Below, piece by piece: positions 1 to 64,000 of a stretch of 64,000 nt of DNA; positions within the stretch are counted from its first letter, which is position 1, and each line of letters starts with the position of its first letter. This DNA is from Trypanosoma brucei (Eukaryota). Below the pieces are notes generated by a model. It was not told the DNA's origin, searched no databases, and worked only from the letters and a program-made list of their open reading frames with translations. The position numbers were made by a program, and so were the translations under genes. The stretch is from contig CP000068.1 of assembly GCA_000002445.1 (NCBI GenBank), forward strand, positions 704,001-768,000, read 5' to 3'.

Positions 1-14
1 TAAAATCGAAGGTG

Positions 15-494
15 ATGTCATCACGAAGGAAAGGGAATGAGTCGGAGATGCGATTTGAGAATGCTCTGAAGGAAGGGTTCAAGGCTGGGTTTTCGTGGTC
101 TCTGGACGACACGGTGCTGACTCTTGAGTGCGACGGGAACCGCCTCATCTTCGTGAAAGTTGCCGCTGTGCCGTGCGAAAATGGTAGGCCGGGGTATATT
201 GGTGATAAGGTTTCAAGATGCTTTAAGGCCCACGACGATGCTCGAGTGTACCGTATCATCAACACTGTGGAATCGAAGTGGGCATTTTACAATGACACGA
301 CCGAATACAATTTTAATGTGTCAGTGACTTTTGGGCGGAAATCAAAGGTACGCGGTCTGGCCAACACGTCAATTGAGACAAATGAGGAAGGCTTGACGGT
401 TGCCAGCGTGTCAGTCGCCCCTGGTGCGACGGAGATGTTCGTTGCTGGGGATGTAAACGGGTACAAGTGCTCCTATGACGCAGTGCACCAGTAG
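15..494 (+). CDS. hypothetical protein (about 160 aa; the frame is open to the window edge, so it may be 5'-partial)
   Basis: The ORF-track start at 12 is GTG and the first ATG is at 15. Codon usage is balanced with G/C-rich third positions, like the other + strand genes. No diagnostic motif. It might be a small kinetoplastid-specific protein. Confidence 0.4.
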   Translation: MSSRRKGNESEMRFENALKEGFKAGFSWSLDDTVLTLECDGNRLIFVKVAAVPCENGRPGYIGDKVSRCFKAHDDARVYRIINTVESKWAFYNDTTEYNFNVSVTFGRKSKVRGLANTSIETNEEGLTVASVSVAPGATEMFVAGDVNGYKCSYDAVHQ

Positions 495-879
495 CCGACA
501 TTGCGTTGAGTGTTGATCCGGATGTAAGATACACATATGTATGCGGAGGTGGGCGCGTGCGACTCCTTCAAGCATTCCATGTTATAATTTGTTTGCCGCG
601 CTTGGTCTCGTGATGCTGAGCGATTGTGCCTGTGTTTGTGGTTTCACCCCCTCTTGTCACGCCTTCCGCGGTTGGTGTGATTCCATTTGTGTTTGTTTCA
701 TGTGTTTTGTTTCCCTCACTACATTGTGTGGTGAGGTTTGCTACTCTTATGATGAGTGCGCCTTGTGCCGCGTGCGTGTGTAGTGCTCATTTACCACTTG
801 CTGCTTTCCCTTAACCTATTTCTGGATGAAAGAGACTTTACTCTTGTTTTTACCCACGTTCAAGCCGACACGGATAACA

Positions 880-1230
880 ATGGCCACCTGCCCTAAACAC
901 CTGTTCGGGAAGTACCATCTAAAGAGTTTTAATGGCAAAAGCGCCTTGGAGGGCGAACTGGCCGGTGTGACACTGGAGCTTGGTGAAGAAGACGGTCGTG
1001 TCACAGTACGCGCGAAGGCGGGAAATGCGATGAATGGTGTGTTGAAGTATGAAGGTGGGATGCTCACCGGTCCCTTGATGTCCACAAGAATGATGCCGCC
1101 CCCTGCTTTGATGGAGGTGGAGAGTGCTTTCAGTTCTGGATTTTCCAGCGGTATGCATGCGCTCCGTGAAGGCTCTTCTCTTACGCTTTCGCATAAGACA
1201 GACACGATGGTGTTTGAGGCCGTGGAGTAA
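880..1230 (+). CDS. hypothetical small protein (about 116 aa)
   Basis: The ORF runs 826..1230. The pyrimidine tract at 836-861 plus AG at about 863 lies downstream of the 826 ATG, which suggests the MATCPKH... ATG at 880 is the one used. Composition is coding-like. No recognisable domain. Confidence 0.3.
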   Translation: MATCPKHLFGKYHLKSFNGKSALEGELAGVTLELGEEDGRVTVRAKAGNAMNGVLKYEGGMLTGPLMSTRMMPPPALMEVESAFSSGFSSGMHALREGSSLTLSHKTDTMVFEAVE

Positions 1231-1754
1231 ACTTGTTTCTCGACATGCAGTTACCCTTTTATTTTCTACTTGTGTTGCCACTACACTTTCGTGTTTGTGG
1301 TCGGTGTTAGCGAACACTACCTTTGTTTACCACTTAGTGTTATGTTATTTATTTTTGAAATCGGGTTATTATTTTTATTTTTTTTTCCAGGGTGTAGATA
1401 TTTGAACCCTAATAAACGTAAACGTTTTGTTAATTTATACGGGGGTACGTGTTTTTTTATTTGTTATCGAGGTATAGGCCTTCTGTCATGGTGACTACTG
1501 GACATTTTCGCTTCCTCTTTGCTGGATGCTCCCTGAATACTCAACGTAATAGTATGAAGAAAAGTGAGATGGTAGGCGGGGAATAAGTATGAGCGAAAAC
1601 CATTAGTTATTGTGGTTATATATATATATATTTATTGTTTTTGTCTGTGTCTACCTTTTTTTTCCACAAAGAAATAATATATATTTTTTCGCCTCTTGTT
1701 TTTGGTAATTTGTAAGTTGCTACTTTATTATATATTTGGGAAGTAAATATTTTG

Positions 1755-3191
1755 ATGAACACCGCGTCAACTGTTCCGAGGAAGGGGGCGCAGCGTAGCC
1801 AGTTCCATCGAGTGCGAGCTCAGGAACACGTTCGCTATGTTGAAAAGACATGCGAGTTGCTTGATTCGAAAAAGCAAGGAACTGAGTCGAGGGTGCCGTG
1901 TATTTCTTTTTTTGTTCCGAGCTTAGTTTCTTTGTGTGCTGACACAATCGCAGCTAACTTCGAGGTGATTCCTGAAGTGGATGCTTTGGCTGATAGCTAT
2001 CCTGAGTTGTACGAAATGGTTATTGAGAGGCTGTCGACGGAGTTACCACTGAAGGTAAGCGTTCAGCGCGTTCATTGTGAGAAGTTTTGGCGTCGGTGCA
2101 GCGAGTCTCGGTGGTCGTTTGGGCAGTTAAGTGAAGGAACTCGGGGAAAACTTGTGGGCGGCACCTACCGTGGGTGGAAGCAGTTCTTCCTGGAGCGTCT
2201 TCTCAGAGATTTTTTGATGGGTTTAAAGACTGCAAAACCTTCAGAAAATGATGAGCAGCAGCTTTTAGAACTTTGTAACATTGGCAGAGACTATATTTAC
2301 TCACTGGAGCTGCCCTGCCAAACTGCTCACCTAGACGTGTATGGAATGATTTTATCGCGCCTGCCCCATGTTTTGAACTTAAGCCTCACTTACAGCGTGA
2401 ATAATGTTGAGGTAGGCTTCGAATGGGATATGATCGGTTTTACAGAGGATGATGCTCTCTCTATACGTTATGTTCTCCGAAGGTACACACCCCTTGTTTC
2501 CTTGCGATTACCGAACAACCGCATTGACAGTTCCCTATTAAAGGGTATAATCAGCGGTATCGTGCAAAATACGTCGATTAAGGTGCTTGACTTCTCATTC
2601 AACCGTATTGATGATGAGGGCGCTAAGAGCCTTGCGCTGCTTCTGTGTAAGGAGGATCTTCCTCTTGAGGAGCTCTATTTGAATGACAACGGTATCCGTG
2701 GGGAAGGCGCTGCCGCCATCGCTGATGCTTTGACTCTAAACAAGAGGTTACGTTTGTTGAACCTGCGTCTTAACCGTATTCCTGATGATGTTGGTGGTGT
2801 AGCCCTTGTCGCCGGCCTTGCGTCACATAGTGCACTGGAGGCGCTCGACATTTCACATAATCTTTTAGGTGAGGCCACCGCAAGGGCGTTGGCGGAAATC
2901 CTGCCGAGTCAGAACTCTCTTCTATCATTGAACATCGCTGGTAACAGGGATCTTGGCGTCAACACAGGCGAATTGCTGCTGAAGGGACTGAAGGAGAACA
3001 AATCGCTCCGTTTTTTTGACTCGCGAGGCAGCGGATTATCACTAGAACACGTTGCTGCGATGGAAAGACAAATTCGGTCGGTGGTACAATCAGACAAAAT
3101 GAACGATATTCAAGCAAGAGACAAAAAGAGTCGTGAAATAATACACCGAGAGGTGGAGGAGAAATTATCAAAGATTGTCAGTGTTCGGTAG
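1755..3191 (+). CDS. leucine-rich repeat protein (ribonuclease-inhibitor-like LRR)
   Basis: The ORF-track start at 1752 is TTG and the ATG is at 1755. The protein has repeated LxxLxLxxNxI/L units with RNI-type spacing (NDNGIRGEGAAAIADALTLNKRLRLLNLRLNRI; LEALDISHNLLGEATARALAEIL...). Confidence 0.7.
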   Translation: MNTASTVPRKGAQRSQFHRVRAQEHVRYVEKTCELLDSKKQGTESRVPCISFFVPSLVSLCADTIAANFEVIPEVDALADSYPELYEMVIERLSTELPLKVSVQRVHCEKFWRRCSESRWSFGQLSEGTRGKLVGGTYRGWKQFFLERLLRDFLMGLKTAKPSENDEQQLLELCNIGRDYIYSLELPCQTAHLDVYGMILSRLPHVLNLSLTYSVNNVEVGFEWDMIGFTEDDALSIRYVLRRYTPLVSLRLPNNRIDSSLLKGIISGIVQNTSIKVLDFSFNRIDDEGAKSLALLLCKEDLPLEELYLNDNGIRGEGAAAIADALTLNKRLRLLNLRLNRIPDDVGGVALVAGLASHSALEALDISHNLLGEATARALAEILPSQNSLLSLNIAGNRDLGVNTGELLLKGLKENKSLRFFDSRGSGLSLEHVAAMERQIRSVVQSDKMNDIQARDKKSREIIHREVEEKLSKIVSVR

Positions 3192-3477
3192 GATTCATTT
3201 TTCATTATGTGATCCCCTCATGTCGCGGTGTTTTCAGGTTGTCTTGGTAAGTGTGATTGCAAGCAGCGGAAGGCATGTGATCTTTTCGTCCAGGGCGAGG
3301 GAAAACCTACTGAACTTAGTCGAATTTTTCATTGATGTAAACTAGAGCGGCCCGGCACGTTCTTTCCCACTTCTTAGAGAGATTCATGCATTAGTTTTTG
3401 AAGGAGGTGGTTTTGTGCATGCCTGTGGGTGCATTGCGTAACCATTCCTTTTAGCAAAACTAGAATGGGAAACATTA

Positions 3478-3522
3478 TTTCTTCTTATCATCTACTTGTG
3501 TGCTTCCCCTTCCTTTCTACCA
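3478..3522 (+). promoter_or_regulatory. polypyrimidine tract plus AG: putative trans-splice acceptor region for the acyltransferase gene
   Basis: cttcttatcatctacttgtgtgcttccccttcctttctaccAG, 40 nt upstream of the first ATG (3563). Confidence 0.35.
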
Positions 3523-3562
3523 GTTTATAGGGTTTCGGTCGATCTTGGTGTTTTCGGTTGCG

Positions 3563-4867
3563 ATGGCACTCACTGCACGTGGCCTATTTTTCGTTTGTGC
3601 CTTGGTCACAACATCGTCTACTTCGTTTTTCCTCTTTGCATGTTGGCCTGTGTTAATCGTTGCCGCTTTGCGGTTATGTACGGGATCAGCGCCGAAACGA
3701 GTGATATCGCTTGCAAACACGTACTACGACTTCGTTCAGCAGCTTTGGATATATATGATGGTACTTCTGCTAGAGGGAGTCCTGCGTGTACGTATTGCGT
3801 ACCACCTTGTGTCCAAGGGGGAAATGGCACGTGAGCAGAAGCTTGCTGATTTCTTTGCCCGACCCCCCCCGGGTAGGGTAAAGTTGATCATACTCAATCA
3901 CCGTTGTCACCTTGACTGGTTAGTGATGTTCCCCTTTCTTGCGCGAGCCGGAATCGCGAAGTCGCTTCGTATCGTACTTAAGGTTGGGCTGAGCCGCGTC
4001 CCCATATTCGGGTGGTCGATGCAGCTGTTTCGTTACCTATTTTTAACTCGCAAGTGGGCGTCCGATCGGAGCCATGTGGTACGCATGATGGATTACTACA
4101 AGAACAGTGACGGGACAGTTGTGTTTTTGTTTCCTGAGGGAACGGATTTGACCGAAAGTAGTGTGAAGAAGTCCAATGCCTATGCTCTTCGTAACAACCT
4201 GCCACAATTTTACCAGGTGCTGAATCCTCGCTCGACGGGCATGATAGAAATGAAGAATATGATAGGAGCGGAGAACATTGATGAAATTGTCGACGTGACA
4301 ATGGGGTATACGGACTTTGTGCGTGGGGAGCGCCCCAATGAGGCATCGCTGCTTAACGGTCGGACACCTTCAAAAATACATATAGTATGCACCCGGCACT
4401 GTTTTTCCAATGACCAACAAGATGGCTGGGAGGTGGGTGACCGCGTAAAGGGGTTAAGAGGCAAAGGATTATTCTCAGTTCCAGCGGATGATGAAGCGCT
4501 GAAGAACTGGTTAACAGACCGGTTCGCCAAAAAAGAGCTTTTGCTCTCCCGATTTTATACACGAAATCCCGTAGGATTCGATGAGGAGCATATTCGAAGC
4601 GTGTTTGGTCAGGACTGTGATATTGTTTCCTATGATGAAGATGAGGAAGCGGCGCGGTACCCTGAGATCACAAAATTTTCTCGCATTGCGAGGGATTTGG
4701 GAATGTGGTACGGTGTTGTATTTGTCATTTTGTACTGGACAGTACCGGTGGTACTAGTTCTACTTTTTGCTGGGTACTGGGTGTTGTTTTGGTTCGTCTT
4801 GTGCAGTATATTGTGCGTTTCGGCTGTACGTAAAGTAGGTAACTTGAGCTACTATTTAATACCCTAA
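3563..4867 (+). CDS. lysophospholipid/glycerolipid acyltransferase (PlsC/LPLAT family)
   Basis: The HX4D motif (NHRCHLDW) and the FPEGT motif (FPEGTDLTE) are diagnostic of the PlsC acyltransferase family, and there are C-terminal TM helices. The ORF-track start at 3500 is GTG and lies inside a polypyrimidine tract (3478-3522, AG at 3521). The first ATG is at 3563. Confidence 0.7.
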   Translation: MALTARGLFFVCALVTTSSTSFFLFACWPVLIVAALRLCTGSAPKRVISLANTYYDFVQQLWIYMMVLLLEGVLRVRIAYHLVSKGEMAREQKLADFFARPPPGRVKLIILNHRCHLDWLVMFPFLARAGIAKSLRIVLKVGLSRVPIFGWSMQLFRYLFLTRKWASDRSHVVRMMDYYKNSDGTVVFLFPEGTDLTESSVKKSNAYALRNNLPQFYQVLNPRSTGMIEMKNMIGAENIDEIVDVTMGYTDFVRGERPNEASLLNGRTPSKIHIVCTRHCFSNDQQDGWEVGDRVKGLRGKGLFSVPADDEALKNWLTDRFAKKELLLSRFYTRNPVGFDEEHIRSVFGQDCDIVSYDEDEEAARYPEITKFSRIARDLGMWYGVVFVILYWTVPVVLVLLFAGYWVLFWFVLCSILCVSAVRKVGNLSYYLIP

Positions 4868-5354
4868 TGTAAATAGTTTTCAAGTTAATGATGGAACAAT
4901 GTTTCGGGGGGCACGGAGAACTGGTTGAGGGACCGACGCGATATTTATTGTGTCTTCTTTTATCCCGTAACGGTAAGCGTATGGCCGCGCACCTTTATTT
5001 TTACATTCCTCTTTTTTTTGTGTATTTTTACGTCAGCATGCTTTTGGACCAAAGCAAAAGCAGCTGAGTTGGTGCCGTGTAAGCGTAATTTTACTTTACT
5101 ACTCTTTTACCTGTTTATTTTATTTTTTTTCACATGTGGAACTTTTGTTATACGCTCTATTTTTTTTGCGTTTTTAAAAATAAAAATCATCCTAAAAATT
5201 TCCCCTTCACCTCTTTTAACTGTATGCCATATCAGTTTCATTTGAAAGAGGTAGCACCCACACCTGCCTTTCCAAGTACGCAAAAAAAAATAATCAGAAA
5301 GCGGCTGCGATCGCTTGGTACGGGGCGGGTGAAGAGGCTGTGACATACGGGTCC

Positions 5355-8300
5355 ATGATGGCGGCCATCACACGCTATTCACCCCATTCAGAGCGGACAA
5401 GGGTTCATTACGAGCGCTTCCTACGTGATATTCGCCGTTGGTTGCCTCCAGGACTTGATGACAGCATAGGTGAAGTTGCAGAGGAGACTCTGTCCATTGT
5501 TTGCCGTGCAGGTAGTGGTGGTTTCAGTGGCTCTGGGGCAGCGACACAACTGCAGAATGTTCGTAAGCAACTCGAAACACTTTTTGATAGTCCACTGAGT
5601 GCGGAGACCCTTAACGAGGTGCTTCAGTACGGCCGGCTGATAGATGACTTCGTTTCGACAGAGGATGAACCTGGTGCTCACACCAACAACGTTGTCGCTG
5701 AAGATGGACTGAGTGATCTTTTGCTAATGCAGGAAGGCAAAGGCCAGCGGAAGCCGTCTGATATGTCGTCATCCGATTCAGATGGCGATACCCAAAAGGC
5801 CGACTATGGTAAGGGACGTGACCTGATGAAGTTTGCCGCAGATGTTGACAGTATCAACGATGGTTTCGATGATCAGAACGACGACGATGATGCAAACTGC
5901 ACGAACGCCATCCGTGTCACCTTCGAAGAGGTTGCGTGCAATCCGAACTATATTCGTGATTCTTTGCGTCGTCTGTTTCCCACGCAAACGATCGAGGAGT
6001 GCGATTTACAGGCAGAGCGCGTATTGCAGTACTGTGGAAAGCGGTCCGTGGATCAGCTAACACTGGAAACCCAGCTTACTGCATTTCTTGGCGGTTATGA
6101 CGACGAGGCGGTGACCGACTGGATCGCTACAGTGGCTGCATCTCGCTGGGATATCGTTTACGGCATGTCTTTCGCGTCGAAACAAACCCAGAAGGAAAAG
6201 TCTCTTGTGATGGATGCAGTAAAGGAGCATGCGCGTACTGACCGGGTTGTGGAGCGACTTTACCAAAGTATCACAGGGAAGGAGTTAGACAACAAGCCCC
6301 ATTCTGGTGAGCGGGGAAATGATGCCGATGGATCCAAACCACTGCGACGTGTTGATCTCCAGGCCTATGCATTTAAGGACGAACGCACACCGCATCAGTA
6401 CACGCACGCTGTTGTTCCCCAGGGGACAAAACGTGCGGTGTTTGAAACCCACGATGAAGTTATTCTCCCACCAACGGCTTCGGCGACAGAAAATCTTCCC
6501 TGCACGCCATTGGCCGTGTTCCCAGAGTGGGCACGACCCGCTTTTCCTGGAGTCACGCAACTGAATCCGATGCAGTCAAAGATTTTTGAGTGCGCTTTTA
6601 GGAGCGATGAAAATATGCTCGTTTGTGCGCCAACAGGGGCAGGAAAAACAAATGTTGCGATGATGGCAATACTGCGGGCCATATCAAACAACATGTCACG
6701 GACCGGTCTCGTTAACCTTCGAGAGTTGAAGGTGGTATATGTGGCTCCTATGAAGGCACTGGTCCAGGAGGTGGTGCGCACGTTCTCTGCGCGGTTGGAG
6801 CCGCTGGGACTTGCCGTCATTGAATTAACCGGAGATTCTGGTGCTAATCAGGCACAGGTGGGCGGTGCGCAACTCATCGTCACCACACCTGAGAAGTGGG
6901 ACGTTGTGACTCGAAAATCCGTCGAACTTGGTGTCGCGTCTCTGCTAAAGTTGCTTATTATCGATGAGGTCCACTTGCTGCATAACGAACGAGGACCTGT
7001 GCTAGAAGCTATCGTTGCCAGGACGCTACTGCAACAGCAACACCGATGTGAAGCGGGAATTCGCCTAGTAGGACTCAGTGCCACGCTGCCTAACTTTCAT
7101 GACGTGGCTAGTTTTTTGCAGGTCGATCGTCAGCGCGGGTTGTTTGTTTTTGATAGTTCTTACCGGCCAATACCTTTACAGCAAACATTCTGCGCTGTTA
7201 AAAAGGTTCGCGGAACGAACCAGGCGGCGGTGATGAACCTTGTGGTCTACGATAAAGTGTTAGAGGCGGCAACGGAGGGGGCTCAGTCGTTAGTATTTGT
7301 TCATTCTCGAAAAGATACAGATTACACCGCCCTATACATCGTGAGGCGCGTTGTCGATGACAAGCGGACGCATTACTTCGTGCGACCTGGAAGTGACTCG
7401 GAGCAGGTTCTGAGAGAGGCTGTGAGTGACCCATCAAATTCGCTGCGTCCGAGCATACAACAGATGCTTCCTTTTGGGTTTGCGGTCCACCACGCCGGCA
7501 TGAGCCGTGAGGAGCGCAGCCTCGTGGAATCATTATTTGCGGGTGGACATGTGCGAGTGCTCGTCTGTACATCAACACTTGCATGGGGCGTTAATTTACC
7601 AGCACACCAGGTGATTATCAAAGGAACACGGGTATTTAATGCTGCAAAGGGTGAAACTGAACTGCTCAATGCACTTGATGTTCTTCAGATGTTTGGCCGT
7701 GCGGGACGTGTCGGTTTCGGTTCTACGCTTGGAAGGGCAGCTGTGATAACGAGTGCCGAAGATCTACAGTATTACCTGAGTGTCCTCAACAATCAACTTC
7801 CAATTGAGTCGCAAATGATGCGCCGAGTTGTTGACATGTTAAATGCGGAGGTTGTCCTTGGACATATCACCAACTTGGATGAAGGCGTTCGGTGGCTCCA
7901 GCGCACGTACCTCTATATTCGTATGCGACGGGCTCCAGAGATTTATGGGGCACGTGCAAGTAGTAACGATCCTCTTCTTTTGCGTCACCTCGGGAATATT
8001 GTTCATACTGCGGCAGATGATTTGCGACGCTCACAAATGGTGGAGTACGACTCCAACACCCATCGCATTGCAACAACCTCACTGGGGCGCATTGCATCCC
8101 ATTATTACCTCACCACTACTTCTATGGCAACGTACCTTACCTACTTGTGTAACACTATGCACGATGTGGATCTGTTTCGCCTATTTTCAATGTCGAAGGA
8201 GTTTTCTCACATTATTGTTCGGCCGGAGGAGCAGTCCCAGCTACAGTATTTACTCGAGAACGCCCCCATTGCCGTTCGTGAGAGCCGCTACACTCCGTTA

Positions 8301-11300
8301 GCGAAAATCAATGTACTACTACAATGCTACATTAGTAATATGAACCTCCAGGGGTTGCCTTTGATGAGTGAAATGTCCTATGTGAAAGATTCCGCTCAGC
8401 GAATCCTTCGTGCTCTTTATGAGATTTCTTTGGTACGTGAGTATGGTCGTACAGCTCAGCAGATGTTGCAACTTTATCTCATGACTGTGCACCAACAATG
8501 GGCAGTACAGTCACCAGCGCGTCAACTTCGACACACGGTCCCACCTAAAGTTTTTGCTTCATTCATCCATGCTTTGGAGAGTCGTCGTGTTTCGTGGGAG
8601 GAGGTTCGTTCGTGGTCGTTGGAGGATTTGGTTGAGAAACTAAGCGATGAACGGCGAGCAGAAGCTGCTTATGCATGCATTCGTCGGGTGCCACACTTTA
8701 TTGTGGAAGCTGCGGTGCGCCCCCTTACACGTCGCATGTTGTATGTGGACGTAGACATAACCCCGGATTTTATGTTTGATGAAACGGTACACACTGGTAC
8801 ATCGGGTGAATTGGTCATTACAGTGGAACACACCAATGGACGCATTCTTCATTGTGAACGTATTAATCTTAGGGCAGCAGCTTTGCGTGGTTGTGAAACG
8901 GTCTCATCGCCGACTATTGTAGTGCCTGTAGTCGATCCCAAGCCCACACACTATTTTGTGCGATGTCACTCCATGAACTGGCTTGGTGTGGAGAGCAGCG
9001 TTGCGATATCCCTCATGAATGTTTTACTTCCGGATATTGCCCCACCTTTGCTGGAAGTGCACCACCGACCACCATCCGTGCGAAGTGAAGACGAGCGAGA
9101 TGTTTCCACTGCCATGCAACCTTACGGGATGGAAGCTGCGGCATCAAAGGTTTTCCCCTTCACAGAGTTTTTTCAAATACAGCACGACCTGGTTGCACCA
9201 ATAATGGAGAACAGGGGTGAAAGCTTCTTTGTCGCGTTCCCTCCTGGAAGCGGGAAAACGGCTGTTGCCGAGATTTTCATTTTGAAGTTCCTTCTGGAAT
9301 GCGCTCATTCACGGAGTGCCAATGGGGTTAGTTCCCCTGTTGGCGGGGGGAATGAAGAGGAAAACAATGACGGAGGGGAATCCATATTGAGAACCGAGCA
9401 AAAACTTCTGTATCTCACAGCCACCGAGGCGTGTGCTATGCGCCGCTATAACGAGTGGAGATACAAGTTTGGTGAGGAGCTCAACCAACGGGTGGCGAAG
9501 CTGGAGCCATACGGGGAAGAACTAGCGATCAAGGCTGAAAAAGTGAGAGGAGCAACAATAATCATTAGTTGTGGAAGTAGCTTTGCTCCTCTTCTCCGGC
9601 ACGGTGCCATGGATTTTCTTTCTGCAATCACGCATGTAATCGTTGATCATGTACACCTCCTACGTGCGCCGGAAGGTCGGTGGATGGAGGAATGCGTAGC
9701 GCGTTTGCAGTCGAAGCCCTATATAGTGAATAGGGGCCAAGGGCCGGCGCGTCTTCTTGCGCTGTCATACCCGTTGATCAGCTGCACTGAGGTATCGCGC
9801 TGGATGAAAGTGCCAACAGCGAGGCAGTACAACTACGGCAACTCCTACAGACAGCTTCGCGTTCGGCTTGAGGCTGTAGAGCAATTTAGCGCTCGCAGTC
9901 GCTATGCGGCGGCCACTATTTCAGTGTTGAAGCTACTGCAAAATGATCGGTATGCTGTATCACCCTGTGTGATTTTTGTTCCCACCGCACAAGATGCAGA
10001 GGAGCTTGCCCGCCGTATTGTTCTTCGCTGTCGTGATTTTGTTCCTACTGATGCCTGTGAAGATGTTGAGGACCGTCAACTCGCTCTTTTGTTGGCGTCA
10101 GGTGTTGCGTACATGCACCGCGGAAGCAGTTTGTTGGATGAACTTAACATAACGGAGAAGGTGGAACGACCCGCGCGACACCCTAAAACTGACGAGCCAC
10201 TACCTTTGTACCTTGTCTGCAGTTTTGAAGCCGCATGGAGGCTTCCCGCTGCATTGTTTGCCACTGCATTTGTGTGTGCTGCTGAGCGTATTGGTAATGT
10301 TTGTGAAGAAGATAAGGAGTCTGAGGTTGGTGATTTCGCTACCGACTGCTCCGTCTCGGAGTTGCTGCAAATGACGTCGCGGGCGCTCAATGAGGCTGTC
10401 GTGTACTGTCGGGCCGCCCGGCGTTGGGTGTGGAGCCGTCTCCTTAACGATCCGTTGCCGATAGAGTCACACCTTAGGTATCCTGAAGACTTCCGCGATA
10501 CGATCAACACCGCCGTTGCCCAGGGCCGGGCAAGAGATATGCCTGACGTACTGCGCATTCTTCAAAGCCACTACTTTTTGCACCACCTTCGCACAAACTT
10601 GCACTTCTACGGTGTACCCTCCAAGGAAGACATACCCGCTTACGCATCGGAGTTCGCGCGATCTGTCATAGCATCATTACAGCGGACTGGATGTGTCACT
10701 TCAAGTTCCAACTCAGCCTCATCAACAGGTTGTGACGGTGATGAACTGACTGCTCTTCAACCCACACCACGTGGTGTAGCGGCTATGCGCCACGGGATTT
10801 CCATCGAGTCTCTTGAGGCGATTGACGAAGCTGTGTCTGCTAACAGCAGATGTGGGGACTCAGTGACACGCATGTGGAGGGTGATAGCGTCATGCTGTGT
10901 GGAACTGACGCCGCAACATGTTGGAGATGCCGCGCGGATTGTAGACATCGCTGAGTTGAGTGCCCTTCACGTTGTGGCACGAGCTTTTCCCCATACCTAC
11001 GATGTCCAATATCTGGACATGGATTTCAGCAAAGGTTGGACGAAGGTGCATTTACTGGTTCTTGCACACTGTGCCCGGATGTTTGTACTGCCAGTCAGTT
11101 GTGACGATGGAGGTGTTGAGGCGGAGCGTGGGGAGATAGATGCACTTCATCCATTCGCATCGCGGTCTTCTTTGGCTGTCGAACCTCAACTGCTGCTGCA
11201 GATACCTCACAGTGTGGCCGAACGGCTTCTTGAAGACTTAAACGTCTTACTCCCCGTGGTGTTGGATTTAGTTCGTGGCGTGAGCGAAATTTTTGATGGG

Positions 11301-12068
11301 AGAACGCAATGGAGGCATGCCCGCTGTTTGATGCGGCTTCTTTCCCAAATCGAGCGTCGCGTGTGGGGGTTTGAGAACCCGATTATGGTGGTGCCTTGTG
11401 TGCAGGAGACTCCTGCACTCCAGCGACTGCTGCTGTCGGAGGACCCCAACTGTGTTTCATACTCGCTCGAACGTCTCCAAGAGCTGTGCGATGCTGGAGT
11501 CAAAGCCAGCAAAGAGTGGTGCGATCTAGCTAAGCGCTTGTGCGAAGAAGTTCCAGTGGTAAGTGATACCGCTGCCAGTGAAGCGTTGGTTCGTCGGTTG
11601 CGCTCCGAGGTCGCAGCTGTTCCCCGTGTCGTATCCCTTTCGTCCCGTGGAACGATCGAGTTAACTAAGGGCGGACAGGCCTTTGTTATCCGCGTAACAG
11701 GACGCGTTTTATGCGCGTGCTCAACAGTCGGCGGCTCATTGGGACCGTGGTGGATAGCTTGTGTCGTCCGGCACAGCGGTCGGGAACATGTCACAGAAAG
11801 GCTTATGGCGCTTCGCACTGTAGCGGCGGTAGTGGAGCCAACAACAAGGGACACTCAGGGCGGCAATACGCGTGATAAAGACGCCACTGGAAAGGACCTC
11901 ACAACTCCACCACCACTGCTCTCAGCCTGGAGTATAGAAGAAACACTTTCATTTCCTCTACACGCTGTGGATGGCGAGGATCTTGATACAATTACGATGG
12001 TTGCTATCGTGATTTCGGCGAGGTATCGTGCCGATGCGGAGGTGGACGTAACCTTTGCAGCGGGATAA
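5355..12068 (+). CDS. Brr2/U5 snRNP 200-kDa-like tandem DExH-box helicase (Ski2-like, two helicase-Sec63 cassettes)
   Basis: The ORF-track start at 5340 is GTG and the first ATG is at 5355. The N-terminal cassette has Walker A LVCAPTGAGKTNVAMM, IIDEVHLL (DEVH), SATLPN, QMFGRAGR, followed by a Sec63-like region. The second cassette has FVAFPPGSGKTAVAE but IVDHVHLL, with Glu changed to His, consistent with the inactive C-terminal cassette of Brr2. The length of 2,237 aa is appropriate. Confidence 0.75.
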   Translation: MMAAITRYSPHSERTRVHYERFLRDIRRWLPPGLDDSIGEVAEETLSIVCRAGSGGFSGSGAATQLQNVRKQLETLFDSPLSAETLNEVLQYGRLIDDFVSTEDEPGAHTNNVVAEDGLSDLLLMQEGKGQRKPSDMSSSDSDGDTQKADYGKGRDLMKFAADVDSINDGFDDQNDDDDANCTNAIRVTFEEVACNPNYIRDSLRRLFPTQTIEECDLQAERVLQYCGKRSVDQLTLETQLTAFLGGYDDEAVTDWIATVAASRWDIVYGMSFASKQTQKEKSLVMDAVKEHARTDRVVERLYQSITGKELDNKPHSGERGNDADGSKPLRRVDLQAYAFKDERTPHQYTHAVVPQGTKRAVFETHDEVILPPTASATENLPCTPLAVFPEWARPAFPGVTQLNPMQSKIFECAFRSDENMLVCAPTGAGKTNVAMMAILRAISNNMSRTGLVNLRELKVVYVAPMKALVQEVVRTFSARLEPLGLAVIELTGDSGANQAQVGGAQLIVTTPEKWDVVTRKSVELGVASLLKLLIIDEVHLLHNERGPVLEAIVARTLLQQQHRCEAGIRLVGLSATLPNFHDVASFLQVDRQRGLFVFDSSYRPIPLQQTFCAVKKVRGTNQAAVMNLVVYDKVLEAATEGAQSLVFVHSRKDTDYTALYIVRRVVDDKRTHYFVRPGSDSEQVLREAVSDPSNSLRPSIQQMLPFGFAVHHAGMSREERSLVESLFAGGHVRVLVCTSTLAWGVNLPAHQVIIKGTRVFNAAKGETELLNALDVLQMFGRAGRVGFGSTLGRAAVITSAEDLQYYLSVLNNQLPIESQMMRRVVDMLNAEVVLGHITNLDEGVRWLQRTYLYIRMRRAPEIYGARASSNDPLLLRHLGNIVHTAADDLRRSQMVEYDSNTHRIATTSLGRIASHYYLTTTSMATYLTYLCNTMHDVDLFRLFSMSKEFSHIIVRPEEQSQLQYLLENAPIAVRESRYTPLAKINVLLQCYISNMNLQGLPLMSEMSYVKDSAQRILRALYEISLVREYGRTAQQMLQLYLMTVHQQWAVQSPARQLRHTVPPKVFASFIHALESRRVSWEEVRSWSLEDLVEKLSDERRAEAAYACIRRVPHFIVEAAVRPLTRRMLYVDVDITPDFMFDETVHTGTSGELVITVEHTNGRILHCERINLRAAALRGCETVSSPTIVVPVVDPKPTHYFVRCHSMNWLGVESSVAISLMNVLLPDIAPPLLEVHHRPPSVRSEDERDVSTAMQPYGMEAAASKVFPFTEFFQIQHDLVAPIMENRGESFFVAFPPGSGKTAVAEIFILKFLLECAHSRSANGVSSPVGGGNEEENNDGGESILRTEQKLLYLTATEACAMRRYNEWRYKFGEELNQRVAKLEPYGEELAIKAEKVRGATIIISCGSSFAPLLRHGAMDFLSAITHVIVDHVHLLRAPEGRWMEECVARLQSKPYIVNRGQGPARLLALSYPLISCTEVSRWMKVPTARQYNYGNSYRQLRVRLEAVEQFSARSRYAAATISVLKLLQNDRYAVSPCVIFVPTAQDAEELARRIVLRCRDFVPTDACEDVEDRQLALLLASGVAYMHRGSSLLDELNITEKVERPARHPKTDEPLPLYLVCSFEAAWRLPAALFATAFVCAAERIGNVCEEDKESEVGDFATDCSVSELLQMTSRALNEAVVYCRAARRWVWSRLLNDPLPIESHLRYPEDFRDTINTAVAQGRARDMPDVLRILQSHYFLHHLRTNLHFYGVPSKEDIPAYASEFARSVIASLQRTGCVTSSSNSASSTGCDGDELTALQPTPRGVAAMRHGISIESLEAIDEAVSANSRCGDSVTRMWRVIASCCVELTPQHVGDAARIVDIAELSALHVVARAFPHTYDVQYLDMDFSKGWTKVHLLVLAHCARMFVLPVSCDDGGVEAERGEIDALHPFASRSSLAVEPQLLLQIPHSVAERLLEDLNVLLPVVLDLVRGVSEIFDGRTQWRHARCLMRLLSQIERRVWGFENPIMVVPCVQETPALQRLLLSEDPNCVSYSLERLQELCDAGVKASKEWCDLAKRLCEEVPVVSDTAASEALVRRLRSEVAAVPRVVSLSSRGTIELTKGGQAFVIRVTGRVLCACSTVGGSLGPWWIACVVRHSGREHVTERLMALRTVAAVVEPTTRDTQGGNTRDKDATGKDLTTPPPLLSAWSIEETLSFPLHAVDGEDLDTITMVAIVISARYRADAEVDVTFAAG

Positions 12069-13125
12069 GGTCAACTGGAGGGACCAGTTGAGGGGCGTTT
12101 GGGCGAGGGAGGGTGGTGACGACGAAGATAAATAAATCGATAAACATTTTCTATGGGGGAGGAGATAATACATGTGGGTGTGAGCGTGTGTGTCAGTTTG
12201 TCATTTGAGGGGTGCTGACACGTATGAAACCTAGGAAATTCAGCAGGAGCGAAATTTGAATGTGTGCACTGACAGTGGTAAGTGGAGTCTCTCTAAACTG
12301 ATCCTCCTTTCGAAAGATAATGCTGAAAACACACTAACAGTTTCAACGGACTAATACTCCACTTGTGCTGCCCGTGCAATTTTTGAAAAAAACTCTCCCG
12401 GCGGCGCCCGGTGCTGCCCCCAGAGATACGAGGGGTTGTAGCCGTTTATTTTACAAGTCAATTGTGTTCCGACTGCTTTCTCTCACGGTTTTCTCTTTCC
12501 TTCCTGCTGCTTGGCTGGATCGTAAGATGTAGGACGAAGGGAAAGAAAGTGATAACCTATCCGACCTTTCGATTTCTTGTTGCGCGTGGCATATAAAAGG
12601 GGGTTGCATTCATATACCGACAGCGAAGCAGACGCGCGAGCAGACTTAGAGGTGGTTGTAAGTGTGCACGTGAACGCCCGCTGCTACCTTTGCAAACTAC
12701 AGCCACGGTATCTGATCTTTTTTTTGGCGTGTTGATTGATTAGATTCCCCGTTTATCGGTCGCGACGTTAGGCGCGCGGGCTTACGTTAGCGACTTAATC
12801 TCATATTCTTTGATCTTACCCCTTCCACTTCAGTAGGCTGGAAGGAAGAGGAGTTGAGAATAGGGTCGAGAAGGAAAGTGCTTAAGAGCTGTAAAACGCA
12901 AGGCGTCTGAAGGCTTTGCCTCTCTAGGGAGTATTTTGAACCTTGTTTAGCCGTGGCACCAAAATACCGTGTGTGTGTGTGTGCACGCGTCGTCATCATC
13001 ATCAGTTCATCGGTACACATCATTACTGCAGGCACGTGCCCCGACTGGGTGGCGTCATTTCCGTTACACACGACAACTCGTTCCCACTGTAGACCAACGC
13101 TCACCTGCGAGAGTGCAGGAGAGAG

Positions 13126-15957
13126 ATGCAACGTGCCCAGATTCTCAAAGCGGGCGCAGTTTGCGCCGGTCGTCGAGAGAAATGCTCGGCAACCTCCTCC
13201 GCATCCTCGGGCTCTTCACCGAAAACAAACAGTTCAGGTACTTTACAGGTTTGTCGAGGGCGGCAACGGACTGTTAGTGAAGCACCATCCACCCCAGGAA
13301 GCGAGGGTATACGGTTCGGGGTTCAAGGATCCCTTCGAAGATTTTGGAATAGTCGTTCACAGTCAGGGAAGCCCATTGCTACCGATGCTTCCGTTGATGG
13401 GAAGTGCACAAGCATAACGACCGATGAGGTGAAAGTGCCGTCTTCCGTCTCCGTTTCCTCGCCTATCCACGTGTGTGACGATGTGGTTACCACGAAGGGT
13501 GACTGTGGGTTAGTGTGCACTGGGACTCAAACTAGCGTGGAGTTTTGTCGACATCTCAGTTTGCAGCAATGCGGTGTGGCCGTTGAGCACGGCGTTGATT
13601 CAAGTCTTCACAGCGAGGGATTGCTCCCAAAGCTGCGGTACGGCTCGAGGCGAATGGTTAAGCGACTGATGAGACGTCTTCGGTTGCCAAGTACCTGGGA
13701 GGCAACACTCATTCACTCACTTAACGAGGCCAGAGGGAATCCACACACTGTCGCTGCCGCATTAACCAAGCAGCTGGATAGCAGTTGCGGGAAGTTAGTG
13801 TTACTTCCGCCTATAACGGCTGTGGGTGGGGAGAATCTGGAGTGTTGTAGAACACAATATAACACACAACGTACTGATGAAGTACCTCGTGTGCAGGGTG
13901 GGGAAGGTGTTTCGGATGAAATCACGCATAGTCCCGTGCGGCGTATGGATGGTGCCCCGCCATTGACTGTCGGAGAGGTAAGTGGTGCGCAGCCCAACAA
14001 GCAGAGGGCTTTCCCCTTGCAAACCACGAATGCATCGGCAGAGGACTCAAATTTATCGGCATGTGTATCCGGGAATACACCCGAAGGTCCGGCGCGTCCG
14101 TCGTTCGGTGGTCTTGACCTGGACACCGGCGTGGGTGCCGTGGGCAGGAAGGGTTCCATTGTGGGAACACCGTCGGGATCTAGCGAGAATCAGCCAGGGG
14201 ACGCGAACAAAACCTCGACCCTAAGGACGAAAGGTGCCTCCACCGCCGCCTCCGGGGGATTGCCGTTGAGAGCACCACGGGTAGGGGAAGACTTTCAGTT
14301 ACAGGAGGTGTGTAAAGTAAACGCACCGTTTGCGGATGGTTCGTTGCGGACTGACTCCATTTTTCAGTTGCCGGGCCTGTCGTGCAGGGAAACACCATCA
14401 TGTGAGCAGAGTTTGCCAAAGGCGGGCCTGGAGTTGTCGTTGTCAACTGACAATAAGGAAGCGAGTCGTATGGAGGGCGTCGGCGGCGCATACTTCTCCG
14501 GGGGGAAGGGGGGCGCATGTCCTTCAGAGAAGTTCTGGACATCGAGTCGCTCAGTTGATGAAGCAAACCCGGTGGACCCATTTGCAACGGACGGGACATT
14601 AAACCGTGCTGTTCTTCAGAAGACTGCGTTTGCTACACCCTTAACTCCTCCATTGATCAGTGCAGCAGCTACCGAAGAAGGATGTGTGCCTCCGCCACCC
14701 ACGCTCAGCGTAGGAACCACCGAGGACAAAGGCATTCCCTCATTACCGCCACCACCACCGCCGCCACCACCGCCTGTTCGAGGGAAAGTACCGGAAAACC
14801 GCCGGTGTTGTAAAACGCGCAGTGTTCCCATAGATAAAACACAATACATCGCGGGGAGCTCGGCGTTTTGCGCGAGTGAGCCTGTTAACCTGCCTGGAGA
14901 TTTTTTTCAAATTCTCGCGGAGGAATTCAAGCTTGCCGAATCCTCCTCCACAAGGAAAGCGCCGGGTTTGGTAGCAGAGACCATTGTCAGTACAGATCGC
15001 GAGAAAAACGTTGGCGTGGTGCTGCGTGTTCTTCGGCTTCCTGTGAGTACCATCGAAGAGTGCGTACGCAGTTTCGACGATGATACGCTATCGGAGGAGT
15101 GTGTAGCTAGTTTGGCCAAAGTAATTCCCACAAAGGAAGAGAGGCGTTTGGTTGAATCGTGGATTAATCAAGACCCTGCTGTTGAGGCATGTAAGTTGCA
15201 TCGATTGAGTACGGTGTCCCAGTTTTTCGTTATGTGCGTCTCAGTTGACTTGTACGCTGAGCGTATAGAATGCTGGAACATGCGAAACGAATTTAATTGC
15301 CGCGTTGAGGATCTTGAACAGAAACTGAAGCGTGCTCATGACGGCATTCGGGCGGCCCTGGACACTAAACGTCTGCCAAGGGTTCTTCAGTATATTTTAG
15401 CGATCGGCAACTTTCTAAACGCTGGTAGCAGGTATGAAGATGCAAAAGGATTTTCGATCTCCCAGCTTGACCAGATAATACAGTTCCCGACTACGGACAG
15501 AAAGCGTACTTTACTGGAGCATGCTGTGATGGTCATTGAGCGATGCGAACCAGACTTGCACCGATTTACACAAGAGTTGCTACCGAAGGTGGAGTACGCA
15601 GGTGGCTTTGACACGGTCGGCGTCACCAGTGAAATTCAGTACCTTCGAGAACGATTGGAAAAATGCGTGACGCTGGTTCATACTATTGCAGAAGATAATC
15701 CCTGGACTTCAAAACTTGACCCTTTTTTACGTAGTGCCCTACCTGCAATGGAACGTATCGAGCAGCATCACAGTGACTTAGAGGCTGTTAGCGAAGAATT
15801 GGCGATCTTCTTTTGCGAGGACCCAAAGACGTTCCCCATGAACAAAGTCATGCGATGCCTCTCGAGTTTTGCGAAAAGGTACGATGGGAAGAGGGCCCTA
15901 TTGCAGGGGAGGAAAATGAACCCTTCTAAGAACCCCCGTCGTGCAATTAGAAGTTAA
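13126..15957 (+). CDS. formin (FH1 poly-proline plus FH2 domain)
   Basis: An 11-Pro FH1 tract (LPPPPPPPPPPPVRGK, about 14745-14790) is followed by an FH2 core signature ILAIGNFLNAGSRYEDAKGFSISQLDQII...RKRTLLEHAV (the GNxxNxG ... TLLH pattern). The N-terminal 450 aa or so is Ser/Gly/Thr-rich and disordered. Confidence 0.65.
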   Translation: MQRAQILKAGAVCAGRREKCSATSSASSGSSPKTNSSGTLQVCRGRQRTVSEAPSTPGSEGIRFGVQGSLRRFWNSRSQSGKPIATDASVDGKCTSITTDEVKVPSSVSVSSPIHVCDDVVTTKGDCGLVCTGTQTSVEFCRHLSLQQCGVAVEHGVDSSLHSEGLLPKLRYGSRRMVKRLMRRLRLPSTWEATLIHSLNEARGNPHTVAAALTKQLDSSCGKLVLLPPITAVGGENLECCRTQYNTQRTDEVPRVQGGEGVSDEITHSPVRRMDGAPPLTVGEVSGAQPNKQRAFPLQTTNASAEDSNLSACVSGNTPEGPARPSFGGLDLDTGVGAVGRKGSIVGTPSGSSENQPGDANKTSTLRTKGASTAASGGLPLRAPRVGEDFQLQEVCKVNAPFADGSLRTDSIFQLPGLSCRETPSCEQSLPKAGLELSLSTDNKEASRMEGVGGAYFSGGKGGACPSEKFWTSSRSVDEANPVDPFATDGTLNRAVLQKTAFATPLTPPLISAAATEEGCVPPPPTLSVGTTEDKGIPSLPPPPPPPPPPVRGKVPENRRCCKTRSVPIDKTQYIAGSSAFCASEPVNLPGDFFQILAEEFKLAESSSTRKAPGLVAETIVSTDREKNVGVVLRVLRLPVSTIEECVRSFDDDTLSEECVASLAKVIPTKEERRLVESWINQDPAVEACKLHRLSTVSQFFVMCVSVDLYAERIECWNMRNEFNCRVEDLEQKLKRAHDGIRAALDTKRLPRVLQYILAIGNFLNAGSRYEDAKGFSISQLDQIIQFPTTDRKRTLLEHAVMVIERCEPDLHRFTQELLPKVEYAGGFDTVGVTSEIQYLRERLEKCVTLVHTIAEDNPWTSKLDPFLRSALPAMERIEQHHSDLEAVSEELAIFFCEDPKTFPMNKVMRCLSSFAKRYDGKRALLQGRKMNPSKNPRRAIRS

Positions 15958-17170
15958 AATGGGTGTGGAGAAGTGAAGGTTGAATTGGCCCCATGCCGCC
16001 GCCCGGAGAGACGTGAGTAAATGCTCTCTGTCACTTGCAGCGGAAGCGGACCGTCGCATATGTTCAGCTAGCGGTCGCGGTTTAGTGATATGACGTTTAC
16101 CAGGGTACGCGGAGTGCAACGTGAGCATGAGCATTTTTCGTTTCCGTGTCGACAACTATGGTTTGTAGAGGTCCTCATCCACATACACCACTGTTTTTTT
16201 TAAATTCTATATGTCTTTGTGGATGTTGTGGAGATGCTTACGTAGCGAGATAATTCGCCGCGAGGAACAGGGATGGATCCCGCAAGGAGTACATCACTCT
16301 TGAAGTTTGACAACAGTGTTTCATATTTGCTGCTAAGTGTGTGTGTGCATGTGTGGTAGTTGGAAAAATATGCAATGAAGGGAGAGGCGAGTGCCCAGAT
16401 TTTCAAATCAACTAGAAAAAGAGATAAAAAGCAAGAAACAACGTGAAAAGTTAAAAGTGGTCTTGTTGTAAATCCAAAAGTGTTGCAACCTTCGTATTTA
16501 CGCCTAAAGTGCATTTGTATTTCTATATTTGTTTCAACAGCGCAGCACTTGCTGCTGTTTTTTTTATTACTCCCCACTGGGTTTGGGACCCTTAAAGTCA
16601 TTGTCCACGTGTTCGCCATTTATTTTCATTCACTTTTCGCTTTGGTTATTTTCGTTCATACAAATGCAATTATTAATGTTGTTACATTGAGTGTCACCCT
16701 AACAACTTTTTCCATTATACATTCTCTTGTTATTCCGTGCATAATTTTTTTTTTTTGCGTATGGTTCGTGTGTGTGTAACCGCGTTATTTATACCGTTCT
16801 GTTTAAAGATCTATTAGCTCAGATTTCCGGTGACCAGTTGGACTCTAGGTTGTGCTGAAGGGTTAAACTTGCTTGTTTCACGGAGAAAAGAGCCCTTCCA
16901 TCCAGTTCCAACGAACACCCCATTTTCACAGAAACTTGATTTTTCTTTCACTTCACCGTGTACGTCAGTCTTGTTTTCATTTTAACTTTACTGACTTGCT
17001 TTGTCATGCATAGTTTCCCTTTGAGTGTAGAGTGCGCGCTAGGAAGAGTGGAGGTGGTGAACATGATACCTGTGGTTTCGAAATGTTGTCCTGCCATCAT
17101 GTTATTGAGGTAATGTTACGCTGTTACCCCAATTGGTGTACATTTGCGATAACACTGACTCATTGTGAAA

Positions 17171-17240
17171 CTGCTTCCCCTTGCTTTATTTTCTTGTTCT
17201 TGTTCATCCTTTTTTTTTCTACTAATTTTTCTCGATTTTG
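17171..17240 (+). promoter_or_regulatory. polypyrimidine tract: putative trans-splice acceptor region for the NPPF-motif gene
   Basis: A long C/T run (cttccccttgctttattttcttgttcttgttcatcctttttttttctactaatttttctcgattttg) with AG at 17247-17248, upstream of the ATG at 17343. Confidence 0.3.
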
Positions 17241-17342
17241 CGAGGCAGTGGTTGGGTCGCCTGCGGGAAATACCGTTTAAGGGCCCAGGAGAGAAGGCAG
17301 GTTGTCCTCGGTTTACCTCTGTGCTTCATAAATCAGCAACTC

Positions 17343-19478
17343 ATGCGCGTGCGAACAAAGCGAGAAGGCGTTAGCAACAACTTTGGAAGCGCTTATGTCA
17401 ACTGTGAAATCATCAGTGCCTTCATCAAGCAAAAAAGGGAGGAAAACTCCTCCTCTGGACTTTGTCCGTCCGCGCACACCGCTGTAGAGTGGAGTATCCG
17501 AGCTGGTTCCCGAACAGCATTTTTGCTTCACGAGGTTCCCATATCCTGTGGACCGTCATCTCCCGTTGGTAAGGAGTGTGGTGCACCTGAAAACAATGAC
17601 AATTCCGTCGAGAATGGCGACACCGGGACATATAAGTTGGTAATAGGTGACGAAGTTGTGTCTGCCATAATGAGTGCAGACGATGAGTTGGATCGGTCCG
17701 ATGCTTTGCGTCTCCTTTCGCAAAAGCTTTGTGAAGTCTTTCGCATACCTGTGGGGATCACCACGGGCGACAACAGCCACGGTAATTGCCTGTGGAGTGA
17801 GGAGGGTTCGTGTTCAGTGTTGACACCACAAGAATTACGGGAGCTACCCTCACGCTGGATAATGCAGAGCCTAAACGAAGCCACCGTGGCGAGTTCACAC
17901 CGTAACGGCGTTACACTTCTTGATTGTGGCGCAACAGTGTGTTTGAAGTCAGAGGTTCTCAATGACGAGCCAAAACGCGAACTCAGTAGCGAGCCTGTGC
18001 GTAAAAGGAACTATAAACCTGGTAATGCGCCACAGTATCGGGTGTGTGACGTCGCTGACATGGCTAACGGGCAATATTGGGTTGAGGTGGAGCCGTTAAT
18101 AACTGGTCCAGAATCAACAGGATCTGTAGCCCGAAGGCGGTTTGATCGGGATGAGTTGCTGTTAAGTCCACCCCAACCCGTATACTTTGATCCACTTCTT
18201 CCAGTTGATGAGATAAATAATTCTCGTGGGACGTCGGCATGTCTTTTTCTTTCGGCAGTGTTAGCAGTTGGTCGGATACGTTCTGAACGTGCGGCAATCG
18301 GTGATCTGTCGATGTGGGACATGTATCCGAAAAATGTTACGTTGCAAATGGGTTACGCTTCGCGAGATATAAGGCGCAAAGTGCACGAACTGTGTGCGGC
18401 ACGTCGCGACGCTCTCCACGTGGAGGGTGGCACTGAAGGTACAGACGTGAAAAAAGAGGAGTTGGAGTTGCGGTTAGTTACTGACTACGTAACTTTGCGC
18501 TACAAGGGGAAAACAATTGAAGTCCTGCAACGAACGGTGGAACGTCTGTCGTTGCTATGGGACGCGCGGTTGGCAGTGAGAAGAGTGAGGGGGGCTAGGA
18601 GGGCACACGAATTATGGCTTGACGCTGTAGAAACACAGGCCGCATCAGATTTTTCTGAGAAGATACACGTTTTCAGCACCGTTGAGCCGTTCTTTATGCG
18701 CCTGTTTACTTTGTTGCTGCGGTATAGTTCACTGTTCGGTGATTTAGGTTATAATCAAGGGCCGCATGCCGCTGTTCCACCGGCAATCATGCAACAGTTG
18801 TGTCAGGTATTTGATATTCAGTGTGAGGCATTTGCAAGCCCACTCAATGCTCAGTTGCCGCTATTTTGCTCCCTGTTCCCCGACACTGATTACTTTTTTG
18901 GGTCACTGGGTTCCTTTTTCGACATCGCGCTGACAGCAGGACATTTTGAGGTAAATCCACCTTTTGTAACTGCGGTGTTACAGCGGCTGGAAAAATTACT
19001 GCTGAAAGACACCCTACCTATTAACGACAGTGATGGTGCTGCATCTATGTTATTTGTTGTAGTGCTTCCGTCCCACGACCTAGATGAAACTGAGAGGAGT
19101 GATGGCCTGGAAGGGGGAGCGCCGGTTGCAGGGAACACCACTCTGAGGCAGAATAATAACTGCGATAGGAAGAGGGGCCGCTTTGAAAACGATGGGAGAG
19201 ATAAAGGTGGCGGAAATGCTGTAAGCACCGACCGGGCACTACGGGAGAGTCCGTACTGTCTTGCTCACGTTCTTTGTTCTGCCCATGAGTCCGTGTACGT
19301 TGACGGACATCAGCACATGCTTCGTGCACCCCTTTTTTGTATTGGGTCTCCAACACGACTTATTGTGCTGGGAAATCGAACGGCCCGCCTTCGTTACAGC
19401 GACGCCGCAACGCGGTTACAATCTGTGCGAGAGGCATGGCGGGGCTACACCTTGGAGAACAGAGTTGATAGCCCGTAG
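17343..19478 (+). CDS. hypothetical protein with NPPF amino-methyltransferase-type motif (PCIF1-like?)
   Basis: The ORF-track start at 17238 is TTG and the first ATG is at 17343. The protein contains ...FFDIALTAGHFEVNPPFVTAVLQRLEKL. The [N/D]PP[F/Y/W] tetrapeptide is the catalytic motif IV of N6-adenine and amino methyltransferases (PCIF1 = NPPF). No other recognisable domain. Confidence 0.55.
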   Translation: MRVRTKREGVSNNFGSAYVNCEIISAFIKQKREENSSSGLCPSAHTAVEWSIRAGSRTAFLLHEVPISCGPSSPVGKECGAPENNDNSVENGDTGTYKLVIGDEVVSAIMSADDELDRSDALRLLSQKLCEVFRIPVGITTGDNSHGNCLWSEEGSCSVLTPQELRELPSRWIMQSLNEATVASSHRNGVTLLDCGATVCLKSEVLNDEPKRELSSEPVRKRNYKPGNAPQYRVCDVADMANGQYWVEVEPLITGPESTGSVARRRFDRDELLLSPPQPVYFDPLLPVDEINNSRGTSACLFLSAVLAVGRIRSERAAIGDLSMWDMYPKNVTLQMGYASRDIRRKVHELCAARRDALHVEGGTEGTDVKKEELELRLVTDYVTLRYKGKTIEVLQRTVERLSLLWDARLAVRRVRGARRAHELWLDAVETQAASDFSEKIHVFSTVEPFFMRLFTLLLRYSSLFGDLGYNQGPHAAVPPAIMQQLCQVFDIQCEAFASPLNAQLPLFCSLFPDTDYFFGSLGSFFDIALTAGHFEVNPPFVTAVLQRLEKLLLKDTLPINDSDGAASMLFVVVLPSHDLDETERSDGLEGGAPVAGNTTLRQNNNCDRKRGRFENDGRDKGGGNAVSTDRALRESPYCLAHVLCSAHESVYVDGHQHMLRAPLFCIGSPTRLIVLGNRTARLRYSDAATRLQSVREAWRGYTLENRVDSP

Positions 19479-20865
19479 TCTGCCCGTGCATACGTTTATT
19501 TGGAAAACATTTTTGCTTTTCCCTCCCAGACTGCTAGGCGAGTTTTCTTTCTTCTAGCGTTATTTCAAGTGCACTACCGACGCTCTGGTGCCAGGCTTCT
19601 CACTTATTCCAGTAGAAGCTCCACTTCTGTCCAACATCGCGGGTGGAGCCCCTGCTTTATCTAATTTTTTTTCTCCTCCCCTTTTCGCATGTTTGTTTTT
19701 GTGGCTCTCGGAGCCCCTCCTCCCGACTACTTTTTCATTGAGTTGATGCACCTGCGGGGATTTGTGTGCTGTCGGTGCAGGATGGTTGGTGAAAGTTATA
19801 ACCACAACTCGCTGATTTCAAGTGCTCCTCATCCCCACGTTAAAAAAAATATTTATACTGTGTTTTTTTTTTGAGCGCAGAGGCACATTTGGAATGAAAT
19901 CATCCATCAATGTTGGCCAACCCGTCCTTAAAACGCTTCGAACCCCCTCTGCAGTTCATACCCAGTTTAAGAGGTGCCAGCGACTCTGGAAATTTTATAA
20001 AGGGGTGGTGATGTGGCGGCGAGCAGTTTAATATATTTATTTCTTCTTTGGCTGCTTTACGTTGAGCTTGTCTCGTGAGGCGTAGCGACACACTTACGGG
20101 GGGAAGGGGGAGGGGGACAGATTAAACCGGTTAATATTTCCTTCCGCTCTACCAACATCTCGGGGGGGGGGGAGGTTGTGATGCATGTGCATGTGCTTGT
20201 GTGTGTGGAAATACTCCAGTTATGCAGCATGAGATGCATATAGAAGTAGGAGAATCCCTTTATTCCTGACGTTTGTACAGATCCACGCCTGCGTACAATC
20301 AATGGAGCCTGAGCCTCTCTTTAACCTCGAGGTGCCATATGTCCCGTTGTTGGTTTAATTTTATATGAGGCATGAAGAAGGTGCTTGTATGCATGGAAGT
20401 TCTTGCTGCTGTGGGCTGTTCGACGTAGGGGACACACACACAAAAAAAAGTAGCGACAACGAAAATATTAACCGAAACGGTGGCTAGTTGTGCTTAGTCC
20501 CTTGTTTTTTTTCTGTGATTTCTGTTGCAAACTACATCCTTTTACTCCTTCATTATCTTGCACCGTCAAAATGTCGAGGTTGGCAATTTTTGATCCTAGT
20601 ACTGCACCGCAACAGGCGGGGAAGGAGGTGTCATCGAAATAAAGAGGGAACGACACCAGGGCAATTCACAAAACAAGCGGTGGCAAAAATATTTATCCCT
20701 TAACATCTTAGCGGCATTTGAACTTTGGCAGTTGATATTGGGAGTAAGAGTTTAAAAGAAGGTAAGACCAAACCTCGATCCCACAATCTCTTTTACCTTG
20801 TAGTGTCAGCTGCTTATACTCGGCACTTCTCATCACCTACGGCATTCGTTCGAGGAAACTCGTAG

Positions 20866-23076
20866 ATGTTGTGCGCGTTGGATGACACTTGGGCAGATTG
20901 TCTTGATGAGTTTAAATTGGCCCTTTCCTCCACGGGAAATACGTGGAAATGTGAATCATTAGCGGGTGTCGATAAGGAGGCGATGCTCAGCGCTCCAGAG
21001 GTGATGGATGCCAAGACGGACCCAGGATGCGGATATGCTCAAATCCGCTCGCTCAACGACCTCCTCGCGAAAGGGGACATTCCTTCGGCTGCAACACTGC
21101 AGGGACAGGAATTACTGGACGTCATGGACCTCATTCTTGCTAAGGAACTACAATATCTTCAGGGATTTTCCCTTACTTCGGGTTGTCTTGCCTTCCCGTA
21201 TTTTTTCAAGATGGATTTACTAAAGGAGCAGAATCCTGTGTTGCATGCGTATTGCCGAGGTGTTGTGAGGACCGTAGAGATTGTGCTGCGTGCGGTCATG
21301 ACGACTGGGATCCGCAGCGATGAGGAGTTTGTGCCATGGATAAGGGAGATGGAAAGCGAGGAAAACGTGCCCGATGAGCAGATTCTTTGTCAACTTGAGG
21401 AGGCTGCATGCAAGGCAGACTCACCTGCCGTTGCGACGCGGTTGCGTTGGCGCATGGACTTTCTTTCTGCGCTCCGGTTGTTTGTTGTTGTTGAGGGAAA
21501 AGCGGCTGTTGAGGAGGCATGCGGTATATGCAGCGCGGCGCAGGAGCTGTTGAATTCAGATGACTATGCGCGTACTTTTGAGCCCGTGCAGGATGGCCGT
21601 TTTTTCCGCGAGACTGAGGTTGCGTATTGGGCGAGTGGTTTCACTCCAACAAAACCAATGCCCGTTGCTCCCTTTTGTGAGGTGGTGCAGTCGTACACGA
21701 CAACGCTGCAGCAGTTGGCTTCACTCAAAGATTTGTTCAGTTTACCGTCTATTCAAGCCATCTTGGAATATATCGAGTCTATCGGGGCGCAGAAGCCGCT
21801 GCTTCCAGTGCGAGCAATTGCAGTAATCGCACTATTTCGCAGTAATCCAAGTGAGTCTTTTCTTTATGGTCCTTCCTTGAGCCATCGCGTTCTTGAAGAC
21901 TTGTCAACAAGTTACGGCGCCCCCCTTTATCTTGGAATAATGGAGGGAAAGGAGGAATTACTCGAGGGTGTGGTGAAGTATCGCCTTCACAAGGGAATGG
22001 ACCACCGCAAAGTAACACCTCAACAAACCGAGTTCCTCCGCCAGCACACCGTAGATGCTGTACGTAGTTGGGCAAGAGAAATGGAAAAGGTATATCTTAT
22101 TCATATGGAGTGTATGCTCTGCAACCGGGGTCTTGCCCACCGCCGGCTTATGAATGTGCTGCCCCAACTAGGGGGACTGCAGGAAATGTCGTACAGCACT
22201 GACATTAACATTTTTCTTTCTCAGACCCCGGGGTTGGCTGCGGACTTGCAGAACGAAGCTATCAAGCGAACATCAATACTTACAATGTACGCTAACCAAC
22301 ATGTTTTGCATGTGATGGAGCTTATTTTCTCCCTTACGGTTGAACTTGATCTCTTTACGCAGGGAGAGCTTGTACCCGCACTTTGGTATATGAATTTTAT
22401 ACAGCGGCTGCAGGTGGAGAACCTCTTAAATTTATCTCCGCCATATGGCGCTTTAATTCCTGAAACCCGTATAAACCGGGTAACGAAGGTACCACTGTAT
22501 AATCTGGCCCTAAGCACTCGTACCTCAGGGAATGTGGACACACTTCGTGTTGCCATTTTGGAGACGGGTCGGCAGATTACTGATGCTCTTTTCCGTGCCG
22601 CATGCGTGATGGAGGCCAAGGGGCTTATCGACTTCAAAACTCAGGGAAAGTACTCACTTACTACGGTGGAGAGAGTGTTTAACAACCGCATGAAATGCTT
22701 GGGCCACATCCGCAGCCCAACCTTTGTGCCATACGGCTACTGTGTGTCTGCCAAACCTAACTTTTCCTCAACTAATGACGGGGATCCACCGAAAATTTCA
22801 CATTACGCTCACGAAGCAGGCGTGCAGGCGCTTAATGCGGCAGAGCGATTGAAACATCTGCTAGCGATGAAGGGCCTCGATGGGGCGCGCGGGAGAGCTT
22901 TGTACGAACACATCAAGGCAATGGAAAAGACAGCGCGGGCGATAAATGCGTCTTTGGCATCATTTGTTGGTGTGTGTGACGATGAGGAGGCATTGAAGGG
23001 GTATGCCGTGGAGGTTTGTCGACCCTTCCATTCCTGTATGATATGCCTCACCTTAAGGAAGAGGACAACCGCTTGA
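20866..23076 (+). CDS. hypothetical protein, possibly Mak10/Naa35-like (NatC auxiliary subunit)
   Basis: At 736 aa the size matches Naa35. The N-terminal motif EAMLSAPEVMDAKTD resembles the Mak10 N-terminal motif (EAMSAIEMMDPKMD in the metazoan protein, from my memory). Identification is tentative. Confidence 0.5.
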   Translation: MLCALDDTWADCLDEFKLALSSTGNTWKCESLAGVDKEAMLSAPEVMDAKTDPGCGYAQIRSLNDLLAKGDIPSAATLQGQELLDVMDLILAKELQYLQGFSLTSGCLAFPYFFKMDLLKEQNPVLHAYCRGVVRTVEIVLRAVMTTGIRSDEEFVPWIREMESEENVPDEQILCQLEEAACKADSPAVATRLRWRMDFLSALRLFVVVEGKAAVEEACGICSAAQELLNSDDYARTFEPVQDGRFFRETEVAYWASGFTPTKPMPVAPFCEVVQSYTTTLQQLASLKDLFSLPSIQAILEYIESIGAQKPLLPVRAIAVIALFRSNPSESFLYGPSLSHRVLEDLSTSYGAPLYLGIMEGKEELLEGVVKYRLHKGMDHRKVTPQQTEFLRQHTVDAVRSWAREMEKVYLIHMECMLCNRGLAHRRLMNVLPQLGGLQEMSYSTDINIFLSQTPGLAADLQNEAIKRTSILTMYANQHVLHVMELIFSLTVELDLFTQGELVPALWYMNFIQRLQVENLLNLSPPYGALIPETRINRVTKVPLYNLALSTRTSGNVDTLRVAILETGRQITDALFRAACVMEAKGLIDFKTQGKYSLTTVERVFNNRMKCLGHIRSPTFVPYGYCVSAKPNFSSTNDGDPPKISHYAHEAGVQALNAAERLKHLLAMKGLDGARGRALYEHIKAMEKTARAINASLASFVGVCDDEEALKGYAVEVCRPFHSCMICLTLRKRTTA

Positions 23077-24342
23077 CCTATACACGCAAAGAAAAAAAAT
23101 CCAGTTGGAATGGTATGCGACTTCCCACCGTTTTCATGCTATTCTTTGTTTTCCCCTATTTTTTTAAAAAAGTTTTCTTTTAATTTTTTTTTCTCTTCGC
23201 GTGCGAAACCAACGTTATGCTTTTTGTGGTTCTTTTCACTCACTGTCGGCACCGCCAGCGGATGGCGTCCGCTTTCTGTGGTTGTTTCTACAGTGTTTCG
23301 ACTCCCAGTTCTGGGGTGTACTTTTTGAGTGAGGTACTGAAAGGTTATTTATTAATTTATTTTTTGCACGTGAGAAGAAAAAATAAGAAAAGGAAATGAA
23401 AGGAAAAAGGGAGAAGATGTTTGGCGGTGTGAGCGTTGGTGTGATATGAATTTGAAAAAGGAACAGGAATGTTGTGGAGGAGCATATGGGATAAGGCACG
23501 TGGGAACTGTGGAGTTGTTTTATTCTCTTTTATGATCCTTCCTATCTTGAGGAACACTGGCAGGGATGCATAAACATTGTTTTACCTGTTTCTTCTTCTT
23601 CTTCTTTTTTTCTTTTTGTGGAGGACGCCACACTGTTATCGCTGCTAAAGTATGTTGTCACCACCGAGCGGCATTTGCGTTTAATGTGTGTGACCGCGGG
23701 ATATTTAATAGGGGGTGGATGCTCGAAGACCGAGTTAGTTAGGAACTGGGGATTAATATACGTACACATTAAAAGAATGATACAAAACGGAAGGGAGAAG
23801 TGGAGGAAAGGGATATTTAAGAAGAAAAGAAGAAAGAAGAAATATTTTCTCTCTTTTTTCTTGTTTTACATAGCGGCAGGACGTAACTCATTTTCTTAGT
23901 TTTCAAGTTATCACTGTCCTTTCAATACTTTTATTGATTTTTTGTATATTTTAGTTTTATATCACTGGCTGCACGTACAACTCTACCTCAAAAGAACCCT
24001 TCTTCTGTTTTCCCCCTTTCTTCTGAACGGTAAATATTCTTGTTTATAATTATATTCACACGCATGTTAGCAGTTGACGTTGACGGTACCACAGTCTTAG
24101 AAAATCGGGTCACGCTTTTTCCCACTTTTGCACAAGAGCGCTGGTGGAGAGAAGGGTAAGCGGACATATTCGTACGGTAATCGCGTAGCAAACTCAAATC
24201 AAAACAAAAAAAAAATAAAAAAAAGAGGAAAAGACAACACCAAACCGAAAAAGGTTGTAAAGGATACGGCTTTGAAGTCAACAGAAAGGGGGTGTATAGG
24301 TGTGAAGGAGGTAGAAATATACGTTTTATTGATCAGTTAACG

Positions 24343-24564
24343 ATGAGTGGCATTCGAGTGGCGATCTTCTCCAAATATTTTGCGGCGGGTGTCACAGTGG
24401 GGGCGCTGTTATGCTCACGGCACTGCTCATGGATGTTAGCAACACATCATGCGGATATTCAACAACACTACGGCAATATTATGAGGTACGCTGAGCAGGT
24501 CACATCACTGGAGGAGATGTTGGGCATACATGAAAAGACAACGGGGGATGCCAGGAACGGATGA
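24343..24564 (+). CDS. candidate small ORF (73 aa, one predicted TM helix)
   Basis: MSGIRVAIFSKYFAAGVTVGALLCSRHC... has a hydrophobic segment consistent with a single TM. It lies alone in a 2.8-kb gap. There is no homology evidence and it could be spurious. Confidence 0.15.
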   Translation: MSGIRVAIFSKYFAAGVTVGALLCSRHCSWMLATHHADIQQHYGNIMRYAEQVTSLEEMLGIHEKTTGDARNG

Positions 24565-25387
24565 TGCGCGCCGTCAGTTTCCTCGGCGAAAAAAACAAAC
24601 GAAATTACACGTGAGATGGTTTCATGAATGTTCTTTTTCTCTTTTGTTGTTTTTTTTTTTTCCCTCCTATTACTTGTTTCCTTTCAATGCATACATGAGT
24701 ATATAGGTGGTAACCTTTTTTTTTGGTGGGGGGGGGGGTAAGAGGGGACACTGTTTTCATTTGATAGAGGAACTAATGTTTCTTGGTTCGTGCCGGGTAT
24801 TTGCGTGACTGTCTTTAGTTTTTATTGTTCTTATTTATTTTTTAAAAAAAAGGTACTGGTCATTTTGCTAGTGACAACAGCCAAGGAGGTGTGTGCGAGA
24901 GTTACTTTTTTTTTTTAGAAAAAAAGGGAGGAGGGGATGTTTCGAAAAGAGAATAATATGGACTGAAGAGTTCCGTTTACAAGGACGATTACGTTTTTAC
25001 GGGCGTTGTGGGGTTTAATAGATATACCACGAGTCGAAATCAAGGCTAGCGAGATATGCATAGTACTCACCCACCTCTCTCTCTCTCTCTAAAAAGAAAT
25101 AATAATAAAAAAGCAGAAGCCTTTGTTGTTTTTGACACGTAGAGTATTTTCCATTTTTTTTACTTAATATTCTGCTATTCCTGTGCTATTTTTGTTTTTT
25201 TTGTCATTCCGCACTCAGTGCGTTTAACCAGCTTCTCCATTGTTCAGTAACTTCACTGGTTTTAAAGTATATAGTTATATAGAAAAGTGAAACGGTTCGC
25301 GCGACTATGAAAGGATCGTATAATATTTTCTGTTTCTCTCCATTGTTTTTTGTTTTTTTCTGCAGTCTGTGATTTCTTAAGTGCGCC

Positions 25388-25482
25388 CCTCTCCATTTCC
25401 CTTTATTTTGTTTTTAATGTTTGCTCGTCTTTCCTTTTCTATTTTTTCTCTTGTCTTTTTGGTGTTTTTCCCTCCGGGATCA
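25388..25482 (+). promoter_or_regulatory. polypyrimidine tract: putative trans-splice acceptor region for the giant gene, followed by an about 350-nt purine-rich leader
   Basis: About 90 nt of almost pure C/T, then AG at 25481-25482. The 25500-25845 region is strikingly GA-rich (aaaggaaaggaaaag...) up to the ATG at 25846. Confidence 0.3.
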
Positions 25483-25845
25483 GTTCCCCGACTACTCACG
25501 GTGAATAGGTGGAGCGAGTCGAAGGAAAGAGAAGGGGGAATACAAACGAAAAGCAACTTCAAACCAAACGGAAGGACAACAACAACAGAAAACAAATCAA
25601 AAGTTCAACATCCAGCACGTCGCTGTCGTTACCTCCTCAGCGGTGCACGAGAGTGAAGGTGGAAAGGTGGCGGTGGCGGTGGGACAAAACAAAAAGGAAA
25701 GGAAAGAAAAGTGAAACAAAAAGTGAATAATAATCGATAGTTTACTCCCCTCCGGGGAGAAAAAGGAGGGAAACAAAACAAAAACAAAAAACAAAAGTGA
25801 AAAGGAAAGGAAAAGGGAGAAGGGAAAACAAGAGAAAAAAGGTAG

Positions 25846-28800
25846 ATGGCTGCTCGGTTGGAGGCAATTGCAGCAGAATACTTTCTGCCTGCAAAACCTG
25901 AGAACCGTACGAGGGAAGGAGACAGCGTTAGCAGCAAGGGTGGTAAGATAACACACACCTCTGCTGAAGCAGCGGCAGGAAATAGCGGTCAATACCCACC
26001 AACTTCTTCACAGGAATCCGAAACGGATAAGAAGCGCGGTGGTGTTAGCGAAGATGACTGTGGAAAGTCTTCAACACCTTTAGCATTGCTTGACAGCGCA
26101 CATATTCTTCCCCCTCTCATGCTCTATTTTGAATGCCTACCAACGGAATGGGAAACAACGCCTGCTGTATCCGCAAATCAACCAGCGGTTCCAGGTTTAG
26201 TGCGGACATCGGCGTCAGGTGGCGTGCCAACAGGGTGTGAAGTTGCGTGGCAACGCCCAAGGCAATTCGGATCGGATCCTAGTGATAAATCTTTTTGTGC
26301 AAAGTGGTATGGAAAGCGTAGGAGGCAGGGCACTCAGAAAGAAATGGGAGCCGCGGTCTCATGTGAAGATAGGTATAGGGGAAGGCAGCGAGTACAATCG
26401 GACAATGGCCTCTGGAGGTGGTGTGATGACATGGATGTGTTTGCAAACTTTGCACAGCCCCCGTTGAGTGTTGTTTGCGCTTCGTATGAGATGCTGGACG
26501 AAAGGCACCAACGTGGTCTTAACGCGGTCACCACACTAGTAGAAAAGTGCAACGACTCTTTTCATCGCGAGCAGTGGGTCACGGCGACCTCGTTGTCCAT
26601 GCAGCGCCCACCATTTGGGTTCGGAAGCACTGAGGCAGGCACTTCTACTAATGCTGGTTCCATGCCTGCTTGTGCCTCAACCCCGACACCGACTCTTACA
26701 GACTATCGTAGTTCCATTGTAAACTCTCTTAACAGTTTTTTGCGTAGCTTGAGCAAGCGCGGTGACCAAGTTCTCGTGTTGCATATAATTATACGAGTGG
26801 CCACGTGGCGGTTTTGTAGTAGGAACGAGAGGGTTACTCTTTTATTTAATCACATCCACGCATGTTTGCCGACTGTTCACCCATCAACGGCAACTCTAGC
26901 AATGGAAGCGTGGGCGCAACTTCACGCGATAGGGGCAAGCTCCACGGTATACTTGAAAATTGCGACCGAGATGTTGCGACTGGCATGCACTTTTATAAGT
27001 GATGTGAGTGTGCCTGCGGGCCAAGTTAGTGGGTTTATTATGATCCACCACATAGCGCAGTGGCCTTACTTGCTATATCGTACTTTACTGCGTGACGAAA
27101 GAGATCGGCTCTTGCTCGTGATATGGAAATCATTGATGAGCACTCACCAGCCACACGTGCGCGAGTTGGCGGCAGTGGCGCTGCGAAGCTTGTTTATTCT
27201 GGATATCGTACGGGGAAGTTATTCTTGTATGCGCGAGTTGTTGGACCGAGCTGCTTTACTTGTACTATCACCCGGTGACCACCAAAAGGCACCTTTATCT
27301 TCTCCACGTACTGCACCAGTCACCAAAGGTGCCGCCCATAAGTCACAGCGTGCAACACCGTTAGGCACTTCGTTAAAACAGTTGGAAGCACCCCTTTTAG
27401 TGGGCGAAACCGCTTGTACTCCGAGGGCTGTTGTTGGCACTGAATCTGTCGGTACTGGACAATGTTGTCGAGAGGGCACCTCATGTACAATTACACTCCC
27501 GAGTATCCCTTTTTTTGGGTGCACGATAGCCCGTCAATATTGTTTGAACTGGAATTCATCATCTGGTGACGGTGGTGCGACTTTAGTTGCCACGGAAAGC
27601 GGTAGTAGTGGAGGGGACTTGCTGAGGCCGGCTGCAGAAGAGGCTGTTGTTGTCGCGAAGGGTGAACTGGGGAATGTAGAGGGGCGTTGTTTTGTACCGC
27701 GGTTATCCCCTCCTGCTAATGACGAACCATTTTTGTGCGGGTATATTAAACAAGTTGATCCGGCCAATAAGCGCTTTAAGAACCGGTTGGCAACGATCGC
27801 CCCGTCTCACAACGCGGATACCAACTTGCATGCTAGCACCCTCGTGATTGGAGCGTTCGTGAGTGCCCTGCGTTCCTGTGCTGCCTTCCTTGAAATTCCT
27901 CCCTTAGTTGGTGCAGAAGATACACAACCTGGTGTGGCCACAGGTCTACGAGGTGCTAACGGAGGCGAAACCGTGTCTGTCAGTGAAGCACAGGGAGGTC
28001 CTCCGTGTTCGTCTGAGAGTAGCGAGGAAACCGATTCATGCAGGAGATCAACCAGTCTTGCCGGTAGCAGCCCTTTGTATGACACTGCTGGCGGTGCCAA
28101 AACCACTTTGTCGATTGCAGCCGTGATGGAGCACCTTGACGAAACTTCACTAGGGCGGTCACCACCAAAAGGGGGAAAATATCACGCGGCGCCAAATACT
28201 GGGGATCGGCGATCGCTCGGTTATCCTTCTCGGAGTCAGGAGGGGCAGGGCTCTGCACCAGCGGTCCCTGATGATACCAGAAAGGTCAAAGAATTGGTGT
28301 TGTGGAGGTTATTCCCAGTGCAACCACTTCTCCAATGCTTAGCGCGTGAACGACAGGATAAATCAAGCTCTTTATGGCATGTCGAGCGACTGGTTGCTGT
28401 TTTGGCACTTTATGGTCTTCATACTCTGAAGGAGGGTGAAATTCGTGGAGCTTTAGACATGCTTTTAAGAAGGGCTAAGGTGGCGCATAGGAAGGCTGCG
28501 GCTGGTAAACAGCAGCAGGAGGCGTGTGTTCTACACGTAGCCCTTCCTGCATCTGCCGCTTTTGGTAACTCCACAGTTGGTGGTGGAGTCGGCAGTATTG
28601 CTGGAGACACAGTTGGGACCAGTGAGAAAGACATGTACACACTGTCTCTCGTCAACTTGTCTCTTTTTCTTTCAGCTATTGCAGTGAAGTATCCGCAACT
28701 GTTTGAGGTTACGTTTGTAAGCCATATTTACCCGATGCTTTTCTACGCTCTTCAGCAGGCAACACCAGCTTACTGTCCCGCCGCCAGTGCAGTTCTCGCT

Positions 28801-31800
28801 TTACTGGTACACAACTTTCCCGTATCAAGTCGTGACCGGTTGCAACCCATCGTAGAGCGACTCACTGGTATCGCTACTTCAATGCCTTTCAGCACACATA
28901 CACTGGGGGCTACCGCAAAAATTTGTGGTGTTTACAGAGAAATGCGGCTTCATTGCTGCCTCGCTTTGTTGCAGCGTATTGCTGAAGTATTGAACGATAA
29001 TGGGCCGGTGATCGTGCGGGGCGCCAGGGACACGGCGGTAAGCGATATGGAGAGGGAGTCCGTCTGCACCGATTTCCCCCTGAAGAGCGCATCCGACACC
29101 AGGAGGAAGATTGTTTGCTTTCGTGTGCTTCACACTGTATGCATGGAGTGGGAGGGCACCGCTCTATTTTTCCTTGAGGTGTGTGCTCCATATTTACATC
29201 ATCAGAACACCGTCCTCAGGCGTGCGTGCGTGCAATCATGTGTACGTCTGCTACTGTCGGATTGTTTCCTTTCAAGAGCCGAGAGAGTGGGCGGTTCACC
29301 ACTGAGTGATGCGCTGGATGGTGAAGTGGAGCAGATGGCAGCGTGCGCCGTGAAGTGCCTGTGGGATGGAGACTTGAAAATCGGGTCTCTCTGCGCTCCG
29401 TGCAATCCGACACTATACAGGAGCGAGAGAAACGGGATTATCACCTCCGAGACCCGAGCGTACCCCTTCCTTGCACATGCGTTTGATAACGTTAATTTGT
29501 GCGACGTAGGGAACGTCCGTCGTGGTTTCGGTGACGATGGCGACACCAACAGCGAAGATGAAAACAACCTTAATCTTGACCGAGCGCTAGAGTGCTCACC
29601 GCTTGAGTCGTCAAACCATGACGCAACCTTCACGTGCGAGCGCCACACAGGGCGGTCCCATAACAATATTTTGCGCGAAGTGTTGCATCGCCTCGTTGTG
29701 GTTGCGTTGTGCGACCCCGATGAAACCATACGTCACTCGGCACTCAATAGTCTTACCAAGGAGACGGATCAGTTTCTTTACACCCACAAGGAGATAGTTG
29801 ACCTAATTTTCTCAGCCCTCAACGATGAGTACCCACCTAATCGATTGCAGGCAGTAAGGATACTACGACGACTTGGACACTACATTCCGATGGTTGTGTA
29901 CCCACGGCTGCGAAAAGTATTTTCGCTAGTGATCCAAGATTTCCACAGCACAATGACCAGCTCGGTGAAAAAATCAAAGGTTGTTCAAAAAGGGGATGAG
30001 TGGGCGGGAGCTCGCGGTAACTGTGAGCTTTCTTATGGTAGTAGTCAGAGCCATAGAGTCAACGCAGATACCCCTACGAACGCATTTACCTCTAACAGCA
30101 CCAGTAATGTCGTGAAGTATAGTGCCGATGAGATGATGCTTCTTTTCGAACTTGTGCAGTCGGTACCAAACTTCATTCCAATTTACATCGATACTATGCT
30201 ACAACTCTTGCAGCAAGTGCTTGTACCCCACGATATGCTGGAACGCGGAACTGTCATTACCGCTCTTCACATTGTTTCTTTCCTCATGGACGAAACCACT
30301 CGGGTGGAATGGCCAAAATTTGAGGTATTACTTAGGCCACTTTCGCAGCAGTTACTGCTGCGTGACAATGACACCAATAGGCTACACGTGGCTATTGGCA
30401 CTTTGCAGAAGCTCATACAATATGTTGTCATTGGAAATCCTTTCGATCAAAGGGATGATTTGAAACTTACTGTTGAGAGCCTTTACTCACTTCTCTACCG
30501 TAGGCCACCTATTGACACTGAGCTTTCCCTCTCGGTGGTTAAGCTCCTGGGGACAATTAGTGCCATTTGCACTGACCGTAAGTTTGACGACCCACAGAGT
30601 ACCCCTCTTCTTACCCTTGCTACACTCAGCGGAAGTCGTGGAAATTTTGGAACCTTCGCTAGCACGTACCAGCTATCCATTCGACCAACTCCGGGCTACG
30701 CGATGTTTCTCAGGGCGGCTCGACCAGAAGCTCCTTTTTATGGTAATGAGGCAAAAAGTGGGCGCAGTTCGCAACTCACCGATTATTTGTGGCCTGATGT
30801 TATGTTGCGTGTGTTGCTCCGAACCCTTTCCGATGCACTTGACGATATTATTGCCTTTACTGACGAGGAACTACAAGCCTGCCTGCAGGCAGCAGTGGCG
30901 GTCCTGCGCAGCTCCGACGCACCTTCAAAGTTGCAACTGTACCTTCCTCCACTATTGAGTGTTCTTGCAGGCTTGCTGGAACGCACAGATGAGGATGCTC
31001 CCCTCCGTGTATATGTCACAGAAAGTATCGTTGAACTAGTAAAGCCGGCCGGACGAACTATTGCTCCGATGTTTGAGCTTCTTGTTGTCTTCCTGAGTGA
31101 GCACCTAATGTCTTCAATTTACACACTTCCAAGTTGTTGCAAGCTTCTGATCGGCCTTTGCGAGGCATCTCCAGATTTGGTTCAAGAGCACTGTGAATGG
31201 TTTGTTTTGCTACTGTTGGGAAAGCTAATGCACCACGTTGAAATGGCGACATCAGCTACAGCCTCCGCGACTATGCAGAGACAGAGACGTAATCAAAAAC
31301 AAGGAGCCCCGCAGCAGATTCCTAATGACTTCGATCCATCACCACAAGACACTATAGCAAGGTCTTATGTACCGGGTTCAGTTATAGGTGTTGTCCTCCA
31401 AGCCGTTCTGGCATTGCTTCCCATTGCCGATGGGTCGACGGTTCATTACGCATGCCTCATGTTTTCACAAATATTGAGGCGTGCGGGCGGCATATCGGAG
31501 CCGCTCATGGTGGGTGAGGAGACTGTAGAGGGTCACACATCGAACGTTACCGTTCCTACGGGACTTAGTGTTGAAGTTATAAGGGGCATTGTGCAAGCCT
31601 TGGTGGACCTTCTTGAAAATTTTGACCTGACAGCAATTTCTATGTTCGTGGTCGAGACGGCACTGCTGCTACTTCGAATCTACGCAAAAGCCGCCCATGG
31701 AGTGACCAACCAGCCTTCTACCAGATGCTCAGAAGAAGAATCGACACGGAGAAACATCTTGTTGGTACCCGCTGGTAACACTCCTAAGATACAGGAGACA

Positions 31801-34800
31801 CCTAAAATAACTTTGGGGAGCTTGCCTTACGGGCACCAAGAACCACCTAAAACATGGTTTAGTCAATCTCCGTTGTCTCGCTTGGTAGTGGAGGAAATTG
31901 TGAACAAGAACACAAGCATCACTTACCGTTTTCCCTTCGATGAAGTGACCACCTCGTGGGAGGCACAAGTGGAAATGGATCTCCTCGCATGCGTGTTCCT
32001 GGTGTGTGGCCGTTGCAGGTTACCGGCTGTGTCGTATGAGTTAGTTGTCGGCGAATATATCGAAGAGCGCTTTCAACCAAGTGAGCGGATAAAAGAGTTC
32101 TTTAGGGCTGTCTCGTCTCCAACTTCCCGTGTTTCTCTTCTTCATGGTAGCCAGCAGAAACCACCTCTAAATTCACCGTTGCGTTCTGACGGTTTCGCGG
32201 CAGAGACGGAGTTACGTGGGGAAACGATAGGTATGACACCATCTTGCGAAAAAACGGCGACTCCCACAAAATTTGAGAGAGCATGGAGCAGCATGCATCA
32301 GTTGGTAAAACATACATGCTTCGACGGAGACATACCGCGGAAGTCCGCCCCCATTCCAATGGGTTCTACAAACTTTCCATCAAGCATGCGGTCTTCTCTA
32401 TTGTCATCGCCGTATCCAACACAAAATGTATCGTCAGTTAGAGATATTTCCGTTTTTGCTGGCAGAGAATCAGGGCCTGGGGTTGGGTGCACCACGCATG
32501 TCACGCCTGCAAGCAACATATCCCCTGTGGCATTTGTTTCTGGGGACCGCTTGCTAGCAAGAGTTGCTTCCAGTTTGTCTGAAAATGAAGAGTTGAGGAG
32601 CCTTGGAAGAAAACGGTTGTCACAAGTCTGTGAATCACCATTCAGTGTTGGTGGTGGCGTAGTGAACTTAAGCGGGCGGGCTCCATCATCAGAAGTTCAA
32701 GCGCTAGCAGATAATGTTTCTCTGGACATTGGGCGGGATTACGATAATGAAAATATGGATGGTGATATAGAGGAGCAGCGCTTTTTCAAATTGCACGAAA
32801 ACCTCTCCAACAGTGAGTGGCGACCTTGGTTTGAGCTGTTCTGCGTTATCCTAGTGGAGTGCAGCGACCACGCATGTGTGAGTAGCTGCACTTCTCTGCT
32901 GAGACGGCATTTCAGTATATTTTCCTCCGATATTCTTCCAGTTGCCTTCCTTTCCCATCTGGTTGCATGCGATTGCAAAAGAATGGTGCGGTGGCTAGAG
33001 CTGCTCCGTGACTTCGCATATGCACACGATTATATTCCCCATACGATAGCAGGGGCACTGGCCCAGCTTGCATACAACGTGCGGTTGACTCGAGAGGCCT
33101 TACTTCCCCCCTCATTGGCGAAAACTGTCGCCGAAGAATTTGTCACCTTGGATCTTGTCGCCACACTCGCCGAAAAAGCGCTTGACGCCCCTCTCGTGCT
33201 TGTGTGCGCTGAGGAGAAATTATTATCTGAATTTTCCTGGGAGGCCGCAGCAAGGTTGTACAGAGCTCTAGAAGATTTAAACTATCCATTTCGTACTAAT
33301 ATTTTGTGCAACCAACCCGGCTTTCGCAACGCCATCCGTAAGTTGATGAGAAACTGCAACGGAGAAAAACAGGAAGAACACTGCTGGGATACTCCAGTGT
33401 GCGCTGCAGATGGCGTGCCTGGAGAAAGTGATCATAACTCACCTTTTCCGTGGGAGGTGGCCGATGACGCCACAAGCGTTTTTGGGCTCTCTCCAATGCT
33501 ATGTGGTGTTTGTCCAGTTGCAACAGACCCTAGCAGTTGGAGGCGAGAAGAGAACACGAAGGTGAAGAAACGTATGCCTCCACCAGTGGTGTTGGAGTTT
33601 GCGTGGCCAGAGGTAGCGTTGGGTCAGTACCTCCGCTTAATTTGCATTGGACTGGATGACGTTCACTCTGAAGAGGCTGTTGGAGGTCATAGTTGCCCAA
33701 CAAGTTTGGGGAGAGAGTTACCAGTCAAAATTTCTTCAAACGATGTAGTAGGAGCGATGCGCTGCTACATGCGGGTGTATGATTTTGAGAGTATTTTAAA
33801 TCTCTGGAAGGTCGTGAAGGGTATCCGACTTCTACGGCGAGCTGACGAGAGAGCAGTTAACAACCGTTTCCATGAAATAGAGCGGTCTTTGCTTCGCACG
33901 ATGTGGCCCACATCTGAGTGTCCGACAGAGGCTCACATTGCAAATTTTGTGGTGTCAGCGGCTAAATCGCTTTCTCGATGGGATGTTGTGAAGGAACTGA
34001 GCTACAACGACTTTCTCCCAGACGGTGAAGGCAACTCCCAGTTCACACAGCCATATAGAAGCTTCCCTTTTTATAAGCAGATGGAAATATCTCGTGCCGC
34101 CGCGTTGGTTAAATCGAAGTGCTATGGTGAGGCGAAAGGGGTGCTAGCCCCTTTACGTGCCGCTTTAAGGGATTCATACACCGTATTCTACACTGAAAAT
34201 GCGCGACTCAAAATTGAACTGAGTGTTATGTTTCAGGAAATATCGGACCTCGAGGAAGGCATCAACGCCATAGAGCTTAAGAGAACCACAGGAGGTGCTA
34301 GCAGTGATTTTCCAGCCGGCAGTGGACCCCTTCCTGGCATAGGCACTTCCCATTCAGTGGGCAATTCCGTTTGTGCTTCGCCCGAACTGTGTGGAGAGGG
34401 GAGGGCTGACTATTCACCCTCTTACGCTGGAACGCATGCCGGTCACGAGCAACACTACAGCCAGGGGAAAAGATGTATGGCTTATACGGAGGCCACGATG
34501 CGTCGCCTACAGAACATTGCTGGTCGTCTTCTTCCTGAACACAGCACTATTCTTCAGCGGTTTGAGATAATAGCCCTCCGAAGCACCCTCGGTCCTCCGG
34601 AATGGCAACTGCAAAATATTCTGATATTGTGTGAACGCATTGCCGAAGAGGGTAAACCACGACGTGCTGTACAAGCGATTGAACATTTTCTTACCCCTCC
34701 TATCGATGATGCTGATCGGGAAGGATATCGCGAATACAGAAGTAGTTTAATGTTGGAAAAGTACCGTATCGGACTGCAACACCTGTGTGACCCGCAAGAT

Positions 34801-37800
34801 CTTGAGAGTTTGTCACATCAAATTGCTTGGGAGATGTCCATTGATATTGATATGTTCACCGGAAGCCAACCCACTCCTGTGCAGTTGGCTGCAGAGGATC
34901 CGAGTTCATGTTTACGCTGTGCATACACAGGTGCCATCGGCCAAGAACGCAGTGAGTCAATGTTGCTTCTCTTGTTGTGTCAGCGCAAGATGGTTCGTGC
35001 TAAACGGCGACAAAGACACTGTTTTTCTTCCGGTAGCGCAATAGGCGCTTCAAACGGCTTTGCGGCGGAACCCGTAGAAAGTGTAAACGTTATATCTTCA
35101 CAATCTGAAGACAATGGTTCGTCTAAGATCAGGAGCCCATTGTGCAGTAATGGGGCCACTGGACGAGTAGAGTGCACTATCGACTGCCCTAGGAGTGATG
35201 CTGAAATCGTTCGTGAGTACTATCGTATCGAGGAAATTGTTAGCACACATGAAGCAACGGCCTCTGTTTGGCGCGAGTTGGGGTTGCTGCTGTTTGATGT
35301 ATGCATGGCCATATACAAGGAGTGGGTTTGTACGCGCGAGTCCAAGACGCTCAGCAATTTCTGCATACGGTCGAAGGAAGCGATCAGTGCACTGCAGAAG
35401 GCTGTTACGATTTGGAACACTCAAACATTCAGTTCAATCTCCGGAGTTGGTCCATATCAGAGCACTTCTGTGCGTCGCCTGCGTCACTCTCGCACCGCAC
35501 TACCGGTTGTTCACCTCCTTTTGAAGTCGTTACATCTGGCGATGATGTTAAGCGATATTTTGAGCGATGAAGCGCATCTTAAGTGTTTGAATAACGTCGG
35601 AAGCACGTCCCCTACGGCAGCTGAAGCCTCGGAAAAATGCGATGATGATTACATCGGTGGCGACTTTCACCAAGCACCGAGGAGTAGTTGTGCTGATTCA
35701 GTCAATGAGGTGCTGGAGGACAGCAAGCCATGGTCTGAGGGCATGGGTTTCTTGAATTTGGATTTCTCGCCTGGAATGCATCTGCACTGGGGATGTGCAT
35801 TACCGTTCTTGATAAACGCCGCCGCGCGATACGATGAGCTGCGTAGCGTGGTGCGTGATATGTGTTCGCATTCACGGGTTATGCTGTACCAGTGTGTGTA
35901 TCAGTTGGTTTCTCTTGACCACAACTACTCTGATGGGTGCAAAACAGAAAGGGAACTAAGTCACGAGCACAATAACCCTTGTGGTCTGCGGTCCCCTTCC
36001 TGTATTTCAACCGCTGCGCCGTCGGTACCTTGCTCGCAAGTCCCCGTGGAAGAACAGCTTCTGGCGGAGGACACCGTTAAACGGATGGCTACGCAGGAAC
36101 CACAGGAAGAAAGGTCGCAAAGGTTTGGTCAGTTCACTGACATTCTTTCTAATCTGGGGACTGTAAGTGAAGAGCATAGAACGGTTATTGATCAAACATT
36201 GCAGTTCTGCGAATTCGTGATGGGCGACAAAGGGACAACCCTCATTCTTGGCGGTTGCGCCTTGCCTGTACCTCTGTGGAACCTCCAGCGCTACATGGCC
36301 ATGACGTGTTTGACAGGGGAAACGACTGGCAAATTCTGCGAAGCAGTCAAAGCTGGATCGACTGGTGCGGTTAGGGCAGCATTGGTTTCTGGGGTGTGTA
36401 GTACCAGTGTCGAGTTGCAACGTATTCAACAAGTACGCCGTCAAATGTGTTGTCCTTCCGCGGAGGGAACACAAGAAGAAGTATTCGTGCTTCTGCTATC
36501 TGATGGAACAATGCCACGCTTTCACCGATTTATTCCCACGGGAGGTTCTTCTACAGACTGTGGAGGTAAAACCAGTGGGGGAGCAGTACCTATCACACAG
36601 CCGTTCCACGCAAGTCCGTGCGATGTACGTCGAAATACAAAAGGGTTGAACTGTCCCTCAGCTCTTTTCTCCGATGTGAATTCTTTTTTCTCCCAGCCCT
36701 GTGAATCAAGCACCCCTGTACCGGTAGCGAACCATTTTGTCCGTTTTACTGCAGACCAACGTCAGTTTCCCGGTTTCCAGGAACCTTCTAACTATGTGCC
36801 CCCAATTGCGGCGATGGAATGTGTGATCAGCTGTTTACTAGGTCACTTGCCCGTTCGGTATCTCCGCAGGCCTCTGGTGTTGCCACTAGGATTGAAGGAT
36901 TTCATCACCCAATTACCTAACGTTGCCGTCACTTCCTCCAACTGGCAGATGAAGTTGCCGCCGTCGCTGCAGGCTAAGTGTACTGCATTCATGGGACGCC
37001 AACCGTTGTCACTCTTTCATATTCTTAATGAGTACAAGAAACATTTGTTCAGTAATTCGGCCCTCGACGGACGGCGGGATGATCATCACGGGTGTCAGAG
37101 TAGAGTTTTTAGTGGCGGAAGTGACGGCTCACCGAGGTGTAGTCCCGTGGCCAAGGCTGAGATGCGTGCAGCTTCCCCACCACATCATCGGCGGCATCGC
37201 AGCAAGAAAAGAGGGCTTTCAACGCAGTATGAACAACGTTTGGCGCATGCTTTTGACTATGGGAGTATTCAACCACTCTGCTCATTCATTGAAAAGAATC
37301 TGGAAGTCACATCTTCGGCGACTCAACTGCCCAGACCTGCGGCGCAGATGGAGGCTTTGTATAGCGAGTTGGTGAAACTCCTTCCTCGTTGTTCATGTAA
37401 TAGGCGTGGAACGAAGCCTGAGTCAGGACCATCGCCAACAGAAAGTGGTACCCAGGTGAGTAAGGGAAGTGAGGGTGATCCTGTGGCTGCTGGTGAAACC
37501 TTTTCCGTGTCATCAACACAATGCAAATGCCCTAATACAAACTGGACACAGCTAGATGAATCACTACTGACCGAAGTGCGGCTGATAATTTTACGACACG
37601 AGGCACCACTGTATACTGATGCACTTCAGCTTTCACTTTACACGGCATCAACCGATGCAGGTAAATGGTTAAATATCGTTCAAACCTTTACAGGTGAGCT
37701 GGCAGAGTGTAGCATGATCGAGTACTTGTTGGACGTAACAGATCGTGAGTCCACCACGTTTTTTGTGGATACAGCAACAGGACATGTTGCAACGCACTGC

Positions 37801-39099
37801 TTGGGTGGTCATGCGTTGCAGAGACGTCGTCAATCAAGACACTCCGTGGCCTTTCAGCACAGCCAATCGCTTAACGGCGGAGAACCGGCAACGACAGAAA
37901 CGGGACCAAAAGCAGATGAAGAAGATGTGGATGTGACACCAGGCAGTTCCCCCTTTCCATGCACGGATCCTACGATCTTCCGCCTGACAGGGTCTCTGCT
38001 CGCTGTCTTGCCCCTGAAGTGCCCCTTCGGTGTTTTTCTCAGTACCGCGACGCAGTGCCTGTTTTCTATGCTTCGGTATCAGACAGACCTCGTCGGGATC
38101 GTCAAATATGGTCTTGAAGACCTGAGGGGGTTCGCCTGCCGCCACGTTCCCCTCCAACAAGAACAGTTTCCTGAGAGCACACGAGGTTTTAACGCCGAGT
38201 CGGGGAGGCGGCCCACAAGTGAGCACGGAAGGGGGAGCACAGATGTGGATTCTATACCAGGAGGTTTGGGGTTATCTCCATATGCGGGGTTATCACCGAA
38301 GGGATCGAACAACCAAGTACCCACTTGTGTTTCACATCGTCCAGGGGAGGTGCGAGTGAACACATTTTCTATAGCAGATGCCTCGGGGGCGTCACTGCAC
38401 TCGGCGTTTACCGGGGGGACGTTGCGAGACGGTTCCCCACGTAATACGCCAGAGTCCACAAACTCACAACCCCCATTGCATTCAACACAGGATGTCATCA
38501 CTGCGCACGAGAAGACAGTGAGGTGTGAAGTGCAAGAACCATTTCCGCATGCGATGGAGAGTTGGGTGGTGGCGAATAAAGGACAAGGTGCCACCGTCGA
38601 TGGGGCACCGTTGAGGAGAAAATCATCGTCCGCCGCGGTATTGGGACTCATTTCGGGGATTTCAGTGAAGAAAGCCGCACAGCAACGTTCACTTAACTTG
38701 GATTTACCCAAGCTTTTTGATTGCGCTTCTATCTTCGTGAAACTTAGCGATGATTTGTTGCCGATGCGTAGAGAACCAGCTGTCGAGGCTTTTTCTGGAC
38801 TACAGAGTAAAAGTTTCAAAGACTCAGTTGACACCCTCCGCTGTGAGAGGGCTCGTGAAGATTTAAAGGCCACTGGGTCCCTGCAACATGCAACGAGTGA
38901 TACCGAAGTCGAAGAAAAACGTATGCTGCAGCCTGATAAAAGTTGTAACGCTCACCCACATAATGCGAATGTGGCAATCACCGCACGAACTGTTGAGAGC
39001 CGCGTGGTTCAACTGATTAATGCTGCTGTAAATAACAAAAATCTTATAGGAACTACAGATGTTCCACATCGATGGCGTAGTTGGGCACCGCAGTGGTGA
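25846..39099 (+). CDS. giant (4,417 aa) HEAT/helical-repeat protein with C-terminal FATC domain and degenerate PI3K-like kinase segment (Tra1/TRRAP-like pseudo-PIKK)
   Basis: A single uninterrupted ORF. The last 31 aa, VVQLINAAVNNKNLIGTTDVPHRWRSWAPQW, fit the FATC consensus (V..LI..A....NL......GW..W) found at the C-terminus of every PIKK. About 360 aa upstream is VKYGLEDLRGF, which resembles the K-G-x-EDLRQD N-lobe motif at the spacing seen in mTOR or ATM. Catalytic DRH and DFG motifs are absent. HEAT-like repeats are visible, e.g. RHSALNSLTKETDQFLY...RLQAVRILRRLG. Confidence 0.8.
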   Translation: MAARLEAIAAEYFLPAKPENRTREGDSVSSKGGKITHTSAEAAAGNSGQYPPTSSQESETDKKRGGVSEDDCGKSSTPLALLDSAHILPPLMLYFECLPTEWETTPAVSANQPAVPGLVRTSASGGVPTGCEVAWQRPRQFGSDPSDKSFCAKWYGKRRRQGTQKEMGAAVSCEDRYRGRQRVQSDNGLWRWCDDMDVFANFAQPPLSVVCASYEMLDERHQRGLNAVTTLVEKCNDSFHREQWVTATSLSMQRPPFGFGSTEAGTSTNAGSMPACASTPTPTLTDYRSSIVNSLNSFLRSLSKRGDQVLVLHIIIRVATWRFCSRNERVTLLFNHIHACLPTVHPSTATLAMEAWAQLHAIGASSTVYLKIATEMLRLACTFISDVSVPAGQVSGFIMIHHIAQWPYLLYRTLLRDERDRLLLVIWKSLMSTHQPHVRELAAVALRSLFILDIVRGSYSCMRELLDRAALLVLSPGDHQKAPLSSPRTAPVTKGAAHKSQRATPLGTSLKQLEAPLLVGETACTPRAVVGTESVGTGQCCREGTSCTITLPSIPFFGCTIARQYCLNWNSSSGDGGATLVATESGSSGGDLLRPAAEEAVVVAKGELGNVEGRCFVPRLSPPANDEPFLCGYIKQVDPANKRFKNRLATIAPSHNADTNLHASTLVIGAFVSALRSCAAFLEIPPLVGAEDTQPGVATGLRGANGGETVSVSEAQGGPPCSSESSEETDSCRRSTSLAGSSPLYDTAGGAKTTLSIAAVMEHLDETSLGRSPPKGGKYHAAPNTGDRRSLGYPSRSQEGQGSAPAVPDDTRKVKELVLWRLFPVQPLLQCLARERQDKSSSLWHVERLVAVLALYGLHTLKEGEIRGALDMLLRRAKVAHRKAAAGKQQQEACVLHVALPASAAFGNSTVGGGVGSIAGDTVGTSEKDMYTLSLVNLSLFLSAIAVKYPQLFEVTFVSHIYPMLFYALQQATPAYCPAASAVLALLVHNFPVSSRDRLQPIVERLTGIATSMPFSTHTLGATAKICGVYREMRLHCCLALLQRIAEVLNDNGPVIVRGARDTAVSDMERESVCTDFPLKSASDTRRKIVCFRVLHTVCMEWEGTALFFLEVCAPYLHHQNTVLRRACVQSCVRLLLSDCFLSRAERVGGSPLSDALDGEVEQMAACAVKCLWDGDLKIGSLCAPCNPTLYRSERNGIITSETRAYPFLAHAFDNVNLCDVGNVRRGFGDDGDTNSEDENNLNLDRALECSPLESSNHDATFTCERHTGRSHNNILREVLHRLVVVALCDPDETIRHSALNSLTKETDQFLYTHKEIVDLIFSALNDEYPPNRLQAVRILRRLGHYIPMVVYPRLRKVFSLVIQDFHSTMTSSVKKSKVVQKGDEWAGARGNCELSYGSSQSHRVNADTPTNAFTSNSTSNVVKYSADEMMLLFELVQSVPNFIPIYIDTMLQLLQQVLVPHDMLERGTVITALHIVSFLMDETTRVEWPKFEVLLRPLSQQLLLRDNDTNRLHVAIGTLQKLIQYVVIGNPFDQRDDLKLTVESLYSLLYRRPPIDTELSLSVVKLLGTISAICTDRKFDDPQSTPLLTLATLSGSRGNFGTFASTYQLSIRPTPGYAMFLRAARPEAPFYGNEAKSGRSSQLTDYLWPDVMLRVLLRTLSDALDDIIAFTDEELQACLQAAVAVLRSSDAPSKLQLYLPPLLSVLAGLLERTDEDAPLRVYVTESIVELVKPAGRTIAPMFELLVVFLSEHLMSSIYTLPSCCKLLIGLCEASPDLVQEHCEWFVLLLLGKLMHHVEMATSATASATMQRQRRNQKQGAPQQIPNDFDPSPQDTIARSYVPGSVIGVVLQAVLALLPIADGSTVHYACLMFSQILRRAGGISEPLMVGEETVEGHTSNVTVPTGLSVEVIRGIVQALVDLLENFDLTAISMFVVETALLLLRIYAKAAHGVTNQPSTRCSEEESTRRNILLVPAGNTPKIQETPKITLGSLPYGHQEPPKTWFSQSPLSRLVVEEIVNKNTSITYRFPFDEVTTSWEAQVEMDLLACVFLVCGRCRLPAVSYELVVGEYIEERFQPSERIKEFFRAVSSPTSRVSLLHGSQQKPPLNSPLRSDGFAAETELRGETIGMTPSCEKTATPTKFERAWSSMHQLVKHTCFDGDIPRKSAPIPMGSTNFPSSMRSSLLSSPYPTQNVSSVRDISVFAGRESGPGVGCTTHVTPASNISPVAFVSGDRLLARVASSLSENEELRSLGRKRLSQVCESPFSVGGGVVNLSGRAPSSEVQALADNVSLDIGRDYDNENMDGDIEEQRFFKLHENLSNSEWRPWFELFCVILVECSDHACVSSCTSLLRRHFSIFSSDILPVAFLSHLVACDCKRMVRWLELLRDFAYAHDYIPHTIAGALAQLAYNVRLTREALLPPSLAKTVAEEFVTLDLVATLAEKALDAPLVLVCAEEKLLSEFSWEAAARLYRALEDLNYPFRTNILCNQPGFRNAIRKLMRNCNGEKQEEHCWDTPVCAADGVPGESDHNSPFPWEVADDATSVFGLSPMLCGVCPVATDPSSWRREENTKVKKRMPPPVVLEFAWPEVALGQYLRLICIGLDDVHSEEAVGGHSCPTSLGRELPVKISSNDVVGAMRCYMRVYDFESILNLWKVVKGIRLLRRADERAVNNRFHEIERSLLRTMWPTSECPTEAHIANFVVSAAKSLSRWDVVKELSYNDFLPDGEGNSQFTQPYRSFPFYKQMEISRAAALVKSKCYGEAKGVLAPLRAALRDSYTVFYTENARLKIELSVMFQEISDLEEGINAIELKRTTGGASSDFPAGSGPLPGIGTSHSVGNSVCASPELCGEGRADYSPSYAGTHAGHEQHYSQGKRCMAYTEATMRRLQNIAGRLLPEHSTILQRFEIIALRSTLGPPEWQLQNILILCERIAEEGKPRRAVQAIEHFLTPPIDDADREGYREYRSSLMLEKYRIGLQHLCDPQDLESLSHQIAWEMSIDIDMFTGSQPTPVQLAAEDPSSCLRCAYTGAIGQERSESMLLLLLCQRKMVRAKRRQRHCFSSGSAIGASNGFAAEPVESVNVISSQSEDNGSSKIRSPLCSNGATGRVECTIDCPRSDAEIVREYYRIEEIVSTHEATASVWRELGLLLFDVCMAIYKEWVCTRESKTLSNFCIRSKEAISALQKAVTIWNTQTFSSISGVGPYQSTSVRRLRHSRTALPVVHLLLKSLHLAMMLSDILSDEAHLKCLNNVGSTSPTAAEASEKCDDDYIGGDFHQAPRSSCADSVNEVLEDSKPWSEGMGFLNLDFSPGMHLHWGCALPFLINAAARYDELRSVVRDMCSHSRVMLYQCVYQLVSLDHNYSDGCKTERELSHEHNNPCGLRSPSCISTAAPSVPCSQVPVEEQLLAEDTVKRMATQEPQEERSQRFGQFTDILSNLGTVSEEHRTVIDQTLQFCEFVMGDKGTTLILGGCALPVPLWNLQRYMAMTCLTGETTGKFCEAVKAGSTGAVRAALVSGVCSTSVELQRIQQVRRQMCCPSAEGTQEEVFVLLLSDGTMPRFHRFIPTGGSSTDCGGKTSGGAVPITQPFHASPCDVRRNTKGLNCPSALFSDVNSFFSQPCESSTPVPVANHFVRFTADQRQFPGFQEPSNYVPPIAAMECVISCLLGHLPVRYLRRPLVLPLGLKDFITQLPNVAVTSSNWQMKLPPSLQAKCTAFMGRQPLSLFHILNEYKKHLFSNSALDGRRDDHHGCQSRVFSGGSDGSPRCSPVAKAEMRAASPPHHRRHRSKKRGLSTQYEQRLAHAFDYGSIQPLCSFIEKNLEVTSSATQLPRPAAQMEALYSELVKLLPRCSCNRRGTKPESGPSPTESGTQVSKGSEGDPVAAGETFSVSSTQCKCPNTNWTQLDESLLTEVRLIILRHEAPLYTDALQLSLYTASTDAGKWLNIVQTFTGELAECSMIEYLLDVTDRESTTFFVDTATGHVATHCLGGHALQRRRQSRHSVAFQHSQSLNGGEPATTETGPKADEEDVDVTPGSSPFPCTDPTIFRLTGSLLAVLPLKCPFGVFLSTATQCLFSMLRYQTDLVGIVKYGLEDLRGFACRHVPLQQEQFPESTRGFNAESGRRPTSEHGRGSTDVDSIPGGLGLSPYAGLSPKGSNNQVPTCVSHRPGEVRVNTFSIADASGASLHSAFTGGTLRDGSPRNTPESTNSQPPLHSTQDVITAHEKTVRCEVQEPFPHAMESWVVANKGQGATVDGAPLRRKSSSAAVLGLISGISVKKAAQQRSLNLDLPKLFDCASIFVKLSDDLLPMRREPAVEAFSGLQSKSFKDSVDTLRCERAREDLKATGSLQHATSDTEVEEKRMLQPDKSCNAHPHNANVAITARTVESRVVQLINAAVNNKNLIGTTDVPHRWRSWAPQW

Positions 39100-39160
39100 A
39101 GTTGCTGCTGGCTGTCCGTATTTTGATCTCCGCATTGCCACTGTGGGCGGAGTGCGGAGT

Positions 39161-39251
39161 CGTTGCTCATTCTTTATGTGTCATTCTTTTTTTAGCTGGC
39201 GTGTCCTTTTTTTTATTTTCGAATTTCCCCACCTTTCACCTCTCACTTCCG
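39161..39251 (+). promoter_or_regulatory. polypyrimidine tract downstream of the giant gene stop (polyadenylation / trans-splicing coupling region)
   Basis: The T/C-rich run cattctttatgtgtcattctttttttagctggcgtgtccttttttttattttcgaatttccccacctttcacctctcacttcc. Confidence 0.25.
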
Positions 39252-39665
39252 AATAAAAATTCACGAGGCGATCTCACACCCCTTTTACCGATGTAACACT
39301 TCTCCAGTTGCAGAGAGCACACCAGGAAAAGTTGACACAGTAGAGCGTGCTTTTTTTTTTTTGTACACTTCCTCTCACTGAACTCTTGATACGCTTCGCT
39401 TGTGAGCATAGGTGCTAAGCATGTACTCTTTGTATTTTAGACTTCAAGTTATTTTTAGCGTTTCCTTTTTTCTTCAGGATATTGTTATTCACTTTGAATT
39501 AGTTTAGTATTCAATTGTTGGATGCGTGTGTCCTTGTCTTGTTGAGTGAGATTAGCAAGAAAAAAAAAAGCATCAAAATCGCATTTTGTATTACACCTAC
39601 TCATTTTGCGTAAATATACCAGCAAACAGAGTGAAGGGTAAACTCGAGGGCCACAATACCTTTCG

Positions 39666-41303
39666 ATGTTGGAGGGACTATGCGTGCGCAAGGCTGTGGA
39701 GCGTCTGCGGCATAAGACATCACAACAGCGGCAACTCGTTAATGAGATGCGGGAACGCGCTGATGCCCTTACTGCAAGTGGCCTCGCTGCTGCTCGTGCA
39801 AGGCGGGACCCGGCTGCGCAGAAGCTGCAGCACCAGGAACCTTGCTTTGTGGAGGTAGCAAGCAGCAGCAACCTGCAGCGCGGTTTCTCTCCTGATTGTA
39901 TGCTAAGTGGCGTCGCGATTGGTGTGTCGGATACGCTTGACGTGCGAGAGTTTTGCACGCGGTACGGGACTCAGTCACAGCTACTGCAGCAGATGCCACA
40001 AACAGAATTTCCTTTCGTCTCCTGGCTTCGCCGCCATGGTGCCCAGTTTGTCGGAAAGTTGGCGTGTCGGACACCGCTGACAATCGATGAGGCAAGTCTG
40101 ATTGTTTCTGACAACCCTGCTGCCGTGGCCGTTTCTCGGAATGCGTGTAACTACGCCATCAGTTCCTCGCTTATGGGGCCTGCAGCCCTGACATCCCCCT
40201 TACATCATCCTATTGCTTCATTTAAACCCACAGCGCAGTCGTTTGCGACATTTGCGGAGGGTTATCGACTCTCGGTTCCGTCCATGTCCTTCGGTATAAC
40301 CGCGGGGACTCTCGATGATATATTTTATTTGTGGGAAGTATTTACGTCAGCCATTCAACCAGCCTCATTCTTTGACACTCAGAGCGGTGATACAACCGAT
40401 GGGAATGACGGGAATGCCGTCACCGATAGCAATAAGGCCACCGGATCCACGAAACGGAGGCGCCCGGTGCCCTCCCCTCCAAATGACTCGAGCGCGAACC
40501 GTTATGGATATGCCAGTGTAGGAAGGTTCAAACGTTCGATTAGTGATGGGTATTCAAGTTTACGAGGGAGTCGGCCAACAAGTGGGGAGGAGGAATTGAT
40601 TGGACCACACATTGAACTTTCTGTCGGTTATCCCGCGGATTGGATTGATGCCCTTTGCCATGAGCGACTCTTGTCGGCTGACGAGTTCCGCCGCCGCATT
40701 CTTCGGCTTGTTTCCACACGCAATTCTATGCGAAAGAATGAAGTTTTGGAGGTCATTCCACTCACTATTGACATTGACCTGGAGGAGGTAGTGCAGGCAA
40801 CACAAACAATCGGCCTTTACGAGCTTTCACAAGCCTTCGATCGCCTCTTCTTCTGGAACACTCATTCGGACGGAAGAGATCCGTGCTTATCATCATCATC
40901 ATCCACATCCGGAAAAGCGGGCGTACTGGAGGAACTTCCGGAAGAACTAGTGTCTGCAATTTTTAATGGTAGAGCGCTGACCAGTCTTGACTACCATCGT
41001 GCACTGCGAACGCGTGACAGTGTTGTGAGGGCAACAGAGGAACAGTTTCGTGACGTCGACTTCATATTAACTCCGATGTTGTCAGAACCGTACGTAAACA
41101 GCAGCATGAGAAGCATCGCACTCCTGCTCCCGTTTTCACTCGGTGGGAATCCAATGGTTTCGTTGCAGTTAGAACCGGACTTTCCTGTCGTGCTTATTGG
41201 TGAGTTAGGTCGGGATACGGGATTGTTTGAGGATAGCACTACGTTTCTTCAGTTCGTGCAAGGAACATCACCAGGATGGTGGCGGAGAAAGTTTATGAGG
41301 TGA
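39666..41303 (+). CDS. hypothetical protein
   Basis: A 545-aa ORF with coding-like composition. LSGVAIGVSDTLDV is only a faint echo of the amidase-signature N-motif, and no GGSSGG or catalytic Lys is present. No call is possible. Confidence 0.5.
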   Translation: MLEGLCVRKAVERLRHKTSQQRQLVNEMRERADALTASGLAAARARRDPAAQKLQHQEPCFVEVASSSNLQRGFSPDCMLSGVAIGVSDTLDVREFCTRYGTQSQLLQQMPQTEFPFVSWLRRHGAQFVGKLACRTPLTIDEASLIVSDNPAAVAVSRNACNYAISSSLMGPAALTSPLHHPIASFKPTAQSFATFAEGYRLSVPSMSFGITAGTLDDIFYLWEVFTSAIQPASFFDTQSGDTTDGNDGNAVTDSNKATGSTKRRRPVPSPPNDSSANRYGYASVGRFKRSISDGYSSLRGSRPTSGEEELIGPHIELSVGYPADWIDALCHERLLSADEFRRRILRLVSTRNSMRKNEVLEVIPLTIDIDLEEVVQATQTIGLYELSQAFDRLFFWNTHSDGRDPCLSSSSSTSGKAGVLEELPEELVSAIFNGRALTSLDYHRALRTRDSVVRATEEQFRDVDFILTPMLSEPYVNSSMRSIALLLPFSLGGNPMVSLQLEPDFPVVLIGELGRDTGLFEDSTTFLQFVQGTSPGWWRRKFMR

Positions 41304-41619
41304 TTTATTGCGTATGATGTTTGATTTCGTCTGGTTGACGTTGTCGACATGATTAACTGTTTCCCCTCTCGGTTAATGCAACTTCGCGGTTGTCACTATT
41401 TTTAGTGCAACGTGCTCCATTCCCGGTTTTGTAAGCTGGGGCATTAATTGTGTGTTGTTGTTTTCACGGCGTGACACTGAAATTTCCTCATTTGTTCTCT
41501 TTATTGATGTTTAGGCTCCACTTAGCTTCACCGAAATGACCTCCGCTCCTTTTTCCTCCCTTTGAACGGCTGCCTACCTCAGCATATACGATGCTTTTTG
41601 CTGCAGCTAACAGTTTGAT

Positions 41620-41703
41620 GTGATGAATTTTAAGCTTAGGACACCTTTGGACGCAGGGACCCTGCGATTGAAAACAGTGAAACTTGATCGATTCGTACAC
41701 TGA
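41620..41703 (+). ncRNA. C/D box snoRNA candidate, copy 1 of an exact tandem duplicate
   Basis: An 84-nt element that begins with box C GUGAUGA and ends with box D CUGA. Internal degenerate D'/C' candidates are ...UUGA... and ...GUGAAA.... It is 100% identical to a second copy 193 bp downstream. Trypanosomatid snoRNAs occur as tandemly repeated intergenic clusters in the sense orientation of the transcription unit. Confidence 0.5.
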
Positions 41704-41812
41704 CTAACCTTTCCTTTCTCTTATTTTTTTTGTCCCTTCTGTACCTGAAGCGTTGCGGTGGCACCGGTTCTTGCCTCAAGTGCCGCGTGGCACAACATGT
41801 TGTCGACACCCC

Positions 41813-41896
41813 GTGATGAATTTTAAGCTTAGGACACCTTTGGACGCAGGGACCCTGCGATTGAAAACAGTGAAACTTGATCGATTCGTACACTGA
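41813..41896 (+). ncRNA. C/D box snoRNA candidate, copy 2
   Basis: Identical 84-nt sequence (GUGAUGAAUUUUAAGCUUAGGACACCUUUGGACGCAGGGACCCUGCGAUUGAAAACAGUGAAACUUGAUCGAUUCGUACACUGA). The flanks differ, so the duplicated unit is exactly the RNA-sized element. Confidence 0.5.
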
Positions 41897-42212
41897 TTTC
41901 CATTTGTATTTTTTCCCATTCTACCCAAGTTCTTTCTCCTCCCACGAAAATGTGTCAAATCACCTACTCCTCCATTTTCCCTGTTTGTGTAGCTCTTTGC
42001 AGGCTGTCTATCGTATTTTCCTATTTGTTTGCATGGGTGCCTGTTTTCTTGAAAATGGCGCTAGACATATTTTTTCCTTCTAACCCTGCGATCACCTCTT
42101 GCGTTCAATATATATATTTTTATATATATCTTGTCTAAATGACATGAAAATAAAACTACTAGGAGGTTACAGTTCACTAGCACAACGCTGTTAAGGACCT
42201 CATTATTCAGGT

Positions 42213-43715
42213 ATGGAAAGAGGGGGAAAAATTGCGGCTATATTTGTCGGTCATTTCGTGTCGCGCCGTCATAAGGTTTTTTTATTTCTATTTTCCCTCT
42301 TATTTTTCTTCACGTCCGTTATGTTGTTGTCCAGTTGCTTCCTTCTTAGCACTCCCAGCTTTTTTTCTACTGGGACTTCGGAGGGAAGTTCCATATCGCG
42401 GGGAATTGTGTCGTTTTCCTCAGGCGAGCTTCCGTCTTCCAATGTTGCAGCGGATACTGCTACCATTTTTGTTTCACTTGCTTCATTTCGTGATAGCGAG
42501 TGCGTGACAACGCTGGACCGTCTTTTCAGTGCGGCAAAAAATCCACACCGCGTGTTTGTTGGTATCAGCGAGGAGCGATTTGGGAGTGAAAGCGGCTGTA
42601 CCAACTCTCCTACACTTTTAGGGTTCGTTGGAAGTCAGCGTGATTTTAATATTCGTTGGCGTGACGTTGTGCCCCGTGCATTTGATGAGGCGACATCAGA
42701 TGAGTTCCGACCACCTCCGACAACTCCGCTACTACACGCAAGACGTGAGAACGACGTTCTCACATGTTTCCTCAAACCCAAAATTTCGCGACCGAGTCCG
42801 TTACCGCAAGGCAAAGAGCTTTTGCGCAACTGTCAGGTCGTCACACGTGTCGGTGATCCGGATGATGCACGGGGCCCCACCTACGCACGGTACATCACTA
42901 GCCTTTTTTACGTAGATCAGGATTATTATATGGTCATTGACAGTCACATCAGAGCGCTTTTGGAGTGGGACGAGAAGATGATTAAACACGCTCGGCTTAT
43001 GCCAACTCGGGGAGTTTTGTCGCATTACCCTAACGGCTACACTCCGCAGAATCCAGACAAGGAAGTTAATTACACTCATGTGATGGCCATGTGCAAGGCT
43101 GTCATTCCTCCCACCAACATCCCAAAGCTTGGGGCTCGATGGATTTTGAAAAGACAGCGTCCACTTCTTCAATCACTTGTGGCCGCAGGCTATATCTTTG
43201 GTGATGCTCAGTTTGTGAAGGATGTACCATTTGACCCCTATCTCCCCTACTTATTTGAGGGGGAGGAAATGCTGTACACTGCACGACTCTGGACAAATGG
43301 GTGGGACAGCTACTGCCCGGGAGATTCATTTGTCTTCCACAACTATGAACGAGCGTCCGCGCCAAGGTTTTGGTCCGCAATATACAAGAGCAACCAGAGC
43401 GAAAGCCGGAAGCGGCAGGAAAAAATTGGGGTTCTTCGCGCACTTTACTTAATGGAAAGGAAGGAGCTGAACACAACAGTACCGCTTGTTTCGCGTGACG
43501 TAGCGCAGATCGTGTGTCCCGCCATCAGTATCGAGGAGGGCCGCTTTGGCATGGGAACCGTAAGGCCACTTGACGCTTTCTGGGAATTCGCTGAGCTTAC
43601 CGATGCGTTCTTGAAGGAGAAGGACGACGAAGGGCGGTGGATGGGTGGTGAGGGGTTGTGTCACCAGTTGGAGGCGCTTAGTGCCTCCATCAAACATATG
43701 GCTTCTGAAGATTAG
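42213..43715 (+). CDS. type-II membrane glycosyltransferase, GT60-like (UDP-GlcNAc:polypeptide alpha-GlcNAc-transferase family)
   Basis: There is an N-terminal signal-anchor (VFLFLFSLLFFFTSVMLLSSCFLL) followed by a luminal globular domain. The DxH-type motif MVIDSHIRALLEW matches the DxH variant of DxD seen in Dictyostelium Gnt1 and T. cruzi OGNT-type enzymes. Family assignment is from memory of those sequences. Confidence 0.55.
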   Translation: MERGGKIAAIFVGHFVSRRHKVFLFLFSLLFFFTSVMLLSSCFLLSTPSFFSTGTSEGSSISRGIVSFSSGELPSSNVAADTATIFVSLASFRDSECVTTLDRLFSAAKNPHRVFVGISEERFGSESGCTNSPTLLGFVGSQRDFNIRWRDVVPRAFDEATSDEFRPPPTTPLLHARRENDVLTCFLKPKISRPSPLPQGKELLRNCQVVTRVGDPDDARGPTYARYITSLFYVDQDYYMVIDSHIRALLEWDEKMIKHARLMPTRGVLSHYPNGYTPQNPDKEVNYTHVMAMCKAVIPPTNIPKLGARWILKRQRPLLQSLVAAGYIFGDAQFVKDVPFDPYLPYLFEGEEMLYTARLWTNGWDSYCPGDSFVFHNYERASAPRFWSAIYKSNQSESRKRQEKIGVLRALYLMERKELNTTVPLVSRDVAQIVCPAISIEEGRFGMGTVRPLDAFWEFAELTDAFLKEKDDEGRWMGGEGLCHQLEALSASIKHMASED

Positions 43716-45007
43716 GCTCTCCCGCCTCCTCATGTACATGATTGTGGTGAGTTGAGGAGTGAAAATCCAAAATACGAAATTAGTGCAAATTCCATTATAT
43801 TCTGTTTTTTTTTTCTGTTGTTGTTCTTGTGTGTGTGTGTGGAGGCAGCAAAAATAAGGTAGCGAGGTTGAGAAGGCAAATGATGTTACTGACGAAATTC
43901 AATTGGTCGCGTTTATTTGGACTTTGGCAACCTCGACTTTCTCTTCTTATAAGTTTTGTTGGCGTCTACATTTTATTTCTACAGTGCCGGTTGCAGAAAC
44001 TTGCTCATTATTTTCCTTCCATCTTATTTTTCTTTTTCGTGTGTACATATTTTTACAAAACTGTATTCCACGCCGTTTTCGGTGCCATTTATTCTTTCGA
44101 TTCCGTGTACTTCCTCCTAGGTGGCAAAGCATCTTTTTTTTTGTTCGTGTCATTGTTAAAATAATGATAATAGTTATTATTATTATTATATATATTTTTT
44201 GTGTGCGTGTGGACACTAGTGGATGGCTGTAACCCTTCCTTTATGTTTTCTTGAATCCTTTCTTTTTAATTCTCTATTGTTGTTTGTTTCACCGCATGAT
44301 TTTACCTGGTGAGCGCCAGCCATTGGCGGTGGGTTCCTTTTTTTTCTTTGTTGTACTTGAGAAGGTACCTGTTTGGTTATTGCAAAGTCGTTACTGACAT
44401 CGATGGGGGGACCACTGGGAAGCAATGGGATGCGGAAGCAGATGAAGGAGAGTTTCATCTGCACTTTTTCAAGTAGTTATATTGCAGAGTGCCTTTGTTT
44501 ATATTTATTTACCTATTGTTTGTTTGTTTTTGTAGAAACAAAACCTCTTCTTCCTCTCTAGCACACGGTAGTGTTCGCTTTGTCAGTGAATGAGGAAAAT
44601 TCCCCTAGTCATGTGAGTTTATAACAGCGCATATATATTTTTTTCATTATTTTACACAAGTTCATACACAAAAGTATCATCTATCTATATTTGTTTATGT
44701 CCGTTTGTCTACCCATCGCACGAAACAGCTCTGTAAGTTATGCTATAATGTTACGGTGGCCGTAAGCTGTCGGGTTGTCGGACAACTTGAAAAATTCCTT
44801 TTTTTGTTAACCGTATATGCTTTTATCAATCCTTCTATATATGTATTAGATTCTTTACTGTTACTCGTTGGAAGGACTACAATAGGCAAGTGAGCGAAGC
44901 AGAGAGAGAGGGAGAAGGAGGAGGATACTGACTGAAATCACTGAGGAAAGGGGAATTACTTGCGACTGATTAGGTGAAACACCAATAACACCCACCTGCA
45001 ACGAGCA

Positions 45008-47269
45008 ATGGAGAGAAATACTCCTCGTTACCAGCATCCTCCTTACCGAGGGAGGGCTAGTGTACACTACGGGCAAACGCGACCAACACAGCGGGCACCG
45101 CCGCCACCCGCAAGGGGCAATGAACCAACCAACCTGGGAGCTGCGGCGGAGTGTTACGGAGTGATGACGCGATACGGTGCTGTACAACACGGAACCCACG
45201 CCTCAGGCGGCCCATCACAACTCGGACAGCAGCTGCGAAGGGAGGGTAACTCCATGCGCTTTAATGACATCGGTGCGAGATTCACCAGAAGTGGGTCAAA
45301 CGGCGGTTCTTACGGCGGAGGGTCCGGATATGGCTCTTCTGTGTCGCATAATCCCCCAAGTTTACGTAGGCAAAGCAGTGGGCTTCTATCACGCGACAAC
45401 TCACTTTGTGGTCACCTATCCGCTGAAGATGTTGGGTATGGTACTCTTTATCGTCCCAGAAGCTTCTCAAGGGGTTCGCGGTACGGTATGCGCTCATCGT
45501 CCCAACAAGGAAGCCTTCGTTCTCACAGTGGCGCCGGTGGAGGAGGAAGTTTTGTCAAGAGAAGTAGCTTTCGAAGTAGCCCGAGTCGCTACCCTTGTGG
45601 TTCGTTTCACTGGACTCCTGATGGTCCCGCGTCAGCATCGAACAGTGGTGGTAGTTTTTACGGTACGCGTCGCAGGACCTCTGGCGCAGGCGTTTCCAGT
45701 GTCCCTAACCCTGCCCGTTGCGTATACGATATGGGGGGAGCAGTCAGTCGCCGTGGCTCCTTATTGGCCGGTCAGAGTGGCACAACGCCGAGAGAAGGAG
45801 CCTGTTATGGAATCAATCGGAAGAACAGTATGCGGTTATCGCGTACTAATTCTTGTATGAACGGCTTCTACAGTTATGGCGCCAACGCGTTGGCCTCAAG
45901 ACGGGAAATGGGTGGGTATGGCAGCCTTCCTCGGAGCCGCCTGGCGGGGAGGCCTACAGCTCCACCTAATTGGCCAGGTGTCCCAACAAACGTTTCACGC
46001 AACCTGAACCCAATGGGTACAAGACAACCGCAACGTCCGTTAAATGAACCCATCGTACCAGACGATGCTGAAAAGGATGTTCCTGGTCAACTGGTACGGT
46101 GTAACAGTGAAAAGAAAATCGGTATCTATTTCAAGGACGTACAACCGACGGAGGAGGGGGAGTACAAACAAGGCGACGCGGCGAGTGGACGGAAGTCAAA
46201 GGCCTCCATGTCGTCGTCTGCCGTAACGAATATTCGCACCATTGTACTTCTTGAAGGGGAAGCTGAGGATTCAATTCATGTTGATGGGACGACCATGACG
46301 TTACTTAAGCCGAACAGTGATGAACCGGTAAGGTTTGAAACCAAGGAAATTGTTTATTACGACCCAAACGATTCTAACATCTACATGGACTCTACAGAAG
46401 AGCTCTGTGACACATTCCTCTTGGGTTGTAATATCAGCCTCGTGATGGCCGACGCTCAGTGCCCTGCACAGCAACCTACGCAATGGCATTCATGGAATGT
46501 TCTCAGGCGGTTGATGAGAGATGTATTTGCGCGAATGCCCGACCGCGCGGAGTTGAGGTTATCAATTTCATTGATGGACGATGATAAAGTGATGGATTTA
46601 CTAGTGCCCGATCCGCAGTTTGTTAACCTCACCGTCTCCTACTCTCCGTTGTTCGGAAACGTACCCCATGGAATGACATTTGAGGTACTGGACAGTGCGT
46701 CGGAGTTTGGAGGCCTCTTAAAAGTGGCACTCTCAAGGGCTGTTGGTCAAGACAGTGGCGAGTTTGGAATAATTCTTGTGGTGGCAATATTAAAACAAGT
46801 TCGTAAAAACCCCTCAAATCCCAAAGATGAAGAAGATGTTATCCTATCCTCTTTGTTTGCTACGGGGGTGGGTGACGGTGTCGTCCACTACAGTCGTATC
46901 CTTGACAAAAACCCTGCCGAACCACGTGCCATGTTCCAGTTTGCTGTGGGTGGTCCATCCCAAACGGCTGCTGTCGTCTCCATGGCGGACGATCCCAAAA
47001 ACTTAGTGAAAAATCACCAGTTCATGACTACTCTTCAACGACTTGGGAAAATTGAAAATTACACTCTGCGTTTAGGTTCGGTTCGTCGGTTTGTTTCCTA
47101 CACGAAGGAGTCGCTGCCGAAGACGCGGATCCACCTCCAGAACCTGCCGGAAGGACCGGAGAAAGAGGCTCTTAAGCGGTCAGTGACGCGGTACGAGAAG
47201 ATGTTGGCTGACGCTGAGGCCATGCTTGAGTCACCGGACTGCGCAGCTCCGAAGACATATGTGCGTTAA
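45008..47269 (+). CDS. kinesin-like protein with degenerate (catalytically dead) motor domain; RG/SG-rich low-complexity N-terminus
   Basis: The C-terminal half aligns block-wise to the kinesin motor: IYMDSTEELCDTFLLGCNISLVMADAQCPAQQPT versus VY..LEGYNGTIFAYGQTSSGKT, with the P-loop lost; LRLSISLMDDDKVMDLL versus SYFEIYLDKIRDLL; and VGGPSQTAAVVSMADDPKNLVKNHQFMTTLQRLGKIEN versus LGGNCRTTIVICCSP...ETKSTLLFGQRAKTIKN. The SSRSH and DLAGSE switch motifs are absent. The N-terminal 350 aa or so is RG/SYGGG-rich. Confidence 0.55.
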   Translation: MERNTPRYQHPPYRGRASVHYGQTRPTQRAPPPPARGNEPTNLGAAAECYGVMTRYGAVQHGTHASGGPSQLGQQLRREGNSMRFNDIGARFTRSGSNGGSYGGGSGYGSSVSHNPPSLRRQSSGLLSRDNSLCGHLSAEDVGYGTLYRPRSFSRGSRYGMRSSSQQGSLRSHSGAGGGGSFVKRSSFRSSPSRYPCGSFHWTPDGPASASNSGGSFYGTRRRTSGAGVSSVPNPARCVYDMGGAVSRRGSLLAGQSGTTPREGACYGINRKNSMRLSRTNSCMNGFYSYGANALASRREMGGYGSLPRSRLAGRPTAPPNWPGVPTNVSRNLNPMGTRQPQRPLNEPIVPDDAEKDVPGQLVRCNSEKKIGIYFKDVQPTEEGEYKQGDAASGRKSKASMSSSAVTNIRTIVLLEGEAEDSIHVDGTTMTLLKPNSDEPVRFETKEIVYYDPNDSNIYMDSTEELCDTFLLGCNISLVMADAQCPAQQPTQWHSWNVLRRLMRDVFARMPDRAELRLSISLMDDDKVMDLLVPDPQFVNLTVSYSPLFGNVPHGMTFEVLDSASEFGGLLKVALSRAVGQDSGEFGIILVVAILKQVRKNPSNPKDEEDVILSSLFATGVGDGVVHYSRILDKNPAEPRAMFQFAVGGPSQTAAVVSMADDPKNLVKNHQFMTTLQRLGKIENYTLRLGSVRRFVSYTKESLPKTRIHLQNLPEGPEKEALKRSVTRYEKMLADAEAMLESPDCAAPKTYVR

Positions 47270-48152
47270 GAGGCACAGTTAGTATGTTTGCATCGTCTAA
47301 ACTTATCCTTTCTTTGTTTATGTGTTAAGTTGCACTTTACTCAAACTCTCCAGATATATTTACATACGAGTGTGCGTTTCTCCGGTTGTTTATTGTATCA
47401 GAGGGCCACTTTTTAAAAATTTCTCAGATAGCGGACGCATTTCTATTCAACGGTTAACATCCTTTTGTTTACCCTTTCATTATATATTTATTTGTTTTTA
47501 TTTTCTTTATATGATAAAGTATGTGTTTATATATAATAATGGGAGTGGACCTTAAGAGGCCGTTCCACCTTTCCTGAAGTTAACTTAAGTGCGAGGAGGA
47601 GGAGGAGAAGTCCGATTGGTGCCTTAACTTTTCATTGTTACTTATCTATTAAGTTGTTACACACTTCTTAAAATGAGGATGATGACTATCACCTCATTTT
47701 ATTTGTTTGTAATAACCGGTGATGGGAACACTAAAAGTGCATCAAACAGCAGCAAGAAAGGGCTTTTACCTGTGTGATTGGATGGATGAAAGGAACATCT
47801 TTTTTTTTTTTTTTGGGGGGGGGAGGTGGTGATGGGAAGTAGAAGTGACAGACGCATTTATTTATTTATTTTTTATTTCGTGTGTTTCGGCAACATTTAC
47901 TCGGAAATAGATTGTTTCGAATCACTTTCCGCCTTTGCTCACATCTTGTTTTAAGTAAATGTGACACTAACCCGCGTTGTTTTGTCTATTGGCTCGTATA
48001 TTTGTGTTTGTGATTTTTTCCGGTTTATCCTTATGCTTGTTATCCGTAGTGGGTGCTGCGCCCTAAATTTTTAATTTCCGTTTCACAACCTTGTTACCTT
48101 TTCCCCCAGTTCTAATTTACACTTCCGCCTTTCTCATGAATCCCTGTCGTCT

Positions 48153-48177
48153 ATATATATATATATATATATATATA
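48153..48177. repeat. (TA)n microsatellite
   Basis: tatatatatatatatatatatatata. Similar runs occur at 49850-49876, 60804-60825, 63154-63177 and 1615-1632. Confidence 0.9.
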
Positions 48178-49677
48178 ACACCGTTTTATTTTGTTCTTAT
48201 TTGCTGGGAATTTCACGTAAATAGCAACACAGTGTGAGCCATATTTGTTTTCCTCTGTATACTTACCTTTTTCTCCCCCTCCCAGATATTTACATCTCTA
48301 CTTATCATCATTTTCTTTGCTGTATTTTGTCATTGCTCAATGCGGGTGTTTTTTTTTTTTGCTTTTAGGGAGTATCTTCCGTCAGATCCTTTATTGTGTT
48401 GTTACCCTTTTCACCCTCTACTCCCTTCACATTATTTTTTTTTTATTATCAAAAATAATAATAATAATAATAATTACCATTATTATTATTATTGTTGTTT
48501 TATTGATTCTTCATTCCCGTTACTAGCGCTTATAATGTTATTGTTGTTTTTGTTTGTTAGTGTCTTTGTGATGATGCACTTACATGTAGGTGAACAAAGC
48601 GTCTGTGTATGGGCGGGAGGGAAATGTTCAATGTATTTTTGAGTATTTTTTTCCTTTTGCCAGTTTCCCACCTGTTAGTTTAGTTCGCTAATTCTGTTTT
48701 TTTTTTTTTGCACCTAATAGTACAGCATAAAGAAAGAACCTCTCAATGTCTGTACGTTTGAGTGTTTGTAAGTGTCCGTTCATCCCTTTATCTCTTCTTC
48801 CTTTTTATGCAATGGGTGTGCGAGTAGGCAGATAAATAAATAAATATATATATATATATTATATGCAGGAAAAAAAAACAATAACAATAATAATAATAAT
48901 AAAGAAGGGAATATATGGGATATGGGATGAAAAGAAAGAAAGAAAGAAAGGGAGAAATAATGAGAAAGAGATAGATGGTAAGAGTGAGAGGGAGTGACAT
49001 TTTATTGTGGCGTCACTTGATATAATAAAGGGAAAAGTACGTAAGAGGTAAAAGGGAGTAATATATTATTGTGCATGAAAGTGAAGGTCAAGAGATAAAA
49101 AAGCAATTTGCAGAATAATTCACGCGCATTAAAAAAAAAAAAACGCAATGAGACGTTGAGTTTCTGTTTCTGTTTTTATGTGCGTTCCAACGGATTCATT
49201 CGTTTCGCCTATTTGGTTCTTTTTTTTTTTATAGATTTAACAACTTCGTGTCCTTTGTGTGCATCTGCTCTTTTTTTTTTAAATGTCTTTTCTATTTTTC
49301 CCCCGTCTTTCCTTTCGCTCTCTTCGCATGTTTCTTCTTATTTCAGCACCCCATTTTCGTTGGTACTCGTGTTTTGACGGTGGGAAAAGTTTTACTTAAT
49401 TTTCCGTACGTGTTTTGTTATTTGCGGGTGTTTTGCAGCTCGTTTCCATATTTCAGAGTACAAATTCGTTCTTATCGTTAATATTAAACAAAAAGAAAAA
49501 TTCCTTTCTCTTTTAGTGGACTGAAGTTGTCGTCATTGTTAAATCTCGTTTTCTTTATTAAAATTGTTACGCGCGGTCCTTCTCTTACCTTTCCCAACTC
49601 CATTTCCTTTTCTCTTATTTTTTTTAAATTGTAATTTCCATTCACTCTATACTTATTATTGAATTGTTGGCGCGCTA

Positions 49678-49740
49678 TGATTTATTATTATTATTATGAT
49701 TTATTATTATTATTATGATTTATTATTATTATTATTATTG
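49678..49740. repeat. 19-bp tandem repeat (tgatttattattattatta) x about 3
   Basis: Direct reading shows the unit recurring at 49678, 49697 and 49716, then decaying into (tta)n. Confidence 0.8.
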
Positions 49741-50906
49741 CTACTACCTTTTCTCTATAGAAGAGGGACAAATATTTTGTTACTTTATGTTATGTTTGTC
49801 CATTTGTCCGCTTCGCGCGTTTGCATTGTTTGAATGAATGATATAAAAGTTATATATATATATATATATATATATGAAATGGGAGCTAGTGGAATAAAGC
49901 AAAATAAGGAAGATGTTTTTTCCTTGGGGGAGAAAAGACGTTGTAGTCGTGTTTTTGTTCTAATATGTTTATTTCCCCCCCTTTCCACTCCCTTTTTTCT
50001 TCACTGTTTTACCCTTTAATCTATTTCCCCCTTCTTTCTTCGGAATATATATATATTATACCAATTATAAGTGAACGAAACGATTTTCCATCATCATTTC
50101 TTCTCCTCTTGTCATTTTTATGTTATTCCTTATCATTGGCATCGGTTACTTTATTATTTCTTCTTTTTTCCTTGTATGATTTACTTCCACCGTTTCTATT
50201 TACATCATTGATCGATCCATCTTTTTTTTTTTTTTACTTTCCTTCCTAATCCCAAGCATTCTCGATAGATTTTTTTTTTTCGTTAATACGGTATGCAGGT
50301 AAGCAACCGAATACCAGTGTGCATTTTTGGGCATGTCTGAGCAAAGTTTCCTCTCTTTTTTTCTTTTTGTATATGTTTATGGAAATGTATTCGGTGGAAT
50401 GTGAGCCTGCGGTACGATAAGAAAAGGTAAAAAGAAAAAAAGGCAGCAAAGGAACTGAAAGGAGGAAAACAGTATTAAAGTAAAAAAAAAAAGAAGTATC
50501 AAAGAAAACGGTGAGAACCATTTAAGATAAAGAAAAAAAATAGAAATGGATGAATTACGCGAAGGACAGGCGCGAGGTCAGACGAATGATGTGAGCCAAT
50601 GCGTTTATGTGTTACGGCTTTCCCCTAGCCCTTCTCATCTTTTCAAAGCAAAAATCATGAACAACGAAGGAGGAATATGGATGCGTATTGTTCGTACTAT
50701 TATCATGATGATGATGATGATTATTATTATTATTGTTGTTGTGGTTGTGGTTGTTTTCATTATTTGTTTGATTCTCTTTGCATTTCTCCTCTGTTTGTCT
50801 ACGCAAATAACCGAATAAAAAGGTACGGGATCGGTTGTATGGTTAGGACTGGAATAAAAGCAGGAACACAAAGGGGTTTTGAAGAATAGAAAAAGGAAGT
50901 AAAAAG

Positions 50907-52112
50907 ATGTCTCAAGCTGATAATGCTGAGCTAAAAAGCAAAGATGCACGTACATTTGCCGTGAATTTCGCTGAAGTGGGAATATGTCCAAAGAGTGGAG
51001 TACCGATTCGACTCTGTTACCAAACCTTTGGTGAGCCCGCAGCCCCAAACGGCGCTGTTCTTCTTATTATGGGATTAGCATTATCACAACAACTGTGGGA
51101 TGTAAAATTTTGCATGCGTTTAGCTTCATGTGGTTACTACGTTATCCGTTTTGACAATCGAGATATTGGTAAGAGCACAATTTTGGTAGGTAGAAAAGTT
51201 CTCCCTTCCGGAACTACTGAAAGTTCGGATGAGGGTGATATTTGGGAAGATAGCAACTTTTTATCGCACAGCCCTCCAGAAGGAGGTGCTGATGGAAGTA
51301 AAAGCTGTATGTACATTCAGTTGGCACACGCAGGCATTGCAGCTAATGGCCATCGTAAGTTTCAGGAGGTGTATTCCCTTGAGGATATGGCGAAGGATAG
51401 CGTAGGGTTGTTAGATGTATTGAAGATTTCTAGGGCTCACATTGTTGGCATGTGTATGGGTGGGATGATCGCACAAATTATTGCTATTCAATACCCGAAT
51501 CGTGTTGAAAGTCTCTCTCTGATTTCCACACACAGCAGCTCACCTTTATTATCATCTCCATCTCTGCGCGTGATGATCGGAGTCGCTACATTTGCTATCC
51601 GTTGCGTTCGAAAAGGCGTTGCAATCCCATTATCAGATTCTATGGCGGAAAAGCAGGGGCGTAAGCCACTGACATCAAGGGAAAAGGATGACCTCGCACA
51701 GGTTCTTGCACAGTTTGTCACATCCTTTGCTGGCGGCAAAGAATCGGCATTTCCTATCGATCACAAAGCGTTACTGCGGCAGACGCGCCGCATTGTGCAT
51801 TGGAGCGAAGATTTCAGCGGATTCGCCCGTCAGTACGTTGCAATGATTAAGGCCCCATGTCGCGTATCTCAACTGAGAGGTCTTAGCGTTCCTTGTGTTG
51901 TTATTCACGGGACAGATGATTTATTAGTACCTTATCGAAACGGAAAGAAGCTTGCCGATGTCATTCCTGGTTCGAAATTAGTTGGTATTGAAGGACTAGG
52001 ACACATACTGCACCCCCTCTCCCGCGAGCGAATAATCGGTGCCCTGGTGGAAAACATGGGTCAATCAACAAACGCTCTTTCCCGTAGTGGTGCCGTTGCG
52101 GCCAAACTTTGA
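50907..52112 (+). CDS. alpha/beta-hydrolase fold protein (paralogue A; Cys at nucleophile position)
   Basis: The nucleophile elbow is HIVGMCMGGMIAQ (GxCxG instead of GxSxG). The acid and His motifs VVIHGTDDLLVPY and GLGHILHP are present. There is an insertion of about 85 aa relative to the downstream paralogue. The motif YVIRFDNRDIGKST is shared with the neighbouring gene. Confidence 0.7.
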   Translation: MSQADNAELKSKDARTFAVNFAEVGICPKSGVPIRLCYQTFGEPAAPNGAVLLIMGLALSQQLWDVKFCMRLASCGYYVIRFDNRDIGKSTILVGRKVLPSGTTESSDEGDIWEDSNFLSHSPPEGGADGSKSCMYIQLAHAGIAANGHRKFQEVYSLEDMAKDSVGLLDVLKISRAHIVGMCMGGMIAQIIAIQYPNRVESLSLISTHSSSPLLSSPSLRVMIGVATFAIRCVRKGVAIPLSDSMAEKQGRKPLTSREKDDLAQVLAQFVTSFAGGKESAFPIDHKALLRQTRRIVHWSEDFSGFARQYVAMIKAPCRVSQLRGLSVPCVVIHGTDDLLVPYRNGKKLADVIPGSKLVGIEGLGHILHPLSRERIIGALVENMGQSTNALSRSGAVAAKL

Positions 52113-52712
52113 ACCAACTTAGCGTTACTCATAACTAGCGGTTGTATGCAGTTCACCACTCCTCTTCCCCTTCCGTTTCCTGAAGTTATTAGTGTGGGGA
52201 GGAGGTCCCAAGTTATATGCACGACGGCAGACGGTTGAGCGCATAAATGACATGGTAAGCGTGTGAAATCAACAGAAACGATGAAGTGTGTGTGTGTGGA
52301 GGATACTCGTATGTCAACTCCGTCTAGACTAGGGAGTCTTAGTTATGTCGCATGCTCCCCTGTTTAAACTTCTGTATTTTTTTTGTTTTTTTGGTGCCAA
52401 AGCTATGTGGGGCGTGACCGCGTCGACATTAATGCATTCAGGTACCGCACATTTACTAAATAACTCTGAGTTCTTGACCATAGTTGCCACAGATTCCCTT
52501 ATACTTTAGTTTGTTCACAGAACTCTCTTTTGTTGTTTAATATTGCGTCGGATCTTGTATTATTACCTTCTTCGCTTTCAGCTATTAAATAGTTCATTTC
52601 TGCACACACTAACCAAAAGTTAACGGAATCAAACTTTTGGGTACTGTTTTACGGCCTTGAATTGGTTGATGAATAGTGAAGAATACTGGTACATGAGTTG
52701 CACAAACGAGAG

Positions 52713-53651
52713 ATGTTGACTACGACTGACACTATTGTTAAGGTTGGGAAATGCGCTAGCACTGGGGAGGACATTTCATTATCTTACGATACCTTTGGCA
52801 ATTCAAAAGACCCGTGTTTACTTCTTGTGGTGGGTCTCGCTGGTGTTGGGCGGGTTTGGCGTGATGCTTTCTGTGAGATGATTGCGAAAAAAGGTTTCTA
52901 CGTGGTGCGGTACGACAATCGCGATGTTGGGCTGTCAACTCATTTGGACAATCAACCCACTCCTAACGTCATGCAGTGTTTACTTCCACAGTTTCTCTCA
53001 TTTTTGAGAAAAGTGCCGTATACGCTGGAGGATATGGCAGCTGATGGGATGAATCTTTTGACTGCTCTCGGTATTGAAAGAGCGCATGTGGTGGGTTCCA
53101 GTATGGGTGGCATGATTGCACAAATTATGGCTATCAAGTACCCGAGTCGTGTACGAAGCCTTGGCATCATATACTCTCACACGGGCTCTAGTAAACGAGT
53201 TCCGGAAACATTTTCCACAAAGTTGCTGTTTATGAAAAAACCAAAAAGCTCGGCGCTGGAGGATGTGGTTGATTTCAAGTGTGCACTCGCCCGCCACTTC
53301 CGTGGCCCCGGGTATAACGTAGATGAGGAGGAATTCAGGAAGTTAGCAAAAGAACAGCTTGAACGCGCAAATGATTACCCACAGGGAATGTTGCGACAAT
53401 TGGCTGCTATTTTGTCAGCTAAGAGCCGTGAGGAGTGTTTGAAAACCATCACCATCCCCACATTGATCATTCATGGTATGCTAGACGAAGTTGTGCCGTA
53501 CCAAAATGGACTTCAGATTGCTGAAGCTGTCGGCCCGGCAGCAAAACTTGTGATTTACCCGCGTATGGGACACGAGATACCGGTTGAACTGATGCCTTCA
53601 ATTTCGCAAGAAATTGCCGATAACTGTGGACGGGAACTGACTCTGGCTTAA
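52713..53651 (+). CDS. alpha/beta-hydrolase fold protein (paralogue B; canonical GxSxG)
   Basis: The ORF-track start at 52698 is TTG and the ATG is at 52713. The protein has HVVGSSMGGMIAQIMAIKYP (GxSxG), YVVRYDNRDVGLST, the acid motif LIIHGMLDEVVPY and the His motif RMGHEIPV. It is clearly paralogous to 50907..52112. Confidence 0.75.
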   Translation: MLTTTDTIVKVGKCASTGEDISLSYDTFGNSKDPCLLLVVGLAGVGRVWRDAFCEMIAKKGFYVVRYDNRDVGLSTHLDNQPTPNVMQCLLPQFLSFLRKVPYTLEDMAADGMNLLTALGIERAHVVGSSMGGMIAQIMAIKYPSRVRSLGIIYSHTGSSKRVPETFSTKLLFMKKPKSSALEDVVDFKCALARHFRGPGYNVDEEEFRKLAKEQLERANDYPQGMLRQLAAILSAKSREECLKTITIPTLIIHGMLDEVVPYQNGLQIAEAVGPAAKLVIYPRMGHEIPVELMPSISQEIADNCGRELTLA

Positions 53652-54191
53652 CGCACGGAATATGCAACTGGAGAAGTAGCTATTATTGACGGCATTGCAT
53701 TGTTTTCTTTTTGTTTTTATTATTAACTCAATGTCTTTCCAGGTGCTAACTACGGATTTCATTGGGTTCTGCTGTCCGTTTTCCAAAATTAGGGACTGGT
53801 TGTCAAAGCAAAAAAAAAGGAAAAGAGAAGCGATACCAGGAAGAGCAAAACGATTAACAAACAGGTAAACATGAAAGTGCTAACATGGGGATGGGAAATG
53901 AGAGGTAATTCGTCTCTTTTTTTTTCCTGTTTAAAGGCTTTCAATTTGTCTTTTTTTTTGTGTGTGTGTTTTGATTTTTGGTGCTGACTGTGCGAAACTC
54001 GCACCTATCTGCTTCTCTTTTTCTCAAAAGTCTGTAGATAGATAAACTGGTTTTGAAAATAGAAAAAGGAAAAGAAGAAGGGGAAGAGGAAATTGTAAAG
54101 CAAACAAACAAAGAAACAAAGAAAGGAAGTAGGAGGGAGGGAGGGAGAGAAGAAGAAAAAGTGAGTGAGTGTGACGTGTGTTTAATTTGTT

Positions 54192-55220
54192 ATGCGATCA
54201 CCGAACGGATCTGTAGGGGGCCGCCCCTTCGGTTACTCGCATAATGGACCGGAGCGGGGGGAAGAGGGTGAAGAAATGGAAAATGTCAGTGAGAGAATTG
54301 ACGCCGAGTCGGATTATGGAGATAGTCCCAACAACAGGCGGTTTGGTCCACCACCACCTCCACCACCACCTCCACCTCCATTTGAAAGCAGGGAAGGAAG
54401 TCCGGAATCGACCAACTCGAATGGACGTCAACAGTTGCAAGTTGTGTCTGTTGGTGTATTAAATGTGCAACACGACGTGTCGGGTATGCCGCTGGCGGGG
54501 CGTGATGGGACGCCAAGGTCAGTTCCACAAAGTGAATTAACAAAAAGAAAGATGCAAGGGGAAGCGCAACTGCGGTATGAGTACTACAATCGTCCCAGGC
54601 TTACCGTAACTTCACGGCCTCGTATTGTTGCGGCTCCCATGTTAGACCGTTCCGATTGGAATCAACCACTTTTTACACTGTGCTTTTGCTTATATGGTAA
54701 TGAGAGGCCGGAAGCGCCATTGGATGATGAGTTCAATTCACCAGAAAGTTCCGTAACCCCGCGAAGGAAACATTACCCACATTCTCCGTCCAACTCCGGG
54801 AACTCGTCTATTTTGGGGCATTTCTGCTGGCGTATGTTTTGCTTGCGGTGTAGTGTAGCCGACCAGATGCGTCTCCTTGCAATTGAGGAGGACGAACGCG
54901 GTTATGAACCGCTTAACTTTTGCTGTGAAGGGTTTTTTGGAAGCAGAATGTCGCTACCTCGTGCATTCTGGACAATGTGCATATGTGATATCCTCACTGG
55001 AGGTTCGCCTTGTGGTTGCTTTTATCACGGTTTGGGGACCGCACTTTACGGTTGTCGATTACGTTATCTCGTCCGTTGCCGTTACCGTCTTCAGGGAATT
55101 GTTTTGTCTGACTTCATTCATATGTTATGCTGCCCTTTGCTTAGTGTGGATCAGCAGGGGGCGGAAATGTTAGCTAATGGACTTGTAGAGCCCCGTGAAT
55201 TTGGCAAGTTCATGTTATGA
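54192..55220 (+). CDS. proline-tract / PLAC8-like cysteine-rich protein
   Basis: An N-terminal PPPPPPPPPPPF tract. The C-terminal Cys-rich region (CWRMFCLRCSVADQ ... LYGCRLRYLVRCRYRLQGIVLSDFIHMLCCPLLSVDQ) matches the PLAC8/DUF614 pattern (CC..C ... LR..R.RY.I.G...D...CC..C..Q). Confidence 0.45.
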   Translation: MRSPNGSVGGRPFGYSHNGPERGEEGEEMENVSERIDAESDYGDSPNNRRFGPPPPPPPPPPPFESREGSPESTNSNGRQQLQVVSVGVLNVQHDVSGMPLAGRDGTPRSVPQSELTKRKMQGEAQLRYEYYNRPRLTVTSRPRIVAAPMLDRSDWNQPLFTLCFCLYGNERPEAPLDDEFNSPESSVTPRRKHYPHSPSNSGNSSILGHFCWRMFCLRCSVADQMRLLAIEEDERGYEPLNFCCEGFFGSRMSLPRAFWTMCICDILTGGSPCGCFYHGLGTALYGCRLRYLVRCRYRLQGIVLSDFIHMLCCPLLSVDQQGAEMLANGLVEPREFGKFML

Positions 55221-57762
55221 TATGTGAGAAGAGGAGAAAATAAATGAAGGGAAGAAGGAAGAAGGAAAAAAAAAAGCAGGAATGACTATCGTGTTGCGTA
55301 TGTGATTTACAATATGATTGGCGTCTGTATAAACATTCCGTTTTGGTTTTTTTGAATTTGCTGTGTGCATATAAATATAAATATATACATAGAAAAAAAT
55401 ATATATATATTATGATCTAATTTGTCGTCTCTTTTTTTTTTTTGGTTACTTTCTCTCCCTTCCCCGCTCTGATTTCGTCTTCCGTTTTTTTTTCTTCTTT
55501 TGATGCCCTCTTCCGCAGCTATGTTTAGTTTCACGAAGAAGGTTTTTCTAATTTTTTTAAAAAAAAAGTCTCCACAATTTCACCTTCCCCTTTCCACCCT
55601 TTTTTTCCTTTATTTACAAAATGAATTACGCTCGTATTTTTAAATAAACAACGACTTATACGTTAGGTTATTGTTTCGCTCAGAGGGAATGTGTAAGAAT
55701 TGAAATAGATGAAACAATACAACAGGAAAAGGTTTTTTTTTAAAAAAAAGGTCGAAGGGAAGCTCATGAGGTGAATAAATTGAGGTGATCTACTTGCTGT
55801 TGTGTTTATCATGTGGAACGGAGGGGAAAAGAAAAAATCATATATGCTCGGAGGAGCCAAATTTACTAAACTTTACTAATTGTTCCCCTTCTCTCTTTTT
55901 TCCCCCTTGTGTGTGTGTGTGTCTCTGTGTGTTTTTTTTTTACACCAAATCCTTTCTGCTCTTCTTTTCTTTTTTCTTTTTTCTTTTTGTTTTGTTTTGA
56001 ATGCGTGTGCGTGTGTCATCTTCGTTTTGGTTTCTATTTTTGTTTCCACGTTTCCTTTTTTTTTTTCTTCCACTTCCCCCTCTCATTTAGTTGTTATACG
56101 GCAGCTGTTTTCAAATGTCAGTAATTGCACTCATTCACGGGGGAAACGTGGTATAAAATATGTAAAGGTGGATGTTCTGCTGTGATAAATTGTTTTTGCA
56201 GTTTGCAGCGCAAACAAGCAAACAAACAAAACACAAACTTCTTTCTTTCTCTTTCTTTTTCTCTTTCTCTTTCTCTTTTTTTTTTTTTCATCCCTCTTGT
56301 TTCCCTTTTAAAATGTTCCAGCCATTTTTTTTTGCTTTCTTTTTTTTTGGGGGGGTTTTGCTGGGGTTGTTGTCACCACGCAGAGAGCGTGCAGGGGAAA
56401 AACCCGTTGTCCTTTTTTTTTTTTCGTTTGCTTATTGTTTTTTTGTTGTTTATATTATTCTATTTGCATATAGAAGTTATTTTTGGGTACGCGCGTGAAA
56501 TACAACATTTGTTATCATCTTTATTACCGCTACAGACGCTAACGTTATATCGTTGGAGTTAGGGAAGGGATTGGTGGTTGCGGATACGGAAGTAGCATCT
56601 GTTTTCTTTTTCTTTTTTTTATTTATAACAATTGTTATGTGTGTGTGTGTTTTTTTTTTTAAAAAAATAATTTCAATACCTCTCAACTCCCTTTTTTTCC
56701 CTACTCCCCGTCACATACATATATACATACATATGCGCGCACAACGAAATGAGTGCAATTATATAAATAAAAATATCCATCTGTAAGTTCTTTGAAATAT
56801 GATTATATATGAATGAATATGTATGTTTCTTTGTTTGTGCACTGTTCATTTTATATTTTATGTTACCATCGCTATTATTATTGCTATCGTTAATATTCTT
56901 TTTATTTCCTTTTCCCGTTTCCTTTTCTTCTTCTCTTTTTCTCAGCACTTTTTTCTTTTTAGTTGTTGTCGTTGTTGTCGTTTTTCTTCTTTTATTTGTC
57001 TTCTTGGACATTATCTTACATTTCTGAAGGAAATTCCCGTTTGTTGTAGTCGGAGGTCAACACGAAGCGGAGGCGAAAAGTTCAACGCCTCCCTCCCGCC
57101 TTTTAAAAGCAGGCGGTGGGGAACGACACGTGGAAAAAGAAAAAAAAAACAAAGTAAAAAAAGTAAAAAAAGTAAAAATAAAAATAAAGTAAAAGTAAGC
57201 TGAGGGAGAAGCGGTTTACCATAGCATTTAACATATAATAGGTGGAGAGGGAGAGTAATAAAGGTCAAAAGTAAAAACAAAAAAAAAAGAAAAAAAATAT
57301 AAAAACAATAAGATACATATATTTAAAGAGGGAACAGAAGTTGGAGTAAAGCCCTAAAAAACAAAAAAAATAGTGTGGGAAGACAAAAGAGAGGGACAGT
57401 CTTCATCGCACAAGCGGGGTATAAAGTTGTTGTTTTGTTTTTTTTTTTTAGAAAAAAAGGAAATACAAATATATAAGTTAACTCAGTGACTTCCGGCATT
57501 AGAGTAACAAAGATAACAACACTAACACATTCGAAGTGAAGGCACGCGAAGTCTCAAAAACTGTTCGTAACATCAACGGAACTAGCTAACACACAAACGC
57601 ACACAAAAGACAAACATTGTCCAAAGAACACGTTTCTTCATAGAGAACTGTATCAGGTCACGAATCTAAAGAAGAAAAAAACAACGCAAAATATAACTGA
57701 GAAGGTGAAGATTTGGGTGCACGAGCACTTGTTTGAAGTGCACCATCCGAATTGCCTTCCAA

Positions 57763-60723
57763 ATGCATCACGGTCGCAAAGTTCTTGAAGCCCAGAAGAA
57801 ACGCGATACCGCACCTCAACAGGAATACTTTCCGCTTTCTAAGGAGAAAGTGAGACATGATCGGGTCCATCGAGCTGAAGAGGGGAAGCGAGATAGAGAA
57901 AATATCGGTGACATGAACCTCGACGATAGAAGGGAAGATAATAGAGGAAATTGTGTTTCTGGAAGAGATGCTTCTCCGGGATCTTCTTCTCGAAGTAAGG
58001 GCGTTTGCAGTGAATATCAATACGGTGAGCACAAACGGCAGCGATTGTCACCGGAAGGTCATGATTTCAAAGTTTCAGCCACACAGAGCTCACACGGTTC
58101 CACGGATGCCTATTTATCATCGGATCGATCCATAGGGAATCTGCGAAATAAGTCAAGAGCCACAGATGCTTCGATGCGCAACATGGTAGTGGGTACTTCA
58201 CCACTATCAACTGGAAAATATAATATCTCCATGAGGAATAGGGCAACGCGTTCTGCCTTGGCTGATCATGATGGGGAGTTTACTCCAAAGGTTAATGCCC
58301 CTCCAGCCATCGGTTCCAGCGGACAACTGCCGTCGCAAGCGACCGACTTCCATTTACCACTTAAACTATACGATACTATGAAGCCGTCTCCACGTGTTGG
58401 GGTGGGGGAGAAATATCCAATAAAGCCATCCTTTCAGGCTTCGCATGGTTCGCGAGATGCGTATTCGCACGGTCCACAGCTGGGGATGTCAGATATGGCA
58501 CCAGCTGCCCTTAAGCGGTCAAGTGCTCCATCATACGGTGAGGTTTTTTCAGGGGCGCATGTGGCGAGTTTAAGCAGGGGTAGAAAAATGGAAGGAAGAA
58601 ATACGCCGAGGTCAGTCCGATTAGGGGAATGGAGGACTTCCCATTCACGCAGTGGAGACGGTGCTGTTTCCGAACACGCGGAGCGGCGTCATCGTCAGGC
58701 AAATCATCCGTTACAAGACCATCTTTTTGCACCCCGACGCCGTGCTTTGGAAATACCGCCATCCGACCCTTTTTCATTCAGGGGAATTAGTTCTACTGAG
58801 AGCGGCTCGCATTCAAGTAGTCGCACTGGCAACTTCACTCAGCACTCTGAGCAACACGACGGCCGGGTATCCAGCAGCTATACGCAGAGCCCAGAAACAG
58901 GTTTTGAGATGTGGCGTGGTGACAAAACGCCTTACAATGCTTCTCAAAGTGGTTCGCCTGGTTGTGATGCTGGATACGCTCCAGGAAGCACCAATGCCAG
59001 TAGCGCGGTTGAGTCGCACCCTTCGTACCTGGGTTCCCTATCATGGGCCGCGCCGCACGTTTACCAACACCAACAGGAGGTGCCCTGCATTCCACGACCC
59101 CACGTCGAGTACAGTGGCTTTATTAACCCCGAAAATGACTGTTATGCGTGCAGCGTACTGACGCTTTTGTTGCGCAGCCCCTTATTTTGTAGAGCGCTGC
59201 TAGCTTCACCCACTGTAGAGTGTGTGAGGCCCGTAAAATCCGTTAACAATACTGCGGCAACCAGTAGCAGCAGTCTCACAACATCTTACGATCCGACACC
59301 TGCAGGCGTTGACCATGATACAGTTCGTGAGGATCCACCTCCTGTAAGTTTGCATCATGTGTTGAAATACTTTGCTGGTTTGCTTCAGTGTCCACAGGAC
59401 ATAGAAGGGGGAATAGACATGAGACCATTGCGACATTTTTTTAGAGGGAACTTCTTTTCTGGACAGCAAGAAGATGCACACGAATTCTTCCTCGCCGTCA
59501 TTGACAAACTAACTGAGGAGTCTAAAATGTTTCTTAAATCCACGGATGCATCAGGGGGATTTGATAACCCTGCAGTGGAAGAAGGCGAAGCTTCAAAAGA
59601 AATAAGTACTGATGGTCAGGGTACCGCAGCTGAAGGGACACCGCGGTCGTCGGGTAACGAATCAATGCCCCTTTGGATAAATACTTTGATTACGGGACAG
59701 CTTCTGAGCATCATTCGCTGTGGAAATGCGGCGTGTGGGCACGAGATAGCGACGGTCGACCCTTTCATTAACCTCTTAGTTAATATACGTAAAGGAGAGG
59801 AGACAAATGAAACACTTCGGCAAAGTAACCCCAACAGTTCACCTTGTCAAGAAAGCGAGCACTGTGCACCCAATTCCGAACCCGTTGGGTCGCATGGCAG
59901 TCTGCTGTACGCAAGCCCCATTTCTCCCAAACCGTATTACGATGTGCTGTCTCTGCTCACGTACAGCTTCCGTTTTTCAGCTCTCGATTCCTATGTTTGT
60001 GACGCATGTGGATCTTCCAATCAGCAGTTGCAGGGTGGCTGTCTACTGGGGGCTCTGCCACCACTTTTAGTCGTACAAATGAAGCGGTTTGCCACAACGT
60101 ACTCTCCAGAACTGGGTGCTTCTGTGACGAAGGATGTGTCCCCCGTCCTTGTTAATCGAAATATTGTGTTGTACTCTTTGGATGAAGAACATTATAATCG
60201 TGAAGAGAAGACATTGAGGTCGAGTGTGTTGCATGCGGAACAAAAGGCTAAACAACACAGTGAAGGGGAAGCTGTTGATGAATCAGCAACCCATGTGAAG
60301 GCCACTCGATGTTCCTACCGGTTGCAAGGTGTGGTGCGTCATTTGGGGAAATCTCTTTATGGTGGCCACTACACAACGGAGTTCGCGCAGGAACGAGTGG
60401 ATAGAAAAGAAGAAGAGGAAGAAGAAGAAGAGGAGGAGGGGGATGGAAGTACGGATGGAACTAAAGATGGCTGTGGGCACCAAGTCGATGGGGAGCGTAC
60501 CGGAGAAGGCAGCGTTGAACGGGAGAAACATATAAGTTCGGATCAATGCGCAAAAAGGTCTTGGTATATGGCGGATGACGAAAGAGTTTCGGCACTTTCT
60601 GAAGAATATTCAATGAAAGAAGCTTCCCGTTCCTGTACATGCTACTTGCTGTTATACGAGAAGGTGGGGGAGGAAGCCGTTTCATCTCATGTATGGGATA
60701 TACTCCCACGGGGAAGCGAGTGA
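57763..60723 (+). CDS. ubiquitin carboxyl-terminal hydrolase (USP/UBP family, peptidase C19)
   Basis: The ORF-track start at 57733 is TTG and the ATG is at 57763. The Cys box is GFINPENDCYACSVLTLLL, the His box is GGHYTTEF plus WYMADDERV, and there is a QQEDAHEF motif. The N-terminal 430 aa or so is disordered and Ser-rich, and the catalytic domain carries an acidic (E)n insert. Confidence 0.8.
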   Translation: MHHGRKVLEAQKKRDTAPQQEYFPLSKEKVRHDRVHRAEEGKRDRENIGDMNLDDRREDNRGNCVSGRDASPGSSSRSKGVCSEYQYGEHKRQRLSPEGHDFKVSATQSSHGSTDAYLSSDRSIGNLRNKSRATDASMRNMVVGTSPLSTGKYNISMRNRATRSALADHDGEFTPKVNAPPAIGSSGQLPSQATDFHLPLKLYDTMKPSPRVGVGEKYPIKPSFQASHGSRDAYSHGPQLGMSDMAPAALKRSSAPSYGEVFSGAHVASLSRGRKMEGRNTPRSVRLGEWRTSHSRSGDGAVSEHAERRHRQANHPLQDHLFAPRRRALEIPPSDPFSFRGISSTESGSHSSSRTGNFTQHSEQHDGRVSSSYTQSPETGFEMWRGDKTPYNASQSGSPGCDAGYAPGSTNASSAVESHPSYLGSLSWAAPHVYQHQQEVPCIPRPHVEYSGFINPENDCYACSVLTLLLRSPLFCRALLASPTVECVRPVKSVNNTAATSSSSLTTSYDPTPAGVDHDTVREDPPPVSLHHVLKYFAGLLQCPQDIEGGIDMRPLRHFFRGNFFSGQQEDAHEFFLAVIDKLTEESKMFLKSTDASGGFDNPAVEEGEASKEISTDGQGTAAEGTPRSSGNESMPLWINTLITGQLLSIIRCGNAACGHEIATVDPFINLLVNIRKGEETNETLRQSNPNSSPCQESEHCAPNSEPVGSHGSLLYASPISPKPYYDVLSLLTYSFRFSALDSYVCDACGSSNQQLQGGCLLGALPPLLVVQMKRFATTYSPELGASVTKDVSPVLVNRNIVLYSLDEEHYNREEKTLRSSVLHAEQKAKQHSEGEAVDESATHVKATRCSYRLQGVVRHLGKSLYGGHYTTEFAQERVDRKEEEEEEEEEEGDGSTDGTKDGCGHQVDGERTGEGSVEREKHISSDQCAKRSWYMADDERVSALSEEYSMKEASRSCTCYLLLYEKVGEEAVSSHVWDILPRGSE

Positions 60724-63485
60724 AGGCTTTCCTCTTCTTTCCCTTTACTCCACTGGTGCATGTATTAATCAAACGTTTAGTAGTGCAATTATGTATGCGT
60801 TTCATATATATATATATATATATATGTACGCATATGCATTTCGCCAAATTTTCACACGCAAATGCATATCTGTTTCACTGCTATGCACAGACGTACATAC
60901 GCACATGCATGCGTATACCACTTTTCGATTACCCTTCCCAACCAACAAGATGTTTGTGAACAAATAAAGTGTGAAGTACATGTAAGTGTATTTCCCTCCT
61001 TTTCAAATTGTGCCACGATATGATGTTGTGTTATAACAAGTGGACGGAAGCTGTTGCGAAGTAAAAAAGGAAAATAAAAACGCATAGAGAAACGGGCGGA
61101 TATGTCCATATTACTGTTTTGGTTTCTTGTTTCTATTTTTCAGTTTCCTCGCGTTGCCTGTTTGTCACTTATTGATGCGGATTACACACACGTGCGTGAG
61201 TTTTGTAACGGACGAAAGGAGCATCAAAGTCGTCACGTGCCTATTCTTTTTTTTGTTTTTTTGTTTTTTTGTTTTGTCTTGTTTCTTTTCCTCTTTTGTT
61301 TTTTCTTTCGTCCTCGTCACCCAATGCATTCAGTTCAAAAACAAAAACAATATGTCATAGAAGGGATGCTAGAAACCTTTGCTGAACCATATTTGTTGAG
61401 ATGTCTGCAGTTTTTATTCCCCCACTGGATGGAAGTGATTGAAAGGGGGGAGCGAAAAAAAAAAATAATATATATATATATATATCACCTTCACCTTCCC
61501 GCACGATGTTGCTGATTTACAGTATGCATACAATCACTCGTATATATGTTTGAATAAATATATGTCTCGGTACGTATTCATTTGTGTGTGTGTGTGTGTT
61601 TTTTTTTTTTTTAAATTAAAAATTTGCTTACCCCCGTAGTGGTGTACTTTTTGTTGTTGTCGTTCTCCCTTTTTTTCTTTTTTTTATTTTTACTTTTTTC
61701 TCTTGCTTCTCGAATGCTCATTTTCTTTTCCTTTGTGCACGTGAGTTTTAACGAAGAAGGAATTGTACGGCACTTTACAATTACGAAAAAAAAAGAAGGT
61801 GTACGAAAGATGAGGGAAAGAAAACACACATACACACACAGACAAAATATTCTTTGTTTTTTTTTTAAAAAAAAGAACGGAAACTTAAAGGATGGGGTAT
61901 TGTGTTGTGTTGTGTTGGGTCGGGTCGGGGAGGTATAGGATAAAAACAACAATAACACAAATAGCGACAGTCGGTGCTTATATTAATGATGACATTAGTA
62001 ACAATTGTGGTAATAAAGGTAACAGCACCATGGTAATAAGAATAAATTTAAAAAAAATTGTATTGATTTCGAAAAGCAATGTTGTGAATCTGAGGGAAGT
62101 AAAGAAATAAACAGAAGGGATAAATGTGCTGCGTTAAAAAATTTTTCGTTTGTACATATTCAACACAACATTAGCGAGTATCGCAGCTGTTTTTCTTTCT
62201 TTTTTTCCCCCTCTTCCGTTTTTGTTATTTTCCATGATTTTATTGCTTTCCTCGCGACTCAATAACAATTTAGTCTTTGTGTTTGCGAAAGAGAAAGATG
62301 TGTAATGATACTTTTTTTTTTTTTTGGTTCTTTCTTAAAAGTAAATGGGTGAAGGTTTAGCGTGGTTGTGGAAGTGAGGCGAAGGAAAAAGGAATCCTCG
62401 CGGTACAGGTTATTATTGTTACTCTCTTTTACTTATTATGCTTATATATATATTCGGTTTTGTGAATGTGTGTATACGTTGGTCATGTTATTGTTATTAT
62501 TGTGATGGTGTGATGAAAAGAATTTATGAAGAAATGAAGGAAAATTTCTCAAAGTAATAGTAACAGAAATATAACAGCAAAAACAAAAAAAAACAACAAC
62601 AACAGTAACAATAGCTCCAAGAGAAAGGAGACAGATGAAAGGACGTTTCTGACATTTTTTACTGAGGTGATTATTACGTGGCGAACGAAAATACCGTTTG
62701 GGTTCTTTTCTTTTTTCATTTTTTTTATTTTACACTTTTTGTGTGATTTGTTCAATCATGGACGGTGCGCGTAAAGGGGTGAGGAACAAAAACCAAAAAA
62801 AAAAAGAAAAGAAATAAGAAACTTCGTAAAGTATATTATTTGTATTTATAACTTTCTTTTTTTTCTCTTCTTACAAAGCTCCCTTTTTTGAGAGATAAGC
62901 ATAGATGCTTAAACAAGTGCACACAAGTAATATCTTTCCCGTTTGCTAATGGGCATGCCAATATTTTATAATTTTTCAGCTTTCTGTATTACATTTTGTT
63001 CTGCCGTCGTTATCTTTTTAAAAATTTTTTTTGCTTTACATAATCTTTTTTTTTTTAAGTGTTATACATTTGCTTCTCCCCTTTCTCTTATTCTTCTTCC
63101 TCTACTTTTTCCTTACATTTATTATTTAAATTTATTTCACTCTCTCTGTGAACATATATATATATATATATATATAATTAACAAAAGGAAGGGGCATAAA
63201 GTTCTTAGGAATCCGCCGTCTGCTCTCGTGTTTGAGCGGCGTGCAGGGGGGAAATAGTTACGATTGCTTCAAAGGAGGAGGGCAGGTGGAAAAAATAGGT
63301 GTGTGACAATTGGTGGCGCTGGAAGAGAGGAAACACCTCATTTCCGATACATATACAAATATATATATATATATATTTGTATAAGTAAGCGGCCATCCGA
63401 GTCACCAAGTTATTCAACAAGGAAATAAAAGTAAAGGAAAATCGCCAAAAGAAAAGAAGGAAAGAGGTAATACGACACAAAAGCA

Positions 63486-63487
<2 letters not shown>

Positions 63488-63523
<36 letters not shown>

Positions 63524-63544
63524 ACACACACACACACACACACA
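63488..63544. repeat. (CA)n microsatellite, about 28 units with one CAGA interruption
   Basis: The run cacacacacacacacacacacacacacagacacacacacacacacacacacacaca is seen directly. Confidence 0.9.
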
Positions 63545-63933
63545 AAGGAAACAAGTTAAAGGAAGAGTGAGTAAACACGTGGGTAGAGGGAACGTGAAAG
63601 GAAGTGAAAGAGGCGCTAACTGTATCACAGGAAAGGGAACAAAAAGAAGAAAAAGAAAAGAGAAAGAAGGAAAAGGTAGATAGTTGGAGCGAACGGAAGT
63701 ACATTTTTTTGTTTTTCTTCACTTTCTCTCAGTCTTTGTTTTTTTTTCTAGAGACCCTGCTTAGTTGTTTGTTAGTGCGTGCAGTTGTGTGATTTGAGGA
63801 AGAATAGTATATATTACTGTGCGGAAGGCAACTGTTTCAAGGCAGTTGCGACCGCACTGTTAAAGTCAACAAAAGGAATTTGTGACGAATTTAAACAGAG
63901 GTGAAGGATAGAAACAAAAGAAAAACAATTGCA

Positions 63934-64000
63934 ATGAGCAAAGCTGCGGTTTCACGTCCACGCGTGTATGTTCGGATTCGGCCCCTAAATGAACGGGAAA
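63934..64000 (+). CDS. kinesin, 5' end only (continues beyond window)
   Basis: MSKAAVSRPRVYVRIRPLNERE. The (R)VYVRIRPLNxxE opening is the canonical first beta-strand motif of kinesin motor domains. The ATG is at 63934. Only 22 codons are visible. Confidence 0.5.
   Translation, partial: MSKAAVSRPRVYVRIRPLNERE

What the first reader, a model, noticed from the sequence alone, without database searches (positions are those of the whole stretch)
17343..19478. NPPF-motif protein: candidate PCIF1-like N6-adenine (cap) methyltransferase
The segment GHFEVNPPFVTAVLQ carries the N-P-P-F tetrad, the catalytic motif of PCIF1/CAPAM (cap-adjacent m6Am writer). More generally it is the [D/N/S]PP[Y/F/W] motif IV of amino-methyltransferases. 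Kinetoplastid mRNAs carry the hypermethylated cap-4, whose first nucleotide is m6,6Am. As far as I know the base N6,N6-dimethylase is not assigned, so a PCIF1-like protein in a trypanosomatid is an obvious candidate. The rest of the protein has no recognisable fold in my reading, so the call rests on one short motif plus context.
Basis: inference. Interest (0 to 1): 0.6.

Follow-up and report, generated by a model that had tools for sequence, protein, structure and literature searches.

The report
Trypanosome PCIF1 cap adenosine methyltransferase gene

Summary
Window 17343-19478 (+) is an intact 711-aa ORF with NPPF at aa 538-541 (nt 18954-18965).

The interpretation also holds, on much more than the motif:
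- Pfam PF12237 (PCIF1) matches at E=1.6e-35.
- A family profile matches human and zebrafish PCIF1/CAPAM crystal-structure sequences at E~1e-57.
- NPPF sits directly after a beta strand and is invariant in 13 of 13 aligned trypanosomatid orthologues.

It is not new. The protein is identical to T. brucei TREU927 XP_844905.1 (UniProt Q582D4), already named a PCIF1 domain protein. A 2024 NAR paper (PMC11417388) reports that T. cruzi PCIF1 converts m7GpppAm to m7Gpppm6Am, citing Pandey et al. 2020. The T. cruzi gene found here is syntenic and 63% identical over the catalytic domain.

One question stays open: who adds the second N6-methyl of cap-4 m6,6Am. That activity was "not yet reported" in 2024.

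The trypanosomatid proteins differ from animal PCIF1. They have no WW domain, a conserved clade-specific N-terminal region, and a disordered insert after beta-5.

Verdict: a real gene, correctly interpreted, already known. Interest is low.

The parts
17343..19478 (+). Complete coding sequence (711 aa plus stop) of the T. brucei PCIF1/CAPAM orthologue
   Evidence: ORF list and translation. The product is 100% identical to XP_844905.1 / UniProt Q582D4_TRYB2.
17173..17249 (+). Pyrimidine-rich tract followed by AG dinucleotides (17243-44, 17248-49): likely trans-splice acceptor region about 95 nt upstream of the ATG
   Evidence: Read directly from the sequence. Its function is inferred from the general rules of trypanosomatid trans-splicing and was not tested.
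17343..18449 (+). N-terminal region (aa 1-369) specific to the kinetoplastid-type clade; it sits where animal PCIF1 has its WW domain
   Evidence: Conserved blocks in orthologues include LPxRW[VI]MQS, VTxLDxGAxV, GxYWV and DPLLPxDE. No Pfam family, WW included, matches even at E<=10. No match to PDB sequences. The first AF2 model gives only moderate confidence here, and the SH3/Tudor-like Foldseek hits are not significant.
18450..19475 (+). Region homologous to the crystallised CAPAM core (part of the helical domain plus the Rossmann methyltransferase domain), aa ~370-711
18681..19088 (+). Pfam PF12237 (PCIF1_WW) match, aa 447-582
   Evidence: E=1.6e-35, 122.7 bits against a gathering score of 31.1.
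18825..18890 (+). Family-invariant motifs E-A-F-A-S-P-L-N (aa 495-502) and F-P-D-T-D (aa 512-516), likely part of the SAM-binding half of the Rossmann fold
   Evidence: These positions are invariant or nearly invariant across distant PF12237 homologues. They align to human ECFASPLN and FPDTD. The assignment to SAM binding is inferred from the general layout of class I methyltransferases.
18954..18965 (+). Catalytic motif IV, N-P-P-F (aa 538-541)
   Evidence: Invariant in 13 of 13 orthologues. It lies directly after strand aa 533-537 and before helix aa 543-557 in a model region with pLDDT 95-97. It aligns to the NPPF of human and zebrafish PCIF1.
19047..19085 (+). Strand beta-5 (MLFVVVLP, aa 569-576) and the clade-specific motif P-S-H-D-L-D
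   Evidence: Model strand at residues 280-287. PSHD is present in every member of the top-scoring kinetoplastid-type clade. Human and zebrafish PCIF1 have P-E-W at this position, and other homologues have P-x-W or P-x-[SA]-D.
19128..19205 (+). Low-complexity, probably disordered insertion (aa ~596-621) specific to the clade
   Evidence: pLDDT is below 50 for model residues 307-332. The segment is absent from non-kinetoplastid homologues and varies in length among orthologues.
19224..19376 (+). Conserved C-terminal part of the methyltransferase domain (S-T-D-R-x-L-R-E-S ... Y-V-D-G-H-Q-H ... P-T-R-L-I-V-L-G-N, aa 628-678)
   Evidence: Invariant columns. It aligns to human/zebrafish '...EHEYRSGSQH...' in the profile search. 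Model strands have pLDDT 87-98.

Best explanation
The gene encodes the T. brucei orthologue of PCIF1/CAPAM, a SAM-dependent N6-adenosine methyltransferase specific for the cap-adjacent nucleotide. The likely mechanism is as follows. The enzyme binds the m7G-capped 5' end of the spliced-leader RNA (m7GpppAACU...). It places the first adenosine, preferably already 2'-O-methylated, in a pocket lined by N538-P539-P540-F541 at the end of strand beta-4. It then transfers a methyl group from SAM to N6, giving m6Am, the precursor of the m6,6Am of cap-4. Shown here: family membership, fold, motif position, conservation and positional orthology to the T. cruzi gene. Taken from the literature: the activity of T. 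cruzi PCIF1 on m7GpppAm RNA. Inferred: that SL RNA is the in vivo substrate, and the order of steps (m7G capping, then 2'-O-methylation, then N6-methylation). Undecided: whether the same enzyme also adds the second N6-methyl. Because the protein has no WW domain, recruitment must differ from animals and probably uses the conserved clade-specific N-terminal region.
Against: Nothing here tests the activity of the T. brucei protein. The residues that bind the m7G cap in CAPAM could not be compared, because no residue-level structural alignment or model coordinates were available. The global TM-score to CAPAM is only about 0.56; differences in domain orientation, or the N-terminal ~170 residues of the crystallised core missing from the model, might account for this, but neither was tested. 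The WW domain that recruits animal PCIF1 is absent. The dimethylating activity needed for cap-4 had not been reported for any enzyme as of 2024. I could not read Pandey et al. 2020 directly.
Confidence: 0.85

Rival explanations
1. The enzyme is a true dimethylase. TbPCIF1 alone adds both N6-methyl groups, accepting m6Am as a second substrate, and so fully accounts for the base methylation of position 1 of cap-4.
For: Only one PF12237 protein from T. brucei appears in the searches. PMC8868631 attributes m6,6Am to PCIF1. The kinetoplastid-type clade has its own conserved features near the active-site half of the fold: PSHDLD after beta-5 and a GYNQGP loop. After CAPAM, the structurally nearest enzymes include the m6,6A dimethylases Erm, DIMT1 and KsgA, so the fold family is compatible with dimethylation.
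Confidence: 0.35
2. The protein is a catalytically inactive PCIF1, like the Drosophila protein, kept for a structural or scaffolding role.
For: Inactive PCIF1 copies exist. Drosophila has NPPH (PMC9479742). At least 14 homologues in the representative search carry GPPY instead of NPPF.
Against: NPPF and all family-invariant positions are intact and invariant across trypanosomatids. T. cruzi PCIF1 is reported to be active.
Confidence: 0.03
3. Its main substrate is not the cap. It is instead the missing writer of internal or poly(A)-tail m6A in T. brucei, which has no METTL3/METTL14.
For: Reviews list no known m6A writer for Trypanosoma (PMC12905994; PMC10915109). Human PCIF1 has weak activity on internal adenosines and on uncapped 5' ends (PMC8931429).
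Against: The whole CAPAM core, including the part of the helical domain present in the model, is conserved. T. cruzi PCIF1 acts on capped RNA. The ancillary internal activity of human PCIF1 is far less efficient. No data link this protein to poly(A) tails.
Confidence: 0.07

Closest known systems
Human and zebrafish PCIF1/CAPAM (PDB 6irv, 6irw, 6irx-6is0)
   Different: There is no WW domain. About 370 N-terminal residues are clade-specific. PSHDLD replaces PEW after beta-5. A disordered insert of about 25-45 residues follows it. Structure-based identity is only about 19-23%. The in vivo product in trypanosomes is dimethylated at N6, whereas the animal product is m6Am.
Trypanosoma cruzi PCIF1 (for example XP_808354.1 / Q4D1V2), reported as an m6Am methylase by Pandey et al. 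2020 as cited in PMC11417388
   Same: It is the positional orthologue, with formin upstream and NAA35 downstream. Identity is 47% overall and 63% over the catalytic domain. The architecture is the same, and NPPF, PSHDLD and the N-terminal blocks are identical.
   Different: T. cruzi has an extra phosphodiesterase gene between PCIF1 and NAA35. The T. brucei protein itself has not, to my knowledge, been assayed.
Dim1/KsgA/Erm/TFB1M family of N6,N6-adenosine dimethyltransferases
   Different: There is no sequence-level match: no Pfam RrnaAD hit, and Foldseek E>=0.03 is not significant. Their motif is N-[IL]-P-[YF] rather than NPPF, and they act on rRNA hairpins, not caps.
METTL3/METTL14 (MT-A70) m6A writer
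   Same: It is a SAM-dependent N6-adenosine methylase of mRNA with a [DN]PP[WF]-type motif.
   Different: It belongs to a different, circularly permuted clade. No MT-A70 Pfam hit was found. Trypanosomes are reported to lack it.

Membership tests
PCIF1/CAPAM (Pfam PF12237) | Sequence match to the family profile above the curated threshold | tested here: met
   122.7 bits against a gathering score of 31.1, E=1.6e-35, aa 447-582. The family profile matches human and zebrafish PCIF1 at E~1e-57.
PCIF1/CAPAM (Pfam PF12237) | Catalytic N-P-P-F at the end of strand beta-4 of a Rossmann-type methyltransferase fold | tested here: met
   NPPF is at aa 538-541, directly after strand 533-537 and before helix 543-557, with local pLDDT 95-97. 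It is invariant in 13 of 13 orthologues.
PCIF1/CAPAM (Pfam PF12237) | Overall fold of the crystallised core (methyltransferase domain plus the family-specific helical domain) | tested here: met
PCIF1/CAPAM (Pfam PF12237) | N-terminal WW domain binding Ser5-phosphorylated RNA polymerase II CTD (usual but not universal in the family; PMC4738411 says 'usually fused') | tested here: not met
   No WW or any other Pfam hit in aa 1-439 at E<=10 or in the full protein at E<=1. The feature concerns recruitment, not catalysis, so it does not exclude membership of the catalytic family.
PCIF1/CAPAM (Pfam PF12237) | m7G-cap binding pocket between the helical and methyltransferase domains | not testable with these tools
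   No residue-level structural alignment or model coordinates were available, and the sequence alignment to CAPAM does not reach the N-terminal part of the core.
PCIF1/CAPAM (Pfam PF12237) | SAM-dependent N6-methylation of cap-adjacent Am | not testable with these tools
   Reported for T. cruzi PCIF1 (PMC11417388 citing Pandey et al. 2020). Not assayed for this protein.
Dim1/KsgA/Erm N6,N6-dimethyladenosine transferases | Family profile match and N-[IL]-P-[YF] motif | tested here: not met
MT-A70 (METTL3/METTL14) | MT-A70 profile match and DPPW motif | tested here: not met
   No MT-A70 hit at E<=1. The motif is NPPF.

The most novel reading that the evidence does not exclude
Besides acting on the cap, this PCIF1 orthologue could be the long-sought writer of non-cap m6A in T. 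brucei (poly(A)-tail m6A on VSG mRNA and internal sites). The organism has m6A but no METTL3/METTL14, and human PCIF1 shows weak activity on internal and uncapped adenosines. A less radical version is that clade-specific changes make it a true N6,N6-dimethylase; I put that at about 0.35.
Probability: 0.07. Interest if true: 0.75.

Novelty: already known. Interest (0 to 1): 0.2.

Why it matters
Cap-4 is the most heavily methylated mRNA cap known, and every trypanosome mRNA carries it. The 2'-O-methyltransferases are assigned, and PCIF1 is the accepted source of the first N6-methyl on position 1. The gene found here is therefore the right handle for the remaining question: who makes the second N6-methyl, and what m6,6Am is for (recapping, translation, decapping resistance). 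The identification itself adds nothing to public annotation or to the 2020-2024 literature.

Tried and rejected
1. The first AlphaFold run on the full-length protein with 13 orthologues gave pLDDT 52.9, with the catalytic region below 50. I set this model aside, although Foldseek still matched only CAPAM significantly. A second run on aa 290-711 with 44 sequences gave pLDDT 85.2.

2. I looked for a WW domain or any known domain in aa 1-439 and found none. There was no PDB sequence match either. The SH3/Tudor/Agenet-like Foldseek hits have E>1 and come from a poor model, so they are not used.

3. I considered that replacing the Trp of the P-x-W motif after beta-5 with PSHD might explain dimethylation. 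I rejected this as evidence: among 184 family sequences, many non-kinetoplastid homologues have P-x-[SA]-D or other residues there.

4. The residue before NPPF is Val (Ile or Met in two orthologues) in trypanosomatids and Ala in vertebrates, but FEVNPPF is also common in unrelated protist homologues.

5. Genomic context is a polycistronic array of unrelated genes on one strand. It is useful only for synteny.

6. Pandey et al. 2020 and Boulias et al. 2019 could not be read, so their content is cited second-hand.

7. The domain-only database search returned few, unnamed hits and no animal sequences.

Full report
**Observation.** The window is a trypanosomatid polycistronic array: all 14 ORFs of 300 aa or more lie on the + strand. 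The flagged interval 17343-19478 runs from the first ATG of an open frame to its stop codon and encodes 711 aa. The quoted peptide GHFEVNPPFVTAVLQ is there, with NPPF at aa 538-541, nt 18954-18965. The start codon is supported by a conserved M-x-V-R-x-x-R-E-G-V N-terminus in orthologues. It is also supported by a pyrimidine-rich tract at about 17173-17239 followed by AG dinucleotides, about 95 nt upstream. The motif alone proves little. [DNS]PP[YFW] occurs 11 times in the six-frame translation of the window, once inside the next gene, although NPPF itself occurs only once.

**What it is.**
- Pfam finds a single family, PF12237 (named PCIF1_WW), at E=1.6e-35 and 122.7 bits against a gathering score of 31.1, covering aa 447-582.
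- phmmer against all PDB sequences finds only human and zebrafish PCIF1/CAPAM (E~1e-17). NPPF, ExFASPLN and FPDTD align residue for residue.
- A profile built from trypanosomatid and distant homologues raises this to E=7e-58 and 1e-57. It extends the alignment to the C-terminal end of the crystallised construct, including the Y-x-x-G-x-Q-H motif.
- A first full-length AlphaFold model from 13 sequences was poor (pLDDT 52.9).
- A second model of aa 290-711 from 44 sequences is good (pLDDT 85.2, pTM 0.80). It has a beta strand at aa 533-537, then NPPF, then a helix at aa 543-557. This is what is expected for motif IV at the end of beta-4.
- Foldseek against the PDB returns six significant hits, all CAPAM structures (E=8e-18 to 1e-12, mostly about 400 aligned columns). 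Everything else has E>=0.03.

**Orthologues and conservation.** The protein is identical to T. brucei brucei TREU927 XP_844905.1 / AAZ11346.1 (UniProt Q582D4). Sources name it 'Phosphorylated CTD interacting factor 1 WW domain containing protein, putative'. Orthologues exist in T. congolense, T. vivax, T. cruzi, T. rangeli, T. conorhini, Leptomonas, Leishmania and Novymonas, all carrying PF12237. In a 13-sequence alignment, N538, P539, P540 and F541 are invariant, along with about 100 other positions. Gene order is conserved. The window has Brr2-like helicase / formin / PCIF1 / NAA35. T. cruzi has the same order with an extra phosphodiesterase gene. Leishmania has formin / PCIF1. A full scan of 1.84 billion representative proteins finds 2619 relatives at E<=1e-3. 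Only 24 have E<=1e-30, a distinct kinetoplastid-type clade.

**How trypanosomatid PCIF1 differs from animal PCIF1.**
- There is no WW domain or any other Pfam domain in aa 1-439, even at E<=10. From general knowledge, the trypanosome RNA polymerase II CTD lacks canonical heptads, which would fit this absence.
- The clade instead has about 370 N-terminal residues with its own conserved blocks. Their fold I could not establish.
- After beta-5 the clade has an invariant P-S-H-D-L-D, where human and zebrafish have P-E-W. A disordered insert of variable length follows.

I tested whether the loss of the Trp could be linked to dimethylation and dropped the idea. Many unrelated homologues also lack the Trp.

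**What is already known.**
- Iyer et al. [quoted passage not shown] 2020. [quoted passage not shown]
- PMC8868631 lists PCIF1 as catalysing m6Am and m6,6Am.
- PMC9479742 confirms m6,6Am, with a little m6,6A, as the first nucleotide of T. brucei mRNA.
- I could not open Pandey et al. 2020 itself. From memory, its abstract says that Trypanosoma Pcif1 is an m6Am methylase contributing to the trimethyladenosine of cap-4. That recollection is not a tool result.

**Mechanism.** By homology, the enzyme binds SAM in the N-terminal half of the Rossmann fold, where the invariant ExFASPLN and FPDTD motifs lie. It holds the target adenosine against NPPF and methylates N6. In trypanosomes every mRNA receives its 5' end from the spliced-leader RNA, which starts m7GpppAACU. 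The likely substrate is therefore nascent SL RNA after m7G capping and 2'-O-methylation of A1. Family, fold, motif geometry and orthology are shown here. The activity is taken from the T. cruzi report. The substrate, the order of steps and the recruitment route are inferred. Whether the same protein adds the second methyl is open: I put this at about 0.35. An inactive pseudo-enzyme is very unlikely, given intact invariant motifs and the reported activity of T. cruzi PCIF1.

**Most novel reading.** The most novel reading not excluded is that it also writes non-cap m6A. T. brucei has m6A in poly(A) tails but no known writer, and human PCIF1 has weak activity on internal and uncapped adenosines. 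I give this about 0.07.

**Verdict.** The finding is already known, both in annotation and in the literature. Interest is low (0.2). The remaining value is as a pointer to the unsolved second methylation of cap-4 position 1.

Noticed in passing
window 13126-15957 (+) and 20866-23076 (+): The flanking genes are a formin (FH2, E=3e-55) upstream and a NAA35/Mak10-like NatC auxiliary subunit downstream. T. cruzi has an extra PDEase_I gene between PCIF1 and NAA35 (L001 10508-12772). The window's 1.4-kb spacer at 19479-20865 has no such gene.
   Followed up: partly
window 5340-12068 (+): A 2242-aa Brr2/SNRNP200-like spliceosomal helicase (Sec63, DEAD and SNRNP200 wHTH domains). It is syntenic with T. 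cruzi.
   Followed up: partly
window 25846-39099 (+): A 4417-aa ORF whose only Pfam hit is a weak PI3_PI4_kinase match near the C-terminus (aa 3920-3982, E=1e-6). It may be a giant PIKK-like protein.
   Followed up: no
window 39666-41303 (+) and 45008-47269 (+): Two ORFs of 545 and 753 aa have no Pfam family at E<=1e-5.
   Followed up: no
window ~48000-50000, 56000-58000, 62000-64000: Markedly AT-rich stretches (GC 0.32-0.36 against about 0.48 elsewhere). They may be long intergenic or UTR regions.
   Followed up: no
protein P0055 (not in the window): A 4332-aa predicted protein carries a kinetoplastid-type PCIF1 domain (NPPF, PSHD) at its extreme C-terminus, residues 4062-4312. It is either a real fusion or a gene-model artefact.
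   Followed up: no
proteins P0043, P0023-P0025, P0036 (not in the window): Short (350-680 aa) PF12237 proteins occur in metagenomes. One is labelled as coming from a Patescibacteria MAG, although PCIF1 is described as eukaryote-only (PMC8868631). They could be viral or contaminant sequences.
   Followed up: no
family-wide: At least 14 of the 184 PF12237 sequences collected carry GPPY in place of NPPF, and are presumably inactive. This may correspond to the inactive DIRS1-retrotransposon methyltransferase domains described in PMC4738411.
   Followed up: no

Follow-up and report, generated by a model that had tools for sequence, protein, structure and literature searches.

A 4,417-residue protein of Trypanosoma brucei is probably a catalytically dead relative of the TOR kinases

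The results of this analysis suggest that a single gene of Trypanosoma brucei encodes a catalytically dead PIKK relative of the TOR lineage, which would act as a non-catalytic scaffold; from the sequence comparisons described here, we put the probability of this reading at roughly 70%. The gene lies in a stretch of 64,000 nucleotides (contig CP000068.1, positions 704,001 to 768,000 of the forward strand), which is called the window below. The affinity to TOR was concluded because two segments of the giant protein, one of HEAT repeats and one resembling the TOR cap, matched TOR alone and because its kinase core ranked TOR first. The three TOR matches were collinear, aa 1236 corresponding to TOR 633, aa 2318 to TOR 1234 and aa 3930 to TOR 2245. 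This placement was obtained from profile matches to PDB chains. An earlier sequence-only reading had described the protein as a member of the PIKK family with a dead kinase domain, and this was borne out by the Pfam model PI3_PI4_kinase (PF00454), by the profile matches to the PDB and by an alignment of 12 family members. The features discussed in the text are as follows.

25846..39099, (+) strand: complete gene, a single ATG-started ORF of 4,417 codons plus stop
29110..30195, (+) strand: TOR-like HEAT-repeat segment, aa 1089-1450, with a strong core at aa ~1236-1450
32743..35925, (+) strand: conserved blocks at the position of the FAT domain, aa ~2300-3360
32797..33039, (+) strand: segment resembling the TOR 'cap'/FAT start, aa 2318-2398, SEWRPWFELFCVILVECS...CVSSCTSLLRR...ILPVAFLSHL
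36403..38133, (+) strand: PIKK-type kinase-like domain with lineage-specific inserts, aa ~3520-4096
36481..36507, (+) strand: N-lobe beta-strand VFVLLLSDG, aa 3546-3554, placed by alignments
37741..37758, (+) strand: degenerate catalytic loop DRESTT in place of DRHxxN, aa 3966-3971, aligned to TOR GDRHPSN
37798..37806, (+) strand: CLG, the degenerate DFG, aa 3985-3987, its Gly alone invariant
37975..37989, (+) strand: IFRLT, the conserved 'FRLT' motif of PIKKs, which follows the activation loop, aa 4044-4048, aligning to TOR PFRLTR
38101..38133, (+) strand: VKYGLEDLRGF, ending the C-lobe helix that follows FRLT, aa 4086-4096
38134..38700, (+) strand: variable insert, rich in Ser/Gly/Ala/Pro, that separates the kinase core from the C-terminal helices, aa 4097-4285
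38704..38754, (+) strand: conserved segment LPKLFDCASIFVKLSDD, aa 4287-4303
38980..39096, (+) strand: FATC-like tail, aa 4379-4417, helix TVESRVVQLINAA..NL followed by the invariant ...PH.W..WAP[HQ]W

The encoded protein was 100% identical to T. b. brucei TREU927 XP_844907.1 (UniProt Q582D2; P0016 in our numbering), which the database annotates as 'hypothetical protein, conserved', and its mass is estimated from its length at ~480 kDa. Its neighbours place the locus after Tb927.5.2290 and Tb927.5.2300, and the TriTrypDB id of the giant is presumptive. The orthologues from T. congolense and T. vivax share its N-terminus, MAARLEAIAAEYF. The identical database protein, the full-length orthologues and the conserved gene order in two of them confirm that the ORF is genuine and not a chance frame. 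Scanning the window with Rfam and for tandem repeats revealed no feature relevant to the gene.

Full-length orthologues showed 23-51% identity with the giant. A phmmer search of 1.8 billion representative proteins with the C-terminal 818 aa gave 14 matches, and those carrying a source name came from Trypanosoma species; one of the 14, P0013, was an unrelated repeat protein. Two divergent orthologues (23-26% identity) sit in a conserved gene order of Brr2, PCIF1_WW, NAA35, the giant, an amidase-like gene, a hydrolase and GlcNAc-T. The family is best read as trypanosomatid-wide and as syntenic even between distant trypanosomatids.

The strongest similarity to TOR was found in the HEAT-repeat segment, whose strong core includes ...LHRLVVVALCDPDETIRH...LNDEYPPNRLQAVRILRRL...YPRLRK. 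When this segment was compared with the PDB as a single sequence, the matches were exclusively to TOR/mTOR (E 1.7e-8), and a profile of six family members matched 13 distinct sequences, all of them TOR/mTOR (E 6.8e-16 to 8e-11), with no other HEAT protein and no other PIKK at E<=10. The profile and TOR ran collinearly for ~200 positions, and a weaker match to TOR 575-634 adjoined; within the TOR 'spiral', the counterpart of the segment is the C-terminal quarter (KmTor 581-829, mTOR 613-851; spiral boundaries from PMC4833857). On the basis of the TOR HEAT match (E 6.8e-16), the giant carries the long N-terminal HEAT/alpha-solenoid of a PIKK and, within it, TOR-specific spiral HEAT sequence; the Pfam HEAT_2/HEAT matches in the protein were weak.

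The region at the position of the FAT domain contained conservation blocks at aa 2300-2400, 2700-3000, 3100-3200 and 3300-3400. A family profile of the cap/FAT-start-like segment gave a weak, marginal match to S. cerevisiae TOR2 1234-1312 alone (E 0.0058), the other TOR entries of the PDB not reaching E<=10. No FAT match was obtained when the giant was searched with Pfam, and a profile of the middle FAT block found no match in the PDB. An alignment of FAT motifs to mTOR by eye was dropped for want of formal support. Searches of the whole protein and of aa 2501-3699 gave no Pfam match to the FRB/rapamycin-binding domain at E<=10; a diverged FRB helical bundle could be present, the structure models being unusable on this point.

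Both Pfam and profile comparison with the PDB recognised a kinase domain of the PI3K/PI4K type towards the C-terminal end. PF00454 matched aa 3920-3982 with 29.2-33.3 bits (threshold 27.1; profile positions 101-164 of 241), and it matched the same spot in seven further relatives, among which P0012 alone exceeded the threshold. A profile of the kinase core built from 12 members ranked TOR first in the PDB (E 4.9e-12, 41.5-49.4 bits), followed by ATM (7e-9, 39 bits), Tel1 (28.7-35.3 bits), SMG1 (8e-7 to ~1e-6, 31-32 bits) and ATR/Mec1 (4e-6, 29.4-29.9 bits), the lead of TOR over ATM being about 10 bits on a match of ~65 residues. Tra1 (12.5-18.3 bits, E 0.017-1) and DNA-PKcs (13 bits, E 0.66) were found at the lower end.

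These values bear on whether the giant might instead be a decayed orthologue of SMG1 or DNA-PKcs, PIKKs that are otherwise missing or unclear in trypanosomes. DNA-PKcs has been reported missing from T. brucei (PMC8377203), and the size of the giant, 4,417 aa, resembles that of DNA-PKcs; as in SMG1, a variable insert, about 190 aa long or longer, separates the kinase core from the FATC-like tail, and the core matched SMG1 at E ~1e-6. However, the kinase core gave both proteins lower scores than TOR and ATM, neither was matched by the HEAT or FAT-position profiles, and the giant showed no Pfam domain specific to DNA-PKcs. Besides, the DNA-PKcs candidate of Leishmania is not this protein, and its similarity to the human kinase is good (PMC8377203). 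We therefore regard such an origin as improbable.

The sequence-only reading had gone on to describe the giant as Tra1/TRRAP-like, which would imply a SAGA/NuA4-type scaffold or another large assembly platform. On this view, the giant would be the kinetoplastid Tra1/TRRAP, either a very divergent orthologue or a functional replacement, and would scaffold HAT complexes of the SAGA/NuA4 type. Like Tra1/TRRAP, to our knowledge the sole recognised catalytically dead PIKK, the giant is a PIKK-family protein of Tra1-like or greater size with a kinase domain devoid of catalytic residues, and is presumably a non-catalytic scaffold. In addition, the NuA4-like complexes of T. brucei are missing several of the subunits expected of them and have no identified scaffold (PMC8559703; bioRxiv 10.1101/2022.11.14.516520). 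Nevertheless, no sequence relationship to Tra1/TRRAP was detectable beyond the generic PIKK kinase core, where Tra1 reached E 0.017-1 against 5e-12 for TOR. The HEAT, FAT-position and C-terminal profiles found no Tra1/TRRAP in the PDB, though such chains were in the set; no Pfam Tra1 model matched the giant at E<=10; the regions of HEAT and FAT specific to Tra1 were not found; and all specific similarities were to TOR. No subunit of this kind is described in the main text of the published work on HAT/NuA4 purifications, where the HAT1, HAT3, EAF6 and BDF6 interactomes name other proteins (PMC8559703). No Tb927.5.23xx id occurs in the supplementary files that were searched, an observation of little weight because the id of the giant is presumptive. 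Neither the Tra1/TRRAP identity nor the SAGA/NuA4-type role was thus sustained, and we judge them about as improbable as descent from SMG1 or DNA-PKcs. The tempting but unsupported step to a Tra1-type SAGA/NuA4 scaffold in trypanosomes is thereby removed. As a functional analogy, a working mode like that of Tra1, in which a PIKK would serve as a non-catalytic scaffold, is reasonable, and by analogy with other PIKKs the giant would likely require the TTT chaperone.

The catalytic elements of the kinase-like domain were degenerate throughout the family. In the catalytic loop, Arg alone was invariant, and the 12-member alignment contained D/N/Q/R/H/C/E at the Asp position, E/S/D/C at the His position and T/S/K/R/Y/H/V at the Asn position. 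The Asp position of DFG was occupied by C/V/H/D/Q/R/G/E/N across the 12 members. Only structural positions (Arg, FF, GHV, Gly, FRLT) were conserved in this alignment, and no catalytic position was; the F, R and T of IFRLT were invariant in the family. The Asp and Gly of the N-lobe strand VFVLLLSDG were invariant in six full-length orthologues. Judging from general knowledge of PIKKs and not from a scored match, this strand would be the counterpart of the PIKK Lys strand. In the orthologue alignments, it was followed neither by a conserved Lys, where PIKKs carry the ATP-binding Lys, nor by a conserved EDLRQD-type motif. Of the marks of an active PIKK, the giant has neither DRHxxN nor the DFG Asp, and a conserved Lys for ATP binding could not be seen. 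Since the 12 relatives conserve neither the Asp, His and Asn of DRHxxN nor the DFG Asp, the protein is considered a pseudokinase, and it is predicted from its sequence to be unable to phosphorylate substrates. The DRHxxN and DFG motifs had been called absent; the catalytic residues are indeed gone, but the loop itself is present in a degenerate form (DRESTT, CLG). That the giant is still an enzyme, either an atypical kinase or a nucleotide-binding protein using non-canonical residues, is likewise improbable. In its favour, the label 'Non-specific serine/threonine protein kinase' is given by UniProt automatic rules to the orthologues from T. congolense and T. vivax, and a kinase-fold core and the catalytic-loop Arg are conserved. 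Yet one would expect a non-canonical active site that makes up for the loss to be conserved, and the catalytic positions are not, even among the 12 members, nor is there a conserved Lys or EDLRQD-type motif after the N-lobe strand.

The motif VKYGLEDLRGF had been compared to the ATP-site motif KGxEDLRQD at the spacing found in mTOR. This assignment proved wrong. By the Pfam match and the alignments to TOR, the catalytic loop falls at aa 3966-3971, and VKYGLEDLRGF lies 120 aa downstream of it, past FRLT (aa 4045-4048), where it aligns with the TOR helix that follows FRLT. Because it is located downstream of both the catalytic loop (DRESTT) and the DFG position (CLG), it is not an ATP-site motif.

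The kinase core is followed by the Ser/Gly/Ala/Pro-rich insert, which had a conservation of 0.15-0.18 and was missing or much shorter in compact orthologues, and then by the segment LPKLFDCASIFVKLSDD, whose F, S, K and L were invariant in six full-length orthologues. The equivalent segment of the compact orthologue P0019 was modelled as a helix (block pLDDT 59-73), and LPKLFDCASIFVKLSDD may be a late helix of the kinase domain. The C-terminal tail was the most conserved stretch of the whole protein (conservation 0.60). The last 31 residues (aa 4387-4417), VVQLINAAVNNKNLIGTTDVPHRWRSWAPQW, had been assigned to FATC, and this claim stood in part. The quoted terminus was confirmed, and FATC (PF02260) was the sole Pfam family matched by the tail, but the score for the last 44-50 aa (16.1-16.5 bits, E 0.007-0.009) was below the threshold of 25.3 bits, and the match covered the helix alone (profile positions 3-21 of 32). 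Pfam FATC also matched the tails of four of seven orthologues (best E 0.0017), and a family profile of the tail found no PIKK in the PDB. W-x-x-W-A-P-[HQ]-W was invariant in 10 of 11 complete C-termini and likewise in the syntenic orthologues. We favour a divergent FATC for this tail, based on its position, its form of a helix plus an aromatic tail and its extreme conservation.

AlphaFold2 gave models of low confidence, with a pLDDT of 33 for aa 3430-4417 (6 sequences) and 48 for the C-terminus of P0019 (626 aa, 10 sequences). A Foldseek search of the PDB with the latter model (pLDDT 48) returned no match at E<=0.001.

In overall organisation, the giant shares with TOR/mTOR (PDB 5FVM, 6EMK, 5H64 and others) the order of HEAT solenoid, FAT-position region, PI3K-type kinase domain and FATC-like tail, collinear similarity in the spiral HEAT segment, at the cap/FAT start and around the catalytic loop, and the W-x-P-x-W form of the C-terminus. 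Divergent members resembled TOR more; P0012 contains WLDRRARYTRLLA...YLLGATERSPQH, the TOR segment corresponding to the second of these being YILGLGDRHPSN, and P0011 ends with ...WLVWCPFW, of which WCPFW matches the mTOR terminus ...GWCPFW. In contrast to TOR/mTOR, the giant is about 1.8 times longer, has lost all catalytic residues, has no Pfam-detectable FRB or FAT, and carries a long disordered insert before a FATC-like tail that is 6 residues longer than the canonical FATC. In mTOR, the interval from the hinge to the catalytic helix is ~80 aa, whereas in the giant family it is ~215-240 aa and holds family-specific conserved helices. Since this far larger helical insert stands at the position of the LST8-binding element, TOR partners may not bind the giant. 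TbTOR3 and TbTOR4 are kinases of about 2,600-2,700 aa and are set apart by that description from the giant with its 4,417 aa and dead catalytic site. Both are lineage-specific TOR expansions of kinetoplastids, of which the giant, distinct from the four described trypanosome TORs (TOR1-4), would be a further and more extreme product (PMC13340017).

Should the giant belong to the TOR lineage, it would have arisen there independently of Tra1/TRRAP as a non-catalytic scaffold. The C-terminal part of the TOR spiral overlaps the region bound by the Tel2 chaperone, lies against the FAT domain and takes part in forming the Tor-Tor dimer and the RAPTOR platform (PMC4833857). Because the retained HEAT segment corresponds to this part, TTT/Hsp90-dependent folding would most likely yield a FAT-kinase-FATC core cradled by the solenoid, the protein might be dimeric, and its lineage-specific helical and disordered inserts would be presented as docking surfaces for partners. 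We raise only tentatively the further possibility of a second, independent pseudo-PIKK origin, in which a duplicated TOR gave up catalysis, grew to almost twice its size and became the scaffold of a distinct complex; the route from giant kinase to giant scaffold would then have been taken twice. The duplication might date to the trypanosomatid ancestor, or to a wider group perhaps represented by the divergent matches, and the complex might be either a 'dead TOR complex' or a regulator in competition with TOR1-4 over common partners or the TTT chaperone.

The four TOR kinases of trypanosomes control growth, cytokinesis, acidocalcisomes and differentiation, and a conserved, unstudied player of ~480 kDa would join TOR-family biology of the parasite if the giant is a TOR-lineage pseudokinase. 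With the giant, the PIKK family of T. brucei would count seven members and not the six (ATM, ATR and TOR1-4 alone) given in a 2026 paper (PMC13340017), and the giant is missing from published PIKK lists. Likewise, the atypical-kinase set of a kinome-wide screen of L. mexicana includes no protein of its kind (PMC7902614), and a literature search for Q582D2, for the presumptive ids Tb927.5.2310-2390 and for 'TOR5/TOR-like 3' found nothing relevant. Since the giant is missing from these PIKK and kinome lists, it should be sought in studies of TEL2/TTT clients and in TOR-complex proteomics. The 'PIK' LmxM.08_29.1450 of the L. mexicana screen was considered as an orthologue and rejected; its L. major counterpart, LmjF.29.1450, is tabled among the PI 4-kinases in a 2017 review.

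The window is part of Trypanosoma brucei chromosome 5. Every large ORF in it is on the + strand, in keeping with a kinetoplastid polycistronic unit.

Features of the window (window coordinates)
13126-15957, + strand: formin (FH2) gene, flanked by Brr2 and the PCIF1_WW gene
17238-19478, + strand: PCIF1_WW gene, 746-aa ORF, PCIF1_WW domain at E 1.8e-35
23077-25845: gap from NAA35 to the giant-gene ATG, 2.8 kb, AT-richer
25846..39099, + strand: giant-protein ORF, ATG start, 4,417 codons
37228-37600 (aa ~3795-3920): family-specific conserved helical insert between the kinase hinge and the catalytic helix
38079-38873, - strand: antisense ORF inside the giant gene, 264 aa, over a variable Ser/Gly/Ala-rich insert
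39666-41303, + strand: amidase-like ORF, 545 aa, faint Amidase match (24.1 bits, threshold 27, aa 75-133)
47270-50906: ORF-poor stretch, 3.6 kb, no ORF of at least 200 aa
63487-63544: (CA)29 microsatellite

ORF reading of the window reproduced exactly the coordinates and length that the sequence-only reading had assigned to the giant gene. The product shares its full sequence (100% identity) with T. b. brucei TREU927 XP_844907.1 (UniProt Q582D2), which is annotated as "hypothetical protein, conserved" and carries the automatic UniProt name "PI3K/PI4K catalytic domain-containing protein". Its neighbours in the window are Brr2/U5-200K, a formin, a PCIF1_WW protein, NAA35/Mak10, an amidase-like protein, a GlcNAc transferase, an alpha/beta hydrolase and a UCH protease. 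Brr2 and the formin correspond to the published Tb927.5.2290 and Tb927.5.2300, which places the giant gene a few genes beyond them. The conserved N-terminus MAARLEAIAAEYF speaks for the annotated start, and thus for the 2.8-kb gap being untranslated or intergenic sequence.

A phmmer search of 1.8 billion representative proteins with the last 818 residues of the giant protein returned only 14 proteins, one of which (P0013) was an unrelated repeat protein. The named matches were from T. b. gambiense, T. congolense, T. vivax and T. grayi, and the remainder came from unannotated sequencing-run assemblies. Six full-length members (3,831-5,441 aa) could be aligned to the T. brucei protein over their whole length and share 24-51% identity with it. 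The gene order of the T. brucei locus (Brr2, PCIF1_WW, NAA35, giant, amidase-like, hydrolase, GlcNAc-T) is kept around two of the most divergent members (23-26% identity), which are thus true syntenic orthologues. In these orthologues, whose comparison the sequence-only reading had proposed, the Trp-rich terminus is kept and the catalytic motifs are missing too.

The protein has the architecture of a PIKK. Positions 101-164 of the 241 in the Pfam PI3_PI4_kinase profile matched aa 3920-3982 with a score of 29.2-33.3 bits, which exceeds the threshold of 27.1 bits, and the equivalent place in seven further relatives matched the same part of the profile at 14-31 bits. A kinase-core profile of 12 members (aa ~3907-4096) was then run against the PDB sequence set.

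Matches of the kinase-core profile in the PDB sequence set
TOR/mTOR: E 4.9e-12 to 1.2e-9
ATM: E 7e-9
Tel1: E 1e-7 to 1e-5
SMG1: E ~1e-6
ATR/Mec1: E ~5e-6
Tra1: E 0.017 to 1
DNA-PKcs: E 0.66

TOR ranked first, with a lead over ATM of only ~10 bits. The TOR alignments fixed the landmarks of the giant protein: WLNIVQTFTGELAECSMIEYLL aligned with the TOR segment, DRESTT (aa 3966-3971) occupies the position of TOR DRHPSN, CLG (aa 3985-3987) that of DFG, and IFRLT (aa 4044-4048) that of TOR PFRLT. VKYGLEDLRGF, which had been taken for the ATP-site motif KGxEDLRQD, lies at aa 4086-4096, 120 residues past the catalytic loop and 38 past FRLT, and was aligned to the TOR helix after FRLT by the second domain of the profile match. 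Since KGxEDLRQD lies upstream of the catalytic loop in PIKKs, VKYGLEDLRGF cannot be the ATP-site motif.

Residues at catalytic positions across 12 family members
Catalytic Asp of DRH: D/N/Q/R/H/C/E
His of DRH: E/S/D/C
Asn of DRHxxN: T/S/K/R/Y/H/V
Asp of DFG: C/V/H/D/Q/R/G/E/N

Because these positions vary across the family, the loss of catalysis is a feature of the whole family and not an accident of T. brucei. In contrast, the structural kinase positions are invariant or nearly so, namely the loop Arg, the Phe-Phe after it, the Gly of G-H-V, the DFG Gly, and F, R and T of FRLT. The Asp-Gly of the N-lobe strand VFVLLLSDG is invariant across six full-length orthologues, and neither a conserved Lys nor an EDLRQD-type motif follows this strand in the family alignments. 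Judged by its sequence, the giant protein is a pseudokinase; the conclusion of a dead PIKK therefore holds, although the motif-based argument made for it does not.

The last 17 residues are the best-conserved stretch (0.60 identity to the T. brucei residue versus 0.14-0.49 elsewhere), and seven orthologues share the ending ...L.G....PH.W..WAP[HQ]W without variation. The only Pfam match of the tail was FATC, limited to the helix, at 16.1-16.5 bits (E 0.007-0.009), below the threshold of 25.3; FATC matched four of the seven orthologue tails (best E 0.0017), and the tail profile found no PIKK in the PDB set. Compared with the mTOR ending ...NLCQCYIGWCPFW, the giant protein has six more residues after "NL". 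By its position, form and conservation, the tail is probably a divergent FATC.

The giant protein had been read as a Tra1/TRRAP-like pseudo-PIKK. Outside the generic kinase core, the Tra1/TRRAP, DNA-PKcs and SMG1 structures present in the PDB set were unmatched, and no Pfam Tra1, FAT, FRB or DNA-PKcs model was reported for the protein. The single sequence matched only TOR/mTOR in the PDB set, via aa 1236-1375 (E 1.7e-8). A six-member profile of aa 1080-1800 matched TOR or mTOR alone, in 13 distinct sequences (E 6.8e-16 to 8e-11), collinearly over ~200 positions (KmTor 633-829, mTOR 645-851), with a weaker adjoining match at TOR 575-634. No other HEAT protein or other PIKK in the set was matched at E<=10, so that this likeness is not generic HEAT-repeat similarity. 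The profile of aa 2300-3429 matched only S. cerevisiae TOR2 residues 1234-1312 (E 0.0058), the 'cap' leading into FAT; the best-conserved block of the FAT-position region had no PDB match in a profile search. The three TOR matches (HEAT, cap/FAT start and kinase core) are in collinear order with TOR. Since all specific matches were to TOR, the Tra1/TRRAP label was rejected, and the protein is best described, on these alignments, as an uncharacterised giant TOR-lineage pseudokinase kept in synteny across trypanosomatids.

Two divergent fragments of the family, both from unannotated assemblies, look intermediate, P0012 with WLDRRARYTRLLATWSIVQYLLGATERSPQH and P0011 with the ending ...WLVWCPFW. 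Near the catalytic loop and at their C-terminal ends they look the most TOR-like of the family (P0011 ends in WCPFW). In the insert that separates kinase core and FATC-like tail, both carry an IQ calmodulin-binding motif (P0012 aa 587-603, locus L001, Pfam IQ 22.6 bits, threshold 20.3; P0011 ..AATKIQSFVRNRQRCRR..); Pfam IQ had no match in the T. brucei protein.

AlphaFold2 models from shallow alignments had low confidence, with a pLDDT of 33 for aa 3430-4417 and 48 for the C-terminus of P0019, a compact orthologue. Foldseek of the latter model against the PDB gave no significant match, which at pLDDT 48 is uninformative. Its predicted order (two-strand hairpin, helix, two strands, long helices, two-strand catalytic segment, disordered loop, helices, terminal helix) would fit a PIKK kinase domain. 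The only confidently predicted part (residues 200-310, pLDDT 70-87) is the helical insert, containing YEQRLAHAFDYGS...LPRP...LYSEL.... TOR has its LST8-binding element at this position, and that element is much shorter.

In the KmTor-Lst8 structure, the spiral comprises residues 64-837; its helices N-alpha-25, 27 and 29 and the partner's bridge form the main Tor-Tor interface and jointly the RAPTOR platform, the spiral end packs against the FAT domain, and KmTor 360-770 is the counterpart of the mTOR region binding the Tel2 chaperone complex (PMC4833857). By alignment, the HEAT segment kept in the giant protein (~KmTor 581-829) overlaps both the Tel2-binding region and the FAT-packing spiral end, and may reach the dimer-interface helices. 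We infer that the protein, as a TTT/Hsp90 client, would fold into a FAT-kinase-FATC core cradled by the solenoid, possibly in a dimer, and would act as a non-catalytic platform whose large lineage-specific inserts serve as docking sites. It would be analogous to Tra1/TRRAP in function, with a separate, TOR-lineage origin.

We found no mention of the giant protein in the literature. A 2026 TbTEL2 study puts the number of T. brucei PIKKs at exactly six: ATM, ATR and TOR1-4 (PMC13340017). Among the DNA-damage PIKKs of trypanosomatids, a 2021 review treats ATM, ATR and a DNA-PKcs candidate confined to Leishmania (PMC8377203), and the atypical set of an L. mexicana kinome-wide screen comprises TOR1-3, ATM, ATR and lipid kinases (PMC7902614). 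The main text on T. brucei HAT/NuA4-like purifications names no giant PIKK-like subunit (PMC8559703).

The source of the PCIF1_WW domain is PCIF1, a cap-specific adenosine methyltransferase, and the PCIF1_WW gene keeps its linkage with both NAA35 and the giant gene at two divergent trypanosomatid loci (L002, L003). The amidase-like ORF is directly downstream of the giant gene in both divergent syntenic loci examined too. The formin gene is missing between Brr2 and the PCIF1_WW gene at two divergent syntenic loci (L002, L003 and L004 compared), a local gene gain or loss inside an otherwise conserved block. The 264-aa antisense ORF is most likely a chance open frame. The 3.6-kb ORF-poor stretch, especially 48000-50000, has an unusually low G+C of 0.32 versus ~0.47-0.50 in its flanks and holds a (TTA)n / 19-bp tandem repeat (especially 49676-49739).

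What the first reader, a model, noticed from the sequence alone, without database searches (positions are those of the whole stretch)
41620..41896. Exact 84-nt tandem duplicate with box C at the 5' end and box D at the 3' end: an unannotated C/D snoRNA pair
The two copies (41620-41703 and 41813-41896) are 100% identical over exactly 84 nt while their flanks differ, so the conserved unit is the size of an RNA gene. The element starts with GUGAUGA (a perfect RUGAUGA box C) and ends with CUGA (box D). It has internal degenerate D' (UUGA/CUGC) and C' (GUGAAA) candidates and a 17-nt potential guide (CUUGAUCGAUUCGUACA) immediately upstream of box D. It sits in an intergenic region on the sense strand of the polycistron, which is how trypanosomatid snoRNA clusters are organised. 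The 109-nt spacer may fold into a short hairpin (ggtggcac...gtgccgc) followed by ACA, so an H/ACA-like partner cannot be excluded. The ORF track mistranslates both copies on the minus strand as MYESIKFHCFQSQGPCVQRCPKLKIHH.
Basis: seen in the sequence. Interest (0 to 1): 0.6.

Follow-up and report, generated by a model that had tools for sequence, protein, structure and literature searches.

The report
Known trypanosome C/D snoRNA, two copies

Summary
Positions 41620-41703 and 41813-41896 (+) are 100% identical over exactly 84 nt, with unrelated flanks, and there are no other copies in the window. The window is T. brucei TREU927 chromosome 5.

The element is a canonical double-guide box C/D snoRNA:
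- box C GUGAUGA
- a 12-nt D' guide
- a degenerate D' box UGGA
- a 6-bp hairpin
- a C' box UUGAAAA
- an 11-nt D guide
- box D CUGA

Both guides pair perfectly with a kinetoplastid LSU rRNA. Anchored with published T. brucei primer coordinates, the positions predicted by the +5 rule fall on LSU-beta U1093/G1094 and C1175. These are the three Nm sites that the literature assigns to TB5Cs1C1, the only C/D snoRNA catalogued on chromosome 5, and an abundant one.

T. vivax has an 84-nt orthologue at the syntenic spot. Its boxes and guides are invariant, its flanks are diverged, and the hairpin carries one compensatory pair change.

The D' guide is the same 17-mer as in human SNORD58 (28S Gm4228).

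Verdict: real, correctly interpreted, already known. Low interest.

The parts
41620..41703 (+). snoRNA gene copy 1 (84 nt), inferred to be TB5Cs1C1
   Evidence: Exact repeat. It is one of only two C..D candidates out of 17 in the window with an rRNA duplex of at least 10 bp next to box D. An orthologue exists in T. vivax.
41813..41896 (+). snoRNA gene copy 2 (84 nt, identical to copy 1). All sub-features lie at copy-1 coordinates + 193.
   Evidence: This copy is identical in T. b. gambiense and T. equiperdum.
41620..41626 (+). Box C, GUGAUGA (copy 2: 41813-41819)
   Evidence: Read from the sequence. UGAUGA is invariant in T. vivax.
41635..41646 (+). D' guide CUUAGGACACCU (copy 2: 41828-41839). 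A41643 pairs with Um1093 and C41642 pairs with Gm1094.
   Evidence: 12-bp perfect duplex with L121 6803-6814, AGGUGUCCUAAG. Identical to the SNORD58 consensus guide. Invariant in T. vivax.
41648..41651 (+). Degenerate D' box UGGA (copy 2: 41841-41844)
   Evidence: Inferred. This is the only register that puts U1093 at the 5th nt and G1094 at the 6th nt upstream. Invariant in T. vivax and present in the SNORD58 consensus.
41652..41666 (+). Internal hairpin CGCAGG-GAC-CCUGCG, which brings D' and C' together (copy 2: 41845-41859)
   Evidence: Predicted in the minimum-free-energy fold. G38-C42 in T. brucei becomes C-G in T. vivax, a compensatory change.
41668..41674 (+). C' box UUGAAAA (copy 2: 41861-41867)
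   Evidence: UGAAAA is invariant, and T. vivax has AUGAAAA. Rfam aligns it to the AUGAAAA C' of SNORD58.
41688..41698 (+). D guide UCGAUUCGUAC (copy 2: 41881-41891). G41695 is the 5th nt upstream of box D and pairs with Cm1175.
   Evidence: 11-bp perfect duplex with L121 6885-6895, GUACGAAUCGA. Invariant in T. vivax.
41700..41703 (+). Box D, CUGA (copy 2: 41893-41896)
   Evidence: Read from the sequence. Invariant in T. vivax.
41704..41812 (+). 109-nt spacer between the copies: a pyrimidine tract followed by a short GC-rich hairpin. Not a recognisable RNA gene.
   Evidence: Fold z-score is -1.1. There is no AGA box and no pseudouridylation pocket. The spacer is unrelated to the flanks of the other copy. 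The catalogue lists no H/ACA member in cluster TB5Cs1.

Best explanation
[quoted passage not shown] It lies in the intergenic region between an amidase-domain gene and a GlcNAc-transferase-like gene on T. brucei chromosome 5, and it is the snoRNA catalogued as TB5Cs1C1.

Inferred biogenesis, from established trypanosomatid biology: it is transcribed as part of the Pol II polycistron and excised. Boxes C and D and boxes C' and D' each form a kink-turn-type motif that binds the core proteins, including the methyltransferase NOP1/fibrillarin.

Two antisense elements base-pair with LSU-beta rRNA:
- The D' guide (CUUAGGACACCU, followed by the degenerate D' box UGGA) places Um1093 opposite the 5th nt and Gm1094 opposite the 6th nt upstream of D'.
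- The D guide (UCGAUUCGUAC, one nt before CUGA) places Cm1175 opposite the 5th nt upstream of box D.

Shown here: the anatomy, the complementarity to a kinetoplastid rRNA, the conservation pattern, and the coincidence with the published sites. Taken from the literature: the Nm mapping, the NOP1 dependence, and the expression data. Inferred: the mode of transcription and processing, and the identity with the published TB5Cs1C1 sequence.
For: Organism and locus. Both flanking ORFs are exact matches to T. brucei TREU927 proteins XP_844908 and XP_844909 on a 1,608,198-bp contig.

Anatomy. Box C, box D, the internal hairpin and the degenerate C' and D' boxes are all present.

Rfam. The best hit is SNORD58 at 28.3 bits, E = 0.001, below its gathering score of 42. 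The 17-nt guide is identical to the SNORD58 consensus.

Targets. L121 is a kinetoplastid rRNA operon in which seven T. brucei rRNA primers from Chikne 2019 Table S1 match exactly. The snoRNA's two longest complementarities to it are 12 nt (snoRNA nt 16-27) and 11 nt (nt 69-79). They lie 81-82 nt apart in the LSU.

Coordinates. Anchoring on the primer 'LSU-beta 1236-1255' (L121 position 6949) gives U6806 = 1093, G6807 = 1094 and C6888 = 1175. PMC9283944 Table 2 lists LSUb_1093 (U), 1094 (G) and 1175 (C) as guided by TB5Cs1C1. NOP1 silencing lowers the methylation score at 1093 from 0.74 to 0.30 and at 1094 from 0.61 to 0.38.

Catalogue. TB5Cs1C1 is the only C/D snoRNA listed for chromosome 5 among the entries read (serials 1-161 of Table S2). 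It ranks 30th by RPKM.

Specificity. Of 17 C..D candidate pairs on both strands of the window, only these two have an rRNA duplex of at least 10 bp adjacent to box D. My back-of-envelope estimate is about 3e-5 chance candidates in the window with both duplexes this close together in the LSU.

Orthology. T. vivax has an 84-nt orthologue at the syntenic position. Boxes and guides are invariant, the flanks and nt 57-67 are diverged, and one stem pair shows a compensatory change. Both copies are kept in T. b. gambiense and T. equiperdum.
Against: I could not retrieve the published TB5Cs1C1 sequence. Liang 2005 and Rajan 2020 are not held and no supplement contains it. Identity therefore rests on chromosome, RNA class and exact target prediction.

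The rRNA used is a kinetoplastid proxy, not T. brucei itself. The coordinate transfer assumes no indel between LSU-beta 1093 and 1236. The offset does change by about 62 nt somewhere between 719 and 1236.

Each complementarity alone is only moderately unlikely. A shuffled 84-mer reaches 11 nt or more somewhere in the rRNA in 8.4% of trials, and 12 nt or more in 3%.

No terminal stem is visible in the flanks of either copy.

The D' box UGGA is a poor match to CUGA.

Cm1175 has a low score (0.42), and its drop on NOP1 silencing was not significant.
Confidence: 0.95

Rival explanations
1. The 84-mer is a dispersed repeat or a UTR/intergenic regulatory element that happens to carry C- and D-like motifs, and is not an RNA gene.
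For: Only sequence-level evidence was generated here. I cannot scan the whole T. brucei genome for further copies. No Rfam family reaches its gathering score.
Against: There are only two copies in 64 kb. The identity boundaries coincide exactly with box C and box D. The T. vivax orthologue conserves exactly the boxes and the two antisense elements, while everything else has diverged. Both antisense elements hit mapped Nm sites assigned to a chromosome-5 C/D snoRNA. The catalogued RNA is abundant in small-RNA libraries.
Confidence: 0.02
2. It is a C/D snoRNA, but its main role is pre-rRNA folding or processing (a chaperone role) rather than methylation, or it has additional non-rRNA targets.
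For: The invariant block shared by T. brucei and T. vivax (nt 12-37, 26 nt) is much longer than the 12-bp duplex seen with the proxy rRNA. Several abundant T. brucei C/D snoRNAs act in processing (PMC6411936 abstract). TB5Cs1C1 is fairly abundant.
Against: The three predicted positions are mapped Nm sites, and two of them depend on NOP1. TB5Cs1C1 is not among the snoRNAs flagged 'This study' or given a reference number in Chikne 2019 Table S2, apparently the processing snoRNAs. Part of the invariant block is explained by the D' box and the stem. The true T. brucei rRNA may also pair further than the proxy does.
Confidence: 0.03
3. The 109-nt spacer encodes an H/ACA-like snoRNA partner, as in mixed trypanosomatid clusters.
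For: A GC-rich hairpin (about 41750-41795) is followed by ACAACA.
Against: The fold is no better than shuffles: z = -1.1, with 26-30 of 200 shuffles folding at least as well. The hairpin is about 45 nt and has no internal-loop pocket. The spacer has no AGA box, which is the trypanosomatid form of the motif (established knowledge, Liang et al. 2005). Nothing similar follows copy 2 or the T. vivax gene. The catalogue has no TB5Cs1H entry, and the only chromosome-5 H/ACA, TB5Cs2H1, is named as a separate cluster.
Confidence: 0.03
4. The repeats encode the 27-aa minus-strand peptide shown by the ORF track.
For: An open frame exists on the minus strand.
Against: It is 27 codons long and starts at GTG, which only counts as a start under the bacterial code used by the ORF tool. 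It lies antisense to the polycistron. The T. vivax substitutions cluster in blocks that follow snoRNA architecture, not codon positions.
Confidence: 0

Closest known systems
T. brucei snoRNA TB5Cs1C1 (Liang et al. 2005 catalogue; targets in PMC9283944 Table 2)
   Same: Same chromosome (5). Same class (C/D). The predicted targets are exactly the three sites assigned to it: LSU-beta Um1093, Gm1094 and Cm1175. It is the only C/D snoRNA listed for chromosome 5 among the catalogue entries read.
   Different: Nothing known differs. The published sequence itself could not be retrieved for a base-by-base comparison.
Human SNORD58A/B/C (Rfam RF00151), guide for 28S Gm4198/Gm4228
   Same: The 17-nt element CUUAGGACACCUUUGGA is identical. 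It sits in the same position, after box C and before a UGAAAA-type C' box. The target G is homologous, inside GGUGUCCUAAG. In both organisms the adjacent U is also methylated: human Um4227 and T. brucei Um1093.
   Different: The score is 28.3 bits against a gathering score of 42. The trypanosome RNA is 84 nt against a 65-nt model. It has an inserted D'-C' hairpin and a functional second guide (Cm1175) that SNORD58 lacks. It is encoded in an intergenic tandem repeat, not in an intron.
Drosophila snoMe28S-Gm3113 (RF00531)
   Same: It shares the GGACACCU core of the same guide.
   Different: The match is very weak: 16.7 bits against a gathering score of 70, E = 8.9.

Membership tests
Box C/D snoRNA (2'-O-methylation guide) | Box C (RUGAUGA) near the 5' end and box D (CUGA) near the 3' end | tested here: met
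   GUGAUGA at 41620-41626 and CUGA at 41700-41703. Both are invariant in T. vivax.
Box C/D snoRNA (2'-O-methylation guide) | Internal C' and D' boxes | tested here: met
   Both are degenerate but conserved. D' is UGGA at 41648-41651. C' is UUGAAAA at 41668-41674 (AUGAAAA in T. vivax). They are joined by a 6-bp hairpin with one compensatory change.
Box C/D snoRNA (2'-O-methylation guide) | An antisense element of at least 10 nt ending 1-2 nt upstream of D or D', with the modified nucleotide opposite the 5th nt | tested here: met
   The 12-bp D' duplex and the 11-bp D duplex are with kinetoplastid LSU rRNA. The +5 positions are U6806 and C6888, which correspond to LSU-beta 1093 and 1175. G1094 lies at +6. 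The rRNA is a proxy, not T. brucei itself.
Box C/D snoRNA (2'-O-methylation guide) | Terminal 5'/3' stem flanking boxes C and D | tested here: not met
   No conserved complementary flanks are seen in copy 1, copy 2 or T. vivax. From memory, many trypanosomatid C/D snoRNAs lack such a stem, so this is not disqualifying.
Box C/D snoRNA (2'-O-methylation guide) | Expressed as a stable small RNA bound by fibrillarin/NOP1, with NOP1-dependent target methylation | not testable with these tools
   Literature only. TB5Cs1C1 reaches 9,691-36,082 RPKM in small-RNP libraries. Nm1093 and Nm1094 drop on NOP1 silencing.
TB5Cs1C1 (specific gene identity) | Located on T. brucei chromosome 5, and guides LSU-beta Um1093, Gm1094 and Cm1175 | tested here: met
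TB5Cs1C1 (specific gene identity) | Sequence identity to the published TB5Cs1C1 sequence | not testable with these tools
   The source papers are not held and the sequence is absent from the held supplements.
Rfam SNORD58 (RF00151) | Score at or above the curated gathering threshold of 42 bits | tested here: not met
   Copy 1 scores 28.3 bits and copy 2 scores 23.4 bits. There are no gathering-level hits anywhere in the window. It shares the guide and the target site but is not a member by Rfam's criterion.
Trypanosomatid H/ACA-like snoRNA (proposed for the spacer) | A single ~60-75-nt hairpin with a pseudouridylation pocket and an AGA box 3 nt from the 3' end | tested here: not met
   The spacer has no AGA. 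The hairpin is about 45 nt and has no pocket. Fold z = -1.1.

The most novel reading that the evidence does not exclude
One conserved SNORD58-type D' guide, with the degenerate D' box UGGA/UUGG, may write two adjacent methyl groups: on the U and on the G of GG-UG-UCC.

T. brucei Um1093 and Gm1094 are both attributed to this snoRNA. In human 28S the homologous Um4227 is listed with an 'unknown' guide, next to SNORD58's Gm4228. The identical 17-nt element, including UUUGGA, is present in both organisms.

So 'one guide, two neighbouring sites' would be an ancient property of this guide, and it would assign the orphan human Um4227 to SNORD58.
Probability: 0.3. Interest if true: 0.3.

Novelty: already known. 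Interest (0 to 1): 0.1.

Why it matters
It matters little for discovery. The RNA, its three rRNA targets and its expression are already published for T. brucei.

It is useful as a positive control for the scan. A reader with no tools correctly recognised a C/D snoRNA from an exact repeat bounded by box C and box D.

Two minor points add some value:
- Its D' guide is the same 17-mer as in human SNORD58, and the same adjacent U and G are methylated in both organisms. That hints that SNORD58 may also guide the 'orphan' human Um4227.
- The gene sits at this syntenic position only in the T. brucei and T. vivax loci examined. It is absent from the corresponding loci of T. theileri, T. cruzi and L. 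major.

Tried and rejected
1. None of the 80 loci fetched carried the neighbouring LSU motif.

2. The viral-contig scan for the D' target found nothing.

3. I tried to obtain the published TB5Cs1C1 sequence. Liang 2005 (PMC1370750) and Rajan 2020 (PMC7549662) are not held. My first guess at an id also failed. The supplements of PMC3273796, PMC9283944 and PMC4855143 contain neither the name with a sequence nor the guide sequence.

4. The T. congolense orthologous locus could not be fetched.

5. My recollection of the yeast 25S sequence initially seemed to conflict with the primer coordinate, which put 1236 only 61 nt after C1175. The real kinetoplastid sequence resolved this, and I dropped the memory-based layout.

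6. The H/ACA reading of the spacer, the minus-strand peptide and the dispersed-repeat reading were each considered and rejected (see the rival explanations).

7. The first version of the complementarity script timed out and was rewritten.

Full report
**Observation**

The + strand carries two copies of an 84-nt sequence, at 41620-41703 and 41813-41896. They are 100% identical. The 5' flanks are unrelated, and the 3' flanks share only scattered pyrimidines. Searching each half with up to three mismatches finds no further copy in the 64 kb, and none is expected by chance. The unit begins with GUGAUGA and ends with CUGA. It lies between two + strand ORFs, inside a run of + strand ORFs.

**Source of the window**

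Both flanking ORFs are exact matches to proteins of Trypanosoma brucei brucei TREU927: XP_844908, an amidase-domain protein, and XP_844909, a GlcNAc-transferase family protein. They lie on a 1,608,198-bp contig. The T. equiperdum orthologue carries a chromosome-5 style locus tag, DPX39_05....

**Anatomy**

Numbering the RNA from the first G of box C:

| Feature | nt | Sequence |
|---|---|---|
| Box C | 1-7 | GUGAUGA |
| D' antisense element | 16-27 | CUUAGGACACCU |
| D' box | 29-32 | UGGA |
| Hairpin | 33-47 | CGCAGG-GAC-CCUGCG |
| C' box | 49-55 | UUGAAAA |
| D antisense element | 69-79 | UCGAUUCGUAC |
| Box D | 81-84 | CUGA |

The hairpin appears in the minimum-free-energy fold. It sits exactly between D' and C', which is the usual way the internal pair of boxes is brought together.

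**Rfam**

Nothing in the window reaches a gathering score. In E-value mode the best hit for both copies is SNORD58, at 28.3 and 23.4 bits against a gathering score of 42. The hit is driven by a 17-nt stretch, CUUAGGACACCUUUGGA, identical to the SNORD58 consensus and followed by a UGAAAA C' box in the same relative position. SNORD58 guides human 28S Gm4198, which is Gm4228 in the newer numbering.

**Literature**

PMC9283944 Table 2 (RiboMeth-seq of T. brucei rRNA) assigns LSUb_1093 (U), LSUb_1094 (G) and LSUb_1175 (C) to the snoRNA TB5Cs1C1. NOP1 silencing lowers the methylation score at 1093 from 0.74 to 0.30 and at 1094 from 0.61 to 0.38. The table's column order was checked.

Chikne et al. 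2019 Table S2 lists the snoRNA catalogue (serials 1-161 were read; its own numbering runs to at least 174). Chromosome 5 has only TB5Cs1C1 (C/D) and TB5Cs2H1 (H/ACA, in a separate cluster). TB5Cs1C1 ranks 30th in one library, at 9,691 RPKM, and reaches 29,686 and 36,082 RPKM in two others.

**Target test**

No T. brucei rRNA is available in the tools. I therefore scanned genome contigs with a published T. brucei primer, 'Sense LSU-beta 1236-1255'. It hit one scaffold, L121. L121 is labelled as a Curvibacter MAG, but it carries a complete eukaryotic rRNA operon. Seven of the T. brucei rRNA primers tested match it exactly: SSU, 5.8S, two LSU-alpha and three further LSU-beta sites. It is therefore kinetoplastid-type.

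Against this operon, the two longest Watson-Crick complementarities of the 84-mer are the following:
- nt 16-27 with AGGUGUCCUAAG (L121 6803-6814)
- nt 69-79 with GUACGAAUCGA (L121 6885-6895)

Applying the +5 rule:
- G76, the 5th nt upstream of box D, pairs with C6888.
- With D' = UGGA, A24 (5th) pairs with U6806 and C23 (6th) pairs with G6807.

Anchoring on the primer (L121 6949 = LSU-beta 1236), these three positions are 1093, 1094 and 1175. They agree with the published TB5Cs1C1 sites in both base identity and number.

The caveat is that the offset between L121 and T. brucei numbering changes by about 62 nt somewhere between LSU-beta 719 and 1236. The transfer therefore assumes no indel between 1093 and 1236. 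The triple coincidence argues that this holds.

**Chance**

A shuffled 84-mer reaches a complement of 11 nt or more somewhere in the 6.9-kb rRNA in 8.4% of trials, and 12 nt or more in 3%. Length alone is therefore only moderately significant.

The window has just 17 C-box...CUGA candidate pairs on both strands. Only these two have a duplex of at least 10 bp ending next to box D. My rough estimate is about 3e-5 chance candidates in the window carrying both duplexes within about 80 nt of each other in the LSU. That estimate does not yet count the match to mapped Nm sites.

**Comparative evidence**

T. vivax has a single 84-nt orthologue at the same syntenic position, between the amidase and GlcNAc-transferase genes (L122 3609-3692). 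The alignment shows:
- The invariant columns are box C (UGAUGA), nt 12-37 (UAAGCUUAGGACACCUUUGGACGCAG), C' (UGAAAACA) and nt 68-84 (AUCGAUUCGUACACUGA).
- The flanks, nt 8-11 and nt 57-67 have diverged.
- In the hairpin, the pair G38-C42 becomes C-G, a compensatory change.

This is the pattern expected of a double-guide C/D snoRNA.

T. b. gambiense and T. equiperdum keep both copies. Their copy 2 is identical to the window's. Their copy 1 differs by one base, at the position equivalent to window 41630, in the non-functional stretch after box C.

No copy lies within 4 kb of the GlcNAc-transferase gene in T. cruzi, T. theileri or L. major. This genomic position is therefore shared only by T. brucei and T. 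vivax among the species examined.

**Spacer**

The 109-nt spacer folds no better than shuffled sequence (z = -1.1). Its hairpin is about 45 nt and has no internal pocket. The spacer contains no AGA. Nothing similar follows copy 2 or the T. vivax gene. The catalogue has no H/ACA member in cluster TB5Cs1. The H/ACA suggestion is not supported.

**Conclusion**

The element is a genuine box C/D methylation-guide snoRNA in two tandem copies. It is almost certainly the catalogued TB5Cs1C1, which guides Um1093 and Gm1094 through the SNORD58-type D' guide and Cm1175 through the D guide on LSU-beta rRNA.

Two gaps remain. I could not compare it base for base with the published sequence, and I used a kinetoplastid proxy for the rRNA.

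It is already known, so interest is low. The only mildly new thought concerns the adjacent U and G. Both are methylated in human 28S as well, where Um4227 has an 'unknown' guide and Gm4228 is guided by SNORD58. A single guide writing both marks may therefore be an ancient property.

Noticed in passing
L121 1105-7509 (RXJO01000217.1, 'MAG: Curvibacter sp. isolate AWTP1-17'): A scaffold filed under a bacterial MAG carries a complete eukaryotic rRNA operon (SSU, 5.8S, LSU). Seven T. brucei rRNA primers match it exactly. It is evidently a kinetoplastid contaminant binned into the MAG.
   Followed up: partly
window 41635-41651; human 28S Um4227/Gm4228 (PMC11550049 table): Human Um4227 is listed with an 'Unknown' guide, next to SNORD58's Gm4228. 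In T. brucei the homologous adjacent Um1093 and Gm1094 are both assigned to the snoRNA carrying the identical 17-nt guide. SNORD58 may therefore guide both human sites.
   Followed up: partly
window 41630 (nt 11 of copy 1): T. b. gambiense and T. equiperdum have A instead of T here, in copy 1 only. The two copies are therefore identical in TREU927 but differ by one base in the sister lineages. This could reflect recent gene conversion in TREU927 or a lineage-specific substitution.
   Followed up: partly
L123, L124, L125 (T. cruzi, T. theileri, L. major loci around the GlcNAc-transferase orthologue): The snoRNA is absent from the corresponding intergenic region in these species. This holds even in T. 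theileri, where the amidase-GlcNAc-transferase synteny is kept. The orthologous guide, if it exists, must lie elsewhere in those genomes.
   Followed up: partly
window 41631-41656 (nt 12-37): A 26-nt block is invariant between T. brucei and T. vivax, yet only 12 nt of it pair with the proxy rRNA. The conserved UAAG on the 5' side of the guide is not explained by the proxy duplex. The real T. brucei rRNA may pair further, or there may be accessory pairing.
   Followed up: no
window 42107-42135: A short (TA)n/T-rich low-complexity tract sits in the 5' region upstream of the GlcNAc-transferase ORF. Loosely similar AT-rich tracts occur at 44172-44198 and 44631-44653.
   Followed up: no
window 25846-39099 (+): A very long ORF of 4,417 aa lies immediately upstream in the same polycistron. 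Orthologues of 4,553 and 4,898 aa are syntenic in T. vivax and T. theileri and have no Pfam hit on record. It was not examined further.
   Followed up: no
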